From: Patescibacteria group bacterium
GTDB taxonomy: Bacteria; Patescibacteriota; Patescibacteriia; Patescibacteriales; UBA12465
Assembly (NCBI GenBank): GCA_041671365.1
Contig: JBAZBP010000001.1
Span: 389,518-453,517, forward strand
Direction of reading: 5' to 3'
Length of the DNA stretch: 64,000 nt
Made by a program: the position numbers and the translations under genes
Notes under the pieces: model-generated
What the model was told of the DNA's origin: nothing
Databases searched by the model: none
Seen by the model: only the letters and a program-made list of their open reading frames with translations
Part shown: positions 1 to 64,000 of the stretch, in pieces
Layout of the letters: each line of letters starts with the position of its first letter
How positions within the stretch are numbered: position 1 is the first letter of the stretch

Positions 1-1
1 T

Positions 2-586
2 GCGTTTTTTTCCAAGACTTGGCAGGGGTTTTTTTATTGGCCGGCTTTTCATGCTTCGTTTATTATTTTTAGTGTTTTGTTTTTACTAACCGTTAAATTT
101 AATTTCCATTTGCGTTCCAGATTTAAGTTTGATTTAAAATTGGGCGAGAAGAGTTTGTCTTGGCGGAAGACAGTTTTAAGAATTTTTCAGATTTTAATTT
201 CTTTGGCGAGCGATTTTTTTCTGATTATCGGCCGTTTATTTAAGGCGGCGTCTTTATTTATTTATAAAAAAATAAGATTTCTCCCCGGCAAGGTTAAGCT
301 GAAAATTTTGATCATCGGCGCTATTTTAATTTTTGCCTTGCTTAAAGATATCGGCGTTTTAGATTTCATAGTCTTGTTTTATGCTCTTATTTCTGTCTTT
401 TTTATTGTTGAAAGCCGTCTGGCGGCGGCCGTTGCTTTAATCCTATTAGCTTCTTGTCCCTTTTTGTTGATTTTAAAAAAAGATGCTCAGGCCGAGACGG
501 CGGCGGTCTATGCTTATTACTTTTTGGTAATTACTGTTTTTACGCAAATTCGGGAATTGAAGAAAGAAAATCGTTTACAAAAATAA
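2..586 (+). CDS. hypothetical multi-pass membrane protein, 5' end probably outside window
   Basis: Frame is open from the window edge to the stop at 586. The track start at 77 is a TTG. Hydrophobic segments, no recognisable motif. Confidence 0.35.
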   Translation, partial: AFFSKTWQGFFYWPAFHASFIIFSVLFLLTVKFNFHLRSRFKFDLKLGEKSLSWRKTVLRIFQILISLASDFFLIIGRLFKAASLFIYKKIRFLPGKVKLKILIIGAILIFALLKDIGVLDFIVLFYALISVFFIVESRLAAAVALILLASCPFLLILKKDAQAETAAVYAYYFLVITVFTQIRELKKENRLQK

Positions 587-622
587 ATTTTTGTGTTTGT
601 GGATAACTTCGACCATACTTAC

Positions 623-651
623 TTGTTGTTGGCAAGAGTAAGTGTTATAAT
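623..651 (+). promoter_or_regulatory. sigma70-like promoter (TTGTTG-17 nt-TATAAT with TGt extended -10)
   Basis: Hexamers read directly: -35 at 623-628, -10 at 646-651, upstream of the 724 CDS. Confidence 0.4.
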
Positions 652-723
652 TTATTTATAAAGGTCGAATTAAAAATATATAAATAAGAATTAAAATGAT
701 TATAAAAAGTACGTAATTTTATA

Positions 724-2343
724 ATGATTTTCTTTTGTAAAAAAATGAAAAGAATTAAAAGTTTTATTTTTTCGGAAAAGAAATTAGCCGGAGCAATTTT
801 CAGCCTTTTGATTGTAGCTGCTTTTGCTTTTGTTTTTGGTCCGAATATTTACGCGCAATTCGCGCGTCAGGACGGTGGTACTGATTGGGGTTATGGCTAT
901 GGTTATGGCTATGGCTATGGATATGGTTTCGATGGTGGGACTTATGCCGGCTATCGTACAACCGGCGCCGCTTCGTCTACCTATGATTACGGTTATGGCT
1001 ATGGATATATATCATCCGGAGTTACCTATGATGATACCCTTGGTTATAAAGTAACTCCTGCTAATATGGCTGACCTAGTTATGAGCGGTGTGATGACGCC
1101 TAACGGCGCTGACATTGCTTCTACCACAGCGGTAAGCTTTAATAGCAAGATTACAATGACCGTGGCCAGCGGAACTACCGTTACTATTCCTAGCGGTACA
1201 ACTTTCACTGCCGGTTCGAAAGGTGATTTTGGCGAGTTAACGTCTTCAAGTACCGTAACTAATCTGACTAACGCGATCGAGTCAGCCGGGACGATACAAT
1301 TTGGTTTGCCTAACTTAGATTTAACTGTTTCACCGGCGATTACTATCGCGGTGAACGTTGGTTCTGATTATAACGGTCAAACCTTAAAGATTTATCGTCG
1401 AGATGCTGCCGACACCTGGGCTATTACCGATTTAACTTGTACAGTTTCTTCCGGTATTTGTTCCTTTGATACTGACCACTTATCAGATTTTGATATGGGG
1501 CAGACTTATTCCTGGACTTATAATGCCTTTGGAACTTGCACCGCCACTTGCGGCGGCGGTACGCGCTCTAAAACAGAGACGGCTTGTAAGGATTCTGATG
1601 GCGTAACCGTGGCCGACACTTTCTGCGATAGCGGAACAGCTACGGTCACCGAGTCTTGTAATACTCAATCTTGCGGCAGTAGCGGCGGAGGTACTCCTAC
1701 GCAGGCTGTTTGTTCTAGCGTAACTTACGGAGATTATGCGGCCACTTGTTTCGCCGGTTATCAATATCGTAATGTTGACAGTCGGACTCCGGCAAATTGC
1801 TCTTTAACGGCAGCTCAACAGAATGCTACCAGAAAACTTTGCGGTGGCGATGTTATCATAGATGTTACCGGTGACGTGAACGGTACCGGTATAACTTCCG
1901 GAAAGTCTAACAACTCGGCTAATTTTATCGCCTTGGAAAAGAATTTAGTTAAGAAGATTAATAAAGCTTTAGCTAAACGCTTATCCGGCCGTATTTTATT
2001 GCAAGTCGAGGGCCATGGTGAATCTTGGTATGTCAATCCGATTAATGGATTTAAGTATTTCTTGGGCAGTCCGGCCGATGCTTTCGCGCTTATGCGTAAG
2101 ATGGCTTTAGGTGTTAGCAATAAGACCTTTGCGACCTTTAAGAATGGTAAAGCTCCAGCTAAGTTAGCTGGCCGGATCTTATTAAAGGTTGAAGACAAGG
2201 GAATGGCTTACTACGTTAATCCAGTTGATTTGAAGTTATATTATTTAGGCCGTCCGACTGATGCTTTCTCAGTAATGAGAAAATTAGGTCTCGGTATTAA
2301 TAATACAAATTTACGTCAAATTGGTGTTGGTGAAGTTAAGTAA
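724..2343 (+). CDS. secreted surface protein: signal/TM anchor, Gly-Tyr repeats, TSP1-like Cys module, two C-terminal ~55-aa tandem repeats
   Basis: N-terminal hydrophobic segment ending AQ. Contains WGYGYGYGYGYGYGF and YGYGYGY, a CTATCGGGTRSK..C..C..C..C module, and duplicated GRILLxVExxGxxxYVNP...LGxPxDAFxxMRKxxLG. Confidence 0.75.
   Translation: MIFFCKKMKRIKSFIFSEKKLAGAIFSLLIVAAFAFVFGPNIYAQFARQDGGTDWGYGYGYGYGYGYGFDGGTYAGYRTTGAASSTYDYGYGYGYISSGVTYDDTLGYKVTPANMADLVMSGVMTPNGADIASTTAVSFNSKITMTVASGTTVTIPSGTTFTAGSKGDFGELTSSSTVTNLTNAIESAGTIQFGLPNLDLTVSPAITIAVNVGSDYNGQTLKIYRRDAADTWAITDLTCTVSSGICSFDTDHLSDFDMGQTYSWTYNAFGTCTATCGGGTRSKTETACKDSDGVTVADTFCDSGTATVTESCNTQSCGSSGGGTPTQAVCSSVTYGDYAATCFAGYQYRNVDSRTPANCSLTAAQQNATRKLCGGDVIIDVTGDVNGTGITSGKSNNSANFIALEKNLVKKINKALAKRLSGRILLQVEGHGESWYVNPINGFKYFLGSPADAFALMRKMALGVSNKTFATFKNGKAPAKLAGRILLKVEDKGMAYYVNPVDLKLYYLGRPTDAFSVMRKLGLGINNTNLRQIGVGEVK
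889..930 (+). repeat. in-frame hexanucleotide tandem repeat (ggY tat)x6 plus ggt ttc, encoding (GY)6GF
   Basis: Read directly. A second shorter copy lies near 990-1011. Confidence 0.9.
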
Positions 2344-2367
2344 TTGAATTAATACTATCGATAAAAA

Positions 2368-2396
2368 AGAACCTGTTTGACGCAGGTTCTTTTTTT
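2368..2396 (+). terminator. rho-independent terminator
   Basis: AGAACCTG / CAGGTTCT stem followed by a T7 run, directly after the stop at 2343. Confidence 0.7.
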
Positions 2397-2480
2397 AATG
2401 CCATTATTGATAAAATTATTGCTCTGTGCTATATTTTTTTATTACCTTAACAATCATTTAATTTATAGGAGTCATTAATT

Positions 2481-3296
2481 ATGGGAATGCCAAAAGATTT
2501 ATATCTAGTTAGACACGGAGAGTCTGAAGGGAATCTGGTTAGAAAGCAATTTGAAGAAACAGGAGAAGAGTCGTTTTTTTCTGATGAGTTTCTTGGTTTA
2601 CACGAGTCGCAGTACAAACTAACTCCGCAGGGAATGAAGCAGGCGGAAAAGGCCGGAAAGTGGTTTCACTTGAAAAAAATAACGGCTTTTGATCGAATGT
2701 TAGTTTCTAATAACGTTAGAGCAATGCAGACCGCGGCCGAGTTAGAGCTGCCACAAGCCAGTTGGATGATGGACTTTAATCTGCGAGAAAGAGACGGTGG
2801 TTTGTTTAATGTCATTAAGCCAACTCGGCGGGATTCTCAGTATTTAGATCAACAGAAATTTTATGACACGCAGCCTTTCTTGTTTCGTCCACCTCAGGGT
2901 GAAAGTATTGCGGATGTTTGTCAAAGAATTAAAGTCGTTCTCGATACCTTAGCCAGAGAATGCGACGGGCAGAAAGTTATTATCGTTTGTCATGGTCATG
3001 TAATGCGTACTTTCCGGATAATCCTGGAGAGAATGTCACTTAAAAAGGCCAATGAATATTTGACCACCAAGGAAGAATGGGGAAGAGTACCAAATTGTGC
3101 GATCATTCACTTCACGCGAAAAAACCCCCTTGATTCTGATCAGGACACACCTTCTAACACTAATCCGCAATTAGCCGATTACTTTAATTGGGTGCGAATG
3201 ATTCGGCCGGCCGGTGGCGGAAATTTAGAAGATGACTTTTCGGTGATTCAAAGGAAGAAATTTTCTAACGAGGAACTACTCTTAGAAACAGCCTAA
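2481..3296 (+). CDS. histidine phosphatase family protein (phosphoglycerate-mutase-like)
   Basis: N-terminal LVRHGESEGN (RHG motif) and a later CHGH motif. Preceded by TAGGAG, one of the few SD sites in the window. Confidence 0.8.
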   Translation: MGMPKDLYLVRHGESEGNLVRKQFEETGEESFFSDEFLGLHESQYKLTPQGMKQAEKAGKWFHLKKITAFDRMLVSNNVRAMQTAAELELPQASWMMDFNLRERDGGLFNVIKPTRRDSQYLDQQKFYDTQPFLFRPPQGESIADVCQRIKVVLDTLARECDGQKVIIVCHGHVMRTFRIILERMSLKKANEYLTTKEEWGRVPNCAIIHFTRKNPLDSDQDTPSNTNPQLADYFNWVRMIRPAGGGNLEDDFSVIQRKKFSNEELLLETA

Positions 3297-3321
3297 TGCA
3301 ATGTTTTGCATAATTTTTTAA

Positions 3322-3352
3322 GGTCTCAGGCTAATAACTTGAGACTTTTTTA
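3322..3352 (+). terminator. rho-independent terminator
   Basis: GTCTCA / TGAGAC stem plus T6. Confidence 0.6.
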
Positions 3353-3418
3353 TTTTTATCATCTTTTCCTAATCCCAATTGCTTTATTAATTTTTTAGAA
3401 AATATTTAAATTTTTTTA

Positions 3419-3453
3419 ATCTCCCTTTTGTTATAGTGAAGGGAGATTTTTTT
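3419..3453 (+). terminator. second terminator-like hairpin in tandem
   Basis: ATCTCCCTT / AAGGGAGAT 9-bp stem, 11-nt loop, T7 run. Confidence 0.5.
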
Positions 3454-3473
3454 AAATTGACAACATATCGTAT

Positions 3474-3848
3474 ATGATATATAGTGAAGAATATAAAATA
3501 AAATTTTATAGAAACAGTCGAACGGGCGAAGAACCGGTTTTAGACTACTTAAAACAGCTTGATCTGAAAGACAGGCAGAAGATAAACAAATATATAGACT
3601 TTTTACGTGACAGCTATGGTTATCTTGATGAGCCGTACAGTCGGCATATCACCGGTAAAATAAGGGAGCTAAGGGTTGATTTCTCTAATAAACGGCATCG
3701 CATTCTATACTTCTCCTTCTTTGGCAAAACGATAGTGCTATTAAGTGCTTTTCTGAAAAATACTGGGAAGACGCCCGGCCGAGAGATATATCTAGCCGAA
3801 AAAAGGTATAATGATTTTATAAATAACTATAAATTATATGAAAACTAA
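3474..3848 (+). CDS. type II toxin, Gp49/HigB-like (RelE/ParE superfamily)
   Basis: Pattern GKIRELRVDFSNKRHRILYFSFFGKTIVLLSAFLKNTGKTP is typical of the phage Gp49-like family. Overlaps the downstream HTH gene by 11 nt. Confidence 0.7.
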   Translation: MIYSEEYKIKFYRNSRTGEEPVLDYLKQLDLKDRQKINKYIDFLRDSYGYLDEPYSRHITGKIRELRVDFSNKRHRILYFSFFGKTIVLLSAFLKNTGKTPGREIYLAEKRYNDFINNYKLYEN

Positions 3849-4149
3849 TAAAAGAGAAAATAAAAATTTTAAAGCGACCGACTTTGATGAATATTTAGCC
3901 AAAGAATTAAAAAATAAGGAGGCTAAAAAATTATTTGACGAATACGGTCGTCAATTAGAAATTTCTTATCGTATTCTGCAATTGCGCAAACGCAAAAAGA
4001 TGAGTCAATTAGTTTTAGCCAAAAAAGTTGGCACGACCCAAAGTAATATTGCTCGACTAGAAAGCGGGCAGCAGAACTTTACTATACGCTTTTTAGATAA
4101 GGTGGCCGCCGCTCTTGACGCCAATTTAGAGATAAATTTTAATTATTAA
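3838..4149 (+). CDS. XRE-family HTH antitoxin (HigA-like)
   Basis: MSQLVLAKKVGTTQSNIARLESGQQNFTIRFL helix-turn-helix. Gene pair with overlapping ends. Confidence 0.75.
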   Translation: MKTNKRENKNFKATDFDEYLAKELKNKEAKKLFDEYGRQLEISYRILQLRKRKKMSQLVLAKKVGTTQSNIARLESGQQNFTIRFLDKVAAALDANLEINFNY

Positions 4150-4248
4150 TAATTATCGTCTCCAGTTGCTTTTTGCCCGTAAACACGATACAATTGTATA
4201 GTCAATAATTATTACATTTTTTGATTATTTTTAATTGCTAATTTATTT

Positions 4249-5976
4249 ATGGTTAGCCCTAATTTAAATAAACATCTCGAAAGCCAGCAACCGGTGGAAA
4301 TTAACGAGAACGCTAAAATATTGTTTCAAACTATTTACGGCGAGAAGAATCAAACCGAGGAATCGAATGATGATACTCCGCGTATTAAAGTTTCAACGCT
4401 TATTTCTCGTTTGGCCTTTTTTTATGAAAAAATTAGGAACGCCGTCGATTACGACGAAGACCATTTGCTGCGTAAAAATGCCATTGCTCGTATTTTGCGC
4501 CGGCAGATTTTAATTGAAGGAGTGGTCAAAGAGGCGGATAGTCTAAAAATTTCCGAGCATCTTTTAATTGAACTTATCCGCGGCAGCTATTTGCCCAATA
4601 ACCAGATTCCGGAAACTAAGATTAAAGAAGTGGCTGTCATGTTGGAAAAATATATTAATCTGAAAAATCAGATTTCGGCGAGAATTAATGCCGACTTGAC
4701 GCTAAAAGTCGATATTGATAAAGCTAAAGATTTAGTCAACCAGAAAAACAACTTAATTCATTGGCTTTTGTCTTTAGTGGCTTGCGAGATTGAGGAAAAT
4801 TTAGCGCCGAATCCAGTTAAGCAAGTTATCGTTAATAATCTTTTCGATGTCTTGTCTAAAAATATTAAACTTCCGGCCGATTTGCCCTATGAGGCTGATT
4901 TAGGAATTCAGATTTATCTAAGTATCAGCCGTAATTATTTAAAATTTGACGAAGACATGCTAAGCTTTGTGCTCTTTAAATATTATAACGACGACTGGTT
5001 GGATTTTAATCTGCATGAAGTTTTAACGGCGGATGATTTAAAGAAAATTAAAATTATCGCGCAGAATTTTAGTGAATTAAAGAGCGAGATTAATAAACAG
5101 CTTCATCACCCTTTAACCCGACAGTTAGACAAGATCGTTCGAACCTATTCTCTTTATGCTTCTATTTTAGTTGAAACCGTAGAAAGCGATCCGGCTAAAG
5201 TTTATAATGAACTGCAGAAAGGCGAGAAGAATTTTATCGCCCTGGTTCGCAAGGTTTGTGCGCAAAAATATCATAAAGCGAAAAAACGTCTATGGCGGGT
5301 AGCTTTACGAAGTATTATTTATATTTTTTTAACCAAATCAATTTTTGTTTTTATAATTGAAGTGCCGGCCATTAAATTTTTTAACGAGCCTCTAAACGTT
5401 ATGGCTTTGGCTATTAACGTGGCTTTTCCGGCCATTCTTTTGTTTATTATTGTTTTTCTGACCCGTTTGCCCGGTGAAAATAATACCGCTAAAATTGTGA
5501 ACGGCATCAAGGAAATGACTTTTGCCGGCAGCGAAAGAAAACAGGCGATAGTGCTGCGCCGGCCGACCAGCCGCAATTGGCTCAAAGACGGGCTATATAA
5601 AATAATTTATGCGGCCGCTTTCTTAACGTCGATTTATTATATTATTTTAGCTTTAACCAAGATTAATTTTAATTGGGTCAGTATTACTATTTTTCTTTTC
5701 TTTTTGGCTTTTGTCAGTTTTTTCAGCGTCCGAACGACCGTCGGCATTAAGGAATTAATCGTGGTCGAACGCAAAGAAAATATCATAACTTTTTTACTGG
5801 ATTTATTTTACATGCCGATTATTCTGGCGGGGCGCTGGTTATCCAGTAATTTTTCCAAGATTAATATATTTATTTTCTTTTTTGATTTTATCATTGAGAC
5901 GCCGTTTAAGGTTTTGATGGAAATTGCCGATGATTGGACAAAATACGTCCGCGAACGGCGGGAAAATATTGAATAA
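4249..5976 (+). CDS. hypothetical membrane protein (soluble N-terminal half, several C-terminal TM helices)
   Basis: Long ORF with a clean operon junction to rsmI (2-nt gap). No motif recognised. Confidence 0.6.
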   Translation: MVSPNLNKHLESQQPVEINENAKILFQTIYGEKNQTEESNDDTPRIKVSTLISRLAFFYEKIRNAVDYDEDHLLRKNAIARILRRQILIEGVVKEADSLKISEHLLIELIRGSYLPNNQIPETKIKEVAVMLEKYINLKNQISARINADLTLKVDIDKAKDLVNQKNNLIHWLLSLVACEIEENLAPNPVKQVIVNNLFDVLSKNIKLPADLPYEADLGIQIYLSISRNYLKFDEDMLSFVLFKYYNDDWLDFNLHEVLTADDLKKIKIIAQNFSELKSEINKQLHHPLTRQLDKIVRTYSLYASILVETVESDPAKVYNELQKGEKNFIALVRKVCAQKYHKAKKRLWRVALRSIIYIFLTKSIFVFIIEVPAIKFFNEPLNVMALAINVAFPAILLFIIVFLTRLPGENNTAKIVNGIKEMTFAGSERKQAIVLRRPTSRNWLKDGLYKIIYAAAFLTSIYYIILALTKINFNWVSITIFLFFLAFVSFFSVRTTVGIKELIVVERKENIITFLLDLFYMPIILAGRWLSSNFSKINIFIFFFDFIIETPFKVLMEIADDWTKYVRERRENIE

Positions 5977-5978
5977 AT

Positions 5979-6677
5979 ATGAGTATTTTAAGAGTCGTGG
6001 CTACGCCAATCGGTAATTTAGAAGATATAACGCTGCGCGCTCTGCGAGTTTTAAAAGAGGCCGATGCGGTTTTATGCGAGGATACGCGGGTAACTCGGAA
6101 TTTATTGGCTCATTATCAAATTAGCACTCCGACTATTTCTTATCATCAGCATTCCGGCGATTTGAAAGTTGATAAGATTATGGCGCTCCTGCGGGAAAAT
6201 AAAAATTTAGCGCTCGTGACCGATGCCGGTACGCCGGGAATATCGGATCCGGGCGCCAAGCTAGTTTCTTTAGTGCGGGCGGAATTAGGCGATCAGGTGC
6301 TGATTGAAAGCGTTCCCGGAGTTTCGGCTCTCGCCACTGCCATTTCTATCGCCGGGGCCGGCTTTGACCGTTTTTTATTTTTAGGATTTTTACCGCACAA
6401 GAAGGGAAGGCAGACCATGTTAAAAGAAATTTTTAATAGCGAGTATCCGGCCATAGTTTATGAATCTAAACATCGGATTATAAAATTATTAGAGGAACTG
6501 GAGAAAATGAGCGGGGAAGTCGCGGCGCCACTAGAAGTTCGAGTCGCTCGGGAACTGACTAAATTACACGAAAGTTTCTATGGCGGCCGGCCGAAAGAAA
6601 TTTTAGACGAATTGCAGAAAAACCCTAATAATTTAAAAGGAGAATTTGTCGTTTTAATTCAAAAATTGAAAAATTAA
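5979..6677 (+). CDS. rsmI: 16S rRNA (cytidine1402-2'-O)-methyltransferase
   Basis: LRVVATPIGNLEDITLRALRVLKEADAVLCEDTRVT, the hallmark of the tetrapyrrole-methylase-fold RsmI family. Confidence 0.85.
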   Translation: MSILRVVATPIGNLEDITLRALRVLKEADAVLCEDTRVTRNLLAHYQISTPTISYHQHSGDLKVDKIMALLRENKNLALVTDAGTPGISDPGAKLVSLVRAELGDQVLIESVPGVSALATAISIAGAGFDRFLFLGFLPHKKGRQTMLKEIFNSEYPAIVYESKHRIIKLLEELEKMSGEVAAPLEVRVARELTKLHESFYGGRPKEILDELQKNPNNLKGEFVVLIQKLKN

Positions 6678-6707
6678 TCGATGTCCGATTTATTTTATTG
6701 TTAATCT

Positions 6708-8162
6708 ATGTTTGAAAAAATAAAAAATTTTTATATCACTACGACTTTGCCTTATATTAACTCCGAACCGCATATTGGTTTTGCGGCGGAAATTATTAAG
6801 GCCGATGTTATTGCCCGGTATCAGCGCCAAAGAGGCGCCACCGTTTTTTTTAATACCGGCACAGATGAACATGGTTTAAAAATTTATCAAAAAGCGCAGG
6901 AATTAGAAGTAGATATTCAGGAATTTTGCGATGAATATTCGGCTAAATTTTTGCCTTTAAAAGAAAAATTAAATTTATCTTATAATAAATTTATTCGGAC
7001 GACCGACCCCGCTCACGAAGCGGCCGCCCAGGAATTTTGGCGCCGATGCGCGGCCAATGGCGATATTTATAAAAAATCTTACAAGGTTAAATACTGCGTC
7101 GGCTGCGAACTGGAAAAAACCGATTCGGAATTAACTAACGGTCGTTGCCCCTTGCATCCTAATCGCGATCTGGAAATTATCGAAGAAGAAAATTATTTTT
7201 TTCGTTTTTCTAAATATCAGGCGCCGCTCTTAAAACTTTATGCGTCTAAATCCGATTTTGTTTTACCGGCCGGCCGTCTTAAAGAAATAATTTCTTTTGT
7301 GGAGTCCGGTTTGCAGGATTTCAGTATTTCCCGCTTGCGCTCGAAAATGCCGCATGGTATTGCTGTCCCCGGCGACGATAGCCAGGTAATGTATGTTTGG
7401 TTTGATGCCCTGGTTAATTATATTTCTACTTTAGGCTGGCCGAATAATTTTGATAAATCCGGTAACTATGAAAAATATTGGCCCGGCCTGCAGGTTTGTG
7501 GCAAGGATAATTTACGGCCGCAGGCGGCCATGTGGCAAGCGATGTTGCTGTCGACTAATTTACCTAATTCTAGCCAAGTTTTGGTTTTTGGATTTTTAAC
7601 CGCTAACGGTAAAAAAATCAGTAAAAGTTTAGGCAATGGGGTTGATCCCTATGAATTAGCCGATAAATACGGCGCCGATGCCTTGCGTTATTATCTTTTG
7701 GCGGAAATTCCGCCTTATGACGATGGTGACTACTCGGAAGATAAATTCCGCGAACGTTATAACGCCGACCTCGCTAATGGTCTGGGTAACATGGTTGCTC
7801 GGGTCGCTAATTTATTGGAAAAAAATGAGATTAAAACTAATTTAAAAGTCAATTTGCTAGATCAGGGAATTAAATCGCTTGTAGAAAATTTAGAAATTAA
7901 AATGAAGGATTATCATTTTAATGAAGCTTTGCAAATTATTTGGGAAAAAATAAAAGCGACTGACGAAACTTTAAGCCGCACCGCGCCCTGGAAAATGAAA
8001 GACGCTAAAGAAATTGAACAAGTTCTAAGACCGATTGCGGCTGATATTTTGAATTTAGCTTATTTATTGGAACCGTTCTTACCCGCTAGCTCTGAAAAAA
8101 TTCAAAAGCAATTCAGTCAGCCACAGATTAAAAAAGGGGAATCCTTATTTCCGCGGCTGTAA
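6708..8162 (+). CDS. metG: methionyl-tRNA synthetase (short form, no C-terminal tRNA-binding domain)
   Basis: PYINSEPHIGF (HIGH-type), Cys knuckle CVGCE...CPLH, KISKSLGN (KMSKS). Confidence 0.9.
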   Translation: MFEKIKNFYITTTLPYINSEPHIGFAAEIIKADVIARYQRQRGATVFFNTGTDEHGLKIYQKAQELEVDIQEFCDEYSAKFLPLKEKLNLSYNKFIRTTDPAHEAAAQEFWRRCAANGDIYKKSYKVKYCVGCELEKTDSELTNGRCPLHPNRDLEIIEEENYFFRFSKYQAPLLKLYASKSDFVLPAGRLKEIISFVESGLQDFSISRLRSKMPHGIAVPGDDSQVMYVWFDALVNYISTLGWPNNFDKSGNYEKYWPGLQVCGKDNLRPQAAMWQAMLLSTNLPNSSQVLVFGFLTANGKKISKSLGNGVDPYELADKYGADALRYYLLAEIPPYDDGDYSEDKFRERYNADLANGLGNMVARVANLLEKNEIKTNLKVNLLDQGIKSLVENLEIKMKDYHFNEALQIIWEKIKATDETLSRTAPWKMKDAKEIEQVLRPIAADILNLAYLLEPFLPASSEKIQKQFSQPQIKKGESLFPRL

Positions 8163-8190
8163 TTTTTATGAGTATATAATTTAAAAATAT

Positions 8191-8724
8191 ATGTCAATTT
8201 TCGATCTTAGTTTGCTAATTGTCTTGGGCGGTTTTGTTCTGAACGGTTTGTCCAAGGGTATAATTAGATTGGTGGGCAATGTGGTCGGTTTAGTTTTAGG
8301 AGCTTATATCGCTTCACATTATTATTTAAATTTTTTTGACTGGTTTAAAAACTGGGGCTGGATTCAGACCTGGGTAACGGCTCACGGCAGTTGGTCAAAA
8401 ATTATCGCTTTTATTGTACTGTTTGTCCTCGCCACGCGTTTGATCGGCCTATTTTTTACAGTCATTGAAAAAATCTTTAAATTTGTGGCGATTATCCCGG
8501 GTAGTAAATATCTAAACAATCTTCTGGGCGCCATCTTGGGATTACTGGAAGGATCTTTATTTTTAGGTTTGATCATTTATGTTATCTCCCGCTACACGCT
8601 TATCACTAATTTTTTCGGAGAACAGCTGATTAATTCGACCGTCGCTCCTTTTTTATTGAAGATAGTCAATATCGTTTTGCCACTTTTGCCGTCGGCCTTA
8701 ACGACGCTCAAATCAATTATTTAA
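8191..8724 (+). CDS. CvpA-family membrane protein
   Basis: About 4 TM helices and an N-terminal DLxLLxVLGGFxxxGxxKG pattern typical of CvpA. Confidence 0.6.
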   Translation: MSIFDLSLLIVLGGFVLNGLSKGIIRLVGNVVGLVLGAYIASHYYLNFFDWFKNWGWIQTWVTAHGSWSKIIAFIVLFVLATRLIGLFFTVIEKIFKFVAIIPGSKYLNNLLGAILGLLEGSLFLGLIIYVISRYTLITNFFGEQLINSTVAPFLLKIVNIVLPLLPSALTTLKSII

Positions 8725-8744
8725 TTTTTTAGTTTTATCATTTC

Positions 8745-9353
8745 ATGACTCATTTACGCGTTACCCCCGCAGATCTTAAACCGGCGATTATTAATTTAGT
8801 GGCCGGTTCTTTAAAGATCGGTCAAGTATTAGTTTTGCCGACAGATACGATTTACGGTTTAAGCTGTTTGGCGGATAACGCCTCGGCTATTAAACGAATT
8901 TTTCAATTAAAAAGGCGCGATCCTAAAAAACCTTTAATTGTTTTAGCCGGCAGTTTAGCGCTGCTCAAAAAATATGTTTTTATTTCTAAATCCCAAGCGT
9001 TAGTTTTAAAACGAGTTTGGTCCGAAGGGTCCCGGCCAACAACCGTCATTCTCCGTCATCGCGGTCGTTTACCGCGGGAACTGACCGGTAATTCCGATGG
9101 TTTGGCGGTTCGTTTGCCTAAAAGTAAATTTTTGATTAAAATATTAAAGAAAGTAGGGAAGCCCTTGGTTTCCACTAGTTTGAATTTAAGCGGTCAGGCC
9201 AATATTCCTGATTTAAAATCTCTCCTCCATTATTTTCCTAATAAACAGCAACGTCCGGATCTCGTCGTTGATTTTGGCAAATGCCGCGGACTTCGCCCCT
9301 CGCGCTTAATTGACCTGCGTAATCCCCTGAAACCCGTCGTGTTAAGAAAATGA
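8745..9353 (+). CDS. tsaC: L-threonylcarbamoyladenylate synthase (YrdC/Sua5-domain)
   Basis: LPTDTIYGLSC, LKRRDPKKPLIVL, VRLP, STSLNLSG motifs. Ends with TGA. Confidence 0.8.
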   Translation: MTHLRVTPADLKPAIINLVAGSLKIGQVLVLPTDTIYGLSCLADNASAIKRIFQLKRRDPKKPLIVLAGSLALLKKYVFISKSQALVLKRVWSEGSRPTTVILRHRGRLPRELTGNSDGLAVRLPKSKFLIKILKKVGKPLVSTSLNLSGQANIPDLKSLLHYFPNKQQRPDLVVDFGKCRGLRPSRLIDLRNPLKPVVLRK

Positions 9354-9404
9354 TTAATATTCCTATAATCAATTATTAATTTATAATTAGAGAATTTTAA
9401 CTAT

Positions 9405-10652
9405 ATGAAGATCAGTAATAATGTTTTAAAGAAGGCTGGAGTAGGTTTAGTATTTGTAGTATTTATAAGTAGTATTTTTTTGGGCGGTTTTTACGTCGGT
9501 CAAAAAAATAATTCTCGTTCGGCGCTCGCTAAGCGTTCATTAGCTTACTCGCCGGAAGCGGTCGACGCCGCTCAAGGAACTAGCACGGTTCAGGCCATTG
9601 ATTTTAATTTATATTGGGAAGTTTGGGATGCTTTGAAAACAAACTATGTCGATAAAAATAAAATTACCGATCAAAATCTTTTTTTTGGTTCTTTAAAGGG
9701 GATGGCGGAAGCTACCGGTGATCCCTATACGGTTTTTATGGATCCTAAAGAAGCAAAAAAATTCTCCGATGACTTAGCCGGTACTTTTGAAGGCATCGGC
9801 GCCGAGGTCGGTATCCGTAACGATATTGCGACCGTGATTGCTCCGTTAGACGGTACGCCGGCGAAAAAAGCCGGTCTGCGAGCCGGTGATAAAATTTATG
9901 CCGTCGATAAAAAATCTACCCTGGGAATGACGATTGATGCTATTGTTAATGAAATTCGCGGACCGAAAGACACCAAAGTAACCTTAACGATAATCCGCGG
10001 CCAGGATAAACCGAAAGATTTTGTGATCACTCGTTCGATAATTATAATTAAAAGTGTTACTACGGAAATGCGGGCGGACGGGATCATGGTCATTAGAATC
10101 AGCAACTTCAACGACGATACCGAAACCCTCTTCGAGGAAGCGGTTAAAACTGCCCTGCTTAAACGTCCTAAGGGGATTATTGTAGATTTACGCAATAACC
10201 CCGGAGGTTATCTGCAGACCGCGGTCGATATTGCCAGCGAGTGGATTACGGCCGGACCGGTGGTCGCCGAACAATTCGGTGATAATCGGCGCAATGAATA
10301 TCCGTCTAACGGCCGTGCTTTGTTAAAAGATTTTCCGACCGTAGTTTTAGTTAACGGCGGGAGCGCCTCCGCTTCCGAAATTTTAGCCGGCGCCCTGCGT
10401 GACTATAAAAAAGCGACAATTGTCGGAGAAACTACCTACGGTAAGGGCTCGGTTCAGACCCTGGATGATTTGTCCGGCGGAGCGGAGTTAAAAATTACCA
10501 TTGCCAAATGGTTAACTCCGGCCGGTGATTATATTAACGAAAAAGGACTGAAACCGAATATTGAAATCAAAATGACCTCGGCCGATTTGGATAAAAATTT
10601 AGATCCGCAATTTATTAAAGCAGTAGAGCTGTTGACCCCTAAAAAGAAATAA
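9405..10652 (+). CDS. S41 family C-terminal processing peptidase with PDZ domain
   Basis: N-terminal TM; FEGIGAEVG, PDZ GDKIYAVD, DLRNNPGG, NGGSASASEILAGAL, GKGSVQ. Confidence 0.88.
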   Translation: MKISNNVLKKAGVGLVFVVFISSIFLGGFYVGQKNNSRSALAKRSLAYSPEAVDAAQGTSTVQAIDFNLYWEVWDALKTNYVDKNKITDQNLFFGSLKGMAEATGDPYTVFMDPKEAKKFSDDLAGTFEGIGAEVGIRNDIATVIAPLDGTPAKKAGLRAGDKIYAVDKKSTLGMTIDAIVNEIRGPKDTKVTLTIIRGQDKPKDFVITRSIIIIKSVTTEMRADGIMVIRISNFNDDTETLFEEAVKTALLKRPKGIIVDLRNNPGGYLQTAVDIASEWITAGPVVAEQFGDNRRNEYPSNGRALLKDFPTVVLVNGGSASASEILAGALRDYKKATIVGETTYGKGSVQTLDDLSGGAELKITIAKWLTPAGDYINEKGLKPNIEIKMTSADLDKNLDPQFIKAVELLTPKKK

Positions 10653-10668
10653 TTTTTTAAGTAAGTTT

Positions 10669-12303
10669 ATGCCTAAATTTATTTTTGTAGTTGGTGGAGT
10701 AATGTCCGGTGTCGGTAAAGGTGTGACCACCGCTTCCATCGGTCAGATTTTACAGGCGCGCGGTTATAAAGTTAGCGCCATTAAAATGGATCCCTATATT
10801 AATGTGGATGCCGGAACAATGAACCCGATTGAACACGGCGAGGTTTTTGTGACCGAAGACGGCGACGAAACCGATCAGGACATCGGAAACTATGAAAGAT
10901 TTCTCAATCAGAATATTCATCGAGAAAATTACATGACGACCGGCCGCGTTTATCAAAGCGTTATTGCTCGGGAACGTAATTTAGAATATAAAGGAAAGTG
11001 CGTGCAGGTCGTACCTCATATTCCCCAGGAAATTCGGGAGAGGATTGATCGGGCGATTGAAAAAACTCAGGCCGAAATTATGATTGTGGAAATCGGCGGA
11101 ACGGTTGGAGAATATGAGAATCTCTTATTTTTAGAAGCGGCCAGAGTTATAAAACTTTATCACCCTAAGGAAGTTTTATTTGTGATGGTTTCTTATTTGC
11201 CGATTCCCAGCAAAATTGGAGAAATGAAAACTAAGCCGACACAGCACGCCGTGCGCAGCCTGCAAAGCGCCGGTATCCAGCCGGATTTTCTGATTGCCCG
11301 CAGTGAAAAAATGATTGATAAGGCTCGCCGAGAAAAGTTATCGGTTAATTGCAATGTCGCTCTCGACGCGGTAATTGCCGCGCCGGATATTGATTCCATT
11401 TATGATATTCCTTTAAATTTTGAAAAAGATAATTTGGGCGATCGGATTTTAGAAAAATTTTCCTTACCCTTGGGACATAAAAACAATAATCAAGCTTGGA
11501 AAAAAATGGTGGCCGCTTCAAAAATTAAAAAACCGGTCGTTAAAATCGGTATTGTCGGAAAATATTTTACCAGCGGTGATTTTTCCTTCGGCGATTCCTA
11601 TATTTCGGTGATTGAAGCGATAAAGCATGCCGCCGCCGCCAATAAATGCCACGCGCAGATTATCTGGTTGAGTGCGGAAGAAGTTGAAAAAAAAGGAACT
11701 AGAGTTTTACATGACCTCGACGGAATTATTATTCCTCAGGGCTGGGGCGAACGCGGCGCCGAAGGGAAAATAAAAACTATTAAATTTTGTCGGGAAAAGG
11801 GTGTGCCTTATTTCGGTTTATGCTACGGAATGCAAATGGCCGTGATTGAATTCGCGCGCCACGTGGCTAATTTAAAAGACGCCAATTCTTCCGAAGTCGA
11901 TCCTAAAACCACTAATCCGGTTATTCATATAATGTCGGGTCAAGCTAAATTAATAAAAGAAAAAGGTTATGGCGGGACTATTCGTTTGGGCGCCTGGTCT
12001 TGTAAAATAGTAGCCGGAACTCATTTAGCGAAGGCTTATGCTAAATCCACTAAACAAAAGGTTGTGGCCGAACGTCATCGCCATCGCTATGAATTCAATA
12101 ATGATTATCGGAAAGTATTTGAAAATTTGGGTTTGGTTATTGCCGGGACCTCGCCGGATGGAGAAATTGTCGAGGCGGTTGAGCTTACTAATCATCCCTT
12201 TTTTATCGGCGTGCAATTTCATCCCGAATATATTTCTCGTCCGCTCGCGCCGCACCCCTTATTCGTAGAATTTATCAAGGTTTGCCGGAATAAAAAAAAA
12301 TAA
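10669..12303 (+). CDS. pyrG: CTP synthase
   Basis: FVVGGVMSGVGKG, DPYINVDAGTMNP, glutamine amidotransferase GLCYGMQ and HRHRYEFN. Confidence 0.95.
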   Translation: MPKFIFVVGGVMSGVGKGVTTASIGQILQARGYKVSAIKMDPYINVDAGTMNPIEHGEVFVTEDGDETDQDIGNYERFLNQNIHRENYMTTGRVYQSVIARERNLEYKGKCVQVVPHIPQEIRERIDRAIEKTQAEIMIVEIGGTVGEYENLLFLEAARVIKLYHPKEVLFVMVSYLPIPSKIGEMKTKPTQHAVRSLQSAGIQPDFLIARSEKMIDKARREKLSVNCNVALDAVIAAPDIDSIYDIPLNFEKDNLGDRILEKFSLPLGHKNNNQAWKKMVAASKIKKPVVKIGIVGKYFTSGDFSFGDSYISVIEAIKHAAAANKCHAQIIWLSAEEVEKKGTRVLHDLDGIIIPQGWGERGAEGKIKTIKFCREKGVPYFGLCYGMQMAVIEFARHVANLKDANSSEVDPKTTNPVIHIMSGQAKLIKEKGYGGTIRLGAWSCKIVAGTHLAKAYAKSTKQKVVAERHRHRYEFNNDYRKVFENLGLVIAGTSPDGEIVEAVELTNHPFFIGVQFHPEYISRPLAPHPLFVEFIKVCRNKKK

Positions 12304-12309
12304 AATTAA

Positions 12310-12340
12310 AAATAAGTCCCAATTCTGGGACTTATTTTTT
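12310..12340. terminator. bidirectional rho-independent terminator between convergent pyrG and rpmA
   Basis: ATAAGTCCCA / TGGGACTTAT 10-bp stem, 4-nt loop, A-run on one side and T-run on the other. Confidence 0.7.
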
Positions 12341-12365
12341 ATAGGCATCTTGATTTATAGTCGAT

Positions 12366-12809
12366 TTATTTTTTCTTGGCGGCTAACCTGGTATTTCTTT
12401 GAGTAAACTTTTTTTGTCTGGCCAGGTTTTTCTTGGCTGTAGTCTTGTAGACGGAAGTTCTCATGGTCGCCCCCTTCTTAGCCGGTGTTTTTTTGGCTAC
12501 TATTTTTTGGTCCGGAGCTTTATTCTCGGCCGTCGGCGGCAAGACACTGACGATTTTACAAACTTTTAAAGAATTATTAAACTTTCTTACTTTTTTGGTA
12601 GAAAATTTGACGAAGCCGTTAATTAAAGAAAATAAAGTGTCATCTTTACCTTTTTTAACATTAAGACCGGGACAATATTTAGTTCCGCGCTGCCTAATGA
12701 TAATCGAGCTAGTTTTTACCCACTGGCCGTCGGTTAGTTTTACGCCCAATCGTTTACTTTCTGATTCGCGGCCTAAGGAGGTTGATCCGGCCGCTTTCTT
12801 ATGTGCCAT
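12366..12809 (-). CDS. rpmA: 50S ribosomal protein L27 with a ~56-aa Lys/Ala-rich C-terminal extension
   Basis: [24 protein letters not shown]...[27 protein letters not shown] core, then a basic tail. Confidence 0.9.
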
Positions 12810-12899
12810 AGAAATTTAAGATAACACCGAACACGTAACATCTCCAAAACAATGATAACCTGCGGTGTTTATACTAATTATTTTATTTTTACTGGTCTA

Positions 12900-12928
12900 A
12901 ATATAACAAAAGACTTGACAATTGTCAA
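12900..12928 (-). promoter_or_regulatory. sigma70-like promoter for rpmA (TTGACA-17-TATATT)
   Basis: On the minus strand, -35 is at 12923-12928 and -10 at 12900-12905. The -35 lies inside the 14-bp palindrome TTGACAATTGTCAA (12915-12928). Confidence 0.5.
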
Positions 12929-13097
12929 ATTACCCAATTTACTTGATTTATCGGGCTATAAAGCCAATAAAAAACAGTTTTAATTTTTAGAGAATATGCT
13001 ATAATATAATTATAAAATATTTATATAAATAAATCTAAAATTTTATAAAATACTAACCTAAAGTCTATTTTTAGCTCAAGGTTAGATTTTAAATTAT

Positions 13098-13274
13098 ATG
13101 GTTAAAGTAGATCAAAATAAATGTATCGGTTGCGGATTGTGTGCCGGCTTATGTCCGGAAACATTTTCTATGAATTTAGACGGAAAAGCAGAAGTCATAA
13201 AAACTCAAGAAACTCCCGGCGCTAAAGATGCCGCCGCCAGTTGTCCGGTGGAAGCGATTAGTTTAACTAAATAA
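13098..13274 (+). CDS. small single-cluster ferredoxin (58 aa), absent from the ORF track
   Basis: Hand translation gives MVKVDQNKCIGCGLCAGLCPETFSMNLDGKAEVIKTQETPGAKDAAASCPVEAISLTK. CxxCxxC...CP ligand pattern. Confidence 0.75.
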   Translation: MVKVDQNKCIGCGLCAGLCPETFSMNLDGKAEVIKTQETPGAKDAAASCPVEAISLTK

Positions 13275-13279
13275 TTCAT

Positions 13280-13759
13280 ATGCCCAGAGAAAAAAATCTT
13301 GAAAATCCGCTAATTGAAAAAATTGAAAAGACAGTAGCAAAAGTTGAAAAAATTAATGTTCAGGAAGATCGGATTCAATCGGCTGTTTTGGCGCCCGAAA
13401 AAACCTCGAAATCTTTAGAATTGCCAAAAAAATCAATTAAACTGCCACCGGTCGCCCCGGCGCCATTATCGGATTTTCAAAAGAAAAGAGCAGCGGCCAT
13501 TGATGATATTTTGGCGGCCGGTTTAAATGAAGTTTTTTTGCAGATGAAAACCAGCGACCAGCAAGCTTTTCAAAAAAAGGGAGAGGAGACTGTCATTAAA
13601 ATTAATGAACTATTAAATAAGACTAAAGTTAAAGTCAGTAAAATTATTGATTTAATTCGCGCCTGGCTTAAGCTTATTCCCGGAATAAATAGATTTTTTT
13701 TGGAACAAGAAGTTAAAATTAAAGCCGATAAAATTTTAAAATTAAAGGATAAATTTTAA
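13280..13759 (+). CDS. hypothetical protein, apparently coupled to the downstream ATPase gene
   Basis: 2-nt gap to the next CDS. Charged, helical-looking sequence with no motif. Confidence 0.5.
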   Translation: MPREKNLENPLIEKIEKTVAKVEKINVQEDRIQSAVLAPEKTSKSLELPKKSIKLPPVAPAPLSDFQKKRAAAIDDILAAGLNEVFLQMKTSDQQAFQKKGEETVIKINELLNKTKVKVSKIIDLIRAWLKLIPGINRFFLEQEVKIKADKILKLKDKF

Positions 13760-13761
13760 TT

Positions 13762-16236
13762 ATGTTGGAATTATTTGCCAATATTGAAAGCTTAATCCCG
13801 GACTTGCTTATTGGCATGGCGATCGCTTTTTTTATGTTGGCGATTTTAATCATTATTCGTTCGCTTTTGTCCGGTCATCGCTACTCGCCTCATCAAATAT
13901 TCTTGGTTCGTCTGCCTAAAGAGACTCCCGATGACAATAAAAATGAAGATCGCAGCCAGGAATTAAAAGAAGAAATTGCTAAAGGCGAGACGGTTTTTTC
14001 AGCGATTGGCGGTTTAAAAGCGCAAAGAGGTTTTCGCGCTTGGCTTTGGGGACGCAATGATCAGTTTTCTTTTGAAATTGTCGCCAATCATAATCGAATT
14101 TCTTTTTACGTCGCCGCGCCTCAGGGGAGCTTTCGGTATCTGGAACAACAGATCCAGGCTTATTATCCGGAAGCGGTCATTGAAGAAATGGAGGATTATA
14201 ATGCCTTCAGCTTAAAAGGGACAATCGTTGCCGGTCATATCCGAACCGCTAAAAGTTTTATTTTTCCGATTAAAACTTATCAGAAAATGGAGATAGATCC
14301 GCTCAATTCATTAATTAATATTCTGTCTAAACTTGATAAAGACGAAAGTTTGATAATTCAATATACCGTTAGAAGCGCTCTCGGTTCTTGGCACGCTAAA
14401 ACCAGACGCGTCGTCACCAGAATTAATCAAAAAAATTCGGTTAAAGAAGGTCTAAAGGGCGATAATTTGTTCGGACAAATTTTTAATCTTTTCGAAGGAA
14501 TGTTCATAGTTAGCTCTAAACCTAAAAATGAAGCTAACCTGACGGCTACGCCCAAAAAATTATCGGCCGTGGAAGAAGAAATGCTTAAGTCGATTGAAGA
14601 AAAAAATACGAAAGCGGGGCTAGATGTTAATATTCGCATTATTGCCTGTGCTCGCAGCCGAGAACAAGCGAATGTTTATTTAGAAAATATCAGCAGCGCT
14701 TTTACCGAATATAATAATTTTAGTTACGGAAATGTTTTTTCTCGCCTTAATAAGGCCAATATTGATCGAACAATTTCTGATTTCATTTATCGCCGCTTTC
14801 GAGAAAATATTGGATTTTTATTAAACACCGAAGAGTTGGCCAGCATTTTTCATTTTCCTCTTAAAACTACGGAAACTCCAAACATTAATTGGTTGACAGC
14901 TAAAATAGCCCCGGCTCCTTCAGACTTGCCTGATGAGGGAATAACCCTCGGAGAAAATGTTTACCGCGGCGTGACCAAAGAAATCCGGATGAAACGGGCG
15001 GATCGCCGCCGCCACACCTATATTATCGGTAAATCCGGCGTCGGCAAATCGGTACTGCTCGCCAACATGGCGATTCAAGACATCCAAAACGGAGAAGGAG
15101 TCTGCGTTTTAGATCCTCATGGTGATTTGATAACCGATATTTTAGATCGAATACCGCCCGAGCGCGCCGAGGATGTGATTGTTTTTTCTCCCGGCGATTT
15201 AGAGCGCCCGTTGGCCTTAAATTTACTGGATTATGACGAGCGTTATCCGGAACAAAAAAGTTTCGTTATTAACGAAATGATCGGTATTTTTGATAAATTG
15301 TATGATTTAAAAGCGACCGGGGGTCCGATGTTCGAGCAATACATGCGTAATGCTATGCTTTTAATTATGGATGATCCGGAGAGCGGGTCGACATTAATGG
15401 AGATTCCTAAAGTTTTGTCTGATGAGAATTTTCGACGTTTAAAATTGAATCGCTGTAAAAATCAGACGGTAGTTGATTTTTGGAAGAAGGAGGCGGAGAA
15501 AGCTGGCGGGGAAGCGGCGCTCGCCAATATCGTTCCTTATATTACTTCTAAATTAACTTCTTTTATTTCTAACGACATGATGCGGCCGATTATCGGCCAG
15601 CAAAAAAGTGCTTTCAATATGCGGGAAGTAATGGATAAGCAGAAAATTTTATTAATCGACCTGCCTAAGGGTTTAGTCGGCGAAATGAACGCTTATTTAT
15701 TGGGCATGATTTTAGTCGGTAAAATATTAATGGCCGCTTTATCGCGAACCGACATGGCGGCTGCTACCCGCAAAGATTTCTATTTGTATATTGATGAATT
15801 TCAAAATTTCACCACTAGCTCTATTTGTCAAATTTTATCGGAAGCGCGAAAATATGCTCTTAATTTAGTAATTGCCCATCAATATATCGGACAGTTAGCT
15901 AAAAATAATAATACTGAAATTAAAGATGCGGTTTTCGGTAACGTCGGAACTCTGGTAAGCTTTAAAATCGGCTCAGAGGATGCTGATTTTCTGGTTAAAG
16001 AATTTGCACCGGTCTTTAATGAATATGATTTAATTAATATTGATAAAGGGACGGCTTATATTAAATTATTGGTGGATAATAGTGCCAGTCGGCCATTTTC
16101 TCTAAAAACGATCTGGCCGCTCCTGGGGGTTAAGCGGGAAGGAATGGAAAGTAAAGTTAGAGCGCTTAGTCGTTTAAAGTATGGCCAGAACGTTCGTCTG
16201 GTGGAAGCGGAAATTAGTCGTCGATCAATCAGTTAA
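13762..16236 (+). CDS. membrane-anchored P-loop ATPase, VirD4/TraG/TraD-like (type IV coupling-protein-like)
   Basis: N-terminal TM, Walker A IIGKSGVGKSVLL, Walker B FYLYIDEFQNF, conserved AHQ. Confidence 0.6.
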   Translation: MLELFANIESLIPDLLIGMAIAFFMLAILIIIRSLLSGHRYSPHQIFLVRLPKETPDDNKNEDRSQELKEEIAKGETVFSAIGGLKAQRGFRAWLWGRNDQFSFEIVANHNRISFYVAAPQGSFRYLEQQIQAYYPEAVIEEMEDYNAFSLKGTIVAGHIRTAKSFIFPIKTYQKMEIDPLNSLINILSKLDKDESLIIQYTVRSALGSWHAKTRRVVTRINQKNSVKEGLKGDNLFGQIFNLFEGMFIVSSKPKNEANLTATPKKLSAVEEEMLKSIEEKNTKAGLDVNIRIIACARSREQANVYLENISSAFTEYNNFSYGNVFSRLNKANIDRTISDFIYRRFRENIGFLLNTEELASIFHFPLKTTETPNINWLTAKIAPAPSDLPDEGITLGENVYRGVTKEIRMKRADRRRHTYIIGKSGVGKSVLLANMAIQDIQNGEGVCVLDPHGDLITDILDRIPPERAEDVIVFSPGDLERPLALNLLDYDERYPEQKSFVINEMIGIFDKLYDLKATGGPMFEQYMRNAMLLIMDDPESGSTLMEIPKVLSDENFRRLKLNRCKNQTVVDFWKKEAEKAGGEAALANIVPYITSKLTSFISNDMMRPIIGQQKSAFNMREVMDKQKILLIDLPKGLVGEMNAYLLGMILVGKILMAALSRTDMAAATRKDFYLYIDEFQNFTTSSICQILSEARKYALNLVIAHQYIGQLAKNNNTEIKDAVFGNVGTLVSFKIGSEDADFLVKEFAPVFNEYDLINIDKGTAYIKLLVDNSASRPFSLKTIWPLLGVKREGMESKVRALSRLKYGQNVRLVEAEISRRSIS

Positions 16237-16274
16237 TCATTAAGTTTTTAATTTTTTTTCGTTTAAATAAAACT

Positions 16275-17729
16275 ATGTCTACCTTATATCGTGATTATCG
16301 TCCTCAGAATTTTTCGGAAGTCCTCGGTCAAAATCATATTAAAATAACTTTACAAAATGAAATTGGCGCGGGCCGGCCGGCGAGCGCTTATTTATTCTGC
16401 GGACCGCGCGCTGTCGGTAAAACGACCTTGGCTCGGGTGTTAGCGAAAGCGGTTAATTGCGTTGAGCGTCCGAATGGTAAATTCGAACCTTGTAACGCTT
16501 GTGCCAGCTGTCTCAGTATTACGGTCGGTAAAAATTTAGATGTTGTAGAAATTGATGCCGCCAGTAATACCGGGGTTGATAACGTTAGAGATAATATTAT
16601 TGCTTTTTCTCGCGTTGCTCCGATTAGCGCTAAGTTTAAAGTTTTTATAATTGATGAAGTGCACATGTTGTCTTTATCCGCTTTTAACGCTTTATTAAAA
16701 ATAATCGAGGAGCCGCCGTCCTACGTAATATTTATTTTATGTACGACAGAGATTCAAAAGGTTCCCGGTACGGTTATTTCGCGCTGCGAGCGTTATGATT
16801 TTAAACGCATCAGCGTGAAAGAGATAGTTAAAAAATTAGCTTATATCGCCGGCCAGGAAAAAATTAATATCGATAGTGATGTTCTGGAAGCCGTCGCCCG
16901 ACGTTCCGGCGGTCACCTGCGAGACGCGGAAAGTTTATTGGGACAGATTTTTTCGCTAGGCGATAAACAAATAACTCGGGAACAGGCGGAACTGGTTATT
17001 CCGCACTATAATAGTAATGAAGCGATCAGTCTGATAGATTATTTAAGTCGTAAAGATGCGGCGAAAGCTATTGCCTTGATTAATAATTTAATGGATAGCG
17101 GAGTTAATGTTAAGATTTTTATTACGGAAATAATCGAATTATTGCGTAAAATAATGCTTAGCAAATTAAGCCCGGAATTGGTTGATAATTTAGGCCTAGA
17201 TTTAGGAGAAAGCCTCGAAAAAAGATTGGCGAGCGTGGCGGTTAATTTAAATTGGGAACAAATTCTAACTTTCACCAGGCGTTTTTTAGAGACGGTAAAC
17301 GATTATAAAAATCCGTTGATCCCTCAATTACCCTTAGAGTTAGCGGTGGCCGAATTATGTTTCGGCTCAGCTCGATCCGGCAGTTCGGGGTCGTCGCCCG
17401 CAGATTTTAACTCCTCGCCGCCTAAACCGTACATCCAAACTAAAAAAGAAGGATCGGTTACTCCCCCTGCCGTTCGTTCGTCAGACCTTAAAAAATCCGA
17501 TCTTAATTTAGGCACCGCCGAGATTAGTTCCAAATGGCCGGAATTTTTAGTAAAAATTAAAAAACATAATCATTCCTTGTCTTTTGTTTTGCAAAATTGC
17601 GAACCGCGTGAAATAAAAAATGGTAATTTATTTTTAGTTTTTAAATATAAATTTCATCAAGATCGAATCAATGACGTAAATATAAAAAAATATTGTCGCC
17701 GCGACTTTAGCGGAAGTTTTTGGAGATAA
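16275..17729 (+). CDS. dnaX: DNA polymerase III subunit gamma/tau, zero-frame product
   Basis: YRPQNFSEVLGQ, GPRAVGKTT, IIDEVHML, SRCERYDF. The zero frame stops 13 codons after the A7 run. Confidence 0.88.
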   Translation: MSTLYRDYRPQNFSEVLGQNHIKITLQNEIGAGRPASAYLFCGPRAVGKTTLARVLAKAVNCVERPNGKFEPCNACASCLSITVGKNLDVVEIDAASNTGVDNVRDNIIAFSRVAPISAKFKVFIIDEVHMLSLSAFNALLKIIEEPPSYVIFILCTTEIQKVPGTVISRCERYDFKRISVKEIVKKLAYIAGQEKINIDSDVLEAVARRSGGHLRDAESLLGQIFSLGDKQITREQAELVIPHYNSNEAISLIDYLSRKDAAKAIALINNLMDSGVNVKIFITEIIELLRKIMLSKLSPELVDNLGLDLGESLEKRLASVAVNLNWEQILTFTRRFLETVNDYKNPLIPQLPLELAVAELCFGSARSGSSGSSPADFNSSPPKPYIQTKKEGSVTPPAVRSSDLKKSDLNLGTAEISSKWPEFLVKIKKHNHSLSFVLQNCEPREIKNGNLFLVFKYKFHQDRINDVNIKKYCRRDFSGSFWR

Positions 17730-17910
17730 TTTAACCTTTAGTTCGGTGATCGATGAAAATCTGGAAGTAAAACATTATGAAGCGCCCGGGGTTTCCGAGG
17801 CCTTGGCCGTTGATTCCGTCCAGACAGAAATCAAAACAAAAACCGGTCAATCGTCCCCCGGCTTGATTGCCGATTTATTAAAAACTTTCGGCGGGGAAGT
17901 AATCACTTAA
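17692..17910 (+). CDS. dnaX: dnaX C-terminal segment readable only in the +1 frame
   Basis: The +1 frame is open over 17686-17910 and reads IVAATLAEVFGDNLTFSSVIDENLEV...GLIADLLKTFGGEVIT, a typical DnaX C-terminus. Confidence 0.6.
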   Translation: MVAATLAEVFGDNLTFSSVIDENLEVKHYEAPGVSEALAVDSVQTEIKTKTGQSSPGLIADLLKTFGGEVIT

Positions 17911-17939
17911 GAATAAAAACCTTATTTAAGTTTAAATTT

Positions 17940-19193
17940 ATGTTAGATCTAAAATTAATTAGAGAAAAAACGGCGGAAGTTAAAGCCGCACTTTTAAAAA
18001 GAATGGACCAGGCCAAATTAAACTTGGAAAGGATTATTTCTTTAGACGATGAGCGTTGTCAGTTGACCAAGCAGCTGGAAGAACTGCAAGCCCAGCGCAA
18101 TAGATATTCTAAAACTAAACCAACGGCGGAAATTATTGCCGAGATGAAAATAGTGGGTGAAAACATAAAGAGCTTAACGGAAAAATTATCGGCCGCGGAG
18201 AAAGAATTAAACGATTACCTGCTGGAACTACCGAACTTGCCAGCGGCGGACGTTGTCGCCGGCGGTAAAGAAAATAACGAAGTAATTTTTACTTATGGTC
18301 AAAAACCGAAATTTAATTTTATCCCCAAAGATCATGTCGAGCTCGCCACCTCTTTAGATATTATCGATTATAAGCGCGCCGTTAAAATGTCCGGTAACGG
18401 TTTTTGGTGCTATAAAGGGGCCGGCGCTCTGCTGGAATGGGCCTTATTATCATATTTTATCGAATGGCATAATAAAAATGGTTATCAGTTTTTAATCCCC
18501 CCTTTTTTGTTGACGGAAAAATCCGCCTATACTTCCGGTCATCTGCCGAAATTCGGCGATGATTTGTTTTGGACTCAAGACGGTTTATGTCTAAACGCTA
18601 CGAGTGAAATGATGCTCGGTAATTATCATCGCGAAGAAATTTTAGACGAGAAAACCTTGCCTTTGAAATATTTTGCTTATTCTCCCTGTTTTCGGCGAGA
18701 GGCCGGCAGTTATCGGGCGGAAGAGCGGGGAATGATTAGGGGCCATCAATTTAATAAAGTGGAGATGTTTATCTTTTCACGGCCGGAAGAATCTTGGGAA
18801 ATGTTTGCGGAATTGGTTGATCAGGCGAAAAAATTGGTAATCGGTTTAGGCTTAAATTTTCAGATTTCTAAACTGGCGGCCGAAGATTGCAGTGCGGCCA
18901 TGGCCAAAACTTATGATCTAGAAATTTTTATTCCCAGCATGCAAATTTATAAAGAAGTTAGCAGTATTTCCAATGCCTTGGACTATCAGGCGCGCCGCGG
19001 TCAAACTCGTTATAAAAATATTGCGACCGGTAAAAACGAATTTGTCCACACGCTGAACGCTTCCGGTTTGGCGACCAGCCGGTTACTACCGGCGATTTTA
19101 GAGCAAAATCAACAGGCTGACGGTTCGGTGGTTATCCCTAAAGTTTTACATAAATATTTACCGCGGGGAATGAAAATTATTAAAGCCCGTTAA
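17940..19193 (+). CDS. serS: seryl-tRNA synthetase
   Basis: N-terminal coiled-coil MLDLKLIRE, class II motifs FRREAGS and GHQFNKVE, NASGLATSR. Confidence 0.92.
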   Translation: MLDLKLIREKTAEVKAALLKRMDQAKLNLERIISLDDERCQLTKQLEELQAQRNRYSKTKPTAEIIAEMKIVGENIKSLTEKLSAAEKELNDYLLELPNLPAADVVAGGKENNEVIFTYGQKPKFNFIPKDHVELATSLDIIDYKRAVKMSGNGFWCYKGAGALLEWALLSYFIEWHNKNGYQFLIPPFLLTEKSAYTSGHLPKFGDDLFWTQDGLCLNATSEMMLGNYHREEILDEKTLPLKYFAYSPCFRREAGSYRAEERGMIRGHQFNKVEMFIFSRPEESWEMFAELVDQAKKLVIGLGLNFQISKLAAEDCSAAMAKTYDLEIFIPSMQIYKEVSSISNALDYQARRGQTRYKNIATGKNEFVHTLNASGLATSRLLPAILEQNQQADGSVVIPKVLHKYLPRGMKIIKAR

Positions 19194-19212
19194 TTTAAAT
19201 TATTTCGGGAAT

Positions 19213-21246
19213 TTGAACATACTAATGAAAAAAATATTAATCATCATTTTAATTAGCGTATTTTTTTGGCCGCTCCTGTCGCGAGCGGTAGTTTTAAAAG
19301 ACGATTATCCGCGCTTGGCTAATTATTTTTTAAAATGGGAAATCAGCGATACTGAGGCGCTAGAATTGGCGAAATGGGATGTTTTAATTTTAGATATGGA
19401 AGTTCAAGAAAACAGCCGAGATCAATTAATTAAAATTAGAGAACTTAATCCGCGTATTATAATTTTAGCTTATATAACTTCTCAAGAAATTTTGGATAAT
19501 ATTAATGAATATAACCAGGCTTACGTTCGACAGGATTTAGATCGAGGATTATTTGACGGTTGGTGGCTTCGCGATGCTCAGGGTTATAAAGTCTCCAATT
19601 GGCCGAACACCTCGATGCTAAATTTATCAGACGGAGCCTTGCCCGATGCCAAGGGTGAAAGATTTAACGATTATTTACCGGAATTTGTGGTCAATAAATT
19701 AAAATCGACCGGTCTCTGGGATGGAGTTTTTTATGACAATACTTGGGGCGAGCTTAGCTGGGTCAGCAACAAAAATTTAGATTTGAATAATGATGGACAG
19801 GCGGAAAGCGCCGCGACGGCCGATCGTCTATGGGCCGAGGGATTTAAAAAAATGTTAGCTAAAACGCGCGCTTTAGCCGGCCGAGATTTTATTATTATCG
19901 GTAATGGCCGAGTTTACGAGGGTTATCAAACTATTTTAAACGGAGTAATGCTGGAAAATTTTCCTTCAGCCTGGGAAAATGGCGGCACTTGGTCGGGTTC
20001 GATGCAAACTTATTTAAAATTGCCGACCCTTAACGCTTATCCGCAAATTTCGATTATTAATATTTATGATAAAAATCAGCAAAATTATCGGCGGATGCGT
20101 TATGGCTTGAGCAGTACGCTTCTCGGCGACGGATTTTACAGCCATGATTACGATGTTACCAGTCCCGGTCAGACTTGGTGGTATGATGAATATAGCGTTA
20201 ACCTGGGAACACCCCGTTCCTCGGCTTATAATTTATTGGCTGCCCCCGGAGTCGGCGGAAATTGGTCGTCAGGTTTATGGCGTCGAGATTTTAAAAATGG
20301 AGTGGCGATAGTAAATTCGACCGCTAAAAAACAAGTTTATGTTTTCGCTCAAGAAGAGTTTGAAAAAATAAAAGGCGTTCAAGATAAAATTATCAATAAC
20401 GGCCAGAAGATTAATTATTTGTCTCTGGAACCGCAGGACGGCATTCTTTTATGGAAAAGAAGCACTTTAATCACAGATAGCGCTTTCGTTAACGGTTATT
20501 TTTATCGAGTTTATAATTTAGGCGGCGTCAAACAAGGCAATGGTTTTTTTTCTTATGTCGGCGCTTATCCCGGCGAAGCTGAAGTTATAATTTCCAGCAG
20601 TGACAATAATAAAAAGAATATGAATTTAAGCGGAGCGAGCGGCCAAGTCGGGATATATCAAAATGGTAAAAAAATTAAAACACTGGTTCCATACGGCAAT
20701 CTTTATAAAAAATCTTTGAGTTTGGCGGCGCCGCTTAAAGATGCTTACTGGCCAAATATTATTGTCGGAGCCGGAATTGGCGGCGGGCCGCAAGTTAGTG
20801 TTTTTACCGGAGACGGGAGGTTAAAATATAGTTTCTTCGCCTATGATAAAAATTTGCGCGGCGGCGTTAATGTCGCCGCCGGTGATTTTAACGGCGACGG
20901 TCAAATAGAGATAGCAACTGCTCCGGGGCCGGGAACAGAACCGCGGATAAAAATTTTTTCTTTATCCGGACGTTTAGAAAATAATTTTCTGGCTTATGAT
21001 TCTAAATTTAAAGGCGGCGTTAATGTCGCCGCCGGTGATTTTAACGGCGACGGACGTCAAGAGATAGCCACCAGCCCGGTTTCCGCCGGCGGGCCGCAGG
21101 TCAGAATTTTTAACAGTAACGGCCGGGTGCTGGGCAGTTTTTTTGCCTATGATCAGAGCTATCACGGTGGTATAAATGTAGCCGCCAGCGATATTAACGC
21201 CGACGGCCGGGCGGAAATTTTAGTCGGTCTTAAGAATTTTTATTAA
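19213..21246 (+). CDS. secreted protein: glycoside-hydrolase-like TIM-barrel domain (GH114/GHL-like) plus C-terminal FG-GAP repeats
   Basis: Signal peptide; WDVLILDME, NPRIIILAYIT, GLWDGVFYDN, GVMLENF; three VAAGDFNGDG-type repeats. Family assignment is from memory of motif patterns. Confidence 0.55.
   Translation: MNILMKKILIIILISVFFWPLLSRAVVLKDDYPRLANYFLKWEISDTEALELAKWDVLILDMEVQENSRDQLIKIRELNPRIIILAYITSQEILDNINEYNQAYVRQDLDRGLFDGWWLRDAQGYKVSNWPNTSMLNLSDGALPDAKGERFNDYLPEFVVNKLKSTGLWDGVFYDNTWGELSWVSNKNLDLNNDGQAESAATADRLWAEGFKKMLAKTRALAGRDFIIIGNGRVYEGYQTILNGVMLENFPSAWENGGTWSGSMQTYLKLPTLNAYPQISIINIYDKNQQNYRRMRYGLSSTLLGDGFYSHDYDVTSPGQTWWYDEYSVNLGTPRSSAYNLLAAPGVGGNWSSGLWRRDFKNGVAIVNSTAKKQVYVFAQEEFEKIKGVQDKIINNGQKINYLSLEPQDGILLWKRSTLITDSAFVNGYFYRVYNLGGVKQGNGFFSYVGAYPGEAEVIISSSDNNKKNMNLSGASGQVGIYQNGKKIKTLVPYGNLYKKSLSLAAPLKDAYWPNIIVGAGIGGGPQVSVFTGDGRLKYSFFAYDKNLRGGVNVAAGDFNGDGQIEIATAPGPGTEPRIKIFSLSGRLENNFLAYDSKFKGGVNVAAGDFNGDGRQEIATSPVSAGGPQVRIFNSNGRVLGSFFAYDQSYHGGINVAASDINADGRAEILVGLKNFY
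20860..21053 (+). repeat. two perfect 41-nt direct repeats 153 nt apart inside the FG-GAP region
   Basis: ggcggcgttaatgtcgccgccggtgattttaacggcgacgg occurs at 20860-20900 and 21013-21053. Flanks have diverged. Confidence 0.9.
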
Positions 21247-21253
21247 TAAATAT

Positions 21254-22306
21254 ATGATAAAATCAATTCATCGTTATTGGCGCCGACGCTGGGAAAAATA
21301 TTATTTAAAAAGTCATTGGCACACAATTTTAGATTTATCTTTGACCATTATCGTTATATTTTTAACGGCAATTATTATCGGTTTCTATTCTTATCGACCG
21401 AACGTTTCCGAGATTAAGATTAATTATCCTTCACCGGTCGACCTGAATAATCCGCCGCTCGAATTAAATTTTTCTGTAGACAATAAAACAATTGCTTTAT
21501 CCGACAGTGTCCAGCTTAAAATAAATTTTAAAAATAACGGATTGGAGCCGGTCAGCAACGTGCTGATTGATTTGGTTTCAGTTGATCAAAATTTTATTTT
21601 ATCTCGAATAAATTTATCGACCAGTACTCCTAACGAGACTTTAAAGGGACAAGAATTAATTTTAAATAATATTGCCCCCGGCCGGGACGGGGAAGTCAGC
21701 TTACTGGTTAATTTTAAAGCTAAAAATTCGCTGGAACGACTGGTTAACTGGCAAGCTCAGAGTCAATATAGCTTTAACGGACAAGTATTAAAACAAACCG
21801 AGACTTTACCGGTCTTAACCGTCACTGCGCAGCTAAGCGCCCGAAATGAGATTTATTATACCAGTCCTCAGGGTGATCAGCTGGGTGTCGGACCGGTGCC
21901 GCCAATAGTCGGAATTCCGACTAGCTATTGGGTTTTTTGGGAAGCTAAAAGTTCGGATGATTTTAAAAATTTAGTCTTCAGCGCCCGTCTGCCGCAAGGC
22001 GTAGAGCTTAAATCCGGACGGTCAATCCTGGCCGGTGAGTTTAATTATAGCTCTTCTACTCGGCAGTTAATTTGGAAAGTTCCGATGTTAAAGGGCCAAG
22101 ACGACAGTTATCGCCTAGGTTTTGAGATTCAAATAGTCCCCAGTATTCAACAGGTCGGCCAAATTATTGATCTTTTAAGTAGTCCGCAATATTACGCCAC
22201 CGACGTTTTAACCGGTCAAGCGCTTAGCGGCACGCTCGCCCCTTTAACGACTAATTTAGAAACCGATCGTTTTAATTCCGGCCAAGGAAAAGTTATAAAT
22301 CAATAA
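21254..22306 (+). CDS. hypothetical N-terminally anchored extracytoplasmic protein
   Basis: One TM (LSLTIIVIFLTAIIIGFY) followed by a beta-rich sequence. Confidence 0.5.
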   Translation: MIKSIHRYWRRRWEKYYLKSHWHTILDLSLTIIVIFLTAIIIGFYSYRPNVSEIKINYPSPVDLNNPPLELNFSVDNKTIALSDSVQLKINFKNNGLEPVSNVLIDLVSVDQNFILSRINLSTSTPNETLKGQELILNNIAPGRDGEVSLLVNFKAKNSLERLVNWQAQSQYSFNGQVLKQTETLPVLTVTAQLSARNEIYYTSPQGDQLGVGPVPPIVGIPTSYWVFWEAKSSDDFKNLVFSARLPQGVELKSGRSILAGEFNYSSSTRQLIWKVPMLKGQDDSYRLGFEIQIVPSIQQVGQIIDLLSSPQYYATDVLTGQALSGTLAPLTTNLETDRFNSGQGKVINQ

Positions 22307-22323
22307 TTAATAGAGTCATTATA

Positions 22324-23184
22324 ATGTTAGGTTTGATTCATCATAAAAAAATAAAAAAAGACTACCAGCGAAAAAATTCACCGAATCCTTTTTTTCGTCG
22401 TCCGCCGAAAGCAAAAAATTTTCATTTAACTCTGAAGTGGTGGTTAATTTTAGGTTTTTTGTCGCTATTTTTTTTAATTTGGTTGTTTTTGGCCGCGCCT
22501 TGGTGGCGCCTACAAAAGGTAACGATTAGCGGTTTAACCCGAGTGTCCGAAGGGGAAGTGGCTAAAATTATTTGGGATCAAAGCGCGACTAATCATTGGT
22601 TATTCTTTAATGAAAGTAATATTTTTTTATTTGACGGACAGGTTGCCTCTCAACAAATTATCGCCAAATATAACTTGGCCGGAGTAATCATAAAAAAAGA
22701 ATGGCCTCATACTTTGAATTTACTTATTAGTGAACGTCCTTATGCTTTTATTTACAAGGAGGGAAGTCAGTTTTTTTACGCCTCCAACGACGGATATATC
22801 ATTAAACAAGCAACGGTCAGCGAGGAGGACAAACAAAAATATTTTTTATTGGAAAACACTAATCACGACACCTTAATCGCTGATAATAATAAAATTAATA
22901 TCGGCAACGAATATTTAACCTTTATTTTAGCTCTGGACGCCGCCCTAAAGGCTCAGGCCGGTCTGCCGGTCGCGGAGTTCATTATCGATTCCGAACTTAA
23001 CACGGTGAAAGTTAAATTTATTGATGGTCCGATAGCTTATTTTAACGTTAAAGACGCGATTAATAGTCAAATTAACGTTCTACTGCTTGTCAAAAAGGAA
23101 AAAATCAAGGATAATTTTAAAAAGACTAATTATATCGATTTACGCTACGGTAGCCGAGTTTTTATTAATCCAAGTTTTAATTAA
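22324..23184 (+). CDS. FtsQ/DivIB-like cell division protein (POTRA domain)
   Basis: Basic N-terminus, TM, then LQKVTISGLTRVSEGEV POTRA-like start. Confidence 0.55.
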   Translation: MLGLIHHKKIKKDYQRKNSPNPFFRRPPKAKNFHLTLKWWLILGFLSLFFLIWLFLAAPWWRLQKVTISGLTRVSEGEVAKIIWDQSATNHWLFFNESNIFLFDGQVASQQIIAKYNLAGVIIKKEWPHTLNLLISERPYAFIYKEGSQFFYASNDGYIIKQATVSEEDKQKYFLLENTNHDTLIADNNKINIGNEYLTFILALDAALKAQAGLPVAEFIIDSELNTVKVKFIDGPIAYFNVKDAINSQINVLLLVKKEKIKDNFKKTNYIDLRYGSRVFINPSFN

Positions 23185-23195
23185 TTTTTAAATAT

Positions 23196-23336
23196 ATGGA
23201 AGCATTATTTAAATTTTTATTCGCCTTAGCGGTACTTATTTTTTGTATAACCATAGTTGGAATTTTTTTACTCATAATTAAAATAATTCTTTTATTCCAG
23301 CCGCAAGTGTATTTAATGGGGGTGATGTTAAGTTAA
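23196..23336 (+). CDS. possible 46-aa small membrane protein (not in ORF track)
   Basis: Hand translation gives MEALFKFLFALAVLIFCITIVGIFLLIIKIILLFQPQVYLMGVMLS. No other support. Confidence 0.25.
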   Translation: MEALFKFLFALAVLIFCITIVGIFLLIIKIILLFQPQVYLMGVMLS

Positions 23337-23385
23337 AACGTTCTTTTTTGCGATATTGGAATACCTGGGTTGAAGTTTGGCCTAA

Positions 23386-23413
23386 TTGACGTTTTCGCTT
23401 CCAATGCTATAAT
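23386..23413 (+). promoter_or_regulatory. sigma70-like promoter (TTGACG-16-TGcTATAAT) upstream of xer
   Basis: -35 at 23386-23391; extended -10 with TATAAT at 23408-23413. Confidence 0.5.
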
Positions 23414-23441
23414 AGGTTTATTAATATACATTATGCGAAGT
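23414..23441. other. dif: dif-like 28-bp Xer recombination site
   Basis: The reverse complement ACTTCGCATAATGTATATTAATAAACCT shares a contiguous 16-nt run, CGCATAATGTATATTA, with E. coli dif GGTGCGCATAATGTATATTATGTTAAAT. That run covers the whole central hexamer. Confidence 0.6.
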
Positions 23442-23564
23442 ATCATCATCTATTGATTATAGCGCCGTATATCAGATAAACCGAATAAATCTAAATAATT
23501 CTGATATTTTTTAACCCTTCCCTGATAGTTATGTTAAAAAATAATTCAGCGTCTAACTGCCCGC

Positions 23565-24521
23565 ATGGACAAAAATAAAACTATAATTAAATATCTGGCA
23601 GATTACCTGGATTATTGCGAGATTGAAAAAGGCTTATCTTCTAAAACCCAGGAGAATTATACTCGTTTTCTAAAAAAGTTTTTTAATTGGCTAAAGGAGA
23701 CCAACCAAGAGGGTTTAAAACCCTCTTCCCTGACTCCAGAACACATTTGGCGGTATAAAGTCTATCTGGCTCGTCATGTTGATCCTAAAGCCAAAAAAAC
23801 TCTAAAAAAAACTACGCAAAACTATTATTTAATTGCTTTACGTTCTATTTTAGAGTTTTTTGCTGAAAAAGATATTCCTTCCCTGCCGTCTTCAAAAATA
23901 AAATTAGCCAAAGATAAGGCCGATAAAGAAATTAAATTTTTAACCTTGGAGCAATTAGCTCGCTTATTGGAGTCCCCCGATCAAGGCAGTATCATCGGTT
24001 TACGCGATCGGGCTTTACTGGAAACTTTATTTTCTACCGGTTTGCGAGTCGCCGAGTTGGCGGCTTTAAATCAAGAGCAATTGCGAATTAAAACTGATAC
24101 TCTAGATATTGAGACGGCCATTATTGGCAAGGGTAGTAAAATTCGGACCGTTTATTTTTCCGATCGGGCCGTTAAGGCTTTACGTCGTTATCTGTCCGAG
24201 AGAAAGGATTTTGATGAAGCTTTATTTATTAATTATCGCCGCGGAGGCGCTTTAAAACAAGAATCACGGCGTTTAACCGTAAAAAGCATCGAAGATATCG
24301 TTAAAAAATACGTTAAAATTACCGGATTGCCGGTAATGGCTACTCCTCATACTTTGCGTCACTCTTTCGCCACCGATTTATTAAATCAGGGAGTTGATTT
24401 GAGAACAGTCCAAGAATTTTTAGGTCATAGTAATATCGCCACCACGCAAATTTATACTCATGTGACCAATAAGCAATTACGAGATATTCACCGGAAGATT
24501 CACGAGGGACGGAAATTTTAA
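23565..24521 (+). CDS. tyrosine recombinase XerC/XerD family
   Basis: N-terminal SAM-like domain; ETLFSTGLRVAEL, HTLRHSFATDLL, LGHSNIATTQIYTHV. Confidence 0.85.
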   Translation: MDKNKTIIKYLADYLDYCEIEKGLSSKTQENYTRFLKKFFNWLKETNQEGLKPSSLTPEHIWRYKVYLARHVDPKAKKTLKKTTQNYYLIALRSILEFFAEKDIPSLPSSKIKLAKDKADKEIKFLTLEQLARLLESPDQGSIIGLRDRALLETLFSTGLRVAELAALNQEQLRIKTDTLDIETAIIGKGSKIRTVYFSDRAVKALRRYLSERKDFDEALFINYRRGGALKQESRRLTVKSIEDIVKKYVKITGLPVMATPHTLRHSFATDLLNQGVDLRTVQEFLGHSNIATTQIYTHVTNKQLRDIHRKIHEGRKF

Positions 24522-25750
24522 GGCAGATAGCTTAAAGGATTAACCGGCAGACCGTTTAAACGCACTTCAAAGTGCAAATGCGGTCCAGTGGTGAAAGGGC
24601 CGGCGCCAATACTGCCCGGAGTGGCTCCGGAGCGACCAATGGCTTGACCCTGAGTAACATATTGATCAGTGGTAACGTAAGCGGCGGAAACGTGACCATA
24701 AACAGTCGATAGTCCATTACCATGAATAATCATGATATAAGCATAATTTTTAGTACCGTCAAATTTAATTTTAGCCACATAACCGCTCGCGGCGGCCGTA
24801 ATTGTTGTTCCCTGCTTAGCGCGAATATCCACTCCCGAATGTTCTCCAATAAGCTTACGATAAGGATAATCCGGGTCATGAAAGGTAGTAGTAATAATAT
24901 TTTGCGGTACCGGCCAATTAATCGTTCCGTCGCCTTCATTGAGGCGCAGCTGGTCTTTTTTAGACATTTTTTGCCTGACCAATTGCTCCGCGGAAGATAT
25001 TTCAGCTTCCGCTTGTCGTTGCAAGATTAGACCTTGCTGTAATAAAGCTTGATATTGTTTTTCCGAGGAATCGGTTTCTGCCAGAAGGTTATTTTTATTT
25101 TGCTGCTCATAAGTTAGATTATCATTTTTGATATTCAATTGAACTTTTAAATCTACGAGTTCCGCATTTTTTTGATCCAAATCTACTTTATTTTTATCTA
25201 ACTGTTCTTTACGGTTTCTTAAATCAGCCACATTTTTATTGAGCTCTTGGCTAGTGTCAGTCAGATATCGGGCCTGACTTAGAAAATCGCTCAAAGAATT
25301 ATTCAAAAGCAAGGCTTCTAGAGTAGAAACCTGATCTTGTTTATACATGTTTTGCAATAAAGTAGAAATATGTTGCTTGGTTGTCTCTATTTGTTGATCT
25401 AAATTCTGGCCATCCAATTCATTTTTCTGAATTTCTAAAGTAATTTTATTGATTCTTAAATTAACGCCGTCAATTTCTAGCTGGGCTTGCGTTAACTCAT
25501 CTTCAATAATAGACAACTGATTGCTCAGGGTAATTTTATCATTTCTTTTGGCTTGAATTTGCGCTTGATATTGCTGTTGCCGCGCTTGAAGAGTATCAAG
25601 TTGTTTTTTTTGATTTTGTATTTTTAGATTTAAATCTTGGATTTCTTGATCCAGATCGCCGCCATAAACCGTCTTCGGCTGCCTAAAAGAGCTGACCAAT
25701 AAAAATGAAATGATAAGCAAAATTAAAAATTTGAATTTTCTATTTTTCAT
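24518..25750 (-). CDS. M23 family metallopeptidase with long N-terminal coiled coil (EnvC-like)
   Basis: Signal/TM, Q/L/N-rich heptad region, HSGVDI, HGNGLSTVYGH, GPHLHFEV. Confidence 0.85.
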   Translation of the reverse strand: MKNRKFKFLILLIISFLLVSSFRQPKTVYGGDLDQEIQDLNLKIQNQKKQLDTLQARQQQYQAQIQAKRNDKITLSNQLSIIEDELTQAQLEIDGVNLRINKITLEIQKNELDGQNLDQQIETTKQHISTLLQNMYKQDQVSTLEALLLNNSLSDFLSQARYLTDTSQELNKNVADLRNRKEQLDKNKVDLDQKNAELVDLKVQLNIKNDNLTYEQQNKNNLLAETDSSEKQYQALLQQGLILQRQAEAEISSAEQLVRQKMSKKDQLRLNEGDGTINWPVPQNIITTTFHDPDYPYRKLIGEHSGVDIRAKQGTTITAAASGYVAKIKFDGTKNYAYIMIIHGNGLSTVYGHVSAAYVTTDQYVTQGQAIGRSGATPGSIGAGPFTTGPHLHFEVRLNGLPVNPLSYLP

Positions 25751-25770
25751 GGCTATATTTTAACATTTTT

Positions 25771-27237
25771 TTAGTTTTTTGTAAAATTTATCCCATTCAA
25801 ACGATTTAACGTTTCTGCTTTACCCAGAGCCCAAGCGACCTCAAAAGGACCAGGACTATTTTTTAAACCGGTCAGAGCCACGCGTAACGGCCACAAATAG
25901 TCGCCATTTTTATAATTATTTTTCTTTAGCCAGGTTAAAATTGATTTTTCCAGATTTTCTTTCGTCCAGTCTTTTTCCTTAATTTTTTCCACTTCCCCCT
26001 TTACTTCCTGAAGTTTTATGAGAGATTCTTTGAGAGTTAAAGTTTTCCAGCGCAATATTTCCGGATCATAGCTCGGCAGTTCAAATAAAAAATTAGTTAA
26101 TTCCACAATATCGCTTAATTTTTTTAAACGATCCTGAGCCAGACCGACAAAATTTTGTAATTGTTGTTCGTTTTGTATATCTTGTCCGGCTGCCTGGAGC
26201 CAGGGGCGGGACAAGTTGGCTAATTCGGCCGGTGATTTTTGGCGAATATAATAACCGTTAAAATAATCTAATTTTTCTAAATCAAAGACGGCCGGACTGG
26301 CCCCTAGTCCGTCTAGAGCAAACTTAGATTTCAATTCCTCAAGTGACCAAATTTCTTGATCGTTTTTAGGATGCCAGCCGAGTAAAACGCAAAAATTAAT
26401 TAAAGCTTCCGGCAAATAACCCTTAGCCAGATAATCCTCGACAAAAACATCCCCTTGGCGCTTGCTTAGTTTTCCGCCGCCAGTTTTATTCAAGATTAGA
26501 GGAAAATGAATAAATTTTGGCGGAACCCAGTCAAAAGCTTGATACAATAAAATATTTTTAGGATAAGACGGCAGCCACTCGTCACCCCGAGTAACATAGG
26601 AAATTTCCATTAAATGATCGTCAATAACATTGGCAAATTGGTAAGTTGGAATTCCGTTAGATTTAATTAAAACTTGATCGTCTAAATCAGCTAATTGAAA
26701 TTTAATATCACCGCGTAATTCGTCGCGGACTATGATTTCTCCGGCAGTCGGCATTTTCTGGCGTAAAACAAAACTATCTCCGGCCTGCGCACGCCTATTC
26801 GATTCTTCAAGACTTAATTTCCGGCATAAACCATCGTAACGTGGGGCTTCGTGGTTAGCTTCTTGAGCGGTACGCATGGCCGTTAAACGTTCGGCTGAAC
26901 AAAAACAACGATAAATTTTTTCCTCGTTTAAAAGTTGGGAAGCAAATTTATTATATATTTCTCGGCGTTCGCTCTGAATATACGGACCATACTGACCGCC
27001 GACATGAGGGCCTTCGTCAAATTCCAAACCCATCGTTTTTAGAATATTAATCAACTTTTCGGTCGCTCCGGCGACTTCCCTTTTTTGATCAGTATCTTCA
27101 ATTCTTAAAAGATATTTTCCTTTCCAGTTTTTAACGAGTAAATATCCGAATAAGGCGGTACGTAAATTGCCAATATGCAAAAAACCGGTAGGCGAAGGGG
27201 CTAGACGCAGACGAATTTTATTATTTTTAGAAGACAT
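25771..27237 (-). CDS. gltX: glutamyl-tRNA synthetase
   Basis: RLAPSPTGFLHIGNLRTALF (HIGH) and KLSKRQG (KMSKS). Confidence 0.92.
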   Translation of the reverse strand: MSSKNNKIRLRLAPSPTGFLHIGNLRTALFGYLLVKNWKGKYLLRIEDTDQKREVAGATEKLINILKTMGLEFDEGPHVGGQYGPYIQSERREIYNKFASQLLNEEKIYRCFCSAERLTAMRTAQEANHEAPRYDGLCRKLSLEESNRRAQAGDSFVLRQKMPTAGEIIVRDELRGDIKFQLADLDDQVLIKSNGIPTYQFANVIDDHLMEISYVTRGDEWLPSYPKNILLYQAFDWVPPKFIHFPLILNKTGGGKLSKRQGDVFVEDYLAKGYLPEALINFCVLLGWHPKNDQEIWSLEELKSKFALDGLGASPAVFDLEKLDYFNGYYIRQKSPAELANLSRPWLQAAGQDIQNEQQLQNFVGLAQDRLKKLSDIVELTNFLFELPSYDPEILRWKTLTLKESLIKLQEVKGEVEKIKEKDWTKENLEKSILTWLKKNNYKNGDYLWPLRVALTGLKNSPGPFEVAWALGKAETLNRLNGINFTKN

Positions 27238-27254
27238 ACAAGTAAGCTTGGTGA

Positions 27255-28469
27255 TTATAAATTTTGTGAATTAAATTTTTTAATAAATATTTTTGCCCCG
27301 GTTTGCCTAATAGGATGAAGATTCTCAATTAATTTTTCGCTGGGGACCCATTGCCAGGCAGTATGATCCCAAAAATTTATTTTTATTTCTTCGTCTTTTC
27401 CCTTAAATTCTGCAATATATAAACTTTGTTTTTGGCCCTTATAGCCGCGATGACGATAAATTCTTACCGCGCCCGTCTTATTAGCTTGGTGGTCGGATCC
27501 TCGATCGAATTTATAATGATAAATATTTATAAAGGTTTTTTTATCGACAAAGCTTTCATTTTTAATTCCTAGCTCTTCCTGAAGTTCTCTCCGGCCGGCA
27601 ACAGCGGGACTATTTCTGTCAGTACCTCCCTGCGGTAATTGCCAATGTAATTCGCTACCCTCTGCTTTAACTATTAAAATCTTTTTTTCTTCATTTTCCT
27701 TTTTATATAGAATACAGGCGACGCTCGGCCGATAAAGCCAGCGGTTAATTAAGTTTACATATAAAAATTTACCGATAAAAACTATAGTGGCATTGTAAAT
27801 CCTCTTCCATCTTTTAGGTTGCTTTAGTAAACGCCATAGCCATTCCAATCCTAATTGTCTCATTATTTTTGGAGCGCGTCTAGCTTTTCCGCTTATAAAA
27901 TCAAAGGTTCCGCCGACTGCAAGCGCGAGCTTGACACTCGATAATTTTTTTAGATTATGGAATAATAGTTTTTCCTGATAAGGAAAACCGAGATTCGTAA
28001 ACATTAGGGTCGGAGAAAAAATTTTTATTTGTTCAATAATTTCCGGAGTTAAAAATTTATCACGGCTAATATCAAGCACTTGGAAATTTAAATCAGTAAA
28101 TTTTTGGCTCAAGGAGGACTCGATATCGATTTTTTTTGATAAACCGCCAGTCCAATTCAAAATTAAGGTTTTTATTTTTTTTTGAGCGGCAATTTTTAAT
28201 AACTCCATGCTTAAATCAGCACCGGTGATTCGCGGTAAATTAAAGCCGGATAATAGCCCGGTAATTTTTAAGCCAAAACCGTCGGCAATAGCTACATCAG
28301 CCTTATTTAAAATAAAAAAAAGCTCTTCATCTTGGCCGGCGGCCAGTATTATTTCGGGATTAGGGGTAACCAAATAGTGCTGTTGCCCATCATCCAAAAA
28401 GGTAATAATTTTTTGAATCAGTCTGTCGATCGTTAATTCGTTTAAATTTATTCCCAAAATATTAGCCAT
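27255..28469 (-). CDS. fusion protein: WecB/TagA/CpsF-family glycosyltransferase (N-terminal) plus NUDIX hydrolase (C-terminal)
   Basis: N-terminal ILGINLN...LVTPNPEII..ADGFGL and GLEWLWRLLKQPKRWKRI. C-terminal NUDIX box GGTDRNSPAVAGRRELQEELGI (27564-27629). Confidence 0.75.
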   Translation of the reverse strand: MANILGINLNELTIDRLIQKIITFLDDGQQHYLVTPNPEIILAAGQDEELFFILNKADVAIADGFGLKITGLLSGFNLPRITGADLSMELLKIAAQKKIKTLILNWTGGLSKKIDIESSLSQKFTDLNFQVLDISRDKFLTPEIIEQIKIFSPTLMFTNLGFPYQEKLLFHNLKKLSSVKLALAVGGTFDFISGKARRAPKIMRQLGLEWLWRLLKQPKRWKRIYNATIVFIGKFLYVNLINRWLYRPSVACILYKKENEEKKILIVKAEGSELHWQLPQGGTDRNSPAVAGRRELQEELGIKNESFVDKKTFINIYHYKFDRGSDHQANKTGAVRIYRHRGYKGQKQSLYIAEFKGKDEEIKINFWDHTAWQWVPSEKLIENLHPIRQTGAKIFIKKFNSQNL

Positions 28470-28540
28470 ATGTTATAATATTAGCATATTAATAGTATTA
28501 TAAATATAAGCTTTCGTCAAAAATAATTTATTATATAGAT

Positions 28541-29503
28541 ATGTCTAACTATAAAAAGATAAGTGACCGTATCGAAGAACTAAAACTTGATAACCCGCGG
28601 ATGGTTTCGTCGTTAAAATGGCTTAATATTACCAACGCCGGTAAAAATGAGATTGAATATTTAAGAAAAAATTATCATTTTGATTTAATTCATTTAAAAG
28701 TAGCCTCCGCTTCAATTTCTTTCCAACGGCCGATGATTTTTAAAGGAAAGGATTATTTGTGTCTGGTTTTGCATTTTCCGATTTTTAAAGATGATAAAAT
28801 TATACCGGCGGAAATAGATTTTTATGTCGGACATGGTTTTTTGATCTCGGTTAACAACAATGATTTAAAAGCGTTAGCTAATTTTTTTAATTTAGGTAAA
28901 AAAAGTCCCGATTCCCTGCTCGCCTATTCCTTAGAATCTTCGGCTATATTATTATACGAAATTTTAGGCCATCTGATTGACGGTTGCTATCAGCTTTTAG
29001 ACGAAAATAGTTTAAAAATTAATGAGATTGAAGATTTAATTTTTTCCGATAAACAAAAGGAATCGATGGAACAAATTTTAATTTTACGAAGAAATATCGT
29101 TAATATCCGAAAAATCATTCAGAATCATAAAAGGATTTTACAAAAATTACTGGAAATGGAAAGTAGTTTGGTCGAAAAAACGGCGATTAAAAAGTACTAT
29201 AACGGATTAGTCGAGCATTCAAAAATTATCTGGGAAACGCTGGACAATCAAAAAGAGTTGGTTGAGGTTTTAAATAATACCAATGAATCTTTTTTAAACA
29301 ATCGGATGACCGATATCATGAAAACTTTAACAATTTTTTCGGTTATTATCTTCCCTTTAACTTTGTTGGCGGCTATTTTTGGCATGAAGACCAAAGAAAT
29401 GCCCTTAGTGAACCAACCCGGCAGCTTCTGGATGATTATTGGCCTAATGTTTTTATGCACTTTAGGGATGCTAGCTTTCTTTAAACATAAAAAATTATTG
29501 TAA
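28541..29503 (+). CDS. CorA-family divalent cation transporter homolog with GMK in place of GMN
   Basis: Two C-terminal TM helices with IFGMKTKEMP between them, where CorA has YGMNFxxMP. Confidence 0.7.
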   Translation: MSNYKKISDRIEELKLDNPRMVSSLKWLNITNAGKNEIEYLRKNYHFDLIHLKVASASISFQRPMIFKGKDYLCLVLHFPIFKDDKIIPAEIDFYVGHGFLISVNNNDLKALANFFNLGKKSPDSLLAYSLESSAILLYEILGHLIDGCYQLLDENSLKINEIEDLIFSDKQKESMEQILILRRNIVNIRKIIQNHKRILQKLLEMESSLVEKTAIKKYYNGLVEHSKIIWETLDNQKELVEVLNNTNESFLNNRMTDIMKTLTIFSVIIFPLTLLAAIFGMKTKEMPLVNQPGSFWMIIGLMFLCTLGMLAFFKHKKLL

Positions 29504-29542
29504 AAACAAACATAATCAACTTTTAAAATACTTCTTAAAATT

Positions 29543-29567
29543 AAACCCCTTATTATGAGGGGTTTTT
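29543..29567 (+). terminator. rho-independent terminator
   Basis: AAACCCCT / AGGGGTTT stem plus a T-run. Confidence 0.6.
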
Positions 29568-29640
29568 AAATGGCTAATATTAATAACATAATTGGCTTTT
29601 TTTTATTTAATTTTAGTAAAATATAGCTGGTAATTTTTAC

Positions 29641-29669
29641 TTGACAAATAATTTATTATATAGTAATAT
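29641..29669 (+). promoter_or_regulatory. sigma70-like promoter (TTGACA-17-TAATAT)
   Basis: Read directly, 25 nt upstream of the GT4 start. Confidence 0.5.
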
Positions 29670-29693
29670 GTTAAGTTACATAAATACAGAATT

Positions 29694-30806
29694 ATGAAGA
29701 TTGCTTTTATCGGACAAAAAGGAATACCGGCCAATAACGGCGGCGTAGAAAAATACGTCGAAAGTTTAGCGGTTAATTTGGTGGCTTTAAACCAAGAAGT
29801 TTTAGTATACAATCGCCAAGATTATTTACCCGATCAACTTAAAGAATTTAAGGGGATAAAGATTGTTAATATATCTTATTTTAACAGCAAAAACCTTGCC
29901 AATATTACTCAAACCTTTTTAGCGATTCTTGATGTCTTAAAACGTCGGGTTGATATTGTTCATTTTCAAGGCGTTGGCCCCTCCCTGCTGTGCTGGCTGC
30001 CAAAATTATTTAACCCTCGTTTGAAGATAGTCGCCACTCTGCACAGCTTTGATTATTACAATGACAAATGGAGTTGGTTCGCTAAAAAAATGCTGCAACT
30101 CGGCGAGCACTTAATGTGCCGCTATGCCGATCAGGTTATTGTTTTATCAGTATTCATGAAAAATTATGTCAAAACTAAATATAATTGCGAAGCTACTCTA
30201 ATACCCGGTGGCGCTGATTTGTATACTGCCCTCGACCAAGATTGTTTATCAACCTGGAGTTTAAGCCGAGGAAATTATATTCTTAGCGTTTCCCGAATTA
30301 TTAAATTAAAAGGGTTGCAGTACTTGATTTCCGCCTTTAAAAATTTAAAAACTACAAAAAAATTAGTCATCGTCGGTGAAGGAGAATATCTGGCAGTGTT
30401 AAAAGAATTAGCCGCTAGCGATGACCGAATTATTTTTACCGGCAATCAAAACGGCCGGACACTGGATCAATTGTATGCCAATGCTTATATATTCGTGCAG
30501 CCTTCGGAAATGGAGGGACTATCTATCTCTTTGTTAGAGGCGATGGCCCATCGGAACGCTTGTTTGGTGAGCGATATTGAAGCTAATCGCGAAGCGCTCG
30601 CCGGCACCGGTTTTACTTTTGAAACTAAAAATACGGCCGATTTGCAAAAGCAATTAGAAAAATTACTTATAGATCAGGAAGAAGTAGAAATTAAGGCGGC
30701 GGCGGCCTATGAGCGCGCTCGGCAAAATTTTACTTGGGTTGGAGTGGCTGAAAGGATTTTAAAATTTTATCAAAACTTATTAGCCATAACGGCAAATAAT
30801 AAATAA
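29694..30806 (+). CDS. GT4-family glycosyltransferase
   Basis: KIAFIGQKGIPANNGGVEKYVE N-terminus and PSEMEGLSISLLEAMA (EX7E). Confidence 0.8.
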   Translation: MKIAFIGQKGIPANNGGVEKYVESLAVNLVALNQEVLVYNRQDYLPDQLKEFKGIKIVNISYFNSKNLANITQTFLAILDVLKRRVDIVHFQGVGPSLLCWLPKLFNPRLKIVATLHSFDYYNDKWSWFAKKMLQLGEHLMCRYADQVIVLSVFMKNYVKTKYNCEATLIPGGADLYTALDQDCLSTWSLSRGNYILSVSRIIKLKGLQYLISAFKNLKTTKKLVIVGEGEYLAVLKELAASDDRIIFTGNQNGRTLDQLYANAYIFVQPSEMEGLSISLLEAMAHRNACLVSDIEANREALAGTGFTFETKNTADLQKQLEKLLIDQEEVEIKAAAAYERARQNFTWVGVAERILKFYQNLLAITANNK

Positions 30807-30855
30807 TTTTCTATTTTTAATAGAAAAAAATGATCTTTAAAAACTAAATCAAAAG

Positions 30856-30875
30856 TCATCAATAAAAGGAGATCT
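30856..30875 (+). repeat. left copy of a perfect 20-bp inverted repeat containing an SD (tcatcaataaaaggagatct)
   Basis: Exact reverse-complement match to 32972-32991. Confidence 0.9.
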
Positions 30876-30878
30876 AAC

Positions 30879-32081
30879 ATGAAAAAGTTCTGGTGTGTTA
30901 TTTGTTTATTTGTTCTGGTTCTGTTCGCGGGGGGATGTAAACGGGAAAATCCAGTTGAGGCACCACAGTCGGAAAATTCAGCCGGAATTTTTATGAAAAT
31001 CAATGGGGCGACGCTTCCAGACAGCTCAGTTATGGAAAAACGAACTCAATATATATTTCAATTAACGGCAAATTTTACGGTTAAATCGTGGACAACCACT
31101 TTCGGGGACGATGGGACTAGTGTTTCTGGCGATATTGTCCAGCACGCTTTCAGAGCCGACACTACTTCAACTACGATCATCGTGGTAGCCGTAGACCAAA
31201 ACAATACCGTTCATCAAAAAACGTATAAAGTTACGTTAGTGTCAAACATATCCACTCCTGCCGTTATCTGGGTCTCAAAAAAAGATTTAGGTAATGGTTC
31301 TTGGGAAGAGACCTTTATTTTTCTAAAAGAAATAACCCAAGACTTGGTCGGTCCGTATGCTTATACTGGTAACGTGACCAATCCCACTTGGGTCACGACT
31401 AAATTCGTTGATACCAACAAAATCTTCAATAATGGTACAGTAAGCGATCCGCCATCTGGCGAAAAAGGAATCTATCTGATGGTCAAATTCAATCTTAGTC
31501 CAAATCCTTATGATATGGGTGTCGGTAAAATTGACCCCGCAACTAATTCCTTGATTTGGAAAGAATTTGACGGTCCGTACGCTGACGGCAATCACGTTAA
31601 GTTTACGGTCACGGCTAATGGCGACGTTACGCCAGGCGGAGTAATCCCTAATAACACTGACCCTCCTGGTGATATCGGTGATATCGGTCCCAACGCCGTC
31701 AACCGATATGGAGTAAGAGATTCTACTAAGCTCGTAATATTAGTAAATAATTTTACTCCTTGGGTTTCGGGATCTAGTTTTATCAGATCTCAAAATTCAG
31801 CCGGTTTATTTGTTCAGCCTGTTTTACAAAATGAAATTCCGGTTTATAGTAATTGGGGTAAATTAGAAATTCTAACGAAAGACATTCCGGCTGACGGAAA
31901 GTTGGTTTTCAATTATGGAAATCAAATTTCTAACCCGCTGGGATTTAATCCTAACGCTTCTAAGTCCTATTTCTACTCCGAGACAAGTGGGGTACTAAAA
32001 GTTATTATAAAAAAAGTCGGTTTAGGTAAAGTCACCGGTACCGGTCCAAAACAATATTGGACAGTCACCGTTGAAAGATAA
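30879..32081 (+). CDS. hypothetical lipoprotein
   Basis: MKKFWCVICLFVLVLFAGGC lipobox-like signal. Strong SD AAGGAG. G+C is higher than the surroundings. Confidence 0.6.
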   Translation: MKKFWCVICLFVLVLFAGGCKRENPVEAPQSENSAGIFMKINGATLPDSSVMEKRTQYIFQLTANFTVKSWTTTFGDDGTSVSGDIVQHAFRADTTSTTIIVVAVDQNNTVHQKTYKVTLVSNISTPAVIWVSKKDLGNGSWEETFIFLKEITQDLVGPYAYTGNVTNPTWVTTKFVDTNKIFNNGTVSDPPSGEKGIYLMVKFNLSPNPYDMGVGKIDPATNSLIWKEFDGPYADGNHVKFTVTANGDVTPGGVIPNNTDPPGDIGDIGPNAVNRYGVRDSTKLVILVNNFTPWVSGSSFIRSQNSAGLFVQPVLQNEIPVYSNWGKLEILTKDIPADGKLVFNYGNQISNPLGFNPNASKSYFYSETSGVLKVIIKKVGLGKVTGTGPKQYWTVTVER

Positions 32082-32105
32082 AAAACTGAACCGAAGATAT
32101 TTAAA

Positions 32106-32134
32106 GCCGCGTGTAAACTATACGCGGTTTTTTT
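32106..32134 (+). terminator. rho-independent terminator
   Basis: CCGCGT / ACGCGG stem plus T7. Confidence 0.65.
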
Positions 32135-32168
32135 AATTTTATTTATGGGGGCCCGCAGTTAGCGCCAA

Positions 32169-32201
32169 TAAAAAACCCTTATCTACTTGCGTAAATAAGG
32201 G
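32169..32201 (-). terminator. rho-independent terminator for the minus-strand island genes
   Basis: CCCTTAT / ATAAGGG stem. The A-run on the plus strand gives a T-run on the minus strand. Confidence 0.6.
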
Positions 32202-32263
32202 CTTGGAAACTATCTATCTATCACCGTAGATATGGTAGTCTCCGAAAGCTAAACTAGTTCGGC

Positions 32264-32968
32264 TTATTTCTGCCAAACATAGTAATCGCCTTCTAACGAC
32301 ATCGGTACCAATTTCCATTGGGTGGCGCCGGTAGTTAATAATAGAATTTTGACTATCTTTTGCGGTCCGAGATAGTCACTTAGAGCACCTGCCCTAATCC
32401 CAATTTTTCCACTAGTCGTAACGCACACGTCGCCAGTGAAATAATCCACAAACTGCGAGATTGCAATCCGGAAATTTATTCCGTCCCGAGTGGTGTTCGG
32501 AACAGAATAGTTATATTGCTTTTGGTCCCGATCGAGCGCGATCTGGGGCCACCAATTACCTGAATTGTCGTTTAGCTGCACCGCGAACTCGGTATAGTTA
32601 TTGGAGCCACAAAGGTTTGTGACCCCTGATGACGAAACGCTACTTGGTGTAGCTGACGATGCTGCCGGAGCGTCGTAAGTAATTGTGTTCGGTGCAGGAG
32701 TTGGACTTTCTTCGTTGTCCGTAATCGGTCTAATATAGGTCGGTCTAACATAGGTATGTTGACGACCGGATGATTTTTTACTACATTTTTTTAAACTCTC
32801 GACACTTTTAATTAAAGAGTCGGCCTTGGCCAGCCATACTGAATCCATGTTCACTGTTTTTTGTTTAACGGATTCTTTGACGGCCGTGAAGCAATTCCAT
32901 GGTTTTAGTAAAAACACTGCTACTACTATAATAAGAATCGCGGCCCAAATTACATTGGTTCTGTTCAT
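32264..32968 (-). CDS. hypothetical N-terminally anchored protein
   Basis: TM VIWAAILIIVVAVFLL. Strong SD within the 20-bp repeat. Confidence 0.55.
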   Translation of the reverse strand: MNRTNVIWAAILIIVVAVFLLKPWNCFTAVKESVKQKTVNMDSVWLAKADSLIKSVESLKKCSKKSSGRQHTYVRPTYIRPITDNEESPTPAPNTITYDAPAASSATPSSVSSSGVTNLCGSNNYTEFAVQLNDNSGNWWPQIALDRDQKQYNYSVPNTTRDGINFRIAISQFVDYFTGDVCVTTSGKIGIRAGALSDYLGPQKIVKILLLTTGATQWKLVPMSLEGDYYVWQK

Positions 32969-32971
32969 TTC

Positions 32972-32991
32972 AGATCTCCTTTTATTGATGA
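32972..32991 (-). repeat. right copy of the perfect 20-bp inverted repeat
   Basis: agatctccttttattgatga is the reverse complement of 30856-30875. Confidence 0.9.
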
Positions 32992-33008
32992 TTTATGATT
33001 GATTTTTT

Positions 33009-33860
33009 TTAATACAAACCGGAAATATTTACACTGACCCCAAAACTAAATTGTTTACTCCACTTGTACAGGTAGTAAACTGATGCGAAATCATCTTCAC
33101 CCCATTGATGGATAGACATTTCAACTCCAAGTCCGTACTCTCCCTTCTTATTGCCAACCGCATAACTATATGTCCCGAGAATTTTTGGACTTAGATATGA
33201 TGTTTTGTGAACATACCAATTAACCAAACTTCCTTTAGCTGTAGCTTGGTAATAAGTCATGTTCCAGGGATTATCGGCTAATTGTTCATTGTTCCAATAA
33301 GCCTCTTGTTTTGTCAGTAGAGGTTTTTGCACCCCTAGCTGGACCTGAAACCTGGGAAAATAATTTCCAACTCGTTTTAACAAGTTGAAATTTAAACTCC
33401 CACAAACTAAGACATCTTCTTGCCTTCCCCGATAATTCCCTACTTTTGTCGAGCTCGCCCCCTTGTTCAGAGAATACATAAACCCCAAGCTGATTCCGGT
33501 AAAGGAATCATACAGACGACTGAATGACGGACTGTAATAACCGAAAATATTCCCGAAACCAAGACTCAGTCCTTTTCCGGAATATCTCTCCATATTGTCA
33601 ACAAAACGAGAATCGTTAGCTGAAGCCCAAATTCCGTACGTTGTTTGTTGATTTTGAGATTGGCTAAATATATAATCCGCAAACACTCCATCGTAGGAGT
33701 TGTAGGTATTTAGATTCATAATTTTGGCGCCTACTCCGCCATAAATAACTAAATCATATTTCGCTGTTTTTGTCGGGAGCATCTGTATTCCGATAGAGTT
33801 TTGCCCCAGAAGAGATGCCGTCATAACCATGGCTAGCCACAGTGTTAGTATTTTTTTCAT
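33009..33860 (-). CDS. secreted beta-barrel-like protein resembling outer-membrane porin/OMP families
   Basis: Signal peptide MKKILTLWLAMVMTASLLGQ. Alternating-hydrophobic Gly/Tyr-rich strands and a C-terminal FSFGVSVNISGLY ending in an aromatic residue. Very strong SD GAAGGAGGAGG. Confidence 0.5.
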   Translation of the reverse strand: MKKILTLWLAMVMTASLLGQNSIGIQMLPTKTAKYDLVIYGGVGAKIMNLNTYNSYDGVFADYIFSQSQNQQTTYGIWASANDSRFVDNMERYSGKGLSLGFGNIFGYYSPSFSRLYDSFTGISLGFMYSLNKGASSTKVGNYRGRQEDVLVCGSLNFNLLKRVGNYFPRFQVQLGVQKPLLTKQEAYWNNEQLADNPWNMTYYQATAKGSLVNWYVHKTSYLSPKILGTYSYAVGNKKGEYGLGVEMSIHQWGEDDFASVYYLYKWSKQFSFGVSVNISGLY

Positions 33861-33923
33861 TTTGAACCTCCTCCTTCGGGGGTTGTTTGTTATAGAACTT
33901 AATTGATTATTTAAAATTAATTA

Positions 33924-34712
33924 TTAATATTTTAAAACATTATTCATATTTCCCCGAGGCTGAAATTCTTCCGGTCGGTAATTGTTTTCCTGAAAATTAT
34001 TTAAATTGTTCGGGGTACTGACGGGGTAATAGTCTATTTTAATATTGTGCCCGATATTTTTAGTTTTTTTGGCACTACGTGTCGGCCAAAGTTTAATATT
34101 GTAGCGCTCTTCCGGAAAAAGATAAACATAAAACAAAGATAAGGTCAGGCTGCCGGCTAAAGCTAAGGCGAGATTTTGGGGAATATTTGGTCGGACCGGA
34201 TAACTGGAAATAAGGGGCTGATCAATAATATTAATTTTAATTTCCGTTCCGTTGCCCTGATAATTAGCGTTTTTGTTCATTAATACGTCATTGACGGCTA
34301 AAGCAATCTGCTGAGCTTGATAAGGGTTAGGATGATAAATGTCAATCTCGATAATACCGGTATCAGCTAAGGTTTTAGTTTGAATCGTCTGGGTCCAGGT
34401 TTTGATCTGTTGATTATAATTGCCGGAAAAATAATTCTTATCAATATCATACTGAGAATTAAGAGCTAAATTATAAAAAGATCCGGAATAAACTACTTGA
34501 GCAAAAAGATTACCCAAATACTCATTAGACTCGGAAACGGTATAAGGGTCGTTCCCGACGGTATTCTGAACTACCAATAAGCGAGATTTGGCTTCATATT
34601 TTAAGGGAAAAAGCAAAGAAATACCTAAGGTTAAAATAAGAATTATAAAAACCAGGGTTAATATCGTTCCCCTTTTCTTTTTTATCAGTTTAATGAAATT
34701 CAAGAACTCCAT
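33924..34712 (-). CDS. Wzz/YveK-like polysaccharide chain-length determinant protein
   Basis: N-terminal TM followed by PLKYEAKSRLLV, and a C-terminal TM. Confidence 0.5.
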   Translation of the reverse strand: MEFLNFIKLIKKKRGTILTLVFIILILTLGISLLFPLKYEAKSRLLVVQNTVGNDPYTVSESNEYLGNLFAQVVYSGSFYNLALNSQYDIDKNYFSGNYNQQIKTWTQTIQTKTLADTGIIEIDIYHPNPYQAQQIALAVNDVLMNKNANYQGNGTEIKINIIDQPLISSYPVRPNIPQNLALALAGSLTLSLFYVYLFPEERYNIKLWPTRSAKKTKNIGHNIKIDYYPVSTPNNLNNFQENNYRPEEFQPRGNMNNVLKY

Positions 34713-34883
34713 ATATCTTTATTAGATTAATAAATTATAATACTATAAATTTTTTTACTTGTCAATAGAAGTTAAAAAATAGACGTTAATTCTTTGTTAT
34801 CATTGACAATTTTTATTAAATCAGATAGAGTTTAATGAATACAATTAATTTAATATTAATTTAATTAATATTAGCCAAATTTT

Positions 34884-36191
34884 ATGAAAAGGATAATTTT
34901 TCTGTCCGTAATCTGTTTAATGGCAGTTTTAGCTTTAACCCATAACGGCCAAACGCAAACAAAATCTTATTATTCCGGAGATGCGATTAATTTTAATAAT
35001 TCCCTTTACGTTGGTTCAACCGATACCGGGAGTTTGGAGATTTTTAAATTGGAGAATAATGATTTACAGCAATTAGTTACGCTGCGACCGCTAGATGCTC
35101 GTTTCGGACGCTATGAAAGCTTTTACGATTTAAAATTTTCAGTGGAATCCGGCCATCTGTTTGTTTATACTATTAACGGTTACAGTTTGTATAAATATGA
35201 AGTAGTCGGCGATAATCGCTTAGTTTTGATTGTCAGTTCCAAAAATACTTATTGGGAGTGGTATAATCGGGTTGATAAATTTGGCGACAATATTATTACC
35301 ATTAGCGATAAGGGGGCAAAAGTTTGGACTAATGACTTGCAGACTATTATTGCTTATACCGCTTCGGATCTGGCTATTCCGGTCGCCACGGATTCTTATA
35401 ATAGCAATTATAATATCCGGGCCTATAATAATAATTATATTTTAAATGTTCAAAATAATTATTTAACGGTATTCAGCCGCGAAACTCAAACACAAATAAG
35501 CAATATCCCGCTAAATTACAAGATTAATCCCGGTAATCGCCAAGCTTACCAAGATGAGAATAACGATATTTTCGTTGTCGATGATTATTATGCTAAAAAG
35601 TTTTCACTCGATGGACACCTGCTCGGCAGTTTTCGCCATTTAGACTATGCCGGTTATGATGTGGCTATCTCCGGCCACAGCAATTACCTTTATTTTTCAA
35701 ACGGTATTGGTTTGGTAAAATTGGATAAGGACACGATGAAATTAGCCGAATTCCGTTATACCGGCGGTTTGGGCGGTCCGCGCGGCTGGGCCATGGGTTT
35801 AAAGTCGGTTTATGTTAATGGCGATAAAGTTGTAGTCTTTAATAATTCGAATATTTTAGTTTTAGATTCTAACTTAAATAAATTGGCCGTTTGGCAGGCG
35901 ACGGAAGTAACGACTCCGGTTAGCGTCGAAAATTTATATCTCAATCTGGATCATAGCGTGGGCACGCCGCAAGCCAAAATTGTTTTAAGCGGCGGCGGCT
36001 ATCTTCCTAATGAAAATTTAATAATTACTTTCGGTGATGTCCAAACGGCCGGCCAGGCTGATGCTCGCGGCCGCTTTACTCAGAATTTATCAGTGCCAAA
36101 CTTGCCTATCGGTTCGCCCGATATTACTGATATTAAAGTAGTCGGCGCCAGTTCAAATTTAAGTTATAGTATTTCCTTCAAAATCAAATAA
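34884..36191 (+). CDS. hypothetical secreted protein (beta-propeller-like sequence character)
   Basis: Signal peptide, no motif recognised. Confidence 0.5.
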   Translation: MKRIIFLSVICLMAVLALTHNGQTQTKSYYSGDAINFNNSLYVGSTDTGSLEIFKLENNDLQQLVTLRPLDARFGRYESFYDLKFSVESGHLFVYTINGYSLYKYEVVGDNRLVLIVSSKNTYWEWYNRVDKFGDNIITISDKGAKVWTNDLQTIIAYTASDLAIPVATDSYNSNYNIRAYNNNYILNVQNNYLTVFSRETQTQISNIPLNYKINPGNRQAYQDENNDIFVVDDYYAKKFSLDGHLLGSFRHLDYAGYDVAISGHSNYLYFSNGIGLVKLDKDTMKLAEFRYTGGLGGPRGWAMGLKSVYVNGDKVVVFNNSNILVLDSNLNKLAVWQATEVTTPVSVENLYLNLDHSVGTPQAKIVLSGGGYLPNENLIITFGDVQTAGQADARGRFTQNLSVPNLPIGSPDITDIKVVGASSNLSYSISFKIK

Positions 36192-36210
36192 ATTAATCAA
36201 AGCCCTGCTA

Positions 36211-36245
36211 AAAATACCGCCCTGAATTCAGGGCGGTATTTTTTA
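36211..36245. terminator. bidirectional terminator (32-nt perfect palindrome)
   Basis: AAAATACCGCCCTGAA / TTCAGGGCGGTATTTT lies between convergent genes. Confidence 0.75.
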
Positions 36246-37463
36246 TTTGAGAAGTTTTTGATAAAGGGCTAATACTTCTTTAATATTTTGATCGGGCGAG
36301 AAGGCTTCGACGGTTTTTTTAGCTTCCCGACCGATAGCTAATCGATCGATTTCAGTCAAACGTTTTATCTGTCTGACCAAATCATTAACATCACCGGGTT
36401 GAAACAGCAAACCGTTTTTATTTTCTTTTATCACTTCGGGCATACCGCCGATTCTGGATACGATGACAATCTTTCCCAGACTAAGCGCTTCCATTAAGCT
36501 TAAAGGCATGTTCTCTCCCCAAATTGAAGGAATAATGACGGCTCGAGCGTTCACGATAATCGGTTTTAACTCCTGATTATTTTTAAATCCGCTGAATTCT
36601 ACGGGCGCCCTCAGCTCTGTCGCCAATTTTTTTAGAGCGGCTTCTTCCGCTCCCTCGCCGACCAGTTTAGTTTTTTGGCCGGTGAGAGCAGCTGCTCGAA
36701 TCAAAGTCTCTAAGCCCTTTTCTGGGCTGAAACGACCAAAATACAAAAGATATTCGGGACTACGGTTATTTTTTTCGTCGCCGCGAGTTCCCGCCAATTC
36801 GGAGTTATAAGGGTTAAAAATAACCGAAATTTTTTCCGCCGGGTGTCCAAAATTAACGACAATTTCTTTCATAAAATTGCTGGGAGCAATAAACCAAGAA
36901 ACGTTTTGTTCATAAATTTTTAAAATCGAATGATGCCAATACATTTCTAGGGTACCCAGGGCGCTTCCGGCGAAAGAGTTTTTAATACATCTATTTTTTA
37001 GACATTCATAGTACTTGTTCGGCCGGCAGCGTTCACACATCATCCCTTTGGTAAATAAAGTGTGATTGGCGCAAATTAATTTATAATCTTGCAAATGCAG
37101 AACTACCGGTATTTTATATTTTTGGGATACGCTTAAAATCGAAGGTGATAGATGATGATAAATATTATGCAGGTGGATAATATCCGGCTGAAAATCTCTA
37201 ACCAACCGAGTAAATTTTTTTTTCGCTTCTAAACTATATAATACCCGGCCCGGCGTTTTTAACTTATCGATTAAATTGCCCTCGTTAAAGCTGATACGCG
37301 AAACGAAATAACGACTCCAAAGGGTCGGCCAATTTTTAGGATGATGCATGGAAAAGACGGCAACTTGATGTCCGGCCGCTTCTAAATTTTTCGTTAAATC
37401 GAGAAAATATTTATCGGCGCCGCCGCGAGGATAATAAAATTGATTAACTTGTAATATTTTCAT
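36243..37463 (-). CDS. GT4-family glycosyltransferase
   Basis: MKILQVNQFYYPRGGADKY, EGAEE.., PSIWGENMPLSLMEALS. Confidence 0.8.
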   Translation of the reverse strand: MKILQVNQFYYPRGGADKYFLDLTKNLEAAGHQVAVFSMHHPKNWPTLWSRYFVSRISFNEGNLIDKLKTPGRVLYSLEAKKKFTRLVRDFQPDIIHLHNIYHHLSPSILSVSQKYKIPVVLHLQDYKLICANHTLFTKGMMCERCRPNKYYECLKNRCIKNSFAGSALGTLEMYWHHSILKIYEQNVSWFIAPSNFMKEIVVNFGHPAEKISVIFNPYNSELAGTRGDEKNNRSPEYLLYFGRFSPEKGLETLIRAAALTGQKTKLVGEGAEEAALKKLATELRAPVEFSGFKNNQELKPIIVNARAVIIPSIWGENMPLSLMEALSLGKIVIVSRIGGMPEVIKENKNGLLFQPGDVNDLVRQIKRLTEIDRLAIGREAKKTVEAFSPDQNIKEVLALYQKLLK

Positions 37464-38586
37464 GGCTGATATTTTTTTTATTTAATAAATCGAAATATAA
37501 AACCTGATATCTTTTCGCAATTTTAGAAATATCATAATTATTAATTATTCGTTCCCGTAAGCGTTCGGCTCTGAAGTTAACTTCCGGACTATCAATATTG
37601 TTAGCGAGCCAATAAATTTTAGCCGCCCAGGCCGCCTCGTCGCCGGCCGGTACCGGCCAACCGGTGCCTTCATCAATAATCTCCCTGATACCGTCAACCG
37701 ACGAAGCGATTATTGGTAAACCGATTAAACCCGCTTCCAATAAAACCAGACCCTGCCCTTCCCATAAAGAAGGAAAAACAAACACATCAAGAGAATTAAG
37801 AAACCGAACCGATTCTACCGGACCGACTAATTTTATCTCCGTTTTTAATTTTGCGGCGGCTATTTCATCTTTTAATTTATGGGCGAGAGGTCCGACACCG
37901 GCGATCAGGCATAAATACCCCCGCTGTTTTAATTGCTTCCAAACGCGAATTAGGCCGGAATACCCTTTTTGCGGACTAAGCCGGCCGATTGTTCCGAAAA
38001 CTAGAGGTTTATTTTTTCTGACCTGATTAACGACAGAATTTTTAGCTTGATTTAAAAATTTATTTATTTCCAAACCATTGGGAATAACAATAATTTTATT
38101 TTCTTTGGTGCGATAACGAGAAATCAGATCGCTTTTAACCGCTTGAGAAATGGCGACAATCTTATCGGCATAACGGCCGGTGATTCTTTTGATAATATTA
38201 TTTAGCAGTTTTTCATCGGGATTAACATTTTGTTCCGTTGATAAAATAACCGGTATTTTTAATAACTTAGCCGCCAGTCGGCCGTAAATATCGCCGCCAA
38301 GCTGGGTATGGACAATTTCGGGATTAATTTTTTTCAAAACTTTAAATAGTTGCCAAAAATTTATTAGATCAATTTTATGTTTTTTTTCTAAAATAATAAC
38401 GGGAATATTTTTTGTGCTTAATTCGCTTAACCAATCGCCGCCGCGCTTAAACAAAATTAAAGTTGAGTTGAAAAATCGACTATCTAAATTAAGAATTAGA
38501 TCCGTTATAAATCTTTCCGCCCCGCCCTTGTCCAGCGAGGGCATAACATAAACAATCTTAATTTTATTTTGACGGCTTTGGTTCAT
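37444..38586 (-). CDS. GT4-family glycosyltransferase
   Basis: KIVYVMPSLDKGGAERF and PSLWEGQGLVLLEAG. 20-nt overlap with the downstream gene. Confidence 0.8.
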   Translation of the reverse strand: MNQSRQNKIKIVYVMPSLDKGGAERFITDLILNLDSRFFNSTLILFKRGGDWLSELSTKNIPVIILEKKHKIDLINFWQLFKVLKKINPEIVHTQLGGDIYGRLAAKLLKIPVILSTEQNVNPDEKLLNNIIKRITGRYADKIVAISQAVKSDLISRYRTKENKIIVIPNGLEINKFLNQAKNSVVNQVRKNKPLVFGTIGRLSPQKGYSGLIRVWKQLKQRGYLCLIAGVGPLAHKLKDEIAAAKLKTEIKLVGPVESVRFLNSLDVFVFPSLWEGQGLVLLEAGLIGLPIIASSVDGIREIIDEGTGWPVPAGDEAAWAAKIYWLANNIDSPEVNFRAERLRERIINNYDISKIAKRYQVLYFDLLNKKNISHENITS

Positions 38587-39850
38587 ATTTTTTTTCTAAT
38601 AGTCTAACCGCTACCAAAGCTAAGGTAATTGGCAGCCAAATTTTACCTTGATAGTAGGAGGTATTGAAAAATTGAAAAAACAATCCGCCGGCGCCGGCTA
38701 AAAATAACGGTAAGAGCCAGGGGTTGCCGGTTTGATATTTTTTTACAGATTCATAACTGATTTTTATCAGATAAATCATAATAAATAACCAAGCCGCTAA
38801 ACCGAAGATGCCATTCTCAACCAGAATTTTTTGCAAGAATCCGTGTGAATCTATCGGAGAACCGAACTTAGCGATAAAACGAATATTATGACTTATAAGA
38901 CTAACATACTGGCCACTACCTTGGCCAAGATAAGGTTTGGCCAAAAAAGCTTGCCAGGAAATTTCTGTCAGCAGCCGGCGACTCGCGGTTGAACCGGCGT
39001 TATCTTGCTGAAATTGATCCATTTTCCAGCCGAGCGGCGAGAGAATCAACAGCAAAATGATAGTAGTTATAATAATGTTTTTCGACTGATAATTTTTTAT
39101 TCGCAAATAATACCAAACATAAATTAGAATTTGTAATAATAAAGTAATCCAAGCGGCGCGAGAAAATGTCAAAATAATCGCGAAAGCCGTTAAAATAAAA
39201 ACTATATTCAACAAACGCTTAAACCCCCGATGTTTTATCAGCGCTTTTAAGACTAAAATCAAAAATATTCCGATGTTTAAAAACTCGGCAATTAAATTAT
39301 GATTCTGTCCAAAAGGATAAATACCCCACCAGCCGATAGTATTTAATTGGTATAAATTATTATGCCAATCTTGGCCATAGAGCGACAAATAACCGCAAAT
39401 TAAGACAACGCTAGCGCCGGCCAGCAGAGCGGTTATGGTCCGCTTTAATATCCGACCGTCGATAATTAAATTATAGGGCAAAAATATATAAGCAAAATAT
39501 AGAAAAACCGGCCAGCGGGCGATATAGTATAAAGAAGAAAACGGTTGAGACGAAAAAATGGCTGATAAAATATTAAAAAATAAGAAAACAGCAAAAGGAA
39601 AAAATAAGGGCCAAACGATTGGTTGTTTTGACGAAAAATTAAAAAAGAAAAAGAAAACGGTTCGCAAAATGAAAGCTGTTAAAACTAAAAGTGCGAGAAG
39701 ATCAATCAAGGGGAGCAAAAAACCGTAAATATCAAAAGACCAACCGCTTACCGGCAGCAAAAAAGCCATTAAGTATAAACCAATTAGCGGTTTAACCAAA
39801 AAAATGGCTAAGAATAAAACTAAAGCTAGAATAACGAATATAGTCCACAT
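38564..39850 (-). CDS. O-antigen ligase/polymerase-like (Wzy_C) membrane protein
   Basis: About 10 TM helices and the FSRAAWITLLLQ motif. Confidence 0.6.
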   Translation of the reverse strand: MWTIFVILALVLFLAIFLVKPLIGLYLMAFLLPVSGWSFDIYGFLLPLIDLLALLVLTAFILRTVFFFFFNFSSKQPIVWPLFFPFAVFLFFNILSAIFSSQPFSSLYYIARWPVFLYFAYIFLPYNLIIDGRILKRTITALLAGASVVLICGYLSLYGQDWHNNLYQLNTIGWWGIYPFGQNHNLIAEFLNIGIFLILVLKALIKHRGFKRLLNIVFILTAFAIILTFSRAAWITLLLQILIYVWYYLRIKNYQSKNIIITTIILLLILSPLGWKMDQFQQDNAGSTASRRLLTEISWQAFLAKPYLGQGSGQYVSLISHNIRFIAKFGSPIDSHGFLQKILVENGIFGLAAWLFIMIYLIKISYESVKKYQTGNPWLLPLFLAGAGGLFFQFFNTSYYQGKIWLPITLALVAVRLLEKKYEPKPSK

Positions 39851-39882
39851 AACTGACTTAATAATATACTAAAATTAGGAAT

Positions 39883-39909
39883 AAAAAAAGGGCTGAAATG
39901 TTCCAGCCC
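39883..39909 (-). terminator. rho-independent terminator
   Basis: GGGCTG / CAGCCC stem. The plus-strand A7 gives T7 on the minus strand. Confidence 0.6.
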
Positions 39910-39939
39910 TAAAACGTCAAAATGTTAAAACGTTTTGTT

Positions 39940-40974
39940 TTAACGATCCTTTTTTTGAATTTCAGCGTTACTCTTAGAAGGAGTGATGTTTATTATTCCC
40001 TTTTCAAAGTAACCCCTGATCTCAATCTTTTCTAATTTTCCGAGATCAGTCGGAAATTCCGGATAGGGGTTCGAATTGTCTTGCCCAATAGCGACATAAA
40101 CATTGTGACCCAGCAGTTTAGCGCTTAAATACGCGAAGTCTAAATCCTTAGCGGATTTGATTTTTATTATGGTATAATCACCGGTTTTTCGACCGTTAAT
40201 CAGACACTGCCACCAACCACCGTCGTAATCATCTCCTAAATAATCATTGCGCCAATCCTCGAACATTCGGCCATCCAAATCATCCATGTATTCGACCGAT
40301 CCTTTGTTGGCAATGAGGATAAATTTTTTTCCCATCACTTGGCGAATTTTATGCAGGAAAGATTTAACTCCCTCCGACATATTATTATCCAGGATATAGT
40401 CCAGATCTGGTTGCCCGTCATTATCGGCGTCGATCTGTTCTCCCTTACCGCTGTAAAGCCAAGCCCACTTCCCTGAACCGTTGTCACAGAAGTAGCCATC
40501 AACGAGAGAATCTCTTAGAATTCCATTTGTTAATTTATCTGCATACCAATCAGTATACGTTTGCCCATTTATTTTTGGACAAGTTGAGGAAACATTCAAC
40601 ATTCTCATTTTTGGCGTAAAAACTGCTTCGTTTCTTCTATCCGTCTTCAATAACCAAACCGGAAATTTAGTGTATATTTCATTGGCGAGAGCTTGTTGCC
40701 ATGGTCGATTTATTCCGGCATTCGGGAAAACTTCTAACAAGTTAGTGTAAATTATTAAAAGAATGTTCGGATTTAGCTTTTTTAAAAGCTGAAGGTTTTC
40801 CCGATTGTTCTTCCAATTATCGACATCTACAATTATTAAATCGTTCCCAGCCAGAGATTTAGCCACAGTCTCGCTCATTTTAGGTGATGTCCAATAATTA
40901 GCCTTTAATATTTTTTGGCTGAAAATAGGTAGAGAGTAAACGACAACTAACAGAATTATTAGTATTTTTTTCAT
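39940..40974 (-). CDS. secreted glycoside-hydrolase-like TIM-barrel protein, paralog of the N-terminal domain of 19213..21246
   Basis: Signal peptide MKKILIILLVVVYSLPIFSQ; DLIIVDVD, NPNILLIIYTN, DGYFCDN, GRMFEDW line up with the motifs of the 677-aa protein. G+C-richer lines. Confidence 0.5.
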   Translation of the reverse strand: MKKILIILLVVVYSLPIFSQKILKANYWTSPKMSETVAKSLAGNDLIIVDVDNWKNNRENLQLLKKLNPNILLIIYTNLLEVFPNAGINRPWQQALANEIYTKFPVWLLKTDRRNEAVFTPKMRMLNVSSTCPKINGQTYTDWYADKLTNGILRDSLVDGYFCDNGSGKWAWLYSGKGEQIDADNDGQPDLDYILDNNMSEGVKSFLHKIRQVMGKKFILIANKGSVEYMDDLDGRMFEDWRNDYLGDDYDGGWWQCLINGRKTGDYTIIKIKSAKDLDFAYLSAKLLGHNVYVAIGQDNSNPYPEFPTDLGKLEKIEIRGYFEKGIINITPSKSNAEIQKKDR

Positions 40975-41088
40975 GATTTCTTTTCCTTTTTATATTTATT
41001 TTTTAAATGACACATTATCGGTTATTAACGAAAACAATCAATTTAAGTTGATTGTTTAGTGTATAATATTTTTTAGTTTTAGTCAAGG

Positions 41089-41757
41089 CTATTTTTCTAG
41101 AAATAAAACGCAATGCCCCATAATTCCTCGCCATTTTAATTTTTTTAAAATTTTATCGTAGGTTTTTCCTAAAAAATTTAAAATTGGGAAATGGTAGAGA
41201 TAAGAATAAATTGCTGGAAAACGTCGATCCTCTTGTAGTTTTAATCCATTATTTTCAAATAATTTTATTAGCTTTTCTATACTGCCATAAGCGTATTTAA
41301 CCGGATAGGCCGGATCATGACCTTTTTCACGCAGTAGTTGGTGAAAAGAAGTCGGAGTTATGCGGGCTAAGCGGAATTCCGGAGCCCGGGGGTTAGATAG
41401 ACTAATTATAAGTTTCCCCCCCGGTTTTAAAATACGAGTTATTTCGGAGGCGGCCGCCAGCGGATCGGAAATATGTTCTAAAACAAAATTGGCGAAAACG
41501 CAGTCGTATTCGTTAGAGTTAATGGCTGTCATTTTTTCTAAAGGACAAATAAAACTTTGTCCGATGTATTCTTTAGAAACAGTATTGGGCTGGATATCCG
41601 ATCGGTCGCAAACAAAATTAATGCCGTCTTGGATTAATTCCTCTTCGATAACGACACTTTGAGCCGCTCCTAAATTAATAATTTTTGATTTTCCCGAAAC
41701 TAACTTTAGAATTTTTTTTAAAAGTTTAATTAGGTATTTTTCGGCGTCATTCTGCAT
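41089..41757 (-). CDS. class I SAM-dependent methyltransferase
   Basis: DCVFANFVLEHISDP and LKPGGKLIISL. Confidence 0.7.
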   Translation of the reverse strand: MQNDAEKYLIKLLKKILKLVSGKSKIINLGAAQSVVIEEELIQDGINFVCDRSDIQPNTVSKEYIGQSFICPLEKMTAINSNEYDCVFANFVLEHISDPLAAASEITRILKPGGKLIISLSNPRAPEFRLARITPTSFHQLLREKGHDPAYPVKYAYGSIEKLIKLFENNGLKLQEDRRFPAIYSYLYHFPILNFLGKTYDKILKKLKWRGIMGHCVLFLEK

Positions 41758-41761
41758 ACTT

Positions 41762-43657
41762 TTAATATAATTGAAATATCCGATTACTATTTAAATCAGT
41801 TGACCATTTTTTGTTTTGGCCGCGACCAGGGTTGAGACTGACCGTCAAACTTTCGATTCTCTGTCCGGCTTGTCGTTCGACGAATAACTGGTAGTTTTTA
41901 GCTTTTAGCTCTTCATTAATAGCTTGCGGTAAACGATAGCTTAAAGTTATTTCTCGTGAACTGCCCGGTTCAACGGTAAAGAAGAAGCCGAAAACGGTTT
42001 TATTAAGAATGGGATCTTCGGTTACACTAATATCCGCCGTCGTTTGATCGACACCGTTAAGGGCGACAAGCTGGCTGTCCAGAGGAGCATAAATCCTAGT
42101 GTAACTACGGTAACGAGTCGTACGCCAATCAAATTCGCCCTCGTGGCGATAATTCAACTTAACGGTAGCTTGAGCGCTTTGATTATTTACCGCTAAGCTA
42201 TAACTTAGATTTTTTTTAACCACCACATCACTTTTAAAGGCGGCCAGATTAGAATCGACCACCATTAAAAAATCTTGATCGGTATTAACAACTTCACCGC
42301 TGGCTCCCAGAGTTCGAACTAGATCTTCCCAGCCGGGATTAAAAAAATACATTTGAATATTTTTTTTCGTGACACTATTATCTAAAATGCTAAATAATTT
42401 AGTCCAATCGGCCGACGGAAGATTAAATAAACGCGTTTTTAATTTAGCCACCAGTTCGTTGATAATATTTTTTCTATCCCAGGAAGAAATAGCCTGATCT
42501 TTATAAGCTACTTCGACATTATATTGCAAAAGTGCTTGAAAATTATCCGAATTATAAGTAGCCCCATTAACCGTTATCGGTCCGACTAACTTTATTAAAT
42601 CAGCTACTAAGTCGGGAGTAATCGCAATAATCCCGGTAAACAAATCGCTGGGCTGACCGATAGCGATGCTCTCGCCGTTATAAATCTCAATAATTTTCTT
42701 GGCTGACTGCGGCCAATCCGGCGACCAATTGGCATCGCGCAGATACCATTTCTCTACTTTTAAATATTTCTTTAACGGAGCCGGCGGCTCCAAACTCCAA
42801 TTAATACTTTGCGAGGCGGGCATATCTAAATGATAGCTATCGTCGGTCTTCAAAGAAATAATTGTCCCATTTTTTACATCTAGAATACCGTAAACACCAA
42901 TAAATCCGCCAGTAGCACGCAGTTCATCGTTGTTTTGTAAAATAAGAAGATATCGGCTGTTATTCGGATATCCTGCTAAAGCAGGCAGCAATTTAATCAC
43001 TGGCGAAATCTTACTCATTATTACGGAAGCTTGTCTTAATTCTTGTTTAATATTACTAATTTGACTGAAAATCGGCCAGAGAACGCCAATTTGATGAATC
43101 CGATCAAGATTTAAAGTAGCTAAATCTAAATTAGCTTTCAGACCACTAAGTTCTGGTTCTGATTCGTAAATTAATTGAAGAAAACTACTTTTATCATTAA
43201 GAGATAAATCAATAAAATTACGGCTGGCTGTTCCCGAACGAATATCGTCCAATTTCTGAACAATAGGCAAAACCCTTTTTAGAGATCGACTTAAAATTTC
43301 TCCGGTTTGAAGCAAGTATTCCAAGTCATTAATTTGTGAAACAATCAGCCCAACGTTACGAATCGTAGAGTGTTGACGTGAATCATTTAGGGCGTTTAAA
43401 GCCTCAGAAAATTTTAATTGAGCTTCGGTGTCCGCCTTTAAAGCGGCTGACCAGTCTTGCACTTTTATGGCCGTAACGGCGGAAGTCAAGGCCGCCTTAG
43501 CCGCTAAACCGGCCGAGACAGCTTTCTTAAAATCACCATAAGCGCTGCTTAGTAAAATTATAAGTAAAATTATACCGCCAAAACTGATTATAGCTAAATA
43601 TTTTAATGCCCGCAAAATCAGCTGGCCGACAAAAATAAAATGTTTTTTTACATTCAT
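41762..43657 (-). CDS. DUF4012 domain protein (envelope-locus associated)
   Basis: N-terminal TM and LLILQNNDELRATGGFIGVYG, the signature as I recall it. Confidence 0.55.
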   Translation of the reverse strand: MNVKKHFIFVGQLILRALKYLAIISFGGIILLIILLSSAYGDFKKAVSAGLAAKAALTSAVTAIKVQDWSAALKADTEAQLKFSEALNALNDSRQHSTIRNVGLIVSQINDLEYLLQTGEILSRSLKRVLPIVQKLDDIRSGTASRNFIDLSLNDKSSFLQLIYESEPELSGLKANLDLATLNLDRIHQIGVLWPIFSQISNIKQELRQASVIMSKISPVIKLLPALAGYPNNSRYLLILQNNDELRATGGFIGVYGILDVKNGTIISLKTDDSYHLDMPASQSINWSLEPPAPLKKYLKVEKWYLRDANWSPDWPQSAKKIIEIYNGESIAIGQPSDLFTGIIAITPDLVADLIKLVGPITVNGATYNSDNFQALLQYNVEVAYKDQAISSWDRKNIINELVAKLKTRLFNLPSADWTKLFSILDNSVTKKNIQMYFFNPGWEDLVRTLGASGEVVNTDQDFLMVVDSNLAAFKSDVVVKKNLSYSLAVNNQSAQATVKLNYRHEGEFDWRTTRYRSYTRIYAPLDSQLVALNGVDQTTADISVTEDPILNKTVFGFFFTVEPGSSREITLSYRLPQAINEELKAKNYQLFVERQAGQRIESLTVSLNPGRGQNKKWSTDLNSNRIFQLY

Positions 43658-43662
43658 AAAAT

Positions 43663-44259
43663 TTAAGAAGATTTATGAATATTGTCTAACACCACCAAAG
43701 TTTTTCCCTCTAAAATATTATATAAAAAAATATCCATAACATTTTCACGATAATGGAATTCTTTCACGCTTAAAATAGTAAAGTTTATTTCTCGGCCCAG
43801 GTCTTTTTCTAATTCGTGCAAAAGCTTTAAAAAAACACTGCGTTTAATCGAACCGACCACCAATAGATCAGTTTGTGCTTCCGGATAATTAGTAAATAGG
43901 CCGGTCAAGGCTATAAATTTAGGCTGGCAAATTTTTTGCAAACCGCTAATAAATTTTTGGCTAAAAAGAACTTGAGCTTTGGTAAATAAAGCTTTAATCT
44001 CCGGATAAAGCAAAAAGTCATCATTAGTACTATAAACTTTTATTTTTTTATTCTTTTGATCACTCGCTTCATTTTCAAGGAGTACTTCCTCTCTAATTAA
44101 TCCAAATTTGATTAAATTAGCCAGTTCATGCCGCATCGAAACGGCCGGCAGATTTAAATCCCGAATTAACTGTTTTTGTTGATATTTTTTTTCCGGAGAT
44201 AAAAGAAAAAGGTTAAGCATCTTTACCCGCGAGACTGAACCGAAAATTAATCCTAGCAT
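43663..44259 (-). CDS. putative winged-helix transcriptional regulator
   Basis: N-terminal SRVKMLNLFLLSPEKKYQQKQLIRDLNLPAVSMRHELANLIKFGLI. Confidence 0.4.
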   Translation of the reverse strand: MLGLIFGSVSRVKMLNLFLLSPEKKYQQKQLIRDLNLPAVSMRHELANLIKFGLIREEVLLENEASDQKNKKIKVYSTNDDFLLYPEIKALFTKAQVLFSQKFISGLQKICQPKFIALTGLFTNYPEAQTDLLVVGSIKRSVFLKLLHELEKDLGREINFTILSVKEFHYRENVMDIFLYNILEGKTLVVLDNIHKSS

Positions 44260-44344
44260 ATTTCTTTATTTATAAATTTATAGTATAATATTCAACAGAA
44301 ACAGTCAAACCGTAAAATAGTCAAAAATTTGATATTTTAGGCCT

Positions 44345-46621
44345 ATGTATAACAAAATTGCTTCAATTATTTTAAACTCCGCCAAGGCGGACGGGTTAAG
44401 TGATGTTTTTGTTGCTCAACCCGATTCCTTAAAGGAAAATTTAGCCGGCAAAATTTTTGTGATCGCCGAAATCGGCGGCAAAAAAACTGACGGACGAAAA
44501 ATTTTTGATTTTCTAGTAAGCGCTTTAAACGATAATTATTATAATGATGATAAAATCTTATTCAGGGGAAAAATAGAAGGTTTAAAAATTGAAAACATAT
44601 TCGAAGCCGCCATCGCCAAGACCAATAAAAATTTAGCAGATTTTTTAACGATTGAAAAAATAAAAATAAATGCGGCCGAAACCAATATAACCTTGGGGGT
44701 GATTTATGAAAATAATTTACATTTTACCACGGTTGGCCGCAATCGGGCCTTGCTTATTTATCGTCATGGCGAAGAATATGAAGTTATTAATGTTGAAACT
44801 AGCGCCACTGAAGTACCGATTGAAATTAATACGAACGAATCAACGTCAGCGGCAATTCCTAAATTATTTTCTTCCGTAATTAGCGGCGAAGTGCCGCTTA
44901 ACTCCTACTTTGTTTTTGCCAGCGAAGCTTTGCCGGAGTATTTGTCCGGCCGAGAAATGATTAAAATCATTACTAAATTACCGCCGATTACTGCCGCCGA
45001 ACAGATAAAAAACGTTTTGATGAAAATTAATACTTACGTGCCGTTTTTAGGAATAATTATTAAAAATACAACCGGCTCAGCCGGTCAAGAAATTAAAGAG
45101 GAGCCGGAGGAAGCCTCTTCGGCTCATAGTTCAATTTCGTCCCTAAACTATACGGAAGCAAAAACGGAACAAATGCTAGCGCCGGCAGGATTGATTAGTT
45201 TTTCTAAATTTTCTAAACAAATTAAAAAATTGTTCGCTAATTGGCGATCCGTCTCTTCCCGCCGGAATAAAAAATATATTTCGTCCGATGAAAAAACAGA
45301 AAATTCCGCTTCCCAACCGCTTCCCTCGGCAATTTTAAATCTGGGGACAGTCAATAGCTTAAATTCGATACGTCCCGATTCTTTTCTGATCAAAGATAAA
45401 ATATTTTTTAAAAAGAAAACCGGACGGCTATTTTCCTTTATCAATAAATTCCGTTTATCTTTAGTCGGTTTTCTAAATCCTAAAATGTGGTTTAGTTTGG
45501 GCGGTCATTTAAAATCCGGAATACTGGGATTAAATGCTAAAAATCGTTGGTTACTGATAACGCTCGGCGCTATTATAATAATTTTTACGGGCAGTCTTAT
45601 TTTTACGAACTGGAATCATAAACGTCAGCTTGCTCAAACTAATTTTAATAATTTAGTTACCGCTATCGAAGATAAACAAAATTCTATCGATGCTCATCTG
45701 CTCTATAACGATAACGCCGGCGCGGGACAAGTTTTAGTTGAAGCCCAAGCTCTTTTAAGTTCTCTGTCGCCGGCCGTCGACGGACAGCAGACCGAATATC
45801 AACGTTTAGCCGATGAACTCGGTAGCGCCGCGGCCAAAATCCAGAAAATAATTAAAATTGATCAAGCGACTAAAATTAATGACCTGAGCGGTTTAGGAAT
45901 AAATAGTCTGGTTTATGCGGGCAGCAAGATTTATGGTGCAGGCGGAAAATTTATTTATGATTTAACTCCAAATTCCTCTTCCTCGACTAAAATGGAAATA
46001 AAAGGAGCAAATAATTTGATTAATCCTTTTTATGACCGCCAGAATAGTCTTTATTACTGGGACAATAATTTTTTAGTCCAATATAATATTAAAACTAAGA
46101 ACAGCAGTCGATTCAGCGTCAATATCGATCAAACGTCCAAACCCACAAGTTTTAAAGTCTATCAGGATAAATATCTTTATCTGATAGCTAAAACCAATAA
46201 TCAAATTTATAAATATACCAAGAGCGCCTCGGGATTTTCTGCCAAGAATGATTGGCTAAAGGAAAACCTGGATTTAAGCCTAGCGACCGATTTATTTGTC
46301 ATCGATGGGGATATCTACGTTTTAAATAATAACGGCGAGGTTCTAAAGCTTTACATAAATAAAAAAGCTGATTACAAGGCGAGCGCTATTCTGCCGGTTA
46401 TGACCAATGCCAGTAAATTTATAGTTGGGGCTAACTATATTTATATTTTTGAAGCTGGTTCTAAGCGTTTGGCCGTCCTGAGCAAGAAAGACGGTTTGTT
46501 GGTTAATCAATATCAGGTTAATTCCCTAACCAATCCCCGAGACTTCACCGTAGATGAGGCCGGAAGAACCGCTTACTTTTTGGACAATGAGGCTGTTTAT
46601 AAAATTAGTTTGAATCAATAA
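44345..46621 (+). CDS. hypothetical large protein with central TM helix
   Basis: TM WLLITLGAIIIIFTGSLIF. The C-terminal half looks beta-propeller-like. Confidence 0.5.
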   Translation: MYNKIASIILNSAKADGLSDVFVAQPDSLKENLAGKIFVIAEIGGKKTDGRKIFDFLVSALNDNYYNDDKILFRGKIEGLKIENIFEAAIAKTNKNLADFLTIEKIKINAAETNITLGVIYENNLHFTTVGRNRALLIYRHGEEYEVINVETSATEVPIEINTNESTSAAIPKLFSSVISGEVPLNSYFVFASEALPEYLSGREMIKIITKLPPITAAEQIKNVLMKINTYVPFLGIIIKNTTGSAGQEIKEEPEEASSAHSSISSLNYTEAKTEQMLAPAGLISFSKFSKQIKKLFANWRSVSSRRNKKYISSDEKTENSASQPLPSAILNLGTVNSLNSIRPDSFLIKDKIFFKKKTGRLFSFINKFRLSLVGFLNPKMWFSLGGHLKSGILGLNAKNRWLLITLGAIIIIFTGSLIFTNWNHKRQLAQTNFNNLVTAIEDKQNSIDAHLLYNDNAGAGQVLVEAQALLSSLSPAVDGQQTEYQRLADELGSAAAKIQKIIKIDQATKINDLSGLGINSLVYAGSKIYGAGGKFIYDLTPNSSSSTKMEIKGANNLINPFYDRQNSLYYWDNNFLVQYNIKTKNSSRFSVNIDQTSKPTSFKVYQDKYLYLIAKTNNQIYKYTKSASGFSAKNDWLKENLDLSLATDLFVIDGDIYVLNNNGEVLKLYINKKADYKASAILPVMTNASKFIVGANYIYIFEAGSKRLAVLSKKDGLLVNQYQVNSLTNPRDFTVDEAGRTAYFLDNEAVYKISLNQ

Positions 46622-46629
46622 CTACTAAT

Positions 46630-46662
46630 AAAAAACCACCAGCCTAAAGCTAATGGTTTTTT
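46630..46662. terminator. probable bidirectional terminator
   Basis: Imperfect stem CCACCAGC / GCTAATGG flanked by an A-run and a T-run. Confidence 0.4.
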
Positions 46663-46684
46663 AATTCTATCGATAAAGTTGTGA

Positions 46685-47080
46685 TTATTTCAAAGTCACC
46701 TTTGCTCCAGCTTCTTCCAATCTCTTCTTCATTTTTTCTGCCTCTTCTTTCTTTACTCCTTCTTTTAGAACTTTCGGAGCGGCGTCAACTAAATCCTTAG
46801 CCTCTTTTAAGCCCATCTCAGTCAGTTCGCGAACGGCTTTAATAACGTTTATTTTACTGGCGCCGGCGTCGGTAATTTCGACATCAAAGCTATCTTTTTC
46901 TTCGACAACGGCGGCCGCGCCGGCCGCTGGAGCCATCATCATGGCTGGAGCAGAAGCGGAAACACCAAATTTATCTTCTAAAATTTTAACCAACTCGGCC
47001 AAATCTAAAACGCTCATTTTTTCGATTTCACCAACCAATTTTTCAAATTTGGCGGGAACGATAACATTTTTTTCTTCCAT
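46685..47080 (-). CDS. rplL: 50S ribosomal protein L7/L12
   Basis: FGVSA..AAA.., [31 protein letters not shown]. Confidence 0.93.
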
Positions 47081-47151
47081 AGTTTTATTTTTGTGATTAT
47101 CCGATTTTATTTTTTTCGGATAATCAACATTAATTTATATTTATAATTTAA

Positions 47152-47679
47152 TTATTTCTCTTCTTCAATCGCTTTTAAAACTGTCACTAAACCTCGCAAA
47201 TTTCCTGCTAAAACATTAACAAAGCCAGAAATAGGGGCATTTATCGTTCCGACTAAGCGGGCGTATAATTCAGTTTTGCTTGGTAATTTAGATAAAGCCT
47301 CAACCTGATCTTTAGATAATAATTGTCCACCCAAAATGCCTCCCAGAAAGAAAATTTTCGTTTCCTTTTCTTTGTTCTGTCGAAAATTTCCAATAATTTT
47401 GGCCGGCGCAACCTCGTCCTCATAAGAAAAAATAGCCGCCACCTTGCCGTCAAAGTCTCGAACGTTAATATCTAACTTATTTTCCTTTAAAGCTAAGTTC
47501 ATTAAAGTTTTTTTAGCAACATAATATTCGCTATTTTCCGCTCTCAACTTAGCCCGTAAAATTTCATTATCCTTAACTCCCAAAGAATTAAAACCGGCAA
47601 AAATTACTGATTTAGATTTTTTTATTTTTTCTTTTAAGTTACGAAAAATCTCTTGTTTTTGAATTTTGTTTTTAGGCAT
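47152..47679 (-). CDS. rplJ: 50S ribosomal protein L10
   Basis: N-terminal K-rich region, VIFAGFNSLGVKDNEILRAKLR. Immediately upstream of rplL. Confidence 0.9.
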   Translation of the reverse strand: MPKNKIQKQEIFRNLKEKIKKSKSVIFAGFNSLGVKDNEILRAKLRAENSEYYVAKKTLMNLALKENKLDINVRDFDGKVAAIFSYEDEVAPAKIIGNFRQNKEKETKIFFLGGILGGQLLSKDQVEALSKLPSKTELYARLVGTINAPISGFVNVLAGNLRGLVTVLKAIEEEK

Positions 47680-47815
47680 AGCTATTTATATTAAAAAAAT
47701 CTGTGTAAAACCACAGATGATAATAATGCTAAAAAAGCATTTATACCTCGGCAAGACTTACAAATGCCGTTAGGCACTAAGCTGGCTGTCTGCGGTTAAT
47801 ATTTATTATGTTGAT
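47680..47815 (-). promoter_or_regulatory. putative rplJ (L10) leader with terminator/attenuator hairpin
   Basis: The leader is about 135 nt. On the minus strand, ATCTGTG-gtttta-CACAGAT (47700-47719) is followed by T7, 13 nt before the ATG. Confidence 0.45.
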
Positions 47816-47843
47816 ATATTAGCAGGTTTCTATTATTTGTCAA
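47816..47843 (-). promoter_or_regulatory. sigma70-like promoter (TTGACA-16-TAATAT) for rplJL
   Basis: On the minus strand, -35 is at 47838-47843 and -10 at 47816-47821. Confidence 0.5.
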
Positions 47844-47845
47844 GT

Positions 47846-49024
47846 CTAATTCCTTTTGATTTTAGCCTCTAACCCTTTTTTTCTCCCATAATTAGCAAAA
47901 CGATGGGCCTCTTCCCTGACTTTCAAAAGAGTTGGTTTAATATTATTAGCTAAATCGCGTAAAGTTTTTTTTGCCTGGCGACTAAAAATTAACTTATCCC
48001 CGCCCAATTTAGAAATTCCAATAAGCGGAATATTTATATTATTGACACTTAAAATTCTGGTCAAAAAACTTATCTGCGGCAGGCCGCCGTCAATCATAAT
48101 TAATTCCGGACTCGGCCATTCGCTATGCTTAAAACGCCGCAAAAGAACTTCGGCCAGAGCTCTTTCGTCATCACCGGGCGGCGCCTCTTTAATCTTGAAT
48201 AAACGATATTCGTTTTTATTGGCTTCTCCGTTTTCAAAAACAACCATCGAACCATAGGGTTCATTTCCCTGCATATGAGAAATATCATAACCCTCAAGGC
48301 GATTGACTCGGGCCTCATTCAAGTCGTCTTCACGGGTCAAAAGCGAAACATCTTGAAGGTGTTTTAAGGCTTTAATTTTATCAGGATTTTCTTTCATTAA
48401 TTTTTTAGTCAATCGTCTTTTTTCACCGTTTAACAATAAAATAATATTTTTTATATTTTTTTGATAATCCTTTGAAGATATGGCACCAATACAGATCCCC
48501 GGACATAAACCGATTTGGTAATCAAAGCAGGCCTGGCCGCTATTAGCCCGGCAATTACTATAAGGAAAAACTTGGCGAATTAGGCGTAAAGCGGATTGCA
48601 AAAGATAAAAAGATTGGTATGGTCCAAAGACTTTAGCTTGACTGGCGGGAAATTTTTTTAAATCTGTGCCCCTGACAATTAAAGGCTTAGGATATGTTGT
48701 TTTAGGAATAACCACGTAAATAAAGGAACGATCATCTCTATCGACAATATTATATTTAGGCCAATATTTTTTAATATACTTCGCCTCTAAAATTACGGCC
48801 TCTAATAAACTCTCACAAATTTCATATTTAATATTATTGGCTTGCGCCACCATCTCGGCAATCCGGCGATCAATACCCTTTTGAAAATATTGGCTAAGAC
48901 GGTTATTCAAACTAGTCGCTCGACCGACATATAGTATTTTTTTATTTTTATCTAACCAAAAATACACTCCCGGTTTCTTAGGAATTGATTTTAATTTATT
49001 TTTTAATTTTAAATTTGTAACCAT
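47846..49024 (-). CDS. uvrC: excinuclease ABC subunit C, short form (392 aa)
   Basis: GIY-YIG PGVYFWLD..ILYVGRA, Cys-rich CFDYQIGLCPGIC, endonuclease EGYDISHMQG, ends just after REEAHRFA. Confidence 0.8.
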   Translation of the reverse strand: MVTNLKLKNKLKSIPKKPGVYFWLDKNKKILYVGRATSLNNRLSQYFQKGIDRRIAEMVAQANNIKYEICESLLEAVILEAKYIKKYWPKYNIVDRDDRSFIYVVIPKTTYPKPLIVRGTDLKKFPASQAKVFGPYQSFYLLQSALRLIRQVFPYSNCRANSGQACFDYQIGLCPGICIGAISSKDYQKNIKNIILLLNGEKRRLTKKLMKENPDKIKALKHLQDVSLLTREDDLNEARVNRLEGYDISHMQGNEPYGSMVVFENGEANKNEYRLFKIKEAPPGDDERALAEVLLRRFKHSEWPSPELIMIDGGLPQISFLTRILSVNNINIPLIGISKLGGDKLIFSRQAKKTLRDLANNIKPTLLKVREEAHRFANYGRKKGLEAKIKRN

Positions 49025-49328
49025 ATTTAACTAAATCAATCCTGTTATTCGTAATTTTTACACCCTCTTTTTTTAGTATTTTTTTCTTCTTATCGACACC
49101 AGAAGCAAAACCGCCGATTTCACCGTTAGATTTTATAACTCGATGACAAGGGACCAGCGGAGCATACGGATTTCTGTTCAAAGCATTGCCGACCGCGCGA
49201 CAGGCGCCAGAATTTTTCATGACACGAGCGATGGTCTGGTAGGTAACGACCTTACCGCGTGGAATACGGCGAGTCAGCTTATAGACCAGGCGCGCGAAGC
49301 TTTTTATTTCTTTATCAATCTTTTTCAT
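48996..49328 (-). CDS. ogt: methylated-DNA--protein-cysteine methyltransferase (MGMT/Ogt DNA-binding domain)
   Basis: VPCHRVI active-site PCHR motif and GKVVTYQTIA. Overlaps uvrC by 29 nt. Confidence 0.8.
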   Translation of the reverse strand: MKKIDKEIKSFARLVYKLTRRIPRGKVVTYQTIARVMKNSGACRAVGNALNRNPYAPLVPCHRVIKSNGEIGGFASGVDKKKKILKKEGVKITNNRIDLVKYGYKFKIKK

Positions 49329-49331
49329 ATA

Positions 49332-51839
49332 TTATACTAAATATTTCTTAAGATATTTGCCGGTGACGCTTTTAGATTCACGAATAACATCTTCCGGGGC
49401 GCCCGCTACCACTAAACGTCCGCCATCCTCGCCGCCATCCGGTCCAAGGTCAATAATATAGTCCATAGCTTTAAGCATGTGCATATTATGTTCAATTACT
49501 AAAACTGAATTACCCTTTTCTACTAATTGATTAAGAACCGCCAACAATCGATCAATATCATAATAATGCAGACCGGTAGTCGGCTCGTCCAACAAGTATA
49601 AAGTACGCTGACCTAAAGTATGGGTTAATTCTTTGGATATCTTAATACGTTGCGCTTCCCCGCCGGATAAAGTCGTCGCGCTTTGACCAATTTTTAGATA
49701 ACCAAGACCAACCGACTGCAGCACCTTAAGTTTATCGGTAATATAATAATTTCCCTCAAATAATGTCGTAGCCTCATCAATCGTTAAATCTAAAACATCG
49801 GCAATATTCTGACCTTTATATTTAACCTGTAAGGTTTCTCGATTAAAGCGCCGCCCACGGCAAACTTCGCATTCAACCAGGACAGCCGGGAGGAAATGCA
49901 TCTCGATTAAGTTCGCCCCCGCCCCGCCACAGGCCTCACAGCGCCCGCCTGGACGATTAAAAGAGAAACGGCCGATTGCATATCCCCTTTCCCGCGAATC
50001 GGGCAAAGAAGCAAAAAAGTCGCGAATCGGAGTAAAAATACCGGTATAGGTCGCGGGGTTGGACCGGGGCGTCCGACCGATAGGAGACTGATCGATTACT
50101 ACCACCTTATTTAGATATTCGACGCCTTTTAATTCCTTAACCTGTTCTAATTTAACCTGACCGCGACGATTCTTTATATTAGTAATATTTTTGTAAATAA
50201 CATCATACAGAAGCGAAGATTTTCCGCTACCGGAAACACCGCTTATGCCTACTAAACGACCTAAAGGAATTTCGACATTAATATTCTTTAAATTATTCGC
50301 AAAAGCTCCACGGATTTTTAAAGAACCGTGATTTTGCTCGCGGCGTTTAGCCGGCAGGCTAATTTCTTTCTCACCGAGCAGATATTGTAAAGTCAAAGAT
50401 TTTTTCTGAAAGGTCTTATTCTTTCTTTCATTTAAAAGATCTTTGGTTTCACCAATGGCCATCACTTCCCCGCCATGAACGCCGGCCAGCGGTCCTAAAT
50501 CAACCAAATAATCGGATTCTAAAATTGTTCGTTCGTCGTGCTCCACGATAATTACGGTATTATTTTTATCACGTAATTTTTTTAGCGTATCAATTAAACG
50601 ATCGGTGTCGCGCTCGTGAAGTCCGATAGTCGGTTCGTCCAAAACATATAAAGTCCGTGATAAATGGGAACTGATTTGTGAAGATAGGCGGATACGCTGC
50701 GCTTCCCCGCCGGATAAGGTTTCCGCTTCTCGTTCCAAGGAAATATAATGTAAACCGACTTTAAGAAGAAACTCTAAACGACTAATAATTTGGACAACCA
50801 CGTTTTCAGCAATTGCTCTTTGACGCTTAGTCATCTTCTCATAGTAATTATTGAAAAAATCTAAAGACTGATTAATCGGTAATTTAGTAACTTCGGCAAT
50901 ATTTTTACCGCCAATCCGGACCGACAAAGCTTCCGGCCGCAAACGCTTACCCAAACAAATTGCGCATTTTTCAGCGGAAAAAAAATTAGCCCGACCTAAA
51001 CCGGAACATTCCGGACAAGCGCCGTGCGGCGAATTAAAGGAAAATAAACGCGGCTCAACTTCGGGGAAAGAATAATTGTCATTCGGACAGGTCCAATTGG
51101 CGGATAATAAAAATTCTTGATTTTGATATTTGGCAATTACCAATCCCTTGCTATACTCTAAGGAATTTTCCACCGCTTCAAATAATCGAGTCTGATCGTT
51201 TAATAAAATTTTATCGATAATAATATCAATATCATGTTTTTGTTTCGGGGCTAACTTAAGCTGTTCGCGCAGAGAGTGAATTTTTCCGTCTATTCGCGAT
51301 TCACTAAAACCCAAACCCAAATAATTATATAATAACTGGTAGTATTCGCCCTTACGATCACGGACAATCGGCGCTAAAATTGTGACATATTCCTCTTTTA
51401 AGTCATGGCCGCGGTTAATAATAATATCCACCATTTCCTCTAAGGTCAATTTTTCAATTTTATGATCGCAAATCGGACAAAAAACTTCGCCGACACGAGC
51501 GTACAGGACGCGTAAATAATCATAAATATCGGTTAAGGTACCGACCGTCGAACGCGGATTATGAGACAAGGCTTTTTGGTCGATAGATATTGACGGCGCC
51601 AAACCGATTATTTCATCGACTTCCGCCGGTTTTTTCTGTCCCAAGAATTGACGCATATACGGCGACAAAGACTCGACATACTGTCTTTGTCCTTCGGCAA
51701 AAATCGTATCAAAAGCCAGCGACGACTTACCGCTGCCGGACACGCCGGTAATAACCGTTAATTTATTATGAGGTATTTCGACATTAATATTTTTTAAATT
51801 GTGCATCCGCGCGCCGCGAATGATTAATTTTTCGGACAT
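49332..51839 (-). CDS. uvrA: excinuclease ABC subunit A, 835 aa
   Basis: GVSGSGKSSLAFDT twice, LSGGEAQR twice, and zinc modules. Confidence 0.93.
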   Translation of the reverse strand: MSEKLIIRGARMHNLKNINVEIPHNKLTVITGVSGSGKSSLAFDTIFAEGQRQYVESLSPYMRQFLGQKKPAEVDEIIGLAPSISIDQKALSHNPRSTVGTLTDIYDYLRVLYARVGEVFCPICDHKIEKLTLEEMVDIIINRGHDLKEEYVTILAPIVRDRKGEYYQLLYNYLGLGFSESRIDGKIHSLREQLKLAPKQKHDIDIIIDKILLNDQTRLFEAVENSLEYSKGLVIAKYQNQEFLLSANWTCPNDNYSFPEVEPRLFSFNSPHGACPECSGLGRANFFSAEKCAICLGKRLRPEALSVRIGGKNIAEVTKLPINQSLDFFNNYYEKMTKRQRAIAENVVVQIISRLEFLLKVGLHYISLEREAETLSGGEAQRIRLSSQISSHLSRTLYVLDEPTIGLHERDTDRLIDTLKKLRDKNNTVIIVEHDERTILESDYLVDLGPLAGVHGGEVMAIGETKDLLNERKNKTFQKKSLTLQYLLGEKEISLPAKRREQNHGSLKIRGAFANNLKNINVEIPLGRLVGISGVSGSGKSSLLYDVIYKNITNIKNRRGQVKLEQVKELKGVEYLNKVVVIDQSPIGRTPRSNPATYTGIFTPIRDFFASLPDSRERGYAIGRFSFNRPGGRCEACGGAGANLIEMHFLPAVLVECEVCRGRRFNRETLQVKYKGQNIADVLDLTIDEATTLFEGNYYITDKLKVLQSVGLGYLKIGQSATTLSGGEAQRIKISKELTHTLGQRTLYLLDEPTTGLHYYDIDRLLAVLNQLVEKGNSVLVIEHNMHMLKAMDYIIDLGPDGGEDGGRLVVAGAPEDVIRESKSVTGKYLKKYLV

Positions 51840-51841
51840 GG

Positions 51842-52447
51842 CTATCTAGAATTAACAAAAGGATTGGGTTCGTTAAAAGCTATTCTGGGGATAGAATTAT
51901 TTATAACGTGGCAATCTAAACCATATTTTTTATTATATTGAACATCAACTCCGGCGAATAGAGCTTGAGCATAATCAAACCCTAGTTTTTTACTAACTTC
52001 CTTCACGGCCTCTTCCGATTTTCCCTCAACTTCAACAAAGGGTTCTAGATATGGCCATTCATCAATCATTATCTCGACGCTATTTAAAGTCCAAATCTCC
52101 CGTTTTGTTTCCTGATAAGCTTTTTCTACACAACCAATCGATTTCAAAAAATCCATGCCCTCGGAAAAACTATCAATACACAAACAGATTTCTTTTTGAT
52201 TCTCGATCTTATTGCCTTCAATTATTTTCAAACTCATAGTAATCTTATCTTCTTCATCTCTAACTCTTAGCCACCCTCCCTTAATTTCGTGTCCGGACGG
52301 CAAATCAAAATTAATCCGTTTTTGCAAAAATTCCGGTTTTACTAAAATAGCCCCCGCATTTTTTAAACGGGCGCGGATATCATCTTTGTTGACGTTGGTA
52401 AAAGTGGCTTCGTATTCAATGTTCATATGTCTATGATTATTAGTCAT
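51842..52447 (-). CDS. CYTH-domain protein (CyaB-like / triphosphatase fold)
   Basis: N-terminal IEYEATF (EXEXK-like), WLRVRDE, MSLK, IMIDEWPYLEPFVEVEG. Confidence 0.55.
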   Translation of the reverse strand: MTNNHRHMNIEYEATFTNVNKDDIRARLKNAGAILVKPEFLQKRINFDLPSGHEIKGGWLRVRDEEDKITMSLKIIEGNKIENQKEICLCIDSFSEGMDFLKSIGCVEKAYQETKREIWTLNSVEIMIDEWPYLEPFVEVEGKSEEAVKEVSKKLGFDYAQALFAGVDVQYNKKYGLDCHVINNSIPRIAFNEPNPFVNSR

Positions 52448-52452
52448 TTAAT

Positions 52453-52570
52453 AAGGAAAGACTTATATAATAATTTTTTGGCTGCGGAACTCGCCTGCTC
52501 TTAGAAATAATGATTTTGAGGCAGACTCGGTCAGTCCTCGCTGCAAAAATAATTATATAAATCTTTCCTT
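52453..52570. repeat. 118-nt imperfect inverted repeat / long hairpin between uvrB and the CYTH gene
   Basis: The arms 52453-52479 and 52545-52570 pair with 2 mismatches. Pairing can continue inward (ggctgcgg / cctcgctgc). Confidence 0.5.
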
Positions 52571-52576
52571 TCCATA

Positions 52577-54412
52577 TTATTTTTCAGCTAAATCTAAAAA
52601 TTCTTCAATTTTTTTGCTAATATTTTGCGGGGTAATATTATGTTTTTTATTATAAGCCAACTGTTTGACGCGACGACGATTAGCTTCGTTCATCGCCCGG
52701 CGCATGGAACCGGTAATTTTATCAGCGTATAAAATAATTTTTCCTTTAACATTGCGCGCCGCTCGTCCCATAGTTTGCATCAGCGAAGTCTCGCTGCGCA
52801 AAAACCCTTCCCTATCGGCGTCTAAAATTGCCACGAGAGTTACTTCCGGCAAATCCAGACCTTCCCGCAGTAAGTTAACGCCAATCAAAACATCAAACTT
52901 ACCTTCTCGAAAATTTTTCAATATCTCCATTCGCTCCATGGTTTTAATATCGGAATGTAGATAATTTGACTTAAAGCCTTGGTTATTCAAATAAGTATTT
53001 AAATCTTCTGCTTGTTTCTTGGTTAAAGTATTAACTATCGCTCGTTCACCCTGGGCGGCGATATTACCTATTTCTTTCATTATATCATTAATTTGGCTAT
53101 AATTTTCTTTCTTATTAAAAACCGGTCGGACCTCTATTTCCGGATCGACTAAACCGGTCGGTCGGATTACTTGCTCGGCGATTTGTTTAGAGTATTTTAA
53201 TTCAAATTCGCCGGGGGTAGCGGTTGTAAAGATTGTCTGGCCGATTCGGGCTTGAAATTCGTTAAATTTTAAAGGTCGATTATCCAGGGCAGACGGCAGG
53301 CGCCAACCATATTGTGTTAAAGTTTTTTTACGAGCCTGATCGCCATTATACATGCCGCGAATCTGCGGAACTCCAATATGCGATTCATCAATAATCGTTA
53401 AAAAATCCGGCCGACCGTTTTTCCAGGGAAAATATGCCAATAAGGAGTCCGGTGCTTCCCCGGATAATTTACCGGTTAAATGTCGCGAGTAATTTTCAAT
53501 GCCATGGCAATAGCCGAGACTATGGAGCATTTCCAAATCATATTTCGTCCGGCGCTCCAAGCGTTCCGCTTCCAATAATAAACCGGCTTTTTTAAAATAT
53601 GTTAAACGTTCTTTTAATTCGGCCGATATATTTTTTATAGCCGCTTCGATTTGCGGCTTAGTAGAAACAAAATGCTTCGGCGGGAAAACCACTATTTCTT
53701 CCAGATTGCCGATAATATTTTTAGTGGTGTTATCAATAATACTTAAATCAGAAATCTTTTGATCGTTCAGTTCTAAGCGATAGATAATATTTTCCGACAT
53801 CGGACGGATTTCAAAAACATCACCGCGGACCCGAAATTCACCGCGCTTTATCTCGCCGTTCACGCGGGCAAATTGAATTTTAATCAATTGTTTTATAAGA
53901 TCGGTCCGAACTATTATTTTACCTTTTTCTAAAACCAATCTGGCCTCTAAATAACTGGCCGGAACCCCTAAATTATAAATACAAGAAACCGAGGCGACAA
54001 TAATAACATCACGGCGAGAAACTAAGGCGGAGGTGGCGCCATGGCGCAAGCGGTCTATTTCTTGGTTGATCATCGCCTCCTTATCAATATAAGTATCGGT
54101 TATCGGCAAATAGGCTTCAGGTTGATAGTAGTCATAATATGAAACAAAATAATGAACGGCGTTCTCCGGAAAAAAATTTTTATATTCGCGATAAAGCTGA
54201 GCGGCTAAAGATTTATTGGGCGCCATGACTAAAACCGGCCGATCTCCGGCCGCTATTAAATTGGCGACGGTAAAAGTTTTACCGCTGCCGGTTACGCCTA
54301 AAAGGGTTTGAAAATCAAAACCTCTCTCTAATCCGGAGATAAGCTTCTTTATAGCTGCGGGTTGATCGCCGGCTGGTATAAATTCAGAATGTAATTTAAA
54401 TAAATTCGCCAT
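52577..54412 (-). CDS. uvrB: excinuclease ABC subunit B, 611 aa
   Basis: GVTGSGKTFT, DESH, helicase motifs, ends at ...KHNITPQNISKKIEEFLDLAEK. Confidence 0.93.
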   Translation of the reverse strand: MANLFKLHSEFIPAGDQPAAIKKLISGLERGFDFQTLLGVTGSGKTFTVANLIAAGDRPVLVMAPNKSLAAQLYREYKNFFPENAVHYFVSYYDYYQPEAYLPITDTYIDKEAMINQEIDRLRHGATSALVSRRDVIIVASVSCIYNLGVPASYLEARLVLEKGKIIVRTDLIKQLIKIQFARVNGEIKRGEFRVRGDVFEIRPMSENIIYRLELNDQKISDLSIIDNTTKNIIGNLEEIVVFPPKHFVSTKPQIEAAIKNISAELKERLTYFKKAGLLLEAERLERRTKYDLEMLHSLGYCHGIENYSRHLTGKLSGEAPDSLLAYFPWKNGRPDFLTIIDESHIGVPQIRGMYNGDQARKKTLTQYGWRLPSALDNRPLKFNEFQARIGQTIFTTATPGEFELKYSKQIAEQVIRPTGLVDPEIEVRPVFNKKENYSQINDIMKEIGNIAAQGERAIVNTLTKKQAEDLNTYLNNQGFKSNYLHSDIKTMERMEILKNFREGKFDVLIGVNLLREGLDLPEVTLVAILDADREGFLRSETSLMQTMGRAARNVKGKIILYADKITGSMRRAMNEANRRRVKQLAYNKKHNITPQNISKKIEEFLDLAEK

Positions 54413-54454
54413 AATACGACCTCAAAATAAATCCTTAGTAAATTTATGATAAGC

Positions 54455-54880
54455 TTATTTAATTTTTTCCAATAATTTAATAAATTGTTCCAACTCTTCG
54501 GTTTGAAAATCTTTAAAAGCGCGGCTGGTAGAAATAAAATAATTAATTTTAAATTGTTCAAATTTTTTCTTGGCGGAATTACTTAATTTAATCCGAGTTA
54601 GGCGTCGGTCACTGACAACCTCTTCGCGTTTGACTAATTTATAATTTACTAAAACATCGATAAATTGAGTAATTGCTCCGGAAGTTACTCGAAGAAATGC
54701 GGCTAAATCTTTAACTACGGCTCCCTGTTTTTTCCCGGAGACAAAAAATAAAATCATCACTTGCTGCCGATTCAATAAAAAATCTCCAAAAGGAAAACTC
54801 TGATAAGAATGCAAATCTTTAATAACTTGTATTAATTTAGCAATTAATTTTTCTAGCAACCCTTGCCTAGCATCAATCAT
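54455..54880 (-). CDS. MarR-family transcriptional regulator
   Basis: Winged HTH VKDLAAFLRVTSGAITQFIDVLVNYKLVKRE..DRR. Confidence 0.75.
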   Translation of the reverse strand: MIDARQGLLEKLIAKLIQVIKDLHSYQSFPFGDFLLNRQQVMILFFVSGKKQGAVVKDLAAFLRVTSGAITQFIDVLVNYKLVKREEVVSDRRLTRIKLSNSAKKKFEQFKINYFISTSRAFKDFQTEELEQFIKLLEKIK

Positions 54881-54894
54881 ATATTTAATTTTAA

Positions 54895-56148
54895 TTATTC
54901 ATGGCTTAAGGCCGTAATCGGATCTAGTTTAGCCGCGCTGCGAGCTGGAAAAACTCCGAAACTAATTCCGATTAAAGCAGAAACGCCAAACCCGAGACCG
55001 ATGGCATATAACGGAACGGAAAATACCCAAGCTAGACCGCTCGCGGTCGCAATAACCGACACTAGCCAGCCTAATGCCGATCCGACGAGTATCCCGACAG
55101 CCCCACCAAGTAAAGTAACCAAAATCGATTCAATTAAAAATTCTCTCAAAATATCAGAATTTTTAGCGCCTAAGGCTTTTTTTAGACCGATTTCCGCCGT
55201 TCGCTCCGTAACCACCACATACATAATATTCATAATTCCGACCCCGCCGACGATAAGGGATATCGCTGCAATGGCAATAAGTAAAATAGTAATACCATCA
55301 AAAATAACGTTAAAAGTACCCATCGCCTCGGCCTGAGTTTGGACAATAAAATCATCTTTACCAGGATCGGTAATATCATGATTTTGTCGTAAAATTATTT
55401 TTATATTTTCGGCGGTAACATCGCCTAAATCAACATTTTTTATTTGAACAATCGCCATCAACAAATGATCAATTCCCAGTATTTTTTTTTGAGCGGTAAC
55501 GAGCGGAACATAAAGCATCTCATCATTACCGCCGGATAAGGCACCGAGTGAATTATAAACTCCGATGACCTGAACATTTATATTCCCCAAACGAACTAGT
55601 TTTCCGAGCGGATCTTCAGAACCAAACAGATCTTGGGCAAGCTGGCTGCCTAAAATAGCCACTTGAGCCGCCCCAGCGTCCTCGGCGGCGGTAAAAAATC
55701 TTCCCGACTTTAAAGTACTTTGATCAATTTCAAATCGCGCGGCAGAAGCACCATAAAACAAAGTACTTTTATTGACATCACGGTAACTGACAATTTTCTG
55801 TCCGACCACCATTCCATAGTCATTAACAACGTTGGCTATTTTTTTTATATCATTTAAATCCTGATTTTTTAAAGTCGTAATGGTCACGCCCGAAGCCACT
55901 CCGCTGGTATGCGAATTTACATTGCTCGCGTTGCGATTTTTTGTCGTCGGCGGAACTCGAGTTTCAATAAATAAAGTATTAGTCCCGTATGATTGCAACT
56001 GAGCATCAATTAGGCTACGAAATCCCGCTCCGGCCGATAATACTAAAATAACGGTAGCGATCCCGATCATAATTCCTAAAGTCGTCAGAATAGTTCTAAC
56101 TAAATTAGAATATAAAACTTTAATAGCTTGTTTGGCGGCCTGATACAT
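54895..56148 (-). CDS. ABC transporter permease, MacB/FtsX type
   Basis: N-terminal TM, large extracytoplasmic domain, C-terminal FtsX domain ERTAEIGLKKALGA. Confidence 0.8.
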   Translation of the reverse strand: MYQAAKQAIKVLYSNLVRTILTTLGIMIGIATVILVLSAGAGFRSLIDAQLQSYGTNTLFIETRVPPTTKNRNASNVNSHTSGVASGVTITTLKNQDLNDIKKIANVVNDYGMVVGQKIVSYRDVNKSTLFYGASAARFEIDQSTLKSGRFFTAAEDAGAAQVAILGSQLAQDLFGSEDPLGKLVRLGNINVQVIGVYNSLGALSGGNDEMLYVPLVTAQKKILGIDHLLMAIVQIKNVDLGDVTAENIKIILRQNHDITDPGKDDFIVQTQAEAMGTFNVIFDGITILLIAIAAISLIVGGVGIMNIMYVVVTERTAEIGLKKALGAKNSDILREFLIESILVTLLGGAVGILVGSALGWLVSVIATASGLAWVFSVPLYAIGLGFGVSALIGISFGVFPARSAAKLDPITALSHE

Positions 56149-56157
56149 AAAATTTTA

Positions 56158-57429
56158 TTATTCGTAACGTAAAGCCTCGATCGGATCTAATCTGGCAGCC
56201 TTAAAGGCGGGATATAAACCGAAGATAATGCCAGTTAAAATTGACACACCTACGGCCAAAATAATCGAAGTTAAGGAAATTACAAAAGCCCAATCATAAC
56301 CCAGATATTTCATTAAAATAGAAATAGCGTAAGACACTATAATTCCAATGATAATTCCGAATATTCCTCCCAGGGCAGTCAGCGTGCCGGCTTCTAACAG
56401 AAATTGTTTAAGAATTGATATATTATTAGCTCCAACCGCCTTGCGTAGTCCTATTTCTCGAGTACGCTCGCCGACGGTCGCCAGCAAAATATTGAAAATT
56501 CCAATACCGCCGACAACTAAAGAAATAGCCGCCATAGCCGTCAAAAACAAACGTAAAGCATCAGTAATGGTCGATAAAAGACTAATCGCTTCAGCCGTAC
56601 TGCGAATTGTATAGTCTATGTCGGTTTCAGTTTTAATATGATGACGTTCATCTAAAACCAGGCCTACATCGGTCATGGTTTGATCAATATTCTCTGCCGA
56701 ATCAACTTTGATATTTATAGCTTGTAAATAATGAATACCTAAAATTTGTTGCTGTCCGATAGTCAGCGGTAAAAAAACTTGATCGTCTTGATCTTGAAAA
56801 AAAGAGGTACCGCGCGGTTCAATGACCCCGATTACTCTCAAGGGGATACCGCCCACCTTAGGATTGAGTGCGCTTTTTATTTTAATAATTTGACCTAAAG
56901 GATTGATTCCCGTATTAGCAAATAATTCAGCGGCCACGGTGGCGCCTAAGACAGCAACGTTGGCACCGCCAGAATCCTGTTGGGCCGTAAAAAATTCACC
57001 GGCCGACATCGAAAAATTAACAACTTGCGGATAATATGAGTCGGTACCTAAAAAATTAGTATCAATAGTCTTATTTCCCCAAGTAACCGTGGCCGTTCCG
57101 CGAACATTCGCATTAATAGCGGCAGCGTGCGGAACTCGTCCGCTATCGCGTAAAACCACGGCATCATCATTAATCAATGTAGTCACGATTACTCCGAAAA
57201 TTTGAGCGGGCGGACCCTTCTCGTTGCTTTTGCCCGGTTGAACGCTAAGCAGATTAGAACCAAGTTTCGTTACTTGTCCTAATACCAAGGTTTGAGCTCC
57301 GGCGCCCAGAGCAATAATAATAATAACCCCGGCTACACCAATCATAATTCCCAGAATGGTCAAAAACGATCGGCCTTTTCTAGCCAAAAGAATGCGAAAT
57401 ACTAATTTAATGGTAGAAAAAAAATTCAC
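56158..57429 (-). CDS. ABC transporter permease, MacB/FtsX type (paralog)
   Basis: ERTREIGLRKAVGA and a C-terminal DPIEALRYE. Confidence 0.8.
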   Translation of the reverse strand: MNFFSTIKLVFRILLARKGRSFLTILGIMIGVAGVIIIIALGAGAQTLVLGQVTKLGSNLLSVQPGKSNEKGPPAQIFGVIVTTLINDDAVVLRDSGRVPHAAAINANVRGTATVTWGNKTIDTNFLGTDSYYPQVVNFSMSAGEFFTAQQDSGGANVAVLGATVAAELFANTGINPLGQIIKIKSALNPKVGGIPLRVIGVIEPRGTSFFQDQDDQVFLPLTIGQQQILGIHYLQAINIKVDSAENIDQTMTDVGLVLDERHHIKTETDIDYTIRSTAEAISLLSTITDALRLFLTAMAAISLVVGGIGIFNILLATVGERTREIGLRKAVGANNISILKQFLLEAGTLTALGGIFGIIIGIIVSYAISILMKYLGYDWAFVISLTSIILAVGVSILTGIIFGLYPAFKAARLDPIEALRYE

Positions 57430-57436
57430 AGAATTC

Positions 57437-58153
57437 TTATTTAATTAGATCTTTGTCGGCCTCTGCCAAGGTTCGCTGTTTTACTAGATCATCATTAATA
57501 ATCAAACCATCTTTAATTTTAATAATACGTTTAGCATGATTAGCGGTATCAGTTTCATGGGTAACTAAAATAATTGTGCGCCCCTGATTATTTAATTGCT
57601 GTAAAAGATACATAACCGTATTTCCGGATTTAGAGTCCAAATTTCCCGTCGGTTCATCGGCAAAAATAACGGCCGGATCACAAACTAGGGCTCGAGCAAT
57701 AGCCACGCGCTGTTTTTCTCCACCCGAAATTTGATTAGTATAATAATTTAACCGGTGAGCCAAACCCACAGATTCTAAAGCTTTTTTAGCTAGAGCGTCA
57801 TGATTCTTTTTCTGGCTATACAACAGGGGCAATTTAACATTATCCAGAACCGAAGTTCGTGGTAATAAATTAAAAGACTGAAAAACAAAACCAATTCGTT
57901 CATTTCTTAAAACAGCTAAATAATTATCATCGAAATCTTTGGTATCCTGTCCATCAAAGGTATAAACGCCGGCTGTGGGTCGATCCAGAAAACTTAAAAT
58001 ATGCATCAAAGTTGACTTGCCGCTACCGGAGGGTCCCATAATAGCCACGAACTCTCCTTGATCAATTATAAAGTTAAGTTTATGCAAAACCGGAGTAATG
58101 ACGCCCTCACTATCATAGTTCTTTTCTAAATTATTAACTGAAATTAGATTCAT
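57437..58153 (-). CDS. ABC transporter ATP-binding protein (MacB/LolD/FtsE-like)
   Basis: [40 protein letters not shown]. Confidence 0.9.
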
Positions 58154-58190
58154 AGATAGAGTGAGTTAATAAACTATTGTATAAATAAAT

Positions 58191-59948
58191 TTATGGTTTA
58201 ATATAGGTCACAATTTCCTGGCCAGCCGATAAGCCGGAAATAATTTCAACCAAACCCCCGTCCGCTCGTAAACCGATTTGCACCGGCACTTGATGATAGT
58301 TTTTAGTTTGAGTGTTATCAATTATTCTAATATATGACTGATTGTTTTGATCGATGAGGGCGCTGCTAGGCACGGCTAAAACCTTATTTTTGCTGGCAAT
58401 CTCAATAGTCATGTTAACCGTCATGCCGGGTTTAATTTCGGGGATATTAGGCAAGGTGGCTTTTACTAAATAATCCACTACGCCTGAAATTACTGTTGAA
58501 GCCGGATCAATAGTCAGAATTTTTCCGCTAAAATGATTATCCGGGCCTAAAGCGTCAAAAGTATAATCGACTGTTTGGTCAATCTGCAAAGAAGCAATAT
58601 TTGCCTCACTCACGTACGACTCCGTATGAAGAGAATTAATATCCTGTAGAACTACTACCTCCTGCAGGGCGCTAACCTGCTGACCGATTTTAGTGTCGAC
58701 GGAAGTTATCGTTCCGTCTACAGGAGCTTTTAGATAAGTATTGTTTAAATTAGCCCGGGCGGCGTCTACTGTTCCTTGAGCTGATAGTATTTGCGCTTGT
58801 GCCATAGCAATATCGGTTGACTGAGCTTTAGCGCTTTGCTGGGCCAGAGTTGCTTGCGCTTGCTGCAAAGCGGCCTGAGCACTATTAATCTGATTTTGAG
58901 CAGAAGTTATTTGTTGCGTGGCCGTTAAGTTGGCATTTTCCACGGCATTCTTAGCGAGAGTTAAAGCATCGGTTAAGGCCTGCCGGGCAGAATTAATTAA
59001 AGAAATTCCGGAGTTTTCGCCGCTTAAACGACTACTAATAGTTGATTTATAAGCATCTAATTGGCTTTGACTGAATTTTTGGCTGACAATCGAATTTTGC
59101 AGAGCGGTGTAACAGGCATTAAGAGCTGTAATATTTTGATTTAAAACACTGGTCGCGTCATTAATGGCCTGATAAATATTGGTGTCGCTCTTATAAGCCT
59201 GGGCGGTAGCCAAGCTGGTGTTGGCTTGGGTCAATAAACCTTGCACTTGGCTGTTGGCATTTTTAAATTCACTTAAACTGGTCGAGTTGGCCACGCTGAA
59301 AGTATCCTTCAGATCGCTATCATTTAAAATTTTATTTTCTTCATCCAAATCCGACTTAACCGCGGCTAATTGATTAGCCAGAGTAACAATAATCGCTGAA
59401 CGTTTATTATCAGATTGGGTCATAGGCGACTCCAGATCGTCTAAAGTATTCTGAGCTTGATTAATGGCAGCGGCGGTTGACTCTTTAACGATATCTAATT
59501 GCTTTAAAGCATTATTATAGGCAACCGAGGCGGCATTAACCGCTTTTTGCGAAACATTAATCTGCTCTTTAGACGAACCGGCCACAACCTTATTATAGTT
59601 GGCTCGCGCCTGAGCGAGAGTTCCTTGAGCGCTGGTAACCGCCGCTTGAATACTGTCTTGATTCAAAGTTCCTAAAACATCTCCCGCCTTAACTTTGTCG
59701 CCGGATTTTACGCTTAAAGTTTTGACCACGCCACTCGTCTGAAAACTTAAATTAAGATTTACTTGGCTGACTACTTGGCCGGTAGTTAAAACAGTTGCCT
59801 GAATGTTTTGTTCTTTAACCGTATCAGTCTGAATATTAGTAGAGACGTTTTTACTTTTCGTTAAATAATACCAGGAGCCGACACCAATTAAAATAATTAC
59901 AACAAACCAAATAACTTTGCGGGCACTAAAAATTTTGCGTACATTCAT
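58191..59948 (-). CDS. HlyD/MacA-family membrane fusion (adaptor) protein with an unusually long coiled-coil hairpin
   Basis: N-terminal TM, lipoyl-like SGDKVKAGDVLGTL, about 300 aa of A/Q/N-rich coiled coil, C-terminal beta domains. Confidence 0.75.
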   Translation of the reverse strand: MNVRKIFSARKVIWFVVIILIGVGSWYYLTKSKNVSTNIQTDTVKEQNIQATVLTTGQVVSQVNLNLSFQTSGVVKTLSVKSGDKVKAGDVLGTLNQDSIQAAVTSAQGTLAQARANYNKVVAGSSKEQINVSQKAVNAASVAYNNALKQLDIVKESTAAAINQAQNTLDDLESPMTQSDNKRSAIIVTLANQLAAVKSDLDEENKILNDSDLKDTFSVANSTSLSEFKNANSQVQGLLTQANTSLATAQAYKSDTNIYQAINDATSVLNQNITALNACYTALQNSIVSQKFSQSQLDAYKSTISSRLSGENSGISLINSARQALTDALTLAKNAVENANLTATQQITSAQNQINSAQAALQQAQATLAQQSAKAQSTDIAMAQAQILSAQGTVDAARANLNNTYLKAPVDGTITSVDTKIGQQVSALQEVVVLQDINSLHTESYVSEANIASLQIDQTVDYTFDALGPDNHFSGKILTIDPASTVISGVVDYLVKATLPNIPEIKPGMTVNMTIEIASKNKVLAVPSSALIDQNNQSYIRIIDNTQTKNYHQVPVQIGLRADGGLVEIISGLSAGQEIVTYIKP

Positions 59949-59986
59949 AAAAAATAGCTATTAATTATTATTGTTTTATCAATATT

Positions 59987-60015
59987 ATTTTAGTAGCTAA
60001 ACTAAAAATTGTCAA
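59987..60015 (-). promoter_or_regulatory. sigma70-like promoter (TTGACA-17-TAAAAT) for the adaptor/ABC operon
   Basis: On the minus strand, -35 is at 60010-60015 and -10 at 59987-59992. Confidence 0.5.
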
Positions 60016-60082
60016 GCCTGAGTAAAGCAATTAAAATTTCCCTAAAATCGGCAAGAAATCTAATTTTTGTCTACCCCAGAGT

Positions 60083-61297
60083 TTACTTGTTTTTATTATA
60101 ATTAAACGTGTAAGATTGTTCAAAAGCCTTAACAAGGCTCTTTATATTAGTAATCATGACCGATTCGTCGTTTCTGAAGAAACCGTTAGAACTCCAATTA
60201 TTTGTTCCAAAAACCGCAATCCGATCATCAAGCACCAGAAGGTGGTGGTGTAGAAATGAATTTAGATCGTCGTCCGGTAAAATTTTAGCGATTTCTTGAT
60301 TTCTATTACTGTCAGTAATAATTTCTAAATTATTTAAATTTTGTCTATTTTTTTGAGCTGCTAATACTGGGAAAGCCGACCCGGTCGCCGACCAATTATA
60401 GTCATCGGTAATAATACTGACTGGTATTTGTTTTGACTTTAGGGCTAGCTCGGCCGCTACGTCCTTATCGGTTAAAGACCAGGTCATAATTTTTATATTA
60501 TCTCTAGAATTCCGAATTAAGTTTAGCATTCTATCTTTTATATTATTATCGACTAACCCGGGCGAAAACCAAATCTCAATAAAACCTTCTGGGTATCTTA
60601 TTAAGGCGGCGTAAGGATTATAATTAGCAGATTTCTTTACGCTGCCGTGTAGCCCTCCGGCTAAACGGTCAAATTCATCGCCAAAAAGACTAATTAATTC
60701 CGGCCGTTCGGTTGTTAATATGAAACTGGGGTCATATTTACCCTGGATATTCGTAAAATTATATGAACCAAAAAATAACTTTGGCTGAGCAGACCCGCGA
60801 TCAATCAGCAAAAATTTATGATGCATTGAACCGCCGTTTGAAGAAACAAAACTAATTTTCAAATTTTTGTGATTATTGACAAATAGATTCTCTATTCCGT
60901 TTTGATGCTTATCACTAAAAACCAAATCAACTGAAACGCCCCTGGCCGCCGCTCGATATAAGGCATCGCGGATAGCCGAATTATCCATAGAATACATGGC
61001 CAGCTCTATTTTATTTTTCGCCGCATCAAGGCCATTAACAATTAATTCCGAAAAGACATCCAAGCCTAATTCATCATTAAAATATAAATTTGCTGAAAAC
61101 GATTCGTTAACTTCGATAGTTCTGGCCGGTGGCGACGTTATTACTTCGCGATTTTGATACAATCTAAAAAAAGTTAAACCTAAATATAGGCATAAAATTA
61201 ACAGGAGGAGAGGCAGGGCGATAACAATAAATTTCTTATTAAAATTATCTCCAATTTTTATTTTAACTTTCCGTATTAAAATCTTTAGCCAGATCAT
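60083..61297 (-). CDS. membrane-anchored phospholipase D / Nuc-family protein with two HKD-type motifs
   Basis: K/R-rich N-terminus plus one TM. Motif 1 is HHKFLLID...GSYNFT (around 60804-60823). Motif 2 is HHHLLVLDDRIAVFGTNNWS (60196-60250), with His where the Lys is expected. Confidence 0.75.
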   Translation of the reverse strand: MIWLKILIRKVKIKIGDNFNKKFIVIALPLLLLILCLYLGLTFFRLYQNREVITSPPARTIEVNESFSANLYFNDELGLDVFSELIVNGLDAAKNKIELAMYSMDNSAIRDALYRAAARGVSVDLVFSDKHQNGIENLFVNNHKNLKISFVSSNGGSMHHKFLLIDRGSAQPKLFFGSYNFTNIQGKYDPSFILTTERPELISLFGDEFDRLAGGLHGSVKKSANYNPYAALIRYPEGFIEIWFSPGLVDNNIKDRMLNLIRNSRDNIKIMTWSLTDKDVAAELALKSKQIPVSIITDDYNWSATGSAFPVLAAQKNRQNLNNLEIITDSNRNQEIAKILPDDDLNSFLHHHLLVLDDRIAVFGTNNWSSNGFFRNDESVMITNIKSLVKAFEQSYTFNYNKNK

Positions 61298-62981
61298 AAT
61301 GTCTGTCGTACTTTAAATTAATATTTTTTTTATTGGCAAAAACAATCAGGATTGATTCCGGTAAATCTGAATCAATAATCTTTAATATCTTTTCAATATC
61401 TGGGTAGTTTAAATCGAGCCAGGCATTATCTATAATAATTAGTGATGGCCTGGCGACCAAACAATGCAAAGAATGCAAAGCAAAGGCGGCCACGTGGTTA
61501 GTCCAAATTTTATCAGCTGTCGAACTAAAATTATAATTAGTCGTCACGAGCCCGGTTAACAAGGGGTAGGCGGCCATAATTTTTAAAGCCCGATCAATCT
61601 CGGAAAAATCAGTTTCCTCCCGATCTGAACCCAAAATTAATTCCATCAAACTTTTTTGCGAATAAAAAAGCGGATCAAAAAAATATACTTTATTAAACTG
61701 CCGCTGATAATCAGAAAAATCCAGCCGGCGTCCGTCTAATTTAACTTTTATTGCTTTAGAACTATAAGTTTCGGCTCCAAAAAATAATTTAGCTAAAGTA
61801 GTTTTACCGGAAAGATTGGGACCATAAAATAAATAACGGCCTTTTTTTAGAAAATTAAAACATAAATTTCGGTAATATTTCCCAGTTTTTAGTAATTTTA
61901 CTTTTCGGCTATAAAAAGTAATCCCCTGCTTAATATCTAACACGTTATCACGACGTCGATATTTATTCATTTTGATATTGGTCAATGAAAAACCCAATTT
62001 AGCCGGAAAAAAATAAAGACCGACACGCAAAGCCTCATAGGCAACCCGGGATAAATAGATTAATAAAAAAGCATAGAGAAATTTAAGATCCGGACTAATT
62101 AAATTAATCCAGGAAATTAAATCATTATAAAAAAAATGGGTCAACATGGAAACGAACAAGAGTAAAATAAAAATTATTTTAAAACCCATTTTCATCCATA
62201 AATCCCGACGCACCCTAAAAATGGAATCAAATTTAACTAATGAATCGAATTTCTTTAAAATTATTGGCTCCAGATTAAAACTTTTTAAAAAATATTTTTC
62301 CGACAAGCTTAAATCAATATGTTTAATTATTTGAGAGTAAAAAGTAACTTCCTGAGAAACATATTTTTTAACTACAAAGTAAGCGGGAACCACAATAATT
62401 AGCGATAATATTAAAAAGCTAATTAAAATAATTAACATGTTAAAGCCGGCCAATGAGGCGACAATCACCGCCGAAATTACATAAATCAACCAGCGAATAA
62501 AACCAAAAAAGGAATTAGATATACCCATGGAGACTAGAGGCAGATGGTAAGAAATTTTAGCGATTAAGTCGGCTTGTTTCTCCGGCTTCATTTCTTCGAA
62601 CGGTCGCCCCAAGTAATTTCTAAAAATTCGACGACGAAGATAGTTAATCAAAAGAACCACTACCGTTTTTTCTTGTTTAATAGATAAAAAAGAATTGATA
62701 ATAAAAACGAGAAAAAATACCCAAAATATTTGCCAAAAAAATAAGCTCAAAGTCTTATCCCCGCCATAAACTAATTGATTTCGGCTAAAAACTATCAGAG
62801 AAGTCTCAATAATTCCCTGCGTAATTAGAAGCACTATTGTTCCTAGCAGAAGAAATCGCTGTTGTTTTAAAAAAATAAGCAGATAACTCGAATAAGGGTT
62901 AGGCCGATTAGCGACTTGGTTTTTATTACGGCTAACGCGGATTCTTTTTAATAACCGCATCTGCTCTTTAATGTTTATCAT
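61263..62981 (-). CDS. ABC-exporter-like protein (6-TM domain plus degenerate nucleotide-binding domain)
   Basis: The TM domain resembles type I exporters. Walker A is GPNLSGKTT (61797-61823). Walker B is LIIIDN, with Asn (61425-61427) where the catalytic Glu is expected. No LSGGQ signature and no H-loop His. Confidence 0.65.
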   Translation of the reverse strand: MINIKEQMRLLKRIRVSRNKNQVANRPNPYSSYLLIFLKQQRFLLLGTIVLLITQGIIETSLIVFSRNQLVYGGDKTLSLFFWQIFWVFFLVFIINSFLSIKQEKTVVVLLINYLRRRIFRNYLGRPFEEMKPEKQADLIAKISYHLPLVSMGISNSFFGFIRWLIYVISAVIVASLAGFNMLIILISFLILSLIIVVPAYFVVKKYVSQEVTFYSQIIKHIDLSLSEKYFLKSFNLEPIILKKFDSLVKFDSIFRVRRDLWMKMGFKIIFILLLFVSMLTHFFYNDLISWINLISPDLKFLYAFLLIYLSRVAYEALRVGLYFFPAKLGFSLTNIKMNKYRRRDNVLDIKQGITFYSRKVKLLKTGKYYRNLCFNFLKKGRYLFYGPNLSGKTTLAKLFFGAETYSSKAIKVKLDGRRLDFSDYQRQFNKVYFFDPLFYSQKSLMELILGSDREETDFSEIDRALKIMAAYPLLTGLVTTNYNFSSTADKIWTNHVAAFALHSLHCLVARPSLIIIDNAWLDLNYPDIEKILKIIDSDLPESILIVFANKKNINLKYDRHYDLAKDFNTES

Positions 62982-64000
62982 AATGGAATTTCTTGTACTG
63001 ATTATATAATGAGGTAATTTTTATGTCGACCAAGGATTTAAACAATCGGTGACGGTTACGGGGAGAATATCGTTTATAAAAAAATTTAGTGAGAATGGAA
63101 AAAAACTTTTCCGACATTTTTTTTATTTGACTTGAATTATTTATTTGGGATTTATCTTTAATAATTTTTAAAAACTGATTATTAAAATTTTTTTCCGGAT
63201 TAATCATTATTTTTTTTAAAAGTTTTTGTTTGGCCGAATCCTTCAGGTGTTGATAGGTTAAAATATTTTTCCAGACCGCTTCGTTCCTGGCGACAAAGGC
63301 CGGTTCCAATCCGATTATTCCGGAATTAAAGGTGTAGCCTAAAAAAACATATTTTTTTTGAGCCGCTCCAAAAAATAATTTTTTTCGATTAAGCTCAAGG
63401 CCGCGAGCCGATAAATCAACGGCCAACTCGCTTAATATTTTCCGAAGTTTATCTTTATCGGGATCTAAAAAGGCAATATCATCTCCGACTCTAATATAAA
63501 AAGCGGATTTAACTTGATATTTAAAATCTAAATCCGTCAAATATAAATTAGCAAAAAGCGCTATCAAGGGCACTCCCTGTACTAGTCCTTGTAAGGGTAT
63601 GTCGCGCTTCCCGTCTCGATATATTTGATTAAAAATAAACAAATGTAAAAGATCTAAAATTTTTTGATCACTAAAAAGTTTTTGTAGCTGTAAATACATG
63701 ATATTCCGATCAATCCGATCAGAATAATTTTTTAAATCTATAATTAAAGCCTGATCGGTCAAAAACTCCTTTCGATAGCGACGACAAAAAATACGAGCCG
63801 CTAAATACGGCGGCTTATCCGGTCGATATGAAAAAAGACGACTGGAAAAAGCGTCTTCAAATTTCGGTAAAACAACTCGATAGATAGCCTGAGCCTTAAT
63901 TCTTTCTTTAAGGTTGTATATAAAAATTTCTCGGTACTCTTCAGGCTTATTCCTTTTAGGAATTTTAATAGCCTGAGCCGGCTCGATTTCTCTTCTTTGC
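62968..64000 (-). CDS. reverse transcriptase, unclassified; N-terminus beyond the window edge
   Basis: The frame is open to position 64000; the track M at 63762 is an internal TTG. Hand translation upstream gives ...AIKIPKRNKPEEYREIFIYNLKERIKAQAIY...FSYRPDKPPYLAA... (RT motifs 1-2). Later motifs are IIDLKNYSDRID (3), LQGLVQGVPLIALFANLYLTDLD (4), FYIRVGDDIAF (5) and GLELNRKK...VFLGYTF (6-7). Confidence 0.8.
   Translation of the reverse strand, partial: QRREIEPAQAIKIPKRNKPEEYREIFIYNLKERIKAQAIYRVVLPKFEDAFSSRLFSYRPDKPPYLAARIFCRRYRKEFLTDQALIIDLKNYSDRIDRNIMYLQLQKLFSDQKILDLLHLFIFNQIYRDGKRDIPLQGLVQGVPLIALFANLYLTDLDFKYQVKSAFYIRVGDDIAFLDPDKDKLRKILSELAVDLSARGLELNRKKLFFGAAQKKYVFLGYTFNSGIIGLEPAFVARNEAVWKNILTYQHLKDSAKQKLLKKIMINPEKNFNNQFLKIIKDKSQINNSSQIKKMSEKFFSILTKFFYKRYSPRNRHRLFKSLVDIKITSLYNQYKKFHYDKH

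Follow-up and report, generated by a model that had tools for sequence, protein, structure and literature searches.

The dnaX gene in the 64-kb stretch of DNA analysed here (the window) is broken at a run of seven As, and this frame break is very probably a homopolymer-length consensus error in a MAG; judged by sequence comparison, the organism would have an ordinary dnaX of 544 codons. As a recoding site, the break is most likely not a real feature, and the organism's dnaX is most likely standard. A run of six As, which restores the frame, is present where the same strain was assembled independently, and relatives of the gene are uninterrupted. From these data we infer that the A7 arose in assembly and is not an allele that the sampled population really carries.

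As assembled, dnaX begins with an ATG at 16275 and stops at a TAA at 17727-17729, giving a 484-aa zero-frame ORF (16275..17729) to which one database protein, MFA6995171.1 (P0002), encoded on a 529,534-bp contig, is identical. At the site the zero frame reads AAT ATA AAA AAA TAT TGT CGC ..., with the tail K-YCRRDFSGSFWR, and ends 13 codons past a run of exactly seven As (17684-17690). The +1 frame is closed by a TAA at 17683-17685, then stays open from 17686 to a TAA at 17908-17910 and encodes KNIVAATLAEVFGDNLTF...GLIADLLKTFGGEVIT; both frames are open at once over 17686-17729 only. Deleting one A joins both parts of dnaX into a 544-aa protein, in which the peptide spanning the site is ...DVNIKNIVAATLAEVFGDNLTF..., against ...DVNIKKYCR... 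in the zero frame. The frames, stops, A7 and overlap had been described in a first-pass annotation of this DNA, and all of them were confirmed on re-reading. Because the window, at 38% G+C, contains 143 A/T runs of at least seven, an A7 in dnaX is unremarkable in itself. The features of the locus, all on the + strand, are as follows.

16275..17729, +, dnaX as assembled: 484-aa ORF in the zero frame with the same sequence as MFA6995171.1
17684..17690, +, A7 homopolymer with, very probably, one A too many: A6 in the independent same-strain contig L090, T-A5-T in the closest relative
17691..17910, +, probable true 3' end of dnaX in the +1 frame, 73 codons and stop: purifying selection; relatives and L090 continuous
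17691..17729, +, probably spurious zero-frame tail YCRRDFSGSFWR and stop, arising from the extra A: conserved in no relative
17508..17764 (approximate), +, predicted folded DnaX C-terminal domain: model of P0001, weak Pfam matches, invariant residues
17875..17910, +, C-terminal tail motif LLKTFGGEVIT and stop: common to most relatives compared

An exact match in Logan contigs to SerS, the protein encoded next to dnaX (17940..19193), led us to L090, the 2,595-nt Logan contig SRR18595301_2089584 from run SRR18595301. Over its 2,595 nt it aligns to window positions 17578..20173 without a mismatch, and the one gap lies in the dnaX A-run, which is A6 in L090 versus A7 in the window. Its translation proceeds in a single frame through the site (...FKYKFHQDRINDVNIKNIVAATLAEVFGDNLTF...LLKTFGGEVIT, then stop). 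An A6 with one continuous ORF, which the first-pass annotation had named as the observation that would tell against programmed recoding, is therefore what the independent assembly carries. Another four independent contigs of the strain, three from Logan and one from ENA (MEGAHIT), match the window at 100% identity over 7.7 kb, and both data sets therefore sample the same strain; across 10.3 kb aligned, including 59 A/T runs of at least six, the two differ by this one A only. The Logan contigs measure 1.5-3 kb, their coverage seems low, and L090 is not infallible. An exact-pattern scan of JGI metagenome contigs with the site flanks and a variable run length gave no match, and exact look-ups of the truncated DnaX and of the proteins encoded at 13762..16236 and 51842..52447 recorded nothing. 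In general, such breaks can be checked cheaply without reads by following an identical neighbouring protein to a second assembly of the strain.

The difference has the form expected of an assembly error: a single base, located within a homopolymer whose in-frame length is present in independent same-strain data, between flanks that are both intact coding sequence under purifying selection and free of any other lesion. The homopolymer-length error that the first-pass annotation had offered as its alternative is the reading favoured here. Under this reading, an A7 would have been written into the MAG consensus where the organism has A6, and the real gene would be a single-ORF dnaX of 544 codons, equal to window positions 16275..17910 minus one A. 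Its product would be a tau-type clamp-loader subunit comprising an AAA+ module, domain III, a low-complexity linker, a folded C-terminal domain and an FGGEVI tail, and recoding would play no part at dnaX.

Related genes are continuous across the site. Of the 120 homologs that match best, 118 span 100% of the repaired DnaX as single proteins; the other two are the truncated protein of the window itself and an entry of 509 aa. P0001, the closest relative at 88% aa identity and present on 16 contigs, reads GCT ATT AAA AAT ATT GTG (A-I-K-N-I-V) with an in-frame A5, where the window has AAT ATA AAA AA(A) T. On this codon comparison, a synonymous ATT-to-ATA change would account for A6, and the window stands one A beyond. 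All 48 aligned relatives, taken from genome and metagenome contigs, read through the site in a single frame; L019 (contig end), L030 (aberrant tail) and L083 (mis-anchored) were left out of this alignment. Since the codon for the conserved Lys at the site varies among the 48 relatives (AAA, AAG, CGG, AGA), the slippery run is not conserved. The first-pass annotation had proposed looking for a conserved A-run and frame break in related dnaX genes, and with A5 in the closest relative and 48 of 48 continuous, both are absent.

The segment downstream of the break is real coding sequence, because its 73 codons differ from those of P0001 by 25 synonymous and 8 non-synonymous changes, and by 6/2/26 nucleotides at codon positions 1/2/3. 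Compared with P0001, these codons carry no further lesion, and the +1 segment is, by this measure, under purifying selection. A tail of the form LL..FGG(E/K)(V/I)(I/V) ends most relatives (tails of ~50 compared). That the +1 frame encodes the normal DnaX C-terminus, as the first-pass annotation had read it, is thus borne out by homologs, relatives' tails and purifying selection alike. Among named genomes, a Candidatus Falkowbacteria MAG is nearest, at 69% identity, and a scan of species-representative genomes gave relatives at 69% identity or less.

Four distant relatives (L018, L032, L045 and L061) have an in-frame A7 within a few codons of the site, for example ATG AAA AAA ATA; Lys and Asn codons are A-rich, so in-frame A7 runs are common near the site without a frame break. 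The dnaX of L030 (CAZAVD010000027.1) ends in an aberrant hydrophobic tail, ...FIKNNLCFIFIYYFYGC, rather than the FGGEVI motif, which may reflect a frameshift or assembly problem in that MAG.

Once repaired, the gene closely resembles ordinary single-ORF dnaX genes of Patescibacteria, such as those of Candidatus Falkowbacteria GW2011_GWF2_43_32 (LCGL01000003.1, L020) and P0001. It has the same domain order and falls in their length class (544 aa versus 534-570 aa); it also shares the block FKYKFHQDRIND..IK.IV..TLAEVFG and the FGGEVI tail, and its locus has the gene order of theirs (DUF87 ATPase, dnaX, serS, GHL15/FG-GAP). The sole difference is the extra A at 17684-17690 in the assembly. With a standard dnaX in the organism, the biological weight of the break is small; the deposited MFA6995171.1 (484 aa) would be truncated, with a spurious 13-residue tail, and the correct product would be 544 aa.

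By its family matches, the repaired protein is a bona fide DnaX. It scores 391 bits against TIGR02397 dnaX_nterm (cut-off 250) and 442 bits against NF004046 (cut-off 400), so that both curated family scores for the AAA+ clamp-loader module lie above their cut-offs. Pfam returns DNA_pol3_delta2 (E = 1.4e-37), DNAX_ATPase_lid and DNA_pol3_gamma3, and domain III (the gamma/tau collar) is matched by PF12169 at 36.8 bits (cut-off 24.4) over residues 248-363. Weak matches to Pfam DnaX_C (16.6 bits, under its cut-off of 26.2) and to PolC N-terminus II lie at residues 417-502. A tau-type C-terminal domain and a tail like those of relatives are obtained only after removal of one A. Invariant positions are W420 P421 E422 F423 ... 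K456 Y457 K458 F459 H460 R463 V480 in the C-terminal domain and, in the tail, L533, L534, F537, G538 and G539 (39-sequence alignment).

The full-length AlphaFold model is poor (mean pLDDT 60.8), and the C-terminal domain alone was used. In the model of intact P0001 (88% identical), residues ~411-495 are the best-defined part, with pLDDT of 82-86, and the predicted order of elements in the domain is helix, helix, two strands, two helices, strand. The break site is predicted to fall in the last long helix (467-481), before the strand at 486-491 and the tail helix. Because the break lies inside that helix, the zero-frame product would carry a damaged C-terminal domain and would not be a clean isoform. 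The gamma of E. coli and of Thermus ends just after domain III, a position different from the helix cut here within the folded domain, which argues against a programmed origin of the short form. We also considered independent translation of a 54-codon GTG ORF (17746..17910) and rejected it, its start being inside the conserved domain.

The first-pass annotation had conceived of a programmed event giving two DnaX isoforms. In such a scenario the genome would have A7, and transcriptional slippage or +1/-2 ribosomal frameshifting would set the ratio of short to long DnaX, with the long form requiring a shift as in the two-ORF dnaX of Chlorobi and others. We find this barely credible. What speaks for it is that dnaX is a classic recoding gene. 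In E. coli and its relatives, decoding of the gene shifts by -1 at A AAA AAG, in Thermus slippage takes place at A9 (PMC1088944), and the literature agrees with the first-pass annotation on both examples (PMC1088944, PMC3711429). Full-length tau is the product of standard decoding in both organisms, and the shift yields the shorter gamma, a defined product with functional properties of its own (PMC1088944, PMC3711429). The window's dnaX belongs to the same gene family and has an A-rich slippery sequence in its coding region; unlike in those two, it is the short form that the assembled sequence yields on standard decoding.

The phase of the run, A_AAA_AAA, also speaks for recoding, and it favours a -1 slip. 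The conserved DnaX C-terminus, however, needs a +1 or -2 shift, and we rejected a -1 frameshift at A_AAA_AAA because the -1 frame gives only KKILSPRL and a stop, 8 codons in all. The site thus has the slippery heptamer of an E. coli-type -1 frameshift in phase, but the shifted frame lacks the conserved product. The stimulators of that type are missing as well: whereas E. coli dnaX has an upstream Shine-Dalgarno-like sequence and a downstream stem-loop, no Shine-Dalgarno-like (GGAGG/AGGA-like) sequence occurs in the 30 nt upstream of the run here. For the 80 nt downstream, the folding energy is -16.2 kcal/mol (z = -0.39), with 64 of 200 shuffles folding at least as well, and nothing at the site is conserved.

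The nearest precedent is the two-ORF dnaX described from 12 genera, including Chlorobi and others, in which poly-A slippage at A7-A10 is required for tau (Antonov et al. 2013, PMC3711429). As in those genes, the longer conserved product here needs a frame change at an A-run; their runs are mostly of 10 As, with single cases of 9, 8 and 7 (PMC3711429), so that one such case matches the seven As of the window. The 10-A cases, 9 of 17 two-ORF genes, align with the Thermus poly-A site (PMC3711429), whereas the break here lies inside the C-terminal domain. The two-ORF genes also have their downstream ORF in the -1 frame at the DNA level, against +1 here, and their run and break are conserved across genera, while the break here is private to one assembly. 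As for slippage, the run and frame organisation is not conserved (48 of 48 relatives are continuous), nor is the break itself stable, as the same strain has A6 with one ORF; at seven As the run is of borderline length, slippage sites usually having 8 or more and one described two-ORF case 7. Programmed recoding is unsupported because L090 has A6 and relatives' dnaX is uninterrupted without a conserved A-run. Of the first-pass interpretation as a whole, the assembly-error alternative and the +1 C-terminus stood and the programmed recoding fell. Even if real, a two-isoform scenario for dnaX here would have been of an already known kind, and before a homopolymer frame break in a gene so well known for recoding is called programmed, it should be backed by conservation and by reads.

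A second reading accepts the A7 as real and unprogrammed: slipped strands would have inserted the extra A recently, in a subpopulation or sister sample of the strain, and A7 would coexist with A6. Its cells would have a DnaX with a damaged C-terminal domain and, for traces of the full-length protein, would rely on RNA polymerase rarely dropping an A or on a +1 ribosomal slip at AAA AAA, as known for frameshift mutations in poly(A) runs of other bacteria. Homopolymers have elevated real indel mutation rates, which favours such an allele. So does the perfect match of the rest of the assembly to independent contigs, an agreement that suggests an assembler not generally careless with homopolymers, and the MAG could come from a different sample with a real A7 allele. 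Genes disrupted at A/T runs and rescued by polymerase slippage are documented (Baranov et al. 2005, PMC1088944), and the present case is like them in that a one-base change in the length of an A-run disrupts an otherwise intact conserved gene. Those cases, in contrast, have runs of about nine in confirmed genomic sequence, and here the run is seven and the same strain has the in-frame length.

Besides the A6 in the same strain, it counts against a real allele that the insertion would truncate a domain invariant at many positions across relatives. Selection against runs is evident at about nine nucleotides, and slippage sites are usually eight or longer (PMC1088944, PMC3711429), so rescue at seven As should be weak. 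As there are no secondary lesions downstream, a real A7 would have to be very recent. We therefore consider a real allele unlikely. A further form of it, in which A7 coexists with A6 in a Falkowbacteria-like CPR population and full-length tau is still made through a dropped A or a +1 slip, seems highly improbable; if true, it would be a nascent, unfixed two-ORF dnaX like that of Chlorobi, caught at its origin.

The consensus error favoured here has to be weighed against an assembly that is otherwise clean, with 7.7 kb free of differences, no other split gene and a lone discrepancy that falls in dnaX. This coincidence is partly ascertainment, because the site was chosen for being the dnaX break. 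To survey the window, we altered every homopolymer by ±1 base and sought merging ORFs. Only at the dnaX A7 does a change of 1 base fuse parts of the same gene; besides it, eleven candidates were flagged, and none was counted as a second broken gene. One of these, the T5 run at 17717-17721, sits in the same dnaX frame overlap, and three were disregarded as joining only short ORFs (merged length under 460 nt). The remaining seven represent five gene junctions (10636/10641, 21237, 37472/38588, 48999 and 63018), at four of which Pfam gives distinct genes (S41 protease/CTP synthase, GT4/GT4/Wzy, UvrC-like/MGMT and membrane protein/RT). At junction 21237 the Pfam scan covered the downstream ORF only, and the upstream GHL15 protein is 677 aa versus 673 aa in relatives. 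By the ±1-base test and Pfam at the junctions, no other gene split at a homopolymer was found in the 64 kb, which fits one sporadic homopolymer error.

At 36243..39850 (-), two adjacent GT4 glycosyltransferase genes and a Wzy/O-antigen-ligase-like gene share overlaps of ~20 nt, which fall at A8 runs (37472-37479 and 38588-38595). We rejected these as breaks; Pfam shows complete, distinct proteins with ordinary overlapping junctions.

Around dnaX, the gene order over 13762..21246 is a DUF8128/DUF87-type ATPase (824 aa), dnaX, serS and a GHL15/FG-GAP repeat protein (677 aa). This whole order is common to the 88%-identical relative, and a 74%-identical relative keeps it from dnaX onward, its upstream gene being without a Pfam call. 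ARAGORN found no tRNA genes in the 64 kb, and no Rfam family reached its gathering score there. At the far end of the window, 62968..64000 (-) holds a reverse-transcriptase-like ORF (Pfam RVT_1, E = 9.5e-9) that is open to the window end, with its N-terminus outside. It scores 59 bits against the NCBIfam group II intron RT/maturase, far under the cut-off of 300, and has weak Drt3a and Drt2 matches. The ORF overlaps a 572-aa membrane protein (61263..62981) by 14 nt.

Follow-up and report, generated by a model that had tools for sequence, protein, structure and literature searches.

A 28-bp sequence at positions 23414-23441 of the 64-kb stretch of DNA analysed here (the window), which belongs to a Falkowbacteria-like Patescibacteria genome, lies next to a gene for a Xer-family recombinase and raises the question of what it is for: a chromosomal dif site served by one Xer enzyme or by two, an operator of the neighbouring gene, or the attachment site of a mobile element. 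Our analyses indicate that 23414-23441 is very probably the chromosomal dif of Falkowbacteria-like Patescibacteria and that the gene 123 nt downstream encodes the Xer enzyme acting there. This assignment draws on direct reading of the sequence, its uniqueness and matrix score, its linkage to xer, and the switch in strand skew and word polarity at its position.

The site is read on the minus strand and has an 11-6-11 layout, with the A-arm ACTTCGCATAA covering plus-strand positions 23431-23441, the central hexamer TGTATA positions 23425-23430 and the B-arm TTAATAAACCT positions 23414-23424. The plus strand reads AGGTTTATTAATATACATTATGCGAAGT and the minus strand ACTTCGCATAA-TGTATA-TTAATAAACCT, and our direct reading agrees with a preliminary description of this DNA, which had recognised a dif-like 28-mer on the minus strand. 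The site shares the contiguous 16-nt run CGCATAATGTATATTA with the E. coli dif site GGTGCGCATAATGTATATTATGTTAAAT (a string present in 11 papers, e.g. Kono 2011, PMC3025954), and 19 of the 28 positions are equal overall. That such a run would hardly arise by chance had been proposed at the outset, and the calculation bears this out: the expectation for any 16-mer of E. coli dif is 0.0028 in 64 kb, at the composition of the window and counting both strands.

We applied the dif criteria of Le Bourgeois 2007 and Kono 2011. Likeness to known dif sites is present as two inverted 11-bp arms flanking a 6-bp centre. Compared with classical dif, the inner palindrome is less well preserved, keeping only four of the six pairs of Kono's criterion by our count. 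The two arms agree at 5/11 positions, an asymmetry that would also fit two different recombinases. The 28-mer matches the window once at up to 3 mismatches (0 matches in 100 shuffles), and a position weight matrix built from relatives scores it at 39.3 bits, the runner-up place in the window reaching 3.4 bits. Copy number, which had been suggested as a check, is thus one in the window, and it is one per contig in the 100 metagenome contigs retrieved by the 22-mer scan described below; only three secondary sites score over 8 bits in 1.94 Mb of sequence from relatives.

The neighbouring gene, xer, occupies positions 23565..24521 of the plus strand and encodes a Xer-family tyrosine recombinase of 318 aa, as judged from Pfam, NCBIfam and PDB matches. 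Its start codon at 23565 lies 123 nt past the site, close to the distance of about 125 nt first reported, and the gene, on the right of dif, points away from the site. It was described as the only Xer-family gene in the window, and a tblastn search of the 64 kb with the Xer protein indeed finds no second Xer-like gene. The protein combines a Phage_integrase domain (Pfam, 4.2e-42) with a SAM-like N-terminal domain, and the segments bearing the catalytic R, K, HxxR, H and Y residues are aligned with and conserved relative to E. coli XerD in our reading of the alignment. The patch that contacts FtsK-gamma, LRQLHQQ in XerD (RQ..Q), reads LRDIHRK (RD..R) in the window Xer.

Assignment of this enzyme to a characterised family is less direct. 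It scores 225.5 bits against the NCBIfam XerC model (TIGR02224, cut-off 335), 221.4 bits against XerD (TIGR02225, cut-off 330), 194.5 bits against the archaeal XerA model (NF040815, cut-off 220) and 117 bits against the XerS model (cut-off 267). Its likeness to XerC, XerD and XerA is thus of a similar degree. Among PDB entries, E. coli XerD matches best (8e-35), followed by archaeal XerA (~1e-31), with XerH (5jjv) at 8.7e-15. Since the scores fall below all cut-offs and the XerH match is far weaker, the protein is neither XerC, XerD, XerA, XerS nor XerH by available models, and its sequence identifies it as a Xer-family enzyme. Orthologues are 57-100% identical across species. A protein from a 'Patescibacteria group bacterium' MAG matches the window protein at 100% identity, and over 120 protein clusters match it at 78-95%, several of them named Candidatus Falkowbacteria. 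The passage of a survey that treats taxon-specific possible Xer stand-ins (PMC8138268, Smyshlyaev 2021) includes among them a 'Cand' subgroup, made up of Xer-related enzymes from candidate phyla; neither that passage nor the literature that we found gives a dif site for this subgroup.

The association between the site and xer is conserved in relatives. We compared 80 loci, taken from one genome per species, in which Xer is 57-84% identical to that of the window, over ±10 kb around the gene. The best matrix match at each locus, in up to 21 kb and on both strands, lies 11-1104 nt upstream of xer in 78/78 testable loci, with a matrix that was trained on the loci it scores, although training does not impose where the top match falls. 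The remaining two loci were left out as their contigs start 20 and 85 nt before xer. All metagenome contigs were scanned for the exact 22-mer ACTTCGCATAATGTATATTAAT. Among the 100 contigs carrying it, xer is adjacent on the A-arm side in 89, five are too short to test and the other six end 457-772 nt away, within the range of gaps observed elsewhere. This range extends from 11 to more than 1100 nt in the species loci and up to ~2000 nt in metagenome contigs. The gap of 123 nt in the window, the 78/78 loci and the 89 metagenome contigs together establish the linkage of site to gene that characterises single-recombinase modules. No second Xer was detected within ±10 kb in the 80 relatives.

The arms evolve differently. 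Across relatives, the A-arm ACTTCGCATAA is nearly invariant and the centre is TGTAGA or TGTATA; the B-arm varies by lineage. It reads TTAAGCGAAGT in many lineages, whose arms are then 10/11 identical, and TTAATACACCT or TTAATAAACCT in the Falkowbacteria group, the window included; arm identity in relatives reaches 10 or 11 of 11 positions. Within the Falkowbacteria group, the metagenome contigs with the 22-mer keep the B-arm pattern TTAATnmACnT, which indicates that this arm is constrained rather than decaying. The site is found in both orientations relative to xer.

Strand composition places the site at a replication terminus. In the window, the G-C skew is positive over the first ~23 kb, stays near zero as far as 36 kb and is negative from there on, and the best two-segment change point in G-C falls at 23380, 34 nt from the site. 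The preliminary description had proposed that the extremum of the cumulative skew should coincide with a true dif. The change point fits this proposal, whereas the formal maximum of the cumulative curve does not, as it stands at 35998, 12.5 kb to the right. We attribute this position to the plateau produced by a low-GC block at 28.5-36 kb, which holds glycosyltransferase genes and genes of unknown function, several of them on the plus strand; the matrix scan of the window detects no dif-like sequence in the plateau region. Up to position 24521, almost every open reading frame of at least 120 aa is a plus-strand one, and most of those beyond it are on the minus strand; this convergence of genes on the site argues for a terminus and not an origin.

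The same sign change is seen when about 40-60 species are aligned on the site. Left of the site, the mean skew stays at ~+0.08 to +0.13 across all eight 1-kb bins; right of it, every 1-kb bin averages -0.03 to -0.10. The left skew exceeds the right skew in 37/38 loci with enough flank. The strand bias thus changes sign at the site, as listed among the dif criteria. Such loci lie at 17% of a 911-kb contig and at 77% of a 678-kb contig, positions that are uninformative without that of the origin.

A second, polar signal converges on the same point. We counted strand-skewed words, with no word set in advance, in 1.88 Mb of relatives' flanks oriented towards the site. One family of words topped the ranking: AGGGAAG (561 copies towards the site vs 23 away), CAGGGAAG (241 vs 5) and GCAGGGAAG (113 vs 1); the E. 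coli KOPS word GGGNAGGG occurs 165 times towards the site and 8 times away. The flip is exact at the site, with 66 plus-strand copies and 1 minus-strand copy in the left 1-kb bin and 3 and 97 in the right one. It is also independent of gene strand, the xer reading frame holding 2 sense and 97 antisense copies across relatives. KOPS-type word convergence, a further dif criterion, is therefore found at this position.

In the window itself, 12/12 AGGGAAG copies point to the site, three on the plus strand to its left (6403-6409, 9155-9161 and 22760-22766, the last before dif) and nine on the minus strand to its right. The latter comprise a trio of CAGGGAAG words (23517-23524, 23725-23732 and 23878-23885), all less than 470 nt from the site and two of them antisense within the xer coding sequence, and six further copies starting at 27075, 29350, 40468, 45320, 47911 and 52807 (range 27075..52813). 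The copies at 29350 and 45320 sit in plus-strand genes, yet point to dif. By analogy, AGGGAAG/CAGGGAAG behaves like the KOPS-type words by which FtsK/SpoIIIE pumps are guided to dif, and it would predict the recognition sequence of the FtsK/SpoIIIE-type pump of Patescibacteria. The Patescibacteria strain TM7x has an annotated ftsK gene (PMC10768705); none is present in the 64-kb window. An 824-aa ATPase encoded at 13762-16236 was considered as FtsK and set aside since it matches VirD4/TraD-type coupling proteins instead.

The genes around the site help to decide whether xer could be the integrase of an integrated mobile element, with the 28-mer as its attachment site. To the left of the site are genes for CTP synthase, DnaX, seryl-tRNA synthetase, an FtsQ-like POTRA protein (22324-23184, plus strand; Pfam POTRA_1) and a conserved hydrophobic membrane peptide of 46 aa (23196-23336, plus strand; taken from the reading-frame list), the last two being the final genes of the left replichore and syntenic in the group 1 loci. 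The right replichore has an M23 peptidase (24518-25750, minus strand) and glutamyl-tRNA synthetase, GltX (25771-27237, minus strand), both identified with Pfam, and continues with a WecG-type transferase and CorA; this right-flank synteny is kept in 50-53/80 loci. An integrase gene next to att is typical of integrative elements, and the position of xer on either side of dif, depending on lineage, is slightly like that of a movable module. Against this stand the conserved housekeeping neighbours and the composition of the locus: the window holds no second copy or half-site of the 28-mer, and we found no flanking repeats, tRNA genes or relevant known RNA families near the site. Moreover, Xer is among the best conserved proteins of the locus, at 57-84% identity vs 24-55% for FtsQ and 33-72% for GltX, and each relative has one orthologue, always at the skew switch. 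We regard a mobile-element origin of the pair as highly improbable and retain its reading as a chromosomal dif with its recombinase gene.

The position of xer also differs between lineages. The terminus keeps its synteny, flanked by CTP synthase and GltX on opposite sides, and the A-arm faces GltX in both groups of relatives. In the Falkowbacteria group, xer is on the same side of dif as GltX; in the Paceibacteria-like group, it is on that of CTP synthase. The gene reads away from dif in both, so that dif is upstream of xer in each case. This arrangement, with the gene on either side yet always reading away, might mean that selection keeps dif upstream of xer and not merely linked to it. One possibility is that the module inverted while its site was nearly palindromic and that the asymmetry of the arms then re-evolved.

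The nearest thing to functional evidence for the site is an insertion in one relative, locus L022, and this evidence is indirect. There, the FtsQ-like gene is ~7 kb from xer, as compared with ~1-2 kb elsewhere, and the two are separated by a 5.3-kb insert bounded by hybrid sites. The left junction (attL, at 4067) reads ACGTGGATTAA-TATACA-TTTTCAAACCC, its left arm and centre being those of the dif of the sister loci L021 and L030, and the right junction (attR, at 9398) reads ACTTCGCATAA-TATACA-TTATGCGAAGT, with the centre and right arm of the same sister dif. Both junctions came from a half-site scan; the rebuilt attB equals the dif of L021 and L030, and the hybrid junctions place the crossover within TAATATACATT. 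The perfect palindrome at L022 had been taken as a candidate ancestral site; it is really the hybrid attR produced by the phage insertion.

Among the products of the insert are a rolling-circle Rep of G2P type, as in filamentous phages (PF23343, 1.5e-21; phrog_3419, 2e-30), a Zot/pI-like morphogenesis ATPase (PF05707), small hydrophobic proteins and a 506-aa protein that we read as secreted; no integrase was detected in it by tblastn with the window Xer as the query. These junctions carry the signature of an integrative element that would exploit the host Xer. The attP of the element would then be ACTTCGCATAA-TATACA-TTTTCAAACCC, with one good and one degenerate arm. An exact search for this attP in IMG/VR returned no free form of the phage.

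Wider viral scans with 15-17 specified bases yielded mostly chance matches or inovirus prophages of high-GC bacteria, and the latter, in IMG/VR, carry the same A-arm and centre. Another locus, L362, has an attP-like site with a TTATCAAACCT arm but without homologous proteins. Six viral contigs have full Patescibacteria-type sites and constitute leads. Tailed-phage contigs hold full copies of the site, far from any xer gene.

Immediately upstream of the site, a consensus scan identifies the likely xer promoter at 23386..23413 of the plus strand, with a -35 element TTGACG (23386-23391), a 16-nt spacer, a TG dinucleotide at 23405-23406 and a -10 element TATAAT (23408-23413), forming the extended TGcTATAAT. 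The match of 11/12 consensus positions plus TG accords with the promoter initially reported as abutting the site; its function is predicted. The dif site begins at the base after the -10 element, and the predicted transcription start falls inside the B-arm. This configuration recurs in relatives. Among 99 short-gap loci, defined by a site within 130 nt of xer, 42 have a sigma-70-type promoter whose -10 element ends 0-15 nt before the site, vs 45/815 (5.5%) random control segments, and only 9/99 have a promoter-like sequence between the site and xer. Such a sequence is found between them in 44/56 longer-gap loci, where terminator-like hairpins may bracket the site or an unrelated small gene may follow it. 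In the window and in the short-gap relatives with an abutting promoter, transcription is predicted to begin at or within the site, where bound recombinase would compete with RNA polymerase. Autoregulation of xer is plausible on the basis of this arrangement, in a lineage-dependent manner.

The same promoter arrangement could be read as indicating that the 28-mer is mainly an operator or promoter element of xer, an imperfect palindrome whose likeness to dif is coincidental or vestigial. Its placement directly after a strong promoter, together with the abutting promoters of the 42/99 short-gap relatives, agrees with this view. An operator would not account for gaps to xer that range from 11 to more than 1100 nt, with unrelated genes or terminator-like hairpins in between in many loci, nor for the occurrence of the site in both orientations relative to the gene. 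It is equally at odds with (i) the flip of GC skew and polar word exactly at the site, (ii) the integration of a phage in the central hexamer at L022 and (iii) the full copies carried far from xer by tailed-phage contigs. The operator explanation is largely refuted by these observations, and we give it hardly any weight. The preliminary description of a dif site adjoining its recombinase gene, by comparison, is upheld by the 78/78 conserved loci, the skew change, the convergence of the polar word and the integration in a relative.

With the site read as dif, the alternative that deserves most attention is that it belongs to the two-recombinase kind, the linked Xer binding the A-arm as a XerC-like protein and an unlinked Xer paralogue binding the B-arm. 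The arms of the window site, with 5/11 positions in agreement, differ as much as XerC and XerD arms do, and the B-arm pattern TTAATnmACnT is conserved in the Falkowbacteria group, with no free drift. The A-arm and centre are identical to what many high-GC bacteria have on the XerC side of their dif, as seen in the IMG/VR inovirus prophages, and the Xer protein scores nearly equally on the XerC and XerD models.

Several lines of evidence oppose a second recombinase. Many relatives have near-identical arms (ACTTCGCATAA / ACTTCGCTTAA, 10/11), which fits binding by one protein, and the functional-looking dif left at L022 after integration is a perfect palindrome, A-c-A'. The B-arm matches the XerD consensus TTATGTnAAAT at 5/11 positions, and searches for a second Xer were negative within ±10 kb in the 80 relatives and in the 64-kb window. 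The passage cited above sets the 'Cand' enzymes apart as a subgroup of their own (PMC8138268), and a dif linked to its recombinase gene has so far been characteristic of single-recombinase systems (PMC5357621). Taken together, these data make a two-recombinase system an unlikely reading, while leaving it well ahead of the operator and mobile-element explanations.

We propose the following mechanism for a dif site served by a single Xer. Homologous recombination would join sister chromosomes into a dimer, and Xer would bind both 11-bp arms of each of the two dif copies, the A-arm ACTTCGCATAA being strongly conserved and the B-arm TTAATAAACCT weaker and lineage-specific. The bound sites would pair, and strand exchange at the edges of TGTATA would yield two monomers. 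The word (C)AGGGAAG would guide a septum-bound FtsK/SpoIIIE-type pump to dif, where the pump would turn recombination on. The recombinase at dif would probably also lower its own transcription, given the abutting promoter. The system would thus operate as other Xer/dif systems do. In this scheme, we infer binding, cleavage, the order of strand exchange, the action of one recombinase on both arms, FtsK dependence and autoregulation.

A broader generalisation is more tentative, and we hold it with less than even confidence: the ABY1/Falkowbacteria and Paceibacteria lineages may share a system in which one XerC/D-like recombinase has its gene welded to a 28-bp dif, a promoter reading into the site sets the level of the enzyme, (C)AGGGAAG serves as the lineage's own KOPS word, and integrase-less filamentous and possibly tailed phages use the site. 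We found no description of the site in Patescibacteria/CPR in the literature on dif, Xer and chromosome dimer resolution, and the system is of an ordinary kind that is apparently undescribed in Patescibacteria.

The site would provide a sequence-level marker of the terminus for a very large and mostly uncultured radiation of ultra-small bacteria. Patescibacteria assemblies come from metagenomes, with GC skew as the main check at present; the 28-bp site beside xer and the polar 7-8-mer could serve to verify and orient them. Patescibacteria would also become the third bacterial lineage with dif linked to the recombinase gene, and the pairing of a conventional XerC/D-like enzyme with a canonical site bears on the evolution of one- and two-recombinase systems. 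Locus L022 further suggests that Patescibacteria host phages borrowing the Xer of the cell, a route of gene flow, and integration of this type is a potential tool in a group that is only starting to become genetically tractable.

The arrangement at the window locus is shared with XerS/difSL of streptococci and lactococci, in which the site is just upstream of the recombinase gene and the module lies at the terminus. That system has one strong and one weak arm and recombines in an FtsK-dependent manner (PMC1914069; PMC5357621). The two nevertheless differ in site and enzyme: difSL has 31 bp with an 11-bp centre, vs 28 bp and a 6-bp centre here, and XerS is a 356-aa protein of a distinct family, vs 318 aa for the window Xer. 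XerH/difH of Helicobacter and Campylobacter likewise combines a site near the recombinase gene with asymmetric arms, and passages of PMC5357621 and of eLife 2016 (PMC5241119) describe stronger binding to one difH arm and a link to FtsK. XerH is a distant relative of 354-362 aa, and the arm sequences of difH are unrelated to those of the window site. The likeness to both systems put forward in the preliminary description thus holds for the arrangement, the linkage of site and gene, but not for the recombinase, which falls outside both families.

Archaeal XerA is a lone XerC/D-like enzyme of ~280-320 aa acting on a 28-bp site with near-identical arms (PMC2958812), and this arm symmetry matches that of the near-palindromic Patescibacteria lineages. 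In Thermococcales, dif does not adjoin xerA (PMC2958812), and XerA works without FtsK (PMC5357621). The L022 insert resembles the IMEX elements CTXphi and VGJphi of Vibrio (for the concept, PMC5357621), in which an integrase-less inovirus-like genome is integrated in the dif centre. It shares with them an attP with one good and one degenerate arm and the regeneration of a usable dif beside the element; it differs in having a Patescibacteria host, and its integration is read solely from its junctions.

The XerCD/dif system of E. coli and the CodV-RipX/dif system of B. subtilis have 28-bp sites with an 11-6-11 layout, whose A-arm and centre are near-identical to those of the window site; ~20/28 positions of the B. 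subtilis dif are equal to it. The two systems also have in common with the locus studied here a position at the skew switch, converging polar words and use by integrase-less filamentous phages. The words themselves are KOPS GGGNAGGG in E. coli and SRS GAGAAGGG in B. subtilis, the corresponding word of the window being (C)AGGGAAG. In E. coli and B. subtilis, two recombinase genes lie far from dif and from each other, and the XerD-type arm TTATGTnAAAT is absent from the window site, whose B-arm TTAATAAACCT matches it at 5/11 positions. In its arrangement, the Patescibacteria locus thus most resembles XerS/difSL and XerH/difH, and in the sequences of its site and protein it is closest to XerCD and XerA.

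The word AGGGAAG switches orientation exactly at the predicted dif site (23414-23441, minus strand), and it does so independently of gene strand. Its plus-strand copies in the window start at 6403, 9155 and 22760, and its minus-strand copies at 23517, 23725, 23878, 27075, 29350, 40468, 45320, 47911 and 52807. The dif-ward skew of the AGGGAAG family amounts to 96-99% on both replichores, as measured across the window, the loci of species-level relatives carrying an orthologous Xer (L001-L080) and the 100 metagenome contigs with a dif copy (L201-L300), with CAGGGAAG and GCAGGGAAG as the best longer forms. These features make AGGGAAG a candidate for the KOPS of Patescibacteria, the polar words that steer FtsK.

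Cumulative skew is flattened, and its formal maximum displaced to 35998, by a low-GC block (0.32-0.35) that lies just right of the terminus at 28000-36200. The block comprises glycosyltransferase and unannotated genes in mixed orientation, and may represent a variable surface-polysaccharide island. To the left of dif, a conserved plus-strand gene (23196-23336) directly follows the FtsQ-like gene and encodes a hydrophobic peptide of 46-47 residues, which is also called as a gene in the relatives L419-L422. An 824-residue VirD4/TraD-like coupling ATPase is encoded further out (13762-16236, plus strand); within the Falkowbacteria group its syntenic position, ~8-10 kb from dif on the left, is conserved, with 77-89% identity over the part seen. 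Judged by Pfam and NCBIfam, it is no FtsK.

Two lineage groups among the loci of relatives differ in which side of dif is occupied by xer. Both groups share the same flank synteny, with a PyrG (CTP synthase) side and a GltX (glutamyl-tRNA synthetase) side, as well as the same dif orientation relative to these flanks, and in both xer is transcribed away from dif. Small unrelated genes (84-267 residues), mostly on the minus strand and differing by species, separate dif from xer at L001, L009, L012, L021-L025, L027, L030, L037 and L042. The few hundred bases beside dif look like a hot spot of gene gain.

We compared the 40-50 nt preceding the site in members of the Paceibacteria-like group (L050, L054-L057, L060-L062, L064, L067 and L071-L073). 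The segment runs from a TTGACA/G -35 box through a spacer to a TATAAT-like box and then dif, and the spacer harbors a short GC-rich inverted repeat. The hairpin could serve either to terminate the upstream gene, in which case its terminator overlaps the xer promoter, or as a regulatory element.

Near dif, additional half-sites or weak secondary sites are present at L037 (9963-9990, the conserved 11-bp A-arm followed by TGCTATAAT, 38 nt before xer), L072 (2366-2393 and 14319-14346) and L041 (11909-11936), and L066 has a second site just past the xer stop codon (8634-8661). None of them matches the simple insertion signature, and they may be rearrangement relics or chance matches.

Full Patescibacteria-type dif-like sites, scoring 22-40 bits on the matrix built from the relatives' sites, are also present on six low-GC IMG/VR contigs, none of which carries an orthologous xer gene. 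The site of L138 (1156-1183) is flanked by small and large terminase genes, both PHROG-confirmed, and that of L107 (2792-2819) adjoins a confirmed large terminase gene. By look, a similar terminase-like layout surrounds the sites of L096 (1803-1830) and L188 (389-416), where the genes are unannotated, as are the neighbors of the sites of L135 (10844-10871) and L178 (14591-14618). These six sites may serve as attP or multimer-resolution sites using the host Xer.

An inovirus-like prophage of 5.3 kb interrupts dif exactly at its center in the relative L022 (4067-9425, contig CAZXEE010000001.1), generating the hybrid junctions ACGTGGATTAA-TATACA-TTTTCAAACCC (attL) and ACTTCGCATAA-TATACA-TTATGCGAAGT (attR). 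Among its products are a rolling-circle Rep of the G2P type, an ATPase resembling Zot/pI, and a protein of 506 residues that we interpret as secreted; tblastn over the 5.3 kb with the window's Xer as query found no integrase. The prophage looks like an Xer-exploiting element of a Patescibacteria genome.

Follow-up and report, generated by a model that had tools for sequence, protein, structure and literature searches.

A predicted outer-membrane-type β-barrel encoded next to a Wzz-like co-polymerase gene in Ca. Falkowbacteria

The stretch of DNA analysed here (the window, 64 kb) comes from a Patescibacteria MAG, and the informative names in the clade carrying the locus are those of Ca. Falkowbacteria, in agreement with the CPR-type host supposed in the original prediction. 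Genes A, B and C (positions 30879–33860, referred to as the island) would lie where two operons, GT4→A and Wzz→C→B, converge with their 3' ends. The island does possess convergent terminators of its own, as had been proposed: an intrinsic-terminator-like hairpin with a 13-bp stem followed by a T-run at the putative end of the GT4-A transcript (32103–32131, plus strand) and one with a 14-bp stem followed by a T-run at that of the Wzz-C-B transcript (32204–32173, minus strand). The latter is 98% conserved in L002 (relatives of the window locus are numbered L002–L011) despite replacement of the adjacent gene B.

The GT4/DUF1972 glycosyltransferase gene (29694–30806, plus strand; Pfam Glycos_transf_1, Glyco_transf_4 and DUF1972) is preceded by a promoter-like TTGACA-17-TAATAT at 29641–29669 and is probably the first gene of an operon ending with A; it is syntenic with A in L006, L008, L009 and L010. 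The leader of gene A (30839–30878, plus strand) contains the SD AAGGAG at 30866–30871, is conserved in L008 and shares 87% identity with that of gene B, with which it forms the inverted repeat I1 (45 nt). Gene A itself (30879–32081, plus strand), homologs of which are present in L006–L011, encodes a beta-rich protein of 400 aa with a signal peptide and the lipobox LFAGG-C. Its Cys20 at the +1 position is invariant in 7 homologs having 24–81% identity to the window protein, so the earlier assignment as a lipoprotein holds. No Pfam or PDB family was matched by protein A; a FimD_tip_adhes match over residues 1–130 is sub-threshold (E = 3.8e-4, 19 bits vs the cut-off of 170).

On the minus strand, the Wzz/CpsC-like polysaccharide co-polymerase gene (33924–34712) is recognized with weak scores by TIGR01006 (E = 6.6e-10) and Pfam Wzz (E = 1.7e-3). 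It is probably the first gene of a co-transcribed Wzz-C-B operon and has a promoter-like TTGACA-17-TATTAT (11/12) in front of it at 34737–34765. In 37 of 53 loci Wzz directly precedes C in the same orientation, the two being 45–175 nt apart; six of the remaining 16 loci were inspected and all six carry one gene of a small anchored protein between Wzz and C. Such co-location is in itself no proof of joint function. The leader of gene C (33861–33886, minus strand; identical in L002–L005) harbors the SD GAAGGAGGAGG at 33867–33877, which sits within a small hairpin (33865–33884) whose stem shows compensatory changes in relatives. Gene C (33009–33860, minus strand) is separated from gene B by an intergenic spacer serving as the leader of B (32969–33008, minus strand), with the SD AAGGAG at 32976–32981; this spacer is conserved in L003, L004 and L007.

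In 37 of the 38 loci with both genes, gene B (32264–32968, minus strand) comes after C in the same orientation. It encodes a bitopic protein of 234 aa in which an N-terminal transmembrane anchor is followed by a variable spacer rich in Pro, Ser and Thr and then by a C-terminal domain (~115 aa) that is conserved, and the original description of an anchored protein is therefore correct. Protein B matched no Pfam or PDB family, with no Pfam hit even at E ≤ 1. Its layout resembles that of TonB and TolA, which likewise have an N-terminal anchor, a Pro-rich spacer of wall-crossing length and a small C-terminal domain, and B is also encoded beside a barrel gene. The likeness is architectural only: neither TonB_C nor TolA is matched at E ≤ 1, and membership of the TonB family was rejected for want of a TonB C-terminal domain in the Pfam search. 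ExbBD is reported to be absent from CPR (PMC6744442).

The divergent neighbour of Wzz, gene X (34884–36191, plus strand), encodes a conserved secreted protein of 435 aa of unknown family and was used as the handle for finding the locus in other genomes. Beyond it, the rest of the surface-polysaccharide locus (36243–43657, minus strand) comprises two GT4 genes, a Wzy_C polymerase/ligase, GHL15, a methyltransferase and DUF4012 (Pfam), in an order that is the same in L006, L009, L010 and L011. The CpsC-type TIGR01006 match together with DUF4012, a domain known from Gram-positive EPS clusters and enriched in CPR (PMC6744442), marks the locus as one of the Gram-positive capsule/EPS type. A PCP-OPX export pair as in diderms was considered and rejected: a co-polymerase is present, albeit with a weak score, but no Poly_export/SLBB (Wza-type OPX) match was obtained in A, B, C or X.

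Protein C (283 aa) is predicted with high confidence to be an outer-membrane-type β-barrel. Its AlphaFold2 model, calculated from a 61-sequence alignment, is all-beta with ~12 long strands (pLDDT 91.8, pTM 0.83); the barrel extends throughout the mature protein of ~263 aa, only ~14 low-confidence residues preceding strand 1. Foldseek searches of the PDB returned outer-membrane barrels as all top matches and no soluble barrels. The best ones were NalP, Hbp, BrkA and EspP, with E from 1e-8 to 1e-6, moderate TM of 0.55–0.64 and identity of 9–13%; at this TM the predicted model superposes on closed 12-stranded barrels and may itself be closed. The N-terminus (MKK start, hydrophobic core and a small residue before Q) has the features of a Sec signal peptide, and [AGS]Q occurs at residues 11–40 in 58 of 61 family members. 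Family-averaged hydropathy gives each strand one strongly hydrophobic face and one polar or charged face; the mean values alternate in strands 5, 6, 7, 10 and 12, the last strand reading F-x-F-x-V-x-V, and the protein shows the dyad hydrophobicity of OMBB. The signal peptide and amphipathic strands of the original prediction are confirmed, and its OMP-like barrel is recovered in the model. The C-terminal residue is F, Y or W in 24 of 61 members, and an aromatic residue, often followed by Lys, lies within the last six positions in 44 of 61; the window protein ends with VNISGLY. Profile searches assigned the window protein to no Pfam family. Among its relatives the weak Pfam matches are to Autotransporter, PagL and OMP_b-brl only. 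Gene C is the founder of a putative new barrel family, which by sequence clustering contains ~69 clusters at 50% identity.

Translocator β-domains of type Va autotransporters (NalP 1UYN/1UYO, EspP 2QOM, Hbp 3AEH, BrkA 3QQ2; PF03797) are the closest known structures, being like C barrels of ~250–280 residues with 12 antiparallel strands. C, unlike them, stands alone, carries a signal peptide of its own and has neither a passenger domain nor a pore-filling linker helix, and its organism is considered to have no outer membrane and no BAM. PF03797 is matched weakly by 3 of 61 family members (best E = 4.7e-4) and not by the window protein, and assignment of C as an Autotransporter β-domain was rejected on these grounds. 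OpcA, KdgM/NanC and OmpG, all of them among the Foldseek matches, are stand-alone Sec-exported barrels of 10–14 strands like C, and KdgM, with 12 strands, passes acidic oligosaccharides, which fits the polysaccharide locus of C; yet their TM is lower (0.31–0.49), they have no sequence relationship with C and all come from diderms. A barrel gene within a polysaccharide locus beside a co-polymerase is also known for PgaA, PelB, AlgE, BcsC and Myxococcus Wzp, and the weaker Foldseek matches include PelBC (9H80) and a polysaccharide "secretin" (4Y25). These barrels have 16–18 strands, OPX or TPR partners and a true outer membrane, in contrast to the present locus, where OPX was not found. The Wzp porins of Myxococcus partner PCP/OPX proteins. 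Gram-positive Wzy-dependent capsule/EPS loci share the CpsC-type co-polymerase, Wzy, GT4 and DUF4012 with the locus surrounding C but, in monoderms, have no β-barrel component.

As had been stated in the original prediction, all three island genes carry strong SD sites (3 of 3) and nearly all others in the window have none: a match of ≥6 nt is found in 1 and of ≥5 nt in 5 of the 51 other genes (Fisher p = 1.6e-4 and 2.3e-3, respectively). The claim of an island richer in G+C stood only in relation to its immediate neighbours. At 40.9% the island stands at the 91.5th percentile of the window's 3-kb chunks, which average 38.3% (sd 2.1), and the excess is not significant; the values for A, B and C (0.408, 0.438 and 0.396) fall within the range of window genes (0.31–0.44). 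Other compositional measures do set the island apart. It is the most deviant 3-kb chunk of the window in tetranucleotide space (z ~3.8), and a length-corrected resampling test of synonymous codons puts C first, B second and A fourth among 53 genes (z = 9.8, 7.4 and 5.0). Codons ending in C make up 0.44 of the NNY codons in B, 0.40 in A (ranks 1 and 2 of 53) and 0.33 in C, against 0.21 for the pooled genes, and the direction of this bias is that of translational selection. From the sequence, SD sites and codon bias are better read as probable marks of high expression than as those of foreign origin. The SD sites are retained in L002–L008 (including L006), are limited to the subclade of the window and are absent in L010 and L011, so high expression may not be general.

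At least 95 GTDB species carry the locus, some with chromosomes of 0.90 and 0.98 Mb among them, and all informative names are Ca. Falkowbacteria or Patescibacteria. Synteny is complete in L006 (identity of 52% for A and 40% for C), L009 (C 35%) and L010/L011 (C ~24–25%). Among 80 GTDB loci C was detected in 57, and the slot is unchanged in most of them. No homologs outside the clade were found among the 5.8 billion and 1.84 billion proteins searched. At the same time the island genes diverge rapidly: in L006 the flanking genes retain 61–79% identity and A, B and C 40–53%, in L003 identity amounts to 94% for Wzz and 55% for C, and in L002 to 86% for C and 32% for B. The steps in identity coincide with gene boundaries, which, along with divergence faster than that of the flanks, is as expected for recombining surface cassettes.

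CPR bacteria, to which the ultra-small Ca. Falkowbacteria belong, are considered to have no outer membrane and are treated as one-membrane cells; TonB-ExbBD and PilQ are absent in them, and a single membrane with murein was inferred from a related ABY1 genome (PMC6744442, PMC12102498, PMC11809585). Profile searches within the 64-kb window detected no BamA/Omp85, Lpt (including LptD), Lol or TolC-like genes. A predicted barrel of outer-membrane type thus has no obvious membrane to hold it. Three explanations had been offered for this, of which only an unrecognised envelope feature survives. A recent acquisition of the island from a diderm, e.g. from Bacteroidota, would account for its codon usage and tetranucleotides, the most deviant in the window, for SD sites unlike those of the other host genes and for signal peptides ending in A/G-Q, a pattern known from Bacteroidota. 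Bacteroidota, though, largely lack SD sites, with which the strong sites of the island are at odds. Relatives as distant as ~24% identity keep the island in this slot and beside these neighbours, the searches of 5.8 billion and 1.84 billion proteins gave no homologs outside the clade, and GC is no outlier. There are no tRNA genes or att-like repeats, and the integrase-family gene at 23565–24521 is itself syntenic across the clade (L009, L010, L011). Recent transfer is therefore very improbable; a much older one, into the ancestor of the clade, is conceivable. Membership of a genomic island was rejected as well, presence being not patchy and the slot being the same in L006, L009–L011 and most of the 80 GTDB loci. 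That diderm DNA was joined to a CPR contig by misassembly or chimeric binning is suggested by the compositional deviation only and can be practically discounted, as the Logan assembly of SRR18595301 (L001) is 100% identical to the window over 12.8 kb including both junctions, and other samples and species, dozens of the latter with this gene order, give the same junctions. Cassette-like replacement between strains might also bring to mind a phage, plasmid, defence system or other mobile element. This origin is extremely improbable: no match was obtained in phage/plasmid records, viral contigs, PHROGs and PADLOC, searches for tRNA, Rfam elements and flanking repeats gave nothing, and the module has a fixed place on the chromosome throughout the clade.

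Two further readings concern the place where the barrel resides. C might not be embedded in lipid but be secreted or wall-associated (e.g. as a binder of a glycan or lipid-linked intermediate), or be a barrel of the cytoplasmic membrane, its likeness to OMPs being fold-level convergence. The lack of a known outer membrane or BAM in CPR (PMC6744442, PMC12102498, PMC11809585), the modest similarity to the structural matches, the lack of a Pfam match for the window protein and the minority of members ending in an aromatic residue agree with this. All structural matches, on the contrary, are integral outer-membrane barrels with no soluble ones among them, every strand has a hydrophobic face opposite a polar or charged one, and a barrel of 12 strands of 10–21 residues would be unable to bury a hydrophobic core, so we regard this reading as rather improbable. 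It is also possible, although unlikely, that the barrel is exported into the outer membrane of a host or prey cell as a feeding pore or self-supplied receptor, A and B holding the cells together. CPR are treated as one-membrane obligate epibionts (PMC12102498, PMC6744442, PMC11809585). A, B and C outpace their flanks in divergence and are cassette-swapped, which is what an arms race over host range would produce; the spacer of B is long and extensible, and no BAM-like gene was found within the window. Against this, C is tightly coupled to the Wzz-like gene and not to genes of type IV pili or T4SS, and monomeric 12-stranded barrels are not known to insert spontaneously through an LPS leaflet from outside.

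We consider it about an even chance that A, B and C form a native, vertically inherited envelope module of Ca. Falkowbacteria in which the barrel works jointly with the Wzz-like protein. The surrounding locus would produce a Gram-positive-type, Wzy-dependent surface polysaccharide. C would be exported by Sec and then fold to a 12-stranded barrel of outer-membrane type, embedded in a hydrophobic layer outside the cell's own cytoplasmic membrane; the existence and nature of this layer are the most conjectural element of the proposal. Together with the Wzz-like co-polymerase, the barrel may serve the polysaccharide layer as its outermost conduit or anchor. B, held in the cytoplasmic membrane, would project its C-terminal domain on the long Pro/Ser/Thr spacer as a tether reaching C, and A, a multi-domain lipoprotein, may be a surface partner; A, B, C and Wzz are presumed here to interact physically. 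In the genus of the window all three proteins are probably made in large amounts, as suggested by dedicated SD leaders in an SD-poor genome, the bias towards C-ending NNY codons and the island's own terminators. They are probably surface-exposed and appear to diversify by cassette-like recombination.

It is somewhat short of an even chance that Ca. Falkowbacteria/ABY1, a whole class-level CPR lineage, possesses a 12-stranded barrel of outer-membrane type that is genetically coupled to a capsule co-polymerase and a TonB-like tether, apparently with no BAM. If true, this would mean an unrecognised lipid-containing outer layer, i.e. a relic or a re-invention of the outer membrane, in a lineage considered to be outer-membrane-free, or, alternatively, that these bacteria plant a barrel of their own in the outer membrane of the host as a device for attachment or feeding.

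The island at ~30.8-33.9 kb is composed of three genes encoding a predicted lipoprotein A (30879-32081, + strand, 400 aa), a membrane-anchored protein B (32264-32968, - strand, 234 aa) and a predicted β-barrel C (33009-33860, - strand, 283 aa). Gene A and the B-C pair are convergent and meet at two terminator-like hairpins, one on the A side at 32103-32131 (+) and one on the B-C side at 32204-32173 (-). All three genes sit within a surface-polysaccharide locus ordered as WecG/TagA-NUDIX, CorA, GT4 (DUF1972) and A, then on the opposite strand B, C and a Wzz/CpsC-like co-polymerase (Wzz, 33924-34712), followed by the gene of the secreted protein X (34884-36191, + strand, 435 aa), two GT4, Wzy_C, GHL15, a methyltransferase and DUF4012. 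The last of these is enriched in Patescibacteria (CPR) and occurs in capsule/EPS clusters of Gram-positive bacteria (PMC6744442). A promoter-like site is present ahead of both GT4 (29641-29669) and Wzz (34765-34737), so the transcription units are likely GT4-A and Wzz-C-B. The window resembles a reduced CPR genome by its housekeeping genes, DUF4012, GHL15 and a VirD4-like coupling protein, and the exact B protein is annotated by NCBI as WC249_02110 of a Patescibacteria MAG (529-kb contig).

No match of A, B or C at a meaningful score was found in Pfam and NCBIfam, and their profiles gave nothing meaningful against PDB sequences. A word-indexed search of 5.8 billion proteins returned just 2-4 homologs for each of them; an exhaustive profile search with C revealed a coherent family of 69 cluster representatives of ~264-316 aa. 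The AlphaFold2 model of C had a pLDDT of 32 when built on 4 sequences and a pLDDT of 91.8 with pTM of 0.83 when built on 61, the latter being all-β with ~12 long antiparallel strands. The top Foldseek matches of this model in the PDB are exclusively integral outer-membrane barrels. Hbp, NalP, BrkA and EspP, all 12-stranded autotransporter translocators, lead the list (E 1e-8 to 1e-6, TM 0.55-0.64, ~260-290 columns), with OpcA, KdgM, OmpG and CymA next. The weak Pfam matches among members of the family are few and confined to Autotransporter, PagL and OMP_b-brl. Averaged over the family, hydropathy alternates along the strands, and the opposite face has the conserved polar residues Q147, R170, K226 and D257. 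Gly, Ser, Tyr and Asn are abundant in the mature protein, whose longest hydrophobic run is at most 5 residues. An aromatic residue is C-terminal in 24 of the 61 members and occurs within the last six positions in 44 of 61. C is confidently predicted to be an outer-membrane-type barrel, as the original prediction had it for the 283-aa product, and the model is consistent with a closed barrel, closure being judged by superpositions only and the hydrophobic belt likewise indirectly.

The signal peptide ends in [A/G/S]-Q in 58 of 61 members of the C family (alignment A3), so Gln is probably the first residue of the mature proteins. The same ending is found in other exported proteins of the locus, namely GHL15 and X homologs (L006, L010, L066, L084, L085; the L numbers denote homologous loci in other assemblies and genomes), and it resembles the "Q-rule" of Bacteroidota. 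Judging by its sequence, A is a lipoprotein: Cys20 following the lipobox is invariant in seven homologs that are 24-81% identical to the window protein. It is β-rich without a recognised fold; its match to FimD_tip_adhes was rejected as sub-threshold (19 bits against a cut-off of 170). B starts with a membrane anchor at its N-terminus, continues with a Pro/Ser/Thr-rich spacer that varies strongly and ends in a conserved domain of ~115 aa, an architecture shared with TonB without any TonB homology. Elsewhere in the window, the proteins encoded at 724-2343 (+) and 21254-22306 (+) are notable for a thrombospondin type 1 repeat (TSP1_ADAMTS, E = 4.5e-6) and a DUF11 domain, both unusual, and could be additional cell-surface or adhesion candidates.

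In 37 of 53 loci C has the Wzz-like gene directly upstream in the same orientation, 45-175 nt away. Among the remaining 16 loci, all six inspected hold an N-terminally anchored protein of ~160 aa between Wzz and C (L028, 8324-8854; also L032, L039, L041, L068 and other loci), which may be an optional fourth member of the module. B follows C in 37 of 38 loci. By its genomic logic C resembles the β-barrel porins that partner co-polymerases in polysaccharide secretion of diderms. Those porins have 16-18 strands and OPX or TPR partners, and such partners are absent at the C locus. In fold, the autotransporter β-domains are nearest, but C lacks a profile match to that family, a passenger domain and a linker helix. 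The surrounding locus is of the Gram-positive capsule type, and to our knowledge loci of this type normally have no barrel. The literature search revealed no published description of the C family or of any outer-membrane-type barrel in CPR.

The presence of such a barrel had been ascribed in the original prediction to recent transfer from a diderm, to a chimeric bin or assembly, or to an unrecognised envelope feature. Chimerism is contradicted by L001 (Logan assembly of SRR18595301), which matches the window at 100% identity along 12.8 kb, both junctions included, and by contigs from other samples (L002-L005, L007, L008), which keep the arrangement at 86%, 73% and 67-69% nucleotide identity. 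Recent transfer is hard to reconcile with the persistence of the entire locus order while the identity of the barrel falls to 40% in L006 (62-kb JGI contig), 35% in L009 (678-kb contig CAYYDR010000001.1) and ~24-25% in the GC-richer contigs L010 and L011. A related-locus search with the A1 alignment gave no match in GTDB genomes; a search with the conserved neighbour X instead revealed the locus in at least 95 GTDB species representatives. Its informatively named carriers are Candidatus Falkowbacteria or Patescibacteria, including two complete chromosomes of 0.98 and 0.90 Mb (CP066698.1 and OW818634.1). Profile scans of 80 loci detected C in 57, B in 38 and A in 23, the counts of B and A being lower bounds because these two diverge fastest. 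Many TPA MAG records with the locus (L013, L016, L017, L019, L026 and others) are titled "uncultured Gammaproteobacteria bacterium", evidently a placeholder, and the labels "Bacillota bacterium" (one cluster member) and "Saccharimonadales" (one locus) occur as well; the organism names given to this clade in public records cannot be relied on.

As for a mobile or phage origin, no relatives of A, B or C were found in phage or plasmid records (tblastn), in viral contigs (A1 alignment), or in PHROGs and PADLOC, where no family was significant. Scans of the window found no tRNA gene, Rfam element or att-like repeat. The tyrosine recombinase gene at 23565-24521 (+, Phage_integrase family) was rejected as an island marker, being syntenic across the clade; it is probably a housekeeping Xer-type gene, since its position is conserved in L001 and L009-L011. 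Taken together, recent transfer, chimerism and a mobile or phage origin are very improbable. An ancient transfer at the base of Falkowbacteria is possible and, if true, leaves the functional puzzle as it is. Of the original interpretation, the predicted barrel stays and the options of transfer and chimerism fall away. This leaves a protein family that is new and, in a lineage where it was not expected, an envelope module of a new variety.

The features by which the island had been set apart are confirmed in part, as the Shine-Dalgarno (SD) sites and the convergent terminators hold and the G+C excess does not. The island has a G+C content of 40.9%, whereas 3-kb chunks average 38.3% (sd 2.1); this places it only at the 91.5th percentile, and the values for A (0.41), B (0.44) and C (0.40) are within the range of window genes (0.31-0.44). 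Compositional distinctness is found instead in tetranucleotide space, where the island is the most deviant 3-kb chunk (z ~3.8), and in synonymous codon usage, where C, B and A rank 1, 2 and 4 of 53 genes (z = 9.8, 7.4 and 5.0 in a resampling test corrected for gene length). The C-ending NNY codons (TTC, ATC, AAC, GAC) are over-used in A and B: of the 53 genes, B (0.44) and A (0.40) have the two highest C-ending fractions, C reaches 0.33 and the pooled genes 0.21. Exported proteins of the locus in L006 and L009 exhibit the same tendency.

The SD sites are AAGGAG for A (30866-30871) and B (32976-32981) and GAAGGAGGAGG for C (33867-33877). Strong sites are thus present in all three island genes and are rare among the 51 other genes of the window, with a match of at least 6 nt in one of them (Fisher p = 1.6e-4 for the contrast with the island) and of at least 5 nt in five (p = 2.3e-3). 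One of these few exceptions is the ORF at 62968-63762 (-; SD AAGGAG, TTG start), possibly a fragment. It encodes a reverse-transcriptase domain (RVT_1, E = 9.5e-9) and may belong to a retroelement, for instance a DGR, a retron or a group II intron. Throughout the subclade of the window, including L006, whose other genes have none, A, B and C keep their SD sites; the sites weaken in L009 and are missing from L010 and L011. Across the 80 loci, a match of at least 5 nt occurs at 16-26% of A, B and C genes versus 6% of other ORFs. On this distribution the SD trait is derived and restricted to one sub-lineage, and it does not signal foreign DNA. Since preference for C-ending NNY codons is a classic mark of translational selection, we infer that the codon bias, the SD sites and the private terminators mark high expression and not foreign origin. 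In an SD-poor genome, SD sites and codon bias can thus signal high expression instead of foreign DNA.

The leaders of A and B share 45 nt at 87% identity (30839-30883, +, and 32964-33008, -). The shared stretch takes in the SD and the start codon, makes up the whole C-B intergenic spacer in the case of B, and may be a common translation or regulatory element. The leader of C contains a hairpin (33865-33884, -) with the SD in the loop and the 3' arm, which occurs also in L006, L012, L013, L016-L018, L021, L053 and L054. Folded individually, nine of ten C leaders have folding energies of -5.5 to -11.8 kcal/mol, the value for L020 being -2.0. The stems vary by lineage yet stay complementary (AACC/GGUU, AAUUCC/GGAAUU, CCGCC/GGCGG and GAGCC/GGCUC), and this suggests a structured RNA element that would control translation by sequestering or presenting the SD.

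The products of the island diverge much faster than their neighbors. In L006 the flanking genes are 61-79% identical to those of the window, versus 52% for A, 40% for C and 53% for B over its C-terminal half only. Wzz is 94% identical in L003 and C only 55%; in L002 the values are 93% for Wzz, 86% for C and 32% for B. Sliding-window identity to L002 is ~87% through X, Wzz and C and 50-60% from the start of B, and that to L003 is ~90-95% in Wzz and 55-65% from the start of C. These steps fall exactly on gene boundaries (window 32164-33860 against L002, L003 and L007), and the leaders and the terminator flanking the cassettes are almost unchanged. This pattern points to cassette replacement, in which A, B and C would be surface-exposed proteins swapped by homologous recombination under diversifying selection.

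The analysis establishes a clade-wide native module with a tight Wzz-C-B string, a confidently predicted barrel, high-expression signals and hypervariability. In the best-supported reading, to which we give an even chance, the barrel and the Wzz-like co-polymerase would form the outermost conduit or anchor of the surface polysaccharide, the barrel would be embedded in a hydrophobic layer of its own cell outside the cytoplasmic membrane, B would be a tether reaching from the membrane and A a surface partner. Placement in an own outer layer conflicts with the consensus of a single membrane in CPR, which are devoid of TonB-ExbBD and PilQ and have a T4SS of monoderm type, the related Patescibacterium danicum being inferred to possess one membrane and murein (PMC6744442, PMC12102498, PMC11809585). 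No outer-membrane biogenesis genes were found within the 64-kb window. It is quite unlikely that the barrel resides in no second bilayer, being wall-associated, soluble or located in the cytoplasmic membrane. In the main rival to the own-layer placement, which we consider unlikely, the barrel would be inserted into a host cell's outer membrane and serve there as a pore or a self-supplied receptor. This reading fits both an epibiotic lifestyle and arms-race evolution; it leaves the coupling to Wzz unexplained, however, and we know of no precedent for barrel insertion into a host outer membrane from outside.

The window also encodes, at 54895-59948 (-), two MacB-type permeases (MacB_PCD and FtsX), an ABC ATPase and a 585-aa membrane-fusion protein of HlyD type. 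MacB/HlyD-type pumps dock onto an outer-membrane channel in diderms and are also known in Gram-positives; given the barrel, such a pump in a presumed monoderm is worth reviewing.

A substantial part of bacterial diversity falls within CPR, a group at the heart of the debate over whether one or two membranes surrounded the earliest bacteria. Their treatment as one-membrane cells rests on the lack of outer-membrane biogenesis genes. A barrel that is conserved, fast-diversifying and apparently expressed at a high level, and that belongs to the polysaccharide locus of a whole lineage, provides a concrete molecular test of this assumption. If the barrel is located in the own envelope, some CPR would have an unrecognised outer layer and a BAM-independent way of building barrels; if it is located in the host, it would represent a new kind of epibiont-host interface. 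Either way, the module pinpoints the hypervariable surface proteins that are likeliest to set host or phage specificity in Falkowbacteria.

Follow-up and report, generated by a model that had tools for sequence, protein, structure and literature searches.

Other than DGRs, all characterised bacterial operons that combine a reverse transcriptase (RT) with an ncRNA and an effector are antiviral (PMC12632851, PMC9226505). In DRT10 the RT and its ncRNA are paired with a membrane protein, and the ncRNA, of about 140-200 nt, occupies the intergenic region adjoining the RT gene (PMC12632851). RTs of the UG26 group are reported to be linked at times to a Vsr-like endonuclease, and not to ABC or PLD genes (PMC9226505).

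The locus described here lies at one end of a 64,000-nucleotide stretch of patescibacterial DNA that was analysed as a whole (the window), and for it a preliminary description had proposed a candidate new RT-based system. That reading is supported, in that every refuting test that could be run came out in its favour, and no published description was found of its particular combination: a structured RNA, an RT, an ABC-exporter-like (ABC-like) protein and a PLD-superfamily protein, which together form one four-part genetic module.

Layout and boundaries of the locus

The ORF list of the window contains the RT, ABC-like and PLD genes as a minus-strand trio that overlaps at both junctions (Table 1). 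Counted from the first ATG of each ORF, and with the RT stop included, the coordinates give overlaps of 14 nt (RT/ABC-like, 62968-62981) and 35 nt (ABC-like/PLD, 61263-61297), in agreement with the preliminary description. The RT N-terminus and any upstream ncRNA had been placed beyond the end of the window; the N-terminus and a structured RNA are indeed present in contig L001, which is near-identical to the window (3 differences in 8793 bases) and supplies the off-window part of the module (window position = 68856 minus L001 position).

The trio ends shortly before a separate promoter. The promoter-like site of the downstream operon (60015-59987) matches the consensus at 11/12 positions and is also kept in a relative without the module. 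The stretch from the PLD stop to this promoter contains no terminator-like site, and read-through from the trio into the adaptor operon is therefore possible.

Table 1. Features of the module and its boundaries (window positions unless a contig is named)
Feature	Position	Strand	Remarks
RT, C-terminal 343 of 401 aa	62968..64000	-	N-terminal 58 aa off-window, start about 64173
RT motif A catalytic Asp, D146	63736..63738	-	followed by L-K-N-Y-S; HMM alignment to 6ar1
RT motif C, V-G-D-D	63478..63489	-	from the sequence; group II intron RTs have Y-A-D-D
ABC-like half-transporter, 572 aa	61263..62981	-	six long TM helices, then a degenerate nucleotide-binding domain at the C-terminus
Walker A, G-P-N-L-S-G-K-T	61800..61823	-	largely kept: G392 59/66, K393 57/66
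Walker B, L-I-I-I-D-N	61425..61442	-	Asp invariant; catalytic Glu replaced by Asn
PLD-superfamily protein, 404 aa	60083..61297	-	membrane-anchored, two Nuc/Zucchini-type domains
PLD N-terminal transmembrane anchor, residues 23-41	61175..61231	-	predicted from hydropathy; preceded by a Lys/Arg-rich tail
HKD motif 1, H159-x-K161-x4-D166	60800..60823	-	canonical, invariant
HKD motif 2 variant, H350-x-H352-x4-D357	60227..60250	-	Lys replaced by invariant His
Downstream promoter-like TTGACA-17-TAAAAT	59987..60015	-	boundary, outside the module; precedes adaptor/MacB/FtsX operon
Off-window parts (marker)	64000..64000	-	RT N-terminus, structured RNA and promoter, read in L001
Structured RNA, 172 nt	L001:4506-4677 (about window 64179-64350)	same as RT	directly upstream of RT
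Promoter-like TTGATA-17-TATTAT	L001:4454-4482	same as RT	upstream of structured RNA

The reverse transcriptase

The full ORF (L001:4683-5888) encodes 401 aa, a Pfam RVT_1 match confirms it as an RT, and its best PDB profile match is the GsI-IIC RT (114 bits). Its AlphaFold model (pLDDT 91.6) matches the whole GsI-IIC group II intron RT (6ar1/6ar3; Foldseek TM 0.79), thumb/X and C-terminal region included, and as modelled the protein has the complete group II intron RT fold. It had been described as a stand-alone RT with a 'short helical tail' and no visible maturase domain; the RT itself stands, whereas the tail belongs to the GsI-IIC-like fold and a thumb/X-like domain is present. The RT retains every catalytic residue: D146, K265 and the G-D-D of the motif Y226-x-R-V-G-D-D232 are invariant in 66/66 RTs, the four V-G-D-D columns counting V59/I4/L3, G66, D66 and D66. 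The position of the sugar-stacking Phe of GsI-IIC (F143; PMC12337344) is S51/T8/A4/F2/C1 in the same 66 sequences.

The class of the RT was examined with the PADLOC models for UG1-UG39, Drt2-Drt9, the CRISPR RT and one retron-type RT, as well as the NCBIfam group II RT/maturase model. None of the PADLOC RT models gave a member-level match (best scores about 100-140 bits), and the NCBIfam model scored 91 bits against a cut-off of 300. Judged by such profile scores, the RT fits no known RT class. Matches to retron RTs are very weak (28 bits), which speaks against a retron.

Since group II intron RTs are nearest in both sequence and fold, the locus could be imagined as a mobile group II intron that has decayed or is atypical, or as a retron, DGR or other retroelement, with incidental neighbours. 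This explanation is largely refuted and would now be very surprising: Rfam searches of the window, L001 and ten other loci revealed no group II intron RNA, the start of the ABC-like gene falls within the region of the RT stop codon, genomes carry one copy or two deeply diverged copies with always the same partners, and no TR/VR-like repeat pair was found, which speaks against a DGR. The preliminary description, which had seen neither a group II intron nor a DGR, is borne out on both counts.

A conserved structured RNA upstream of the RT

Extension past position 64000, which the preliminary description had proposed, disclosed a conserved, covarying and pseudoknotted RNA, roughly 170-250 nt long across module loci, which judging by sequence context has a promoter of its own immediately upstream. 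The RNA comprises a 12-bp closing helix, a hairpin, a 6-7-bp pseudoknot, a long arm and a 3' hairpin; the 3' strand of this closing helix carries the Shine-Dalgarno sequence of the RT, which lies 8-12 nt ahead of the ATG and pairs with an anti-SD-like 5' strand.

The seed alignment has 43 pairs, with compensatory changes in 28. At E<1e-3 the covariance model matches 41 loci, on the RT strand and immediately 5' of the RT gene; many of these loci had not contributed to the seed. There are no matches in 106 kb of related module-free loci. Within the 42-sequence model-fitted alignment, 93.6% of cells are base-paired, versus 37-43% with the partners slid, double changes occur in 46/49 pairs, and the pseudoknot is 96.9% paired with covariation in 6/6 pairs. 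The pseudoknot helix was recovered independently by MAFFT/RNAalifold on 8 distant loci, and the folding z-score is -6.1. The RNA is present only where the RT is present.

It is conceivable, if improbable, that this RNA is only a cis-regulatory leader (an RT-bound translational operator or a riboswitch), with the RT acting on other substrates, for instance in DNA repair as G2L4 does, and its two partner genes simply expressed alongside. The sequestered Shine-Dalgarno would fit, promoter-like -10 boxes just upstream of the RNA would make it a 5' leader, and G2L4 is an example of a free-standing group II-like RT that works without template RNA. Group II intron RTs bind a structure that extends across the start site of their own gene, and LtrA binds DIVa of its intron. 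However, locus L003 holds a complete stand-alone RNA copy, after which come a 3-codon remnant, a terminator and a new promoter that drives the second copy; three further loci (L011, L029, L037) have full copies in tandem, and in L008 the RNA lies 2 kb from the RT, with pilin genes in between. Moreover, conservation of the pseudoknot and internal arms greatly exceeds what Shine-Dalgarno masking would require, the strict co-inheritance and overlap of the three genes argue for one machine, and the YIDD that marks G2L4 is absent from the RT.

The two membrane partners

The ABC-like protein matches Pfam ABC_membrane and ABC_tran, both under cut-off. Its AlphaFold model (pLDDT 84) resembles outward-facing TM287/288, MsbA, TAP and PglK over the full length (Foldseek TM 0.65-0.71), and the protein has, according to this model, a type IV exporter fold. 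The catalytic Glu position reads N57/A5/S2/D1 in the family and is never Glu, and the LSGGQ signature and the H-loop His are absent from it. At E<=1e-30 the family comprises 88 clusters among 1.84 billion representatives; ordinary ABC exporters come next, below about 60 bits, and this score gap marks the family as discrete and set off from them in sequence.

Pfam PLDc_2 matches the PLD protein twice, and the PDB profiles of MitoPLD/Zucchini, NucT and Nuc each match one of its two halves. The initial assignment of two HKD motifs is correct for the first, which is canonical, but the second is an invariant H-x-H-x4-D, with His for Lys in 61/61 PLD sequences. The protein weakly matches defence PLDs such as DrmC, MkoB and DpdK. 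By a positive-inside count, the N-terminal side of the anchor is richer in Lys/Arg in 51/61 homologues; with the anchor predicted N-in, the catalytic domains are predicted to be extracytoplasmic.

Distribution and linkage

The module was found in about 65 species, almost all of them Patescibacteria ('candidate phyla radiation'). Among 66 species-level genome loci, with RT identity from 72% down to about 31%, all sufficiently long ones keep the order RT, ABC-like, PLD on one strand. Linkage of the RT to both partner genes, the conservation of which had been singled out for checking, is seen in 64/66 loci, and the other two end at contig ends. Locus L067 is an exception, with the ABC-like/PLD pair divergent and upstream of the RT. 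The gene arrangement is far beyond chance expectation. Where one genome has paralogous module copies, RT, ABC-like and PLD diverge in parallel; the three genes are translationally coupled and co-diverging.

The module is accessory, being patchy in relatives and sometimes present twice per genome. The relative L069 (adaptor 72% identical) shares the P-type ATPase / DEAD helicase / adaptor-MacB synteny and the adaptor promoter but has no module, which is also absent at that site from five further relatives. In 46/56 loci the GC content of the module is lower than that of its flanks.

Possible functions

The most likely function, put forward tentatively, is a defence-like one in which a product of the RT and its RNA would control the membrane pair. 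The RT would bind the structured RNA and copy part of it into a nucleic-acid product; because the Shine-Dalgarno sits in the closing helix, the RNA fold or RT binding may also throttle translation of the coupled operon. The RT product, or its loss on phage infection, would act on the cytoplasmic face of an ATPase-dead ABC-like dimer, which would serve as a transmembrane switch or conduit rather than a pump, and would control the PLD hydrolase at the outer face. By analogy with DRT10, the outcome might be abortive infection or growth arrest via membrane or nucleic-acid damage. In favour of this reading are the unity and accessory status of the module, the low GC content relative to its flanks, the antiviral role of the characterised operons of RT, ncRNA and effector, and the weak matches to defence PLDs.

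Several observations weigh against defence. The PLD domains are predicted outside the cell and would therefore be unable to reach cytoplasmic phage DNA, and we know of no defence system in which an ABC-exporter fold acts as the effector or as a transducer. The sequence alone does not point to a cDNA product, a template region or a priming site. The annotated recurrent neighbours (thymidine kinase, sigma factor, rubrerythrin, RNase III, NusB, rRNA, pilins and surface proteins) include no defence genes, and one clade has the same module flanks across genomes with 94% identical 23S rRNA. A search of 2.9 million viral contigs yielded a single relative, and the module is not flanked by mobile-element ends, so that it shows no clear sign of the mobility that defence islands usually have.

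The main rival, which we consider rather unlikely, is that the module handles nucleic acids at the envelope instead of serving immunity. Either the RT product would exit via the ABC-fold protein and the outward PLD would trim, release or attach it at the surface, or nucleic acid from outside or from the host would be cut by the PLD, let in by the ABC-fold protein and converted or primed by the RT-RNA complex. In these episymbiotic, nucleotide-auxotrophic bacteria, either route would serve the salvage of nucleotides, the uptake of DNA or interaction with the host. The PLD belongs to the nuclease branch (Nuc, NucT, Zucchini) and is predicted to face outward on an N-in anchor. Outward-facing nucleases held in the membrane (EndA, NucA and NucT) take part in DNA uptake. 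The ABC-like exporter fold is complete and modelled outward-facing. Housekeeping neighbours, with thymidine kinase directly downstream in six loci, the pilin genes between RNA and RT in L008 and the near-restriction to Patescibacteria point the same way. Yet the ATPase-dead nucleotide-binding domain would supply no energy for export, pilin neighbours are about as frequent as chance by a rough estimate, thymidine kinase is linked to the module only within a single clade, where this could simply be inherited synteny, and patchiness in close relatives argues against a core physiological role. To our knowledge, no RT has a role in any transport or uptake pathway.

Comparison with known systems

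For both PLD halves the best PDB matches are Nuc, NucT and Zucchini (MitoPLD), the last of which also carries an N-terminal membrane anchor, whereas the module PLD fuses two domains, has HxH in its second HKD motif and is always encoded in a gene coupled to the RT and ABC-like genes. The likeness to FtsEX would be conceptual only, as an ABC-family membrane complex that switches an extracytoplasmic hydrolase; FtsEX has a type VII fold and an active ATPase, while the ABC-like protein has a modelled type IV fold with the ATPase residues lost.

Group II intron RTs (GsI-IIC, 6AR1/6AR3) give the best whole-length match to the RT, across N-terminal extension, fingers/palm and thumb/X region, but the module has no intron RNA, V-G-D-D for Y-A-D-D, Ser/Thr for F143, two fixed membrane partners and a dedicated small RNA. 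G2L4 and other free-standing G2L RTs are likewise domesticated group II-like RTs of about 400 aa without an intron; G2L4, however, has YIDD and an RT3a plug, acts in double-strand-break repair and needs no partner RNA or membrane proteins, and its profile matches the module RT, which has no YIDD, with only 39 bits. UG26 (Mestre et al. 2022, PMC9226505) is the top named PADLOC class at about 98-125 bits to a model of similar length to the RT (398 positions), a score well below the expected member level and covering only model positions 43-326.

DRT10 (UG17 RT, ncRNA and SLATT; PMC12632851) shares the compact operon, the small RT, the intergenic structured ncRNA and a co-evolving membrane protein. 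It differs in that the RT here scores 75 bits to UG17, below its score to group II RTs, that an ABC-exporter-fold protein and a nuclease-type PLD take the place of SLATT as partners, and that the module RNA is directly 5' of the RT and masks its Shine-Dalgarno. No defence-island context was seen around the module. As a working model, DRT10 suggests how a nucleic acid made by the RT could control a membrane effector.

Organization of the locus

The preliminary description reported three minus-strand genes, encoding a reverse transcriptase (RT), an ABC exporter-like (ABC-like) protein and a PLD-family protein, with overlaps of 14 nt and 35 nt at their junctions, and both overlaps are matched by the ORF list (see table). 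It also took the trio for a separate transcription unit. The downstream operon does have a promoter of its own (an 11/12 match to the consensus), followed by genes for an adaptor, a MacB ATPase and two FtsX proteins, but no terminator-like site was found between the PLD stop and this promoter, so that transcriptional independence is likely rather than proven. The downstream genes form a MacB-type efflux operon, which in relatives is followed by a gene for a MarR regulator. Relatives without the RT module keep both its promoter and its gene order.

The RT frame runs off the edge of the window. Searching for exact matches to the ABC-like protein led to a 13.6-kb contig (L001), which overlaps the window by 8793 bases with 3 mismatches and supplies the complete gene; since the window position equals 68856 minus the L001 position, the RT would start at about 64173. 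Upstream of the RT in L001 lie 247 nt of non-coding DNA, then a DEAD-box helicase gene and a P-type ATPase gene.

Features of the module and of related loci. Positions without a prefix refer to the window; prefixes denote numbered species-level genome loci with an RT homologue (L001, near-identical contig).
Feature	Position	Strand	Details
RT frame	window edge to stop at 62968-62970	minus	ORF list
Full RT	L001:4683-5888		401 aa
ABC-like ORF	62981..61263	minus	572 aa; ORF list
PLD ORF	61297..60083	minus	404 aa; ORF list
Adaptor promoter	60015-59987		TTGACA-17-TAAAAT
MacB-type efflux operon	54895-59948	minus	adjoins module; 585-aa adaptor, ABC ATPase, two paralogous FtsX/MacB permeases
RNA helix P1			12-bp closing helix; 3′ strand is the RT Shine-Dalgarno region UUGGGGAUGAUU, 8-12 nt before AUG
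P1, 5′ strand	L001:4506-4517 and equivalents		AAUCAUCCUC; anti-SD-like AAUCAUCCUCAA
RNA P2			small hairpin
RNA P3			long arm, terminal hairpin with loop UUAAUAU
Further RNA elements			variable GC-rich hairpin; conserved single strand; hairpin P4
Extra RNA copy	L003:6526-6760		full copy downstream of a tRNA gene
Tandem RNA copies	L011:6627-6994; L029:6609-6992; L037:931-1505		6-50 nt apart
RNA distant from RT	L008:4812-4978 (RNA), 7001 (RT)		two pilin genes between
Pilin-like genes	L008:3794-6992		three, near-identical, type IV
Module beside 23S rRNA gene	L029:11466-15206; L032:11488-14236		module ~390 nt upstream of 23S
Module in Longimicrobiales-labelled contig	L052:6775-11343		entire module with RNA
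Thymidine kinase gene	L024:11540-12091		directly after PLD
~205-aa protein gene	L051:11110-11727		directly 3′ of PLD

A co-inherited accessory module

A pseudoknotted RNA, the RT, the exporter-fold protein and the PLD protein make up a four-part, co-inherited, accessory module. The RT homologues are a tight family of about 401 aa (36-93% identity), annotated in Patescibacteria MAGs only as hypothetical proteins or generic RTs. Scanning the RT alignment against one genome per species (GTDB) gave 66 loci, with labels that include Falkowbacteria, Magasanikbacteria, Parcubacteria, Paceibacterota, Saccharibacteria, Peribacteria and Peregrinibacteria. When the six-frame ORFs of these loci were searched with the three window proteins, the order RT, ABC-like, PLD was found on one strand, mostly with overlaps, in every locus long enough, except one (L067) in which the ABC-like and PLD genes are divergent and upstream of the RT; the RT homologues thus keep the two neighbours noticed in the window. 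In five genomes the module is present twice, as deeply diverged copies (RT identity 36-59%) in which the divergence of the ABC-like and PLD proteins parallels that of the RTs. Members of the ABC-like family score 468-747 bits in a word-indexed database, the next matches being ordinary ABC exporters at 66 bits, and an exhaustive search of 1.84 billion representatives returned 88 clusters at E<=1e-30, followed by generic exporters below about 60 bits. As the family is discrete, the partners are dedicated to the module and the family is small.

Conserved flanks might have suggested a core gene, and this reading was dropped because a syntenic site is empty in a relative without the module (L069; adaptor 72% identical). 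This genome has the same order of P-type ATPase, DEAD helicase and adaptor-MacB-FtsX-FtsX genes, including the adaptor promoter, and the stretch that holds the 4.3-kb module in the window's lineage measures just 140 nt. At this site five other relatives carry different genes and no module, and homologues of the adjacent adaptor gene far outnumber those of the RT. The module genes lie below the GC content of their flanks in 46/56 loci (mean -2.8 points), a difference to which flanking rRNA and tRNA genes may contribute. A search for mobile-element ends found no direct or inverted repeats of at least 9 nt common to both L001 junctions. The module is essentially absent from viral contigs, with a relative encoded by one of 2.9 million IMG/VR contigs. 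One of the loci (L052) lies outside the CPR: a 2.96-Mb contig with the label Longimicrobiales and a GC content of about 63% carries the complete module together with its RNA. This copy has 57% GC, the RNA helices being maintained by G-C pairs, and it could reflect either horizontal transfer out of the CPR or a chimeric assembly.

The annotated genes that recur beside the module are housekeeping genes that differ from clade to clade and encode thymidine kinase, a sigma factor, rubrerythrin, RNase III, NusB, an SDR, cupredoxin-like proteins, large surface proteins and pilins. A general fourth gene after PLD was considered and rejected, as the recurrent genes of about 190-205 aa at this place are housekeeping genes of individual clades with no relation to one another (thymidine kinase, sigma factor, rubrerythrin) and one family without a Pfam match. 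The latter, a protein of about 205 aa, directly follows PLD in 13 loci of a single clade (that of L035-L053 and L065) and could be a clade-specific fourth component. Thymidine kinase directly follows PLD in six Magasanikbacteria-type loci (L015, L016, L020, L024, L025 and L026), which is possibly a hint at nucleotide salvage, or else mere inherited synteny. Pilin-like genes occur upstream in 14 loci, a frequency that by a rough estimate is about that expected by chance in pilin-rich CPR genomes, so the linkage is not used as evidence; in L008 the RNA leads a string of pilin, pilin, RT, ABC-like and PLD genes. In two loci (L029 and L032) the module adjoins an rRNA operon, the 23S genes being 94.3% and the RTs 64% identical, and in L029 the strand order is 23S, 5S and the start of 16S, not the usual 16S-23S-5S.

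The reverse transcriptase

In sequence and fold the RT resembles those of mobile group II introns. Pfam RVT_1 matches it at 44 bits, and profile searches of the PDB place the GsI-IIC RT first (114 bits), followed by the E. rectale and R. intestinalis RTs (107-108) and Cas6-RT-Cas1 (100), with DRT9 (53), DRT2 (47-48), G2L4 (39) and the retron RTs Ec86 and Kva2 (25-28) further down. The AlphaFold model (pLDDT 91.6) superposes on the full-length GsI-IIC RT (Foldseek TM 0.79), which indicates that a thumb/X-like domain and C-terminal helices are present. The NCBIfam maturase model group_II_RT_mat gives 91 bits against a cut-off of 300.

The known classes of bacterial RTs were considered in turn. 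A mobile group II intron was rejected, since Rfam finds no ribozyme RNA and the ABC-like gene overlaps the RT stop; the search covered the window, L001 3000-9500 (E<=5) and 10 other loci, and agrees with the earlier view that the overlap leaves no room for intron domains V/VI. The absence of the hallmark (I/L)GxxxSQ of diversity-generating retroelements (DGRs) from motif 4, also claimed at that stage, is confirmed: the motif reads GLVQGVPLIALFANLYL. As the 13.6 kb of L001 contain no template/variable repeat pair, only short matches of 68-77% identity, a DGR was rejected as well. A G2L4-type repair RT was set aside because YIDD is absent, and a retron because the RT scores 25-28 bits to Ec86/Kva2 versus 114 to group II RTs. 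A CRISPR-associated RT was discarded because the enzyme is free-standing, its fixed neighbours are ABC-like and PLD, and no cas-like cluster is among the recurrent flanking clusters. Membership in the UG, Abi and DRT classes of defence RTs (DRT1-DRT10, UG1-UG39) was rejected for want of a member-level match, as judged by profile scores. The best named PADLOC class is UG26 (about 98 bits for the window RT; best E 2e-37 among 24 members), and the generic RT and RT-Cas1 models of PADLOC score as high; UG17, Drt9 and Drt2 reach 75, 49 and 26 bits with the window RT, and RT_II-A weakly matches only 8 of the 24 members. The RT has no member-level assignment in PADLOC or NCBIfam.

All catalytic residues of the RT are invariant, and the enzyme appears from its sequence to be an active RT of group II type; that the module is a decayed retroelement is very improbable. 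The active site departs from those of group II RTs at two places. Motif C is [V59/I4/L3]-G-D-D in 66/66 members, and the residue aligned with F143 of GsI-IIC (equivalent to Y115 in HIV-1 RT) is Ser or Thr in 59/66. F143 of GsI-IIC makes a stacking contact with the sugar of the dNTP about to be added, the equivalent residue in HIV-1 RT being a Tyr (PMC12337344). It is a matter of speculation that Ser/Thr at this position relaxes sugar selection.

A structured RNA upstream of the RT

Beyond position 64000, where the preliminary description supposed that any upstream RNA would lie, L001 contains a conserved, covarying structured RNA directly upstream of the RT. The gap before the RT measures about 250-330 nt in most loci, regardless of the upstream gene, and its last ~200 nt retain 70-83% identity where RT identity is only 57-72%. 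The structure derived from an alignment and RNAalifold (see table) shows compensatory changes in 28/43 pairs. A covariance model built from 14 sequences detects the RNA at E<1e-3 in 41 loci, on the RT strand just 5′ of the RT and mostly outside the seed, as well as in the sole relative from the viral collection, and finds none in 106 kb of related module-less loci; a sequence profile adds six further loci, and the same design is recognisable by eye in the most distant ones. In a 42-sequence alignment fitted to the model, and thus biased toward the structure, though the margin is large, 93% of cells pair versus 36-45% with partners slid, and double changes occur in 40/43 pairs, values reached by 0/500 shuffles. 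The sequence GAUAUUA, which follows P2, is able to pair with UAAUAUC in the P3 loop, forming a pseudoknot with 96.9% pairing and 6/6 pairs covarying. An independent MAFFT/RNAalifold run on 8 of the most distant loci, including L052, recovered the pseudoknot helix (5/7 pairs covarying) and the P4 hairpin with a conserved CCGUUUGG loop. The L001 RNA has a folding z of -6.1, and Rfam holds no family for it and gives no match anywhere in the window. Retron msr/msd RNAs are marked by terminal inverted repeats and by a branching G that primes msDNA; the RNA described here ends in a closing helix, lacks a conserved G after the 5′ strand (where it reads CAAAACCC) and has no Rfam match.

The 3′ tail of 16S rRNA reads AUCACCUCCUU. 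The 5′ strand of the closing helix resembles this tail and would thus pair with the RT Shine-Dalgarno sequence as the ribosome does. Promoter-like boxes just 5′ of P1 (TTGATA-17-TATTAT in L001; TATAAT in L010, L013 and L014) imply that the operon transcript begins with the RNA. In the predicted fold P1 masks the Shine-Dalgarno sequence of the RT, and this, the genes being coupled, would gate the entire operon. The RNA might then be purely cis-regulatory, with the RT working elsewhere, yet this is improbable: several loci favour an RNA that is a partner of the RT and not solely a leader. In L003 an additional full copy is followed by ATG-TTT-CGC-TAG (a 3-codon RT remnant), a terminator hairpin, a new promoter and the RT-proximal copy; three loci have tandem copies, and in L008 the RNA and the RT are separated by pilin genes.

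The membrane partners

The ABC-like protein resembles type IV ABC exporters, its AlphaFold model (pLDDT 84) having the exporter fold with six TM helices and an NBD. Pfam ABC_membrane and ABC_tran match below their cut-offs (26 bits, and 19 bits against a cut-off of 25), profile searches find type IV exporters at 50-60 bits, and over its full length Foldseek aligns the model with outward-facing, nucleotide-bound TM287/288, MsbA, TAP and PglK (TM 0.65-0.71). Unlike active exporters of this type, however, the family lacks the full catalytic set. Most members retain Walker A (K393 in 57/66), and the Asp of Walker B is found in 65/65. The residue after this Asp is never Glu (57/66 have Asn), Asp takes the place of the Q-loop Gln in 43/66, no member has the LSGGQ signature motif and the H-loop position is His in only 4/66. 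The protein may still bind ATP, but pumping driven by hydrolysis seems unlikely. The invariant positions (N113/R116, K142/Y145, Y207-S216 and D252-R259) are concentrated where the TM helices extend into the cytoplasm.

Pfam PLDc_2 matches the PLD protein twice. In PDB profile searches it scores 67 bits to MitoPLD/Zucchini, 66 to NucT and 53 to Nuc, each half matching Nuc-type nucleases, while NCBIfam cardiolipin synthase models match weakly (E 1.8e-4 or worse); by sequence the protein belongs with Nuc, NucT and Zucchini, not with the cardiolipin synthases or lipid PLDs. Against the superfamily pattern of a single active site built from two HxK(x)4D(x)6GSxN motifs, the first motif is canonical and invariant, and the second is an invariant HxH variant in which His replaces Lys in 61/61 while His, Asp, Gly and Asn are retained. 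A Lys/Arg-rich tail precedes the N-terminal hydrophobic segment (N-side richer in 51/61), which predicts an anchor with the N-terminus inside and the catalytic domains outside the cell.

Possible function and relation to known systems

The candidate new RT-based system proposed from the window stands: the searchable literature holds no description of an RT/ABC-like/PLD/RNA module, PADLOC, NCBIfam and PHROGs place none of the three proteins in a family at member level, and Rfam has no model for the RNA. We tentatively favour a mechanism in which an RT-RNA complex makes a product that would control the membrane pair of ABC-like and PLD proteins, with a defence-like outcome, by analogy with retrons, DRT2/3/9/10 and, above all, DRT10. 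The latter is a tripartite system of an RT, an ncRNA and a membrane SLATT protein (PMC12632851). If the module is used in defence, an ATPase-dead ABC fold with an outward-facing PLD would be an unprecedented effector design.

The predicted location of the PLD outside the cell and the housekeeping neighbourhoods keep alive a non-immune function in the envelope, either product export and surface processing or nucleic-acid uptake and salvage, which we regard as less likely than a defence-like outcome. A role outside defence would make the module one of the few bacterial uses of reverse transcription that serve neither immunity nor mobility. A specific export scheme is rather doubtful: the RT would copy the RNA, the ATPase-dead ABC fold would serve as a conduit receiving the product, and the PLD would cut or attach it outside the cell. 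Given the remodelled RT site (V-G-D-D, sugar-stacking Phe lost), the polymerase may accept non-deoxynucleotides, so that an RNA or mixed product is possible. The export scheme, if true, would mean that bacteria attached to other cells have a pathway, the first of its kind, in which nucleic-acid secretion is coupled to a polymerase, and either this or relaxed sugar selectivity would be categorically new. Whether in defence or in the envelope, the likely lesson is that of a cytoplasmic polymerase-RNA complex signalling across a membrane.

The module is a well-defined and comparatively well-supported case of a domesticated RT from the Candidate Phyla Radiation. Its RT is of the full group II type but has an altered active site, its pseudoknotted RNA represents a new family that Rfam does not contain and whose covariation suffices to fix the structure, and its two membrane partners are unreported with any RT in the searchable literature; a compact RT (401 aa) that comes with a dedicated RNA may also appeal to developers of molecular tools. 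The unexpected biochemistry that domesticated bacterial RTs have shown time and again already includes retron msDNA, gene synthesis by DRT2, homopolymers made by DRT9 and telomerase-like repeats made by DRT10. Among these systems the module is filed as an operon of a known kind, a domesticated RT with an ncRNA and effectors, with new partner proteins and a new RNA family.
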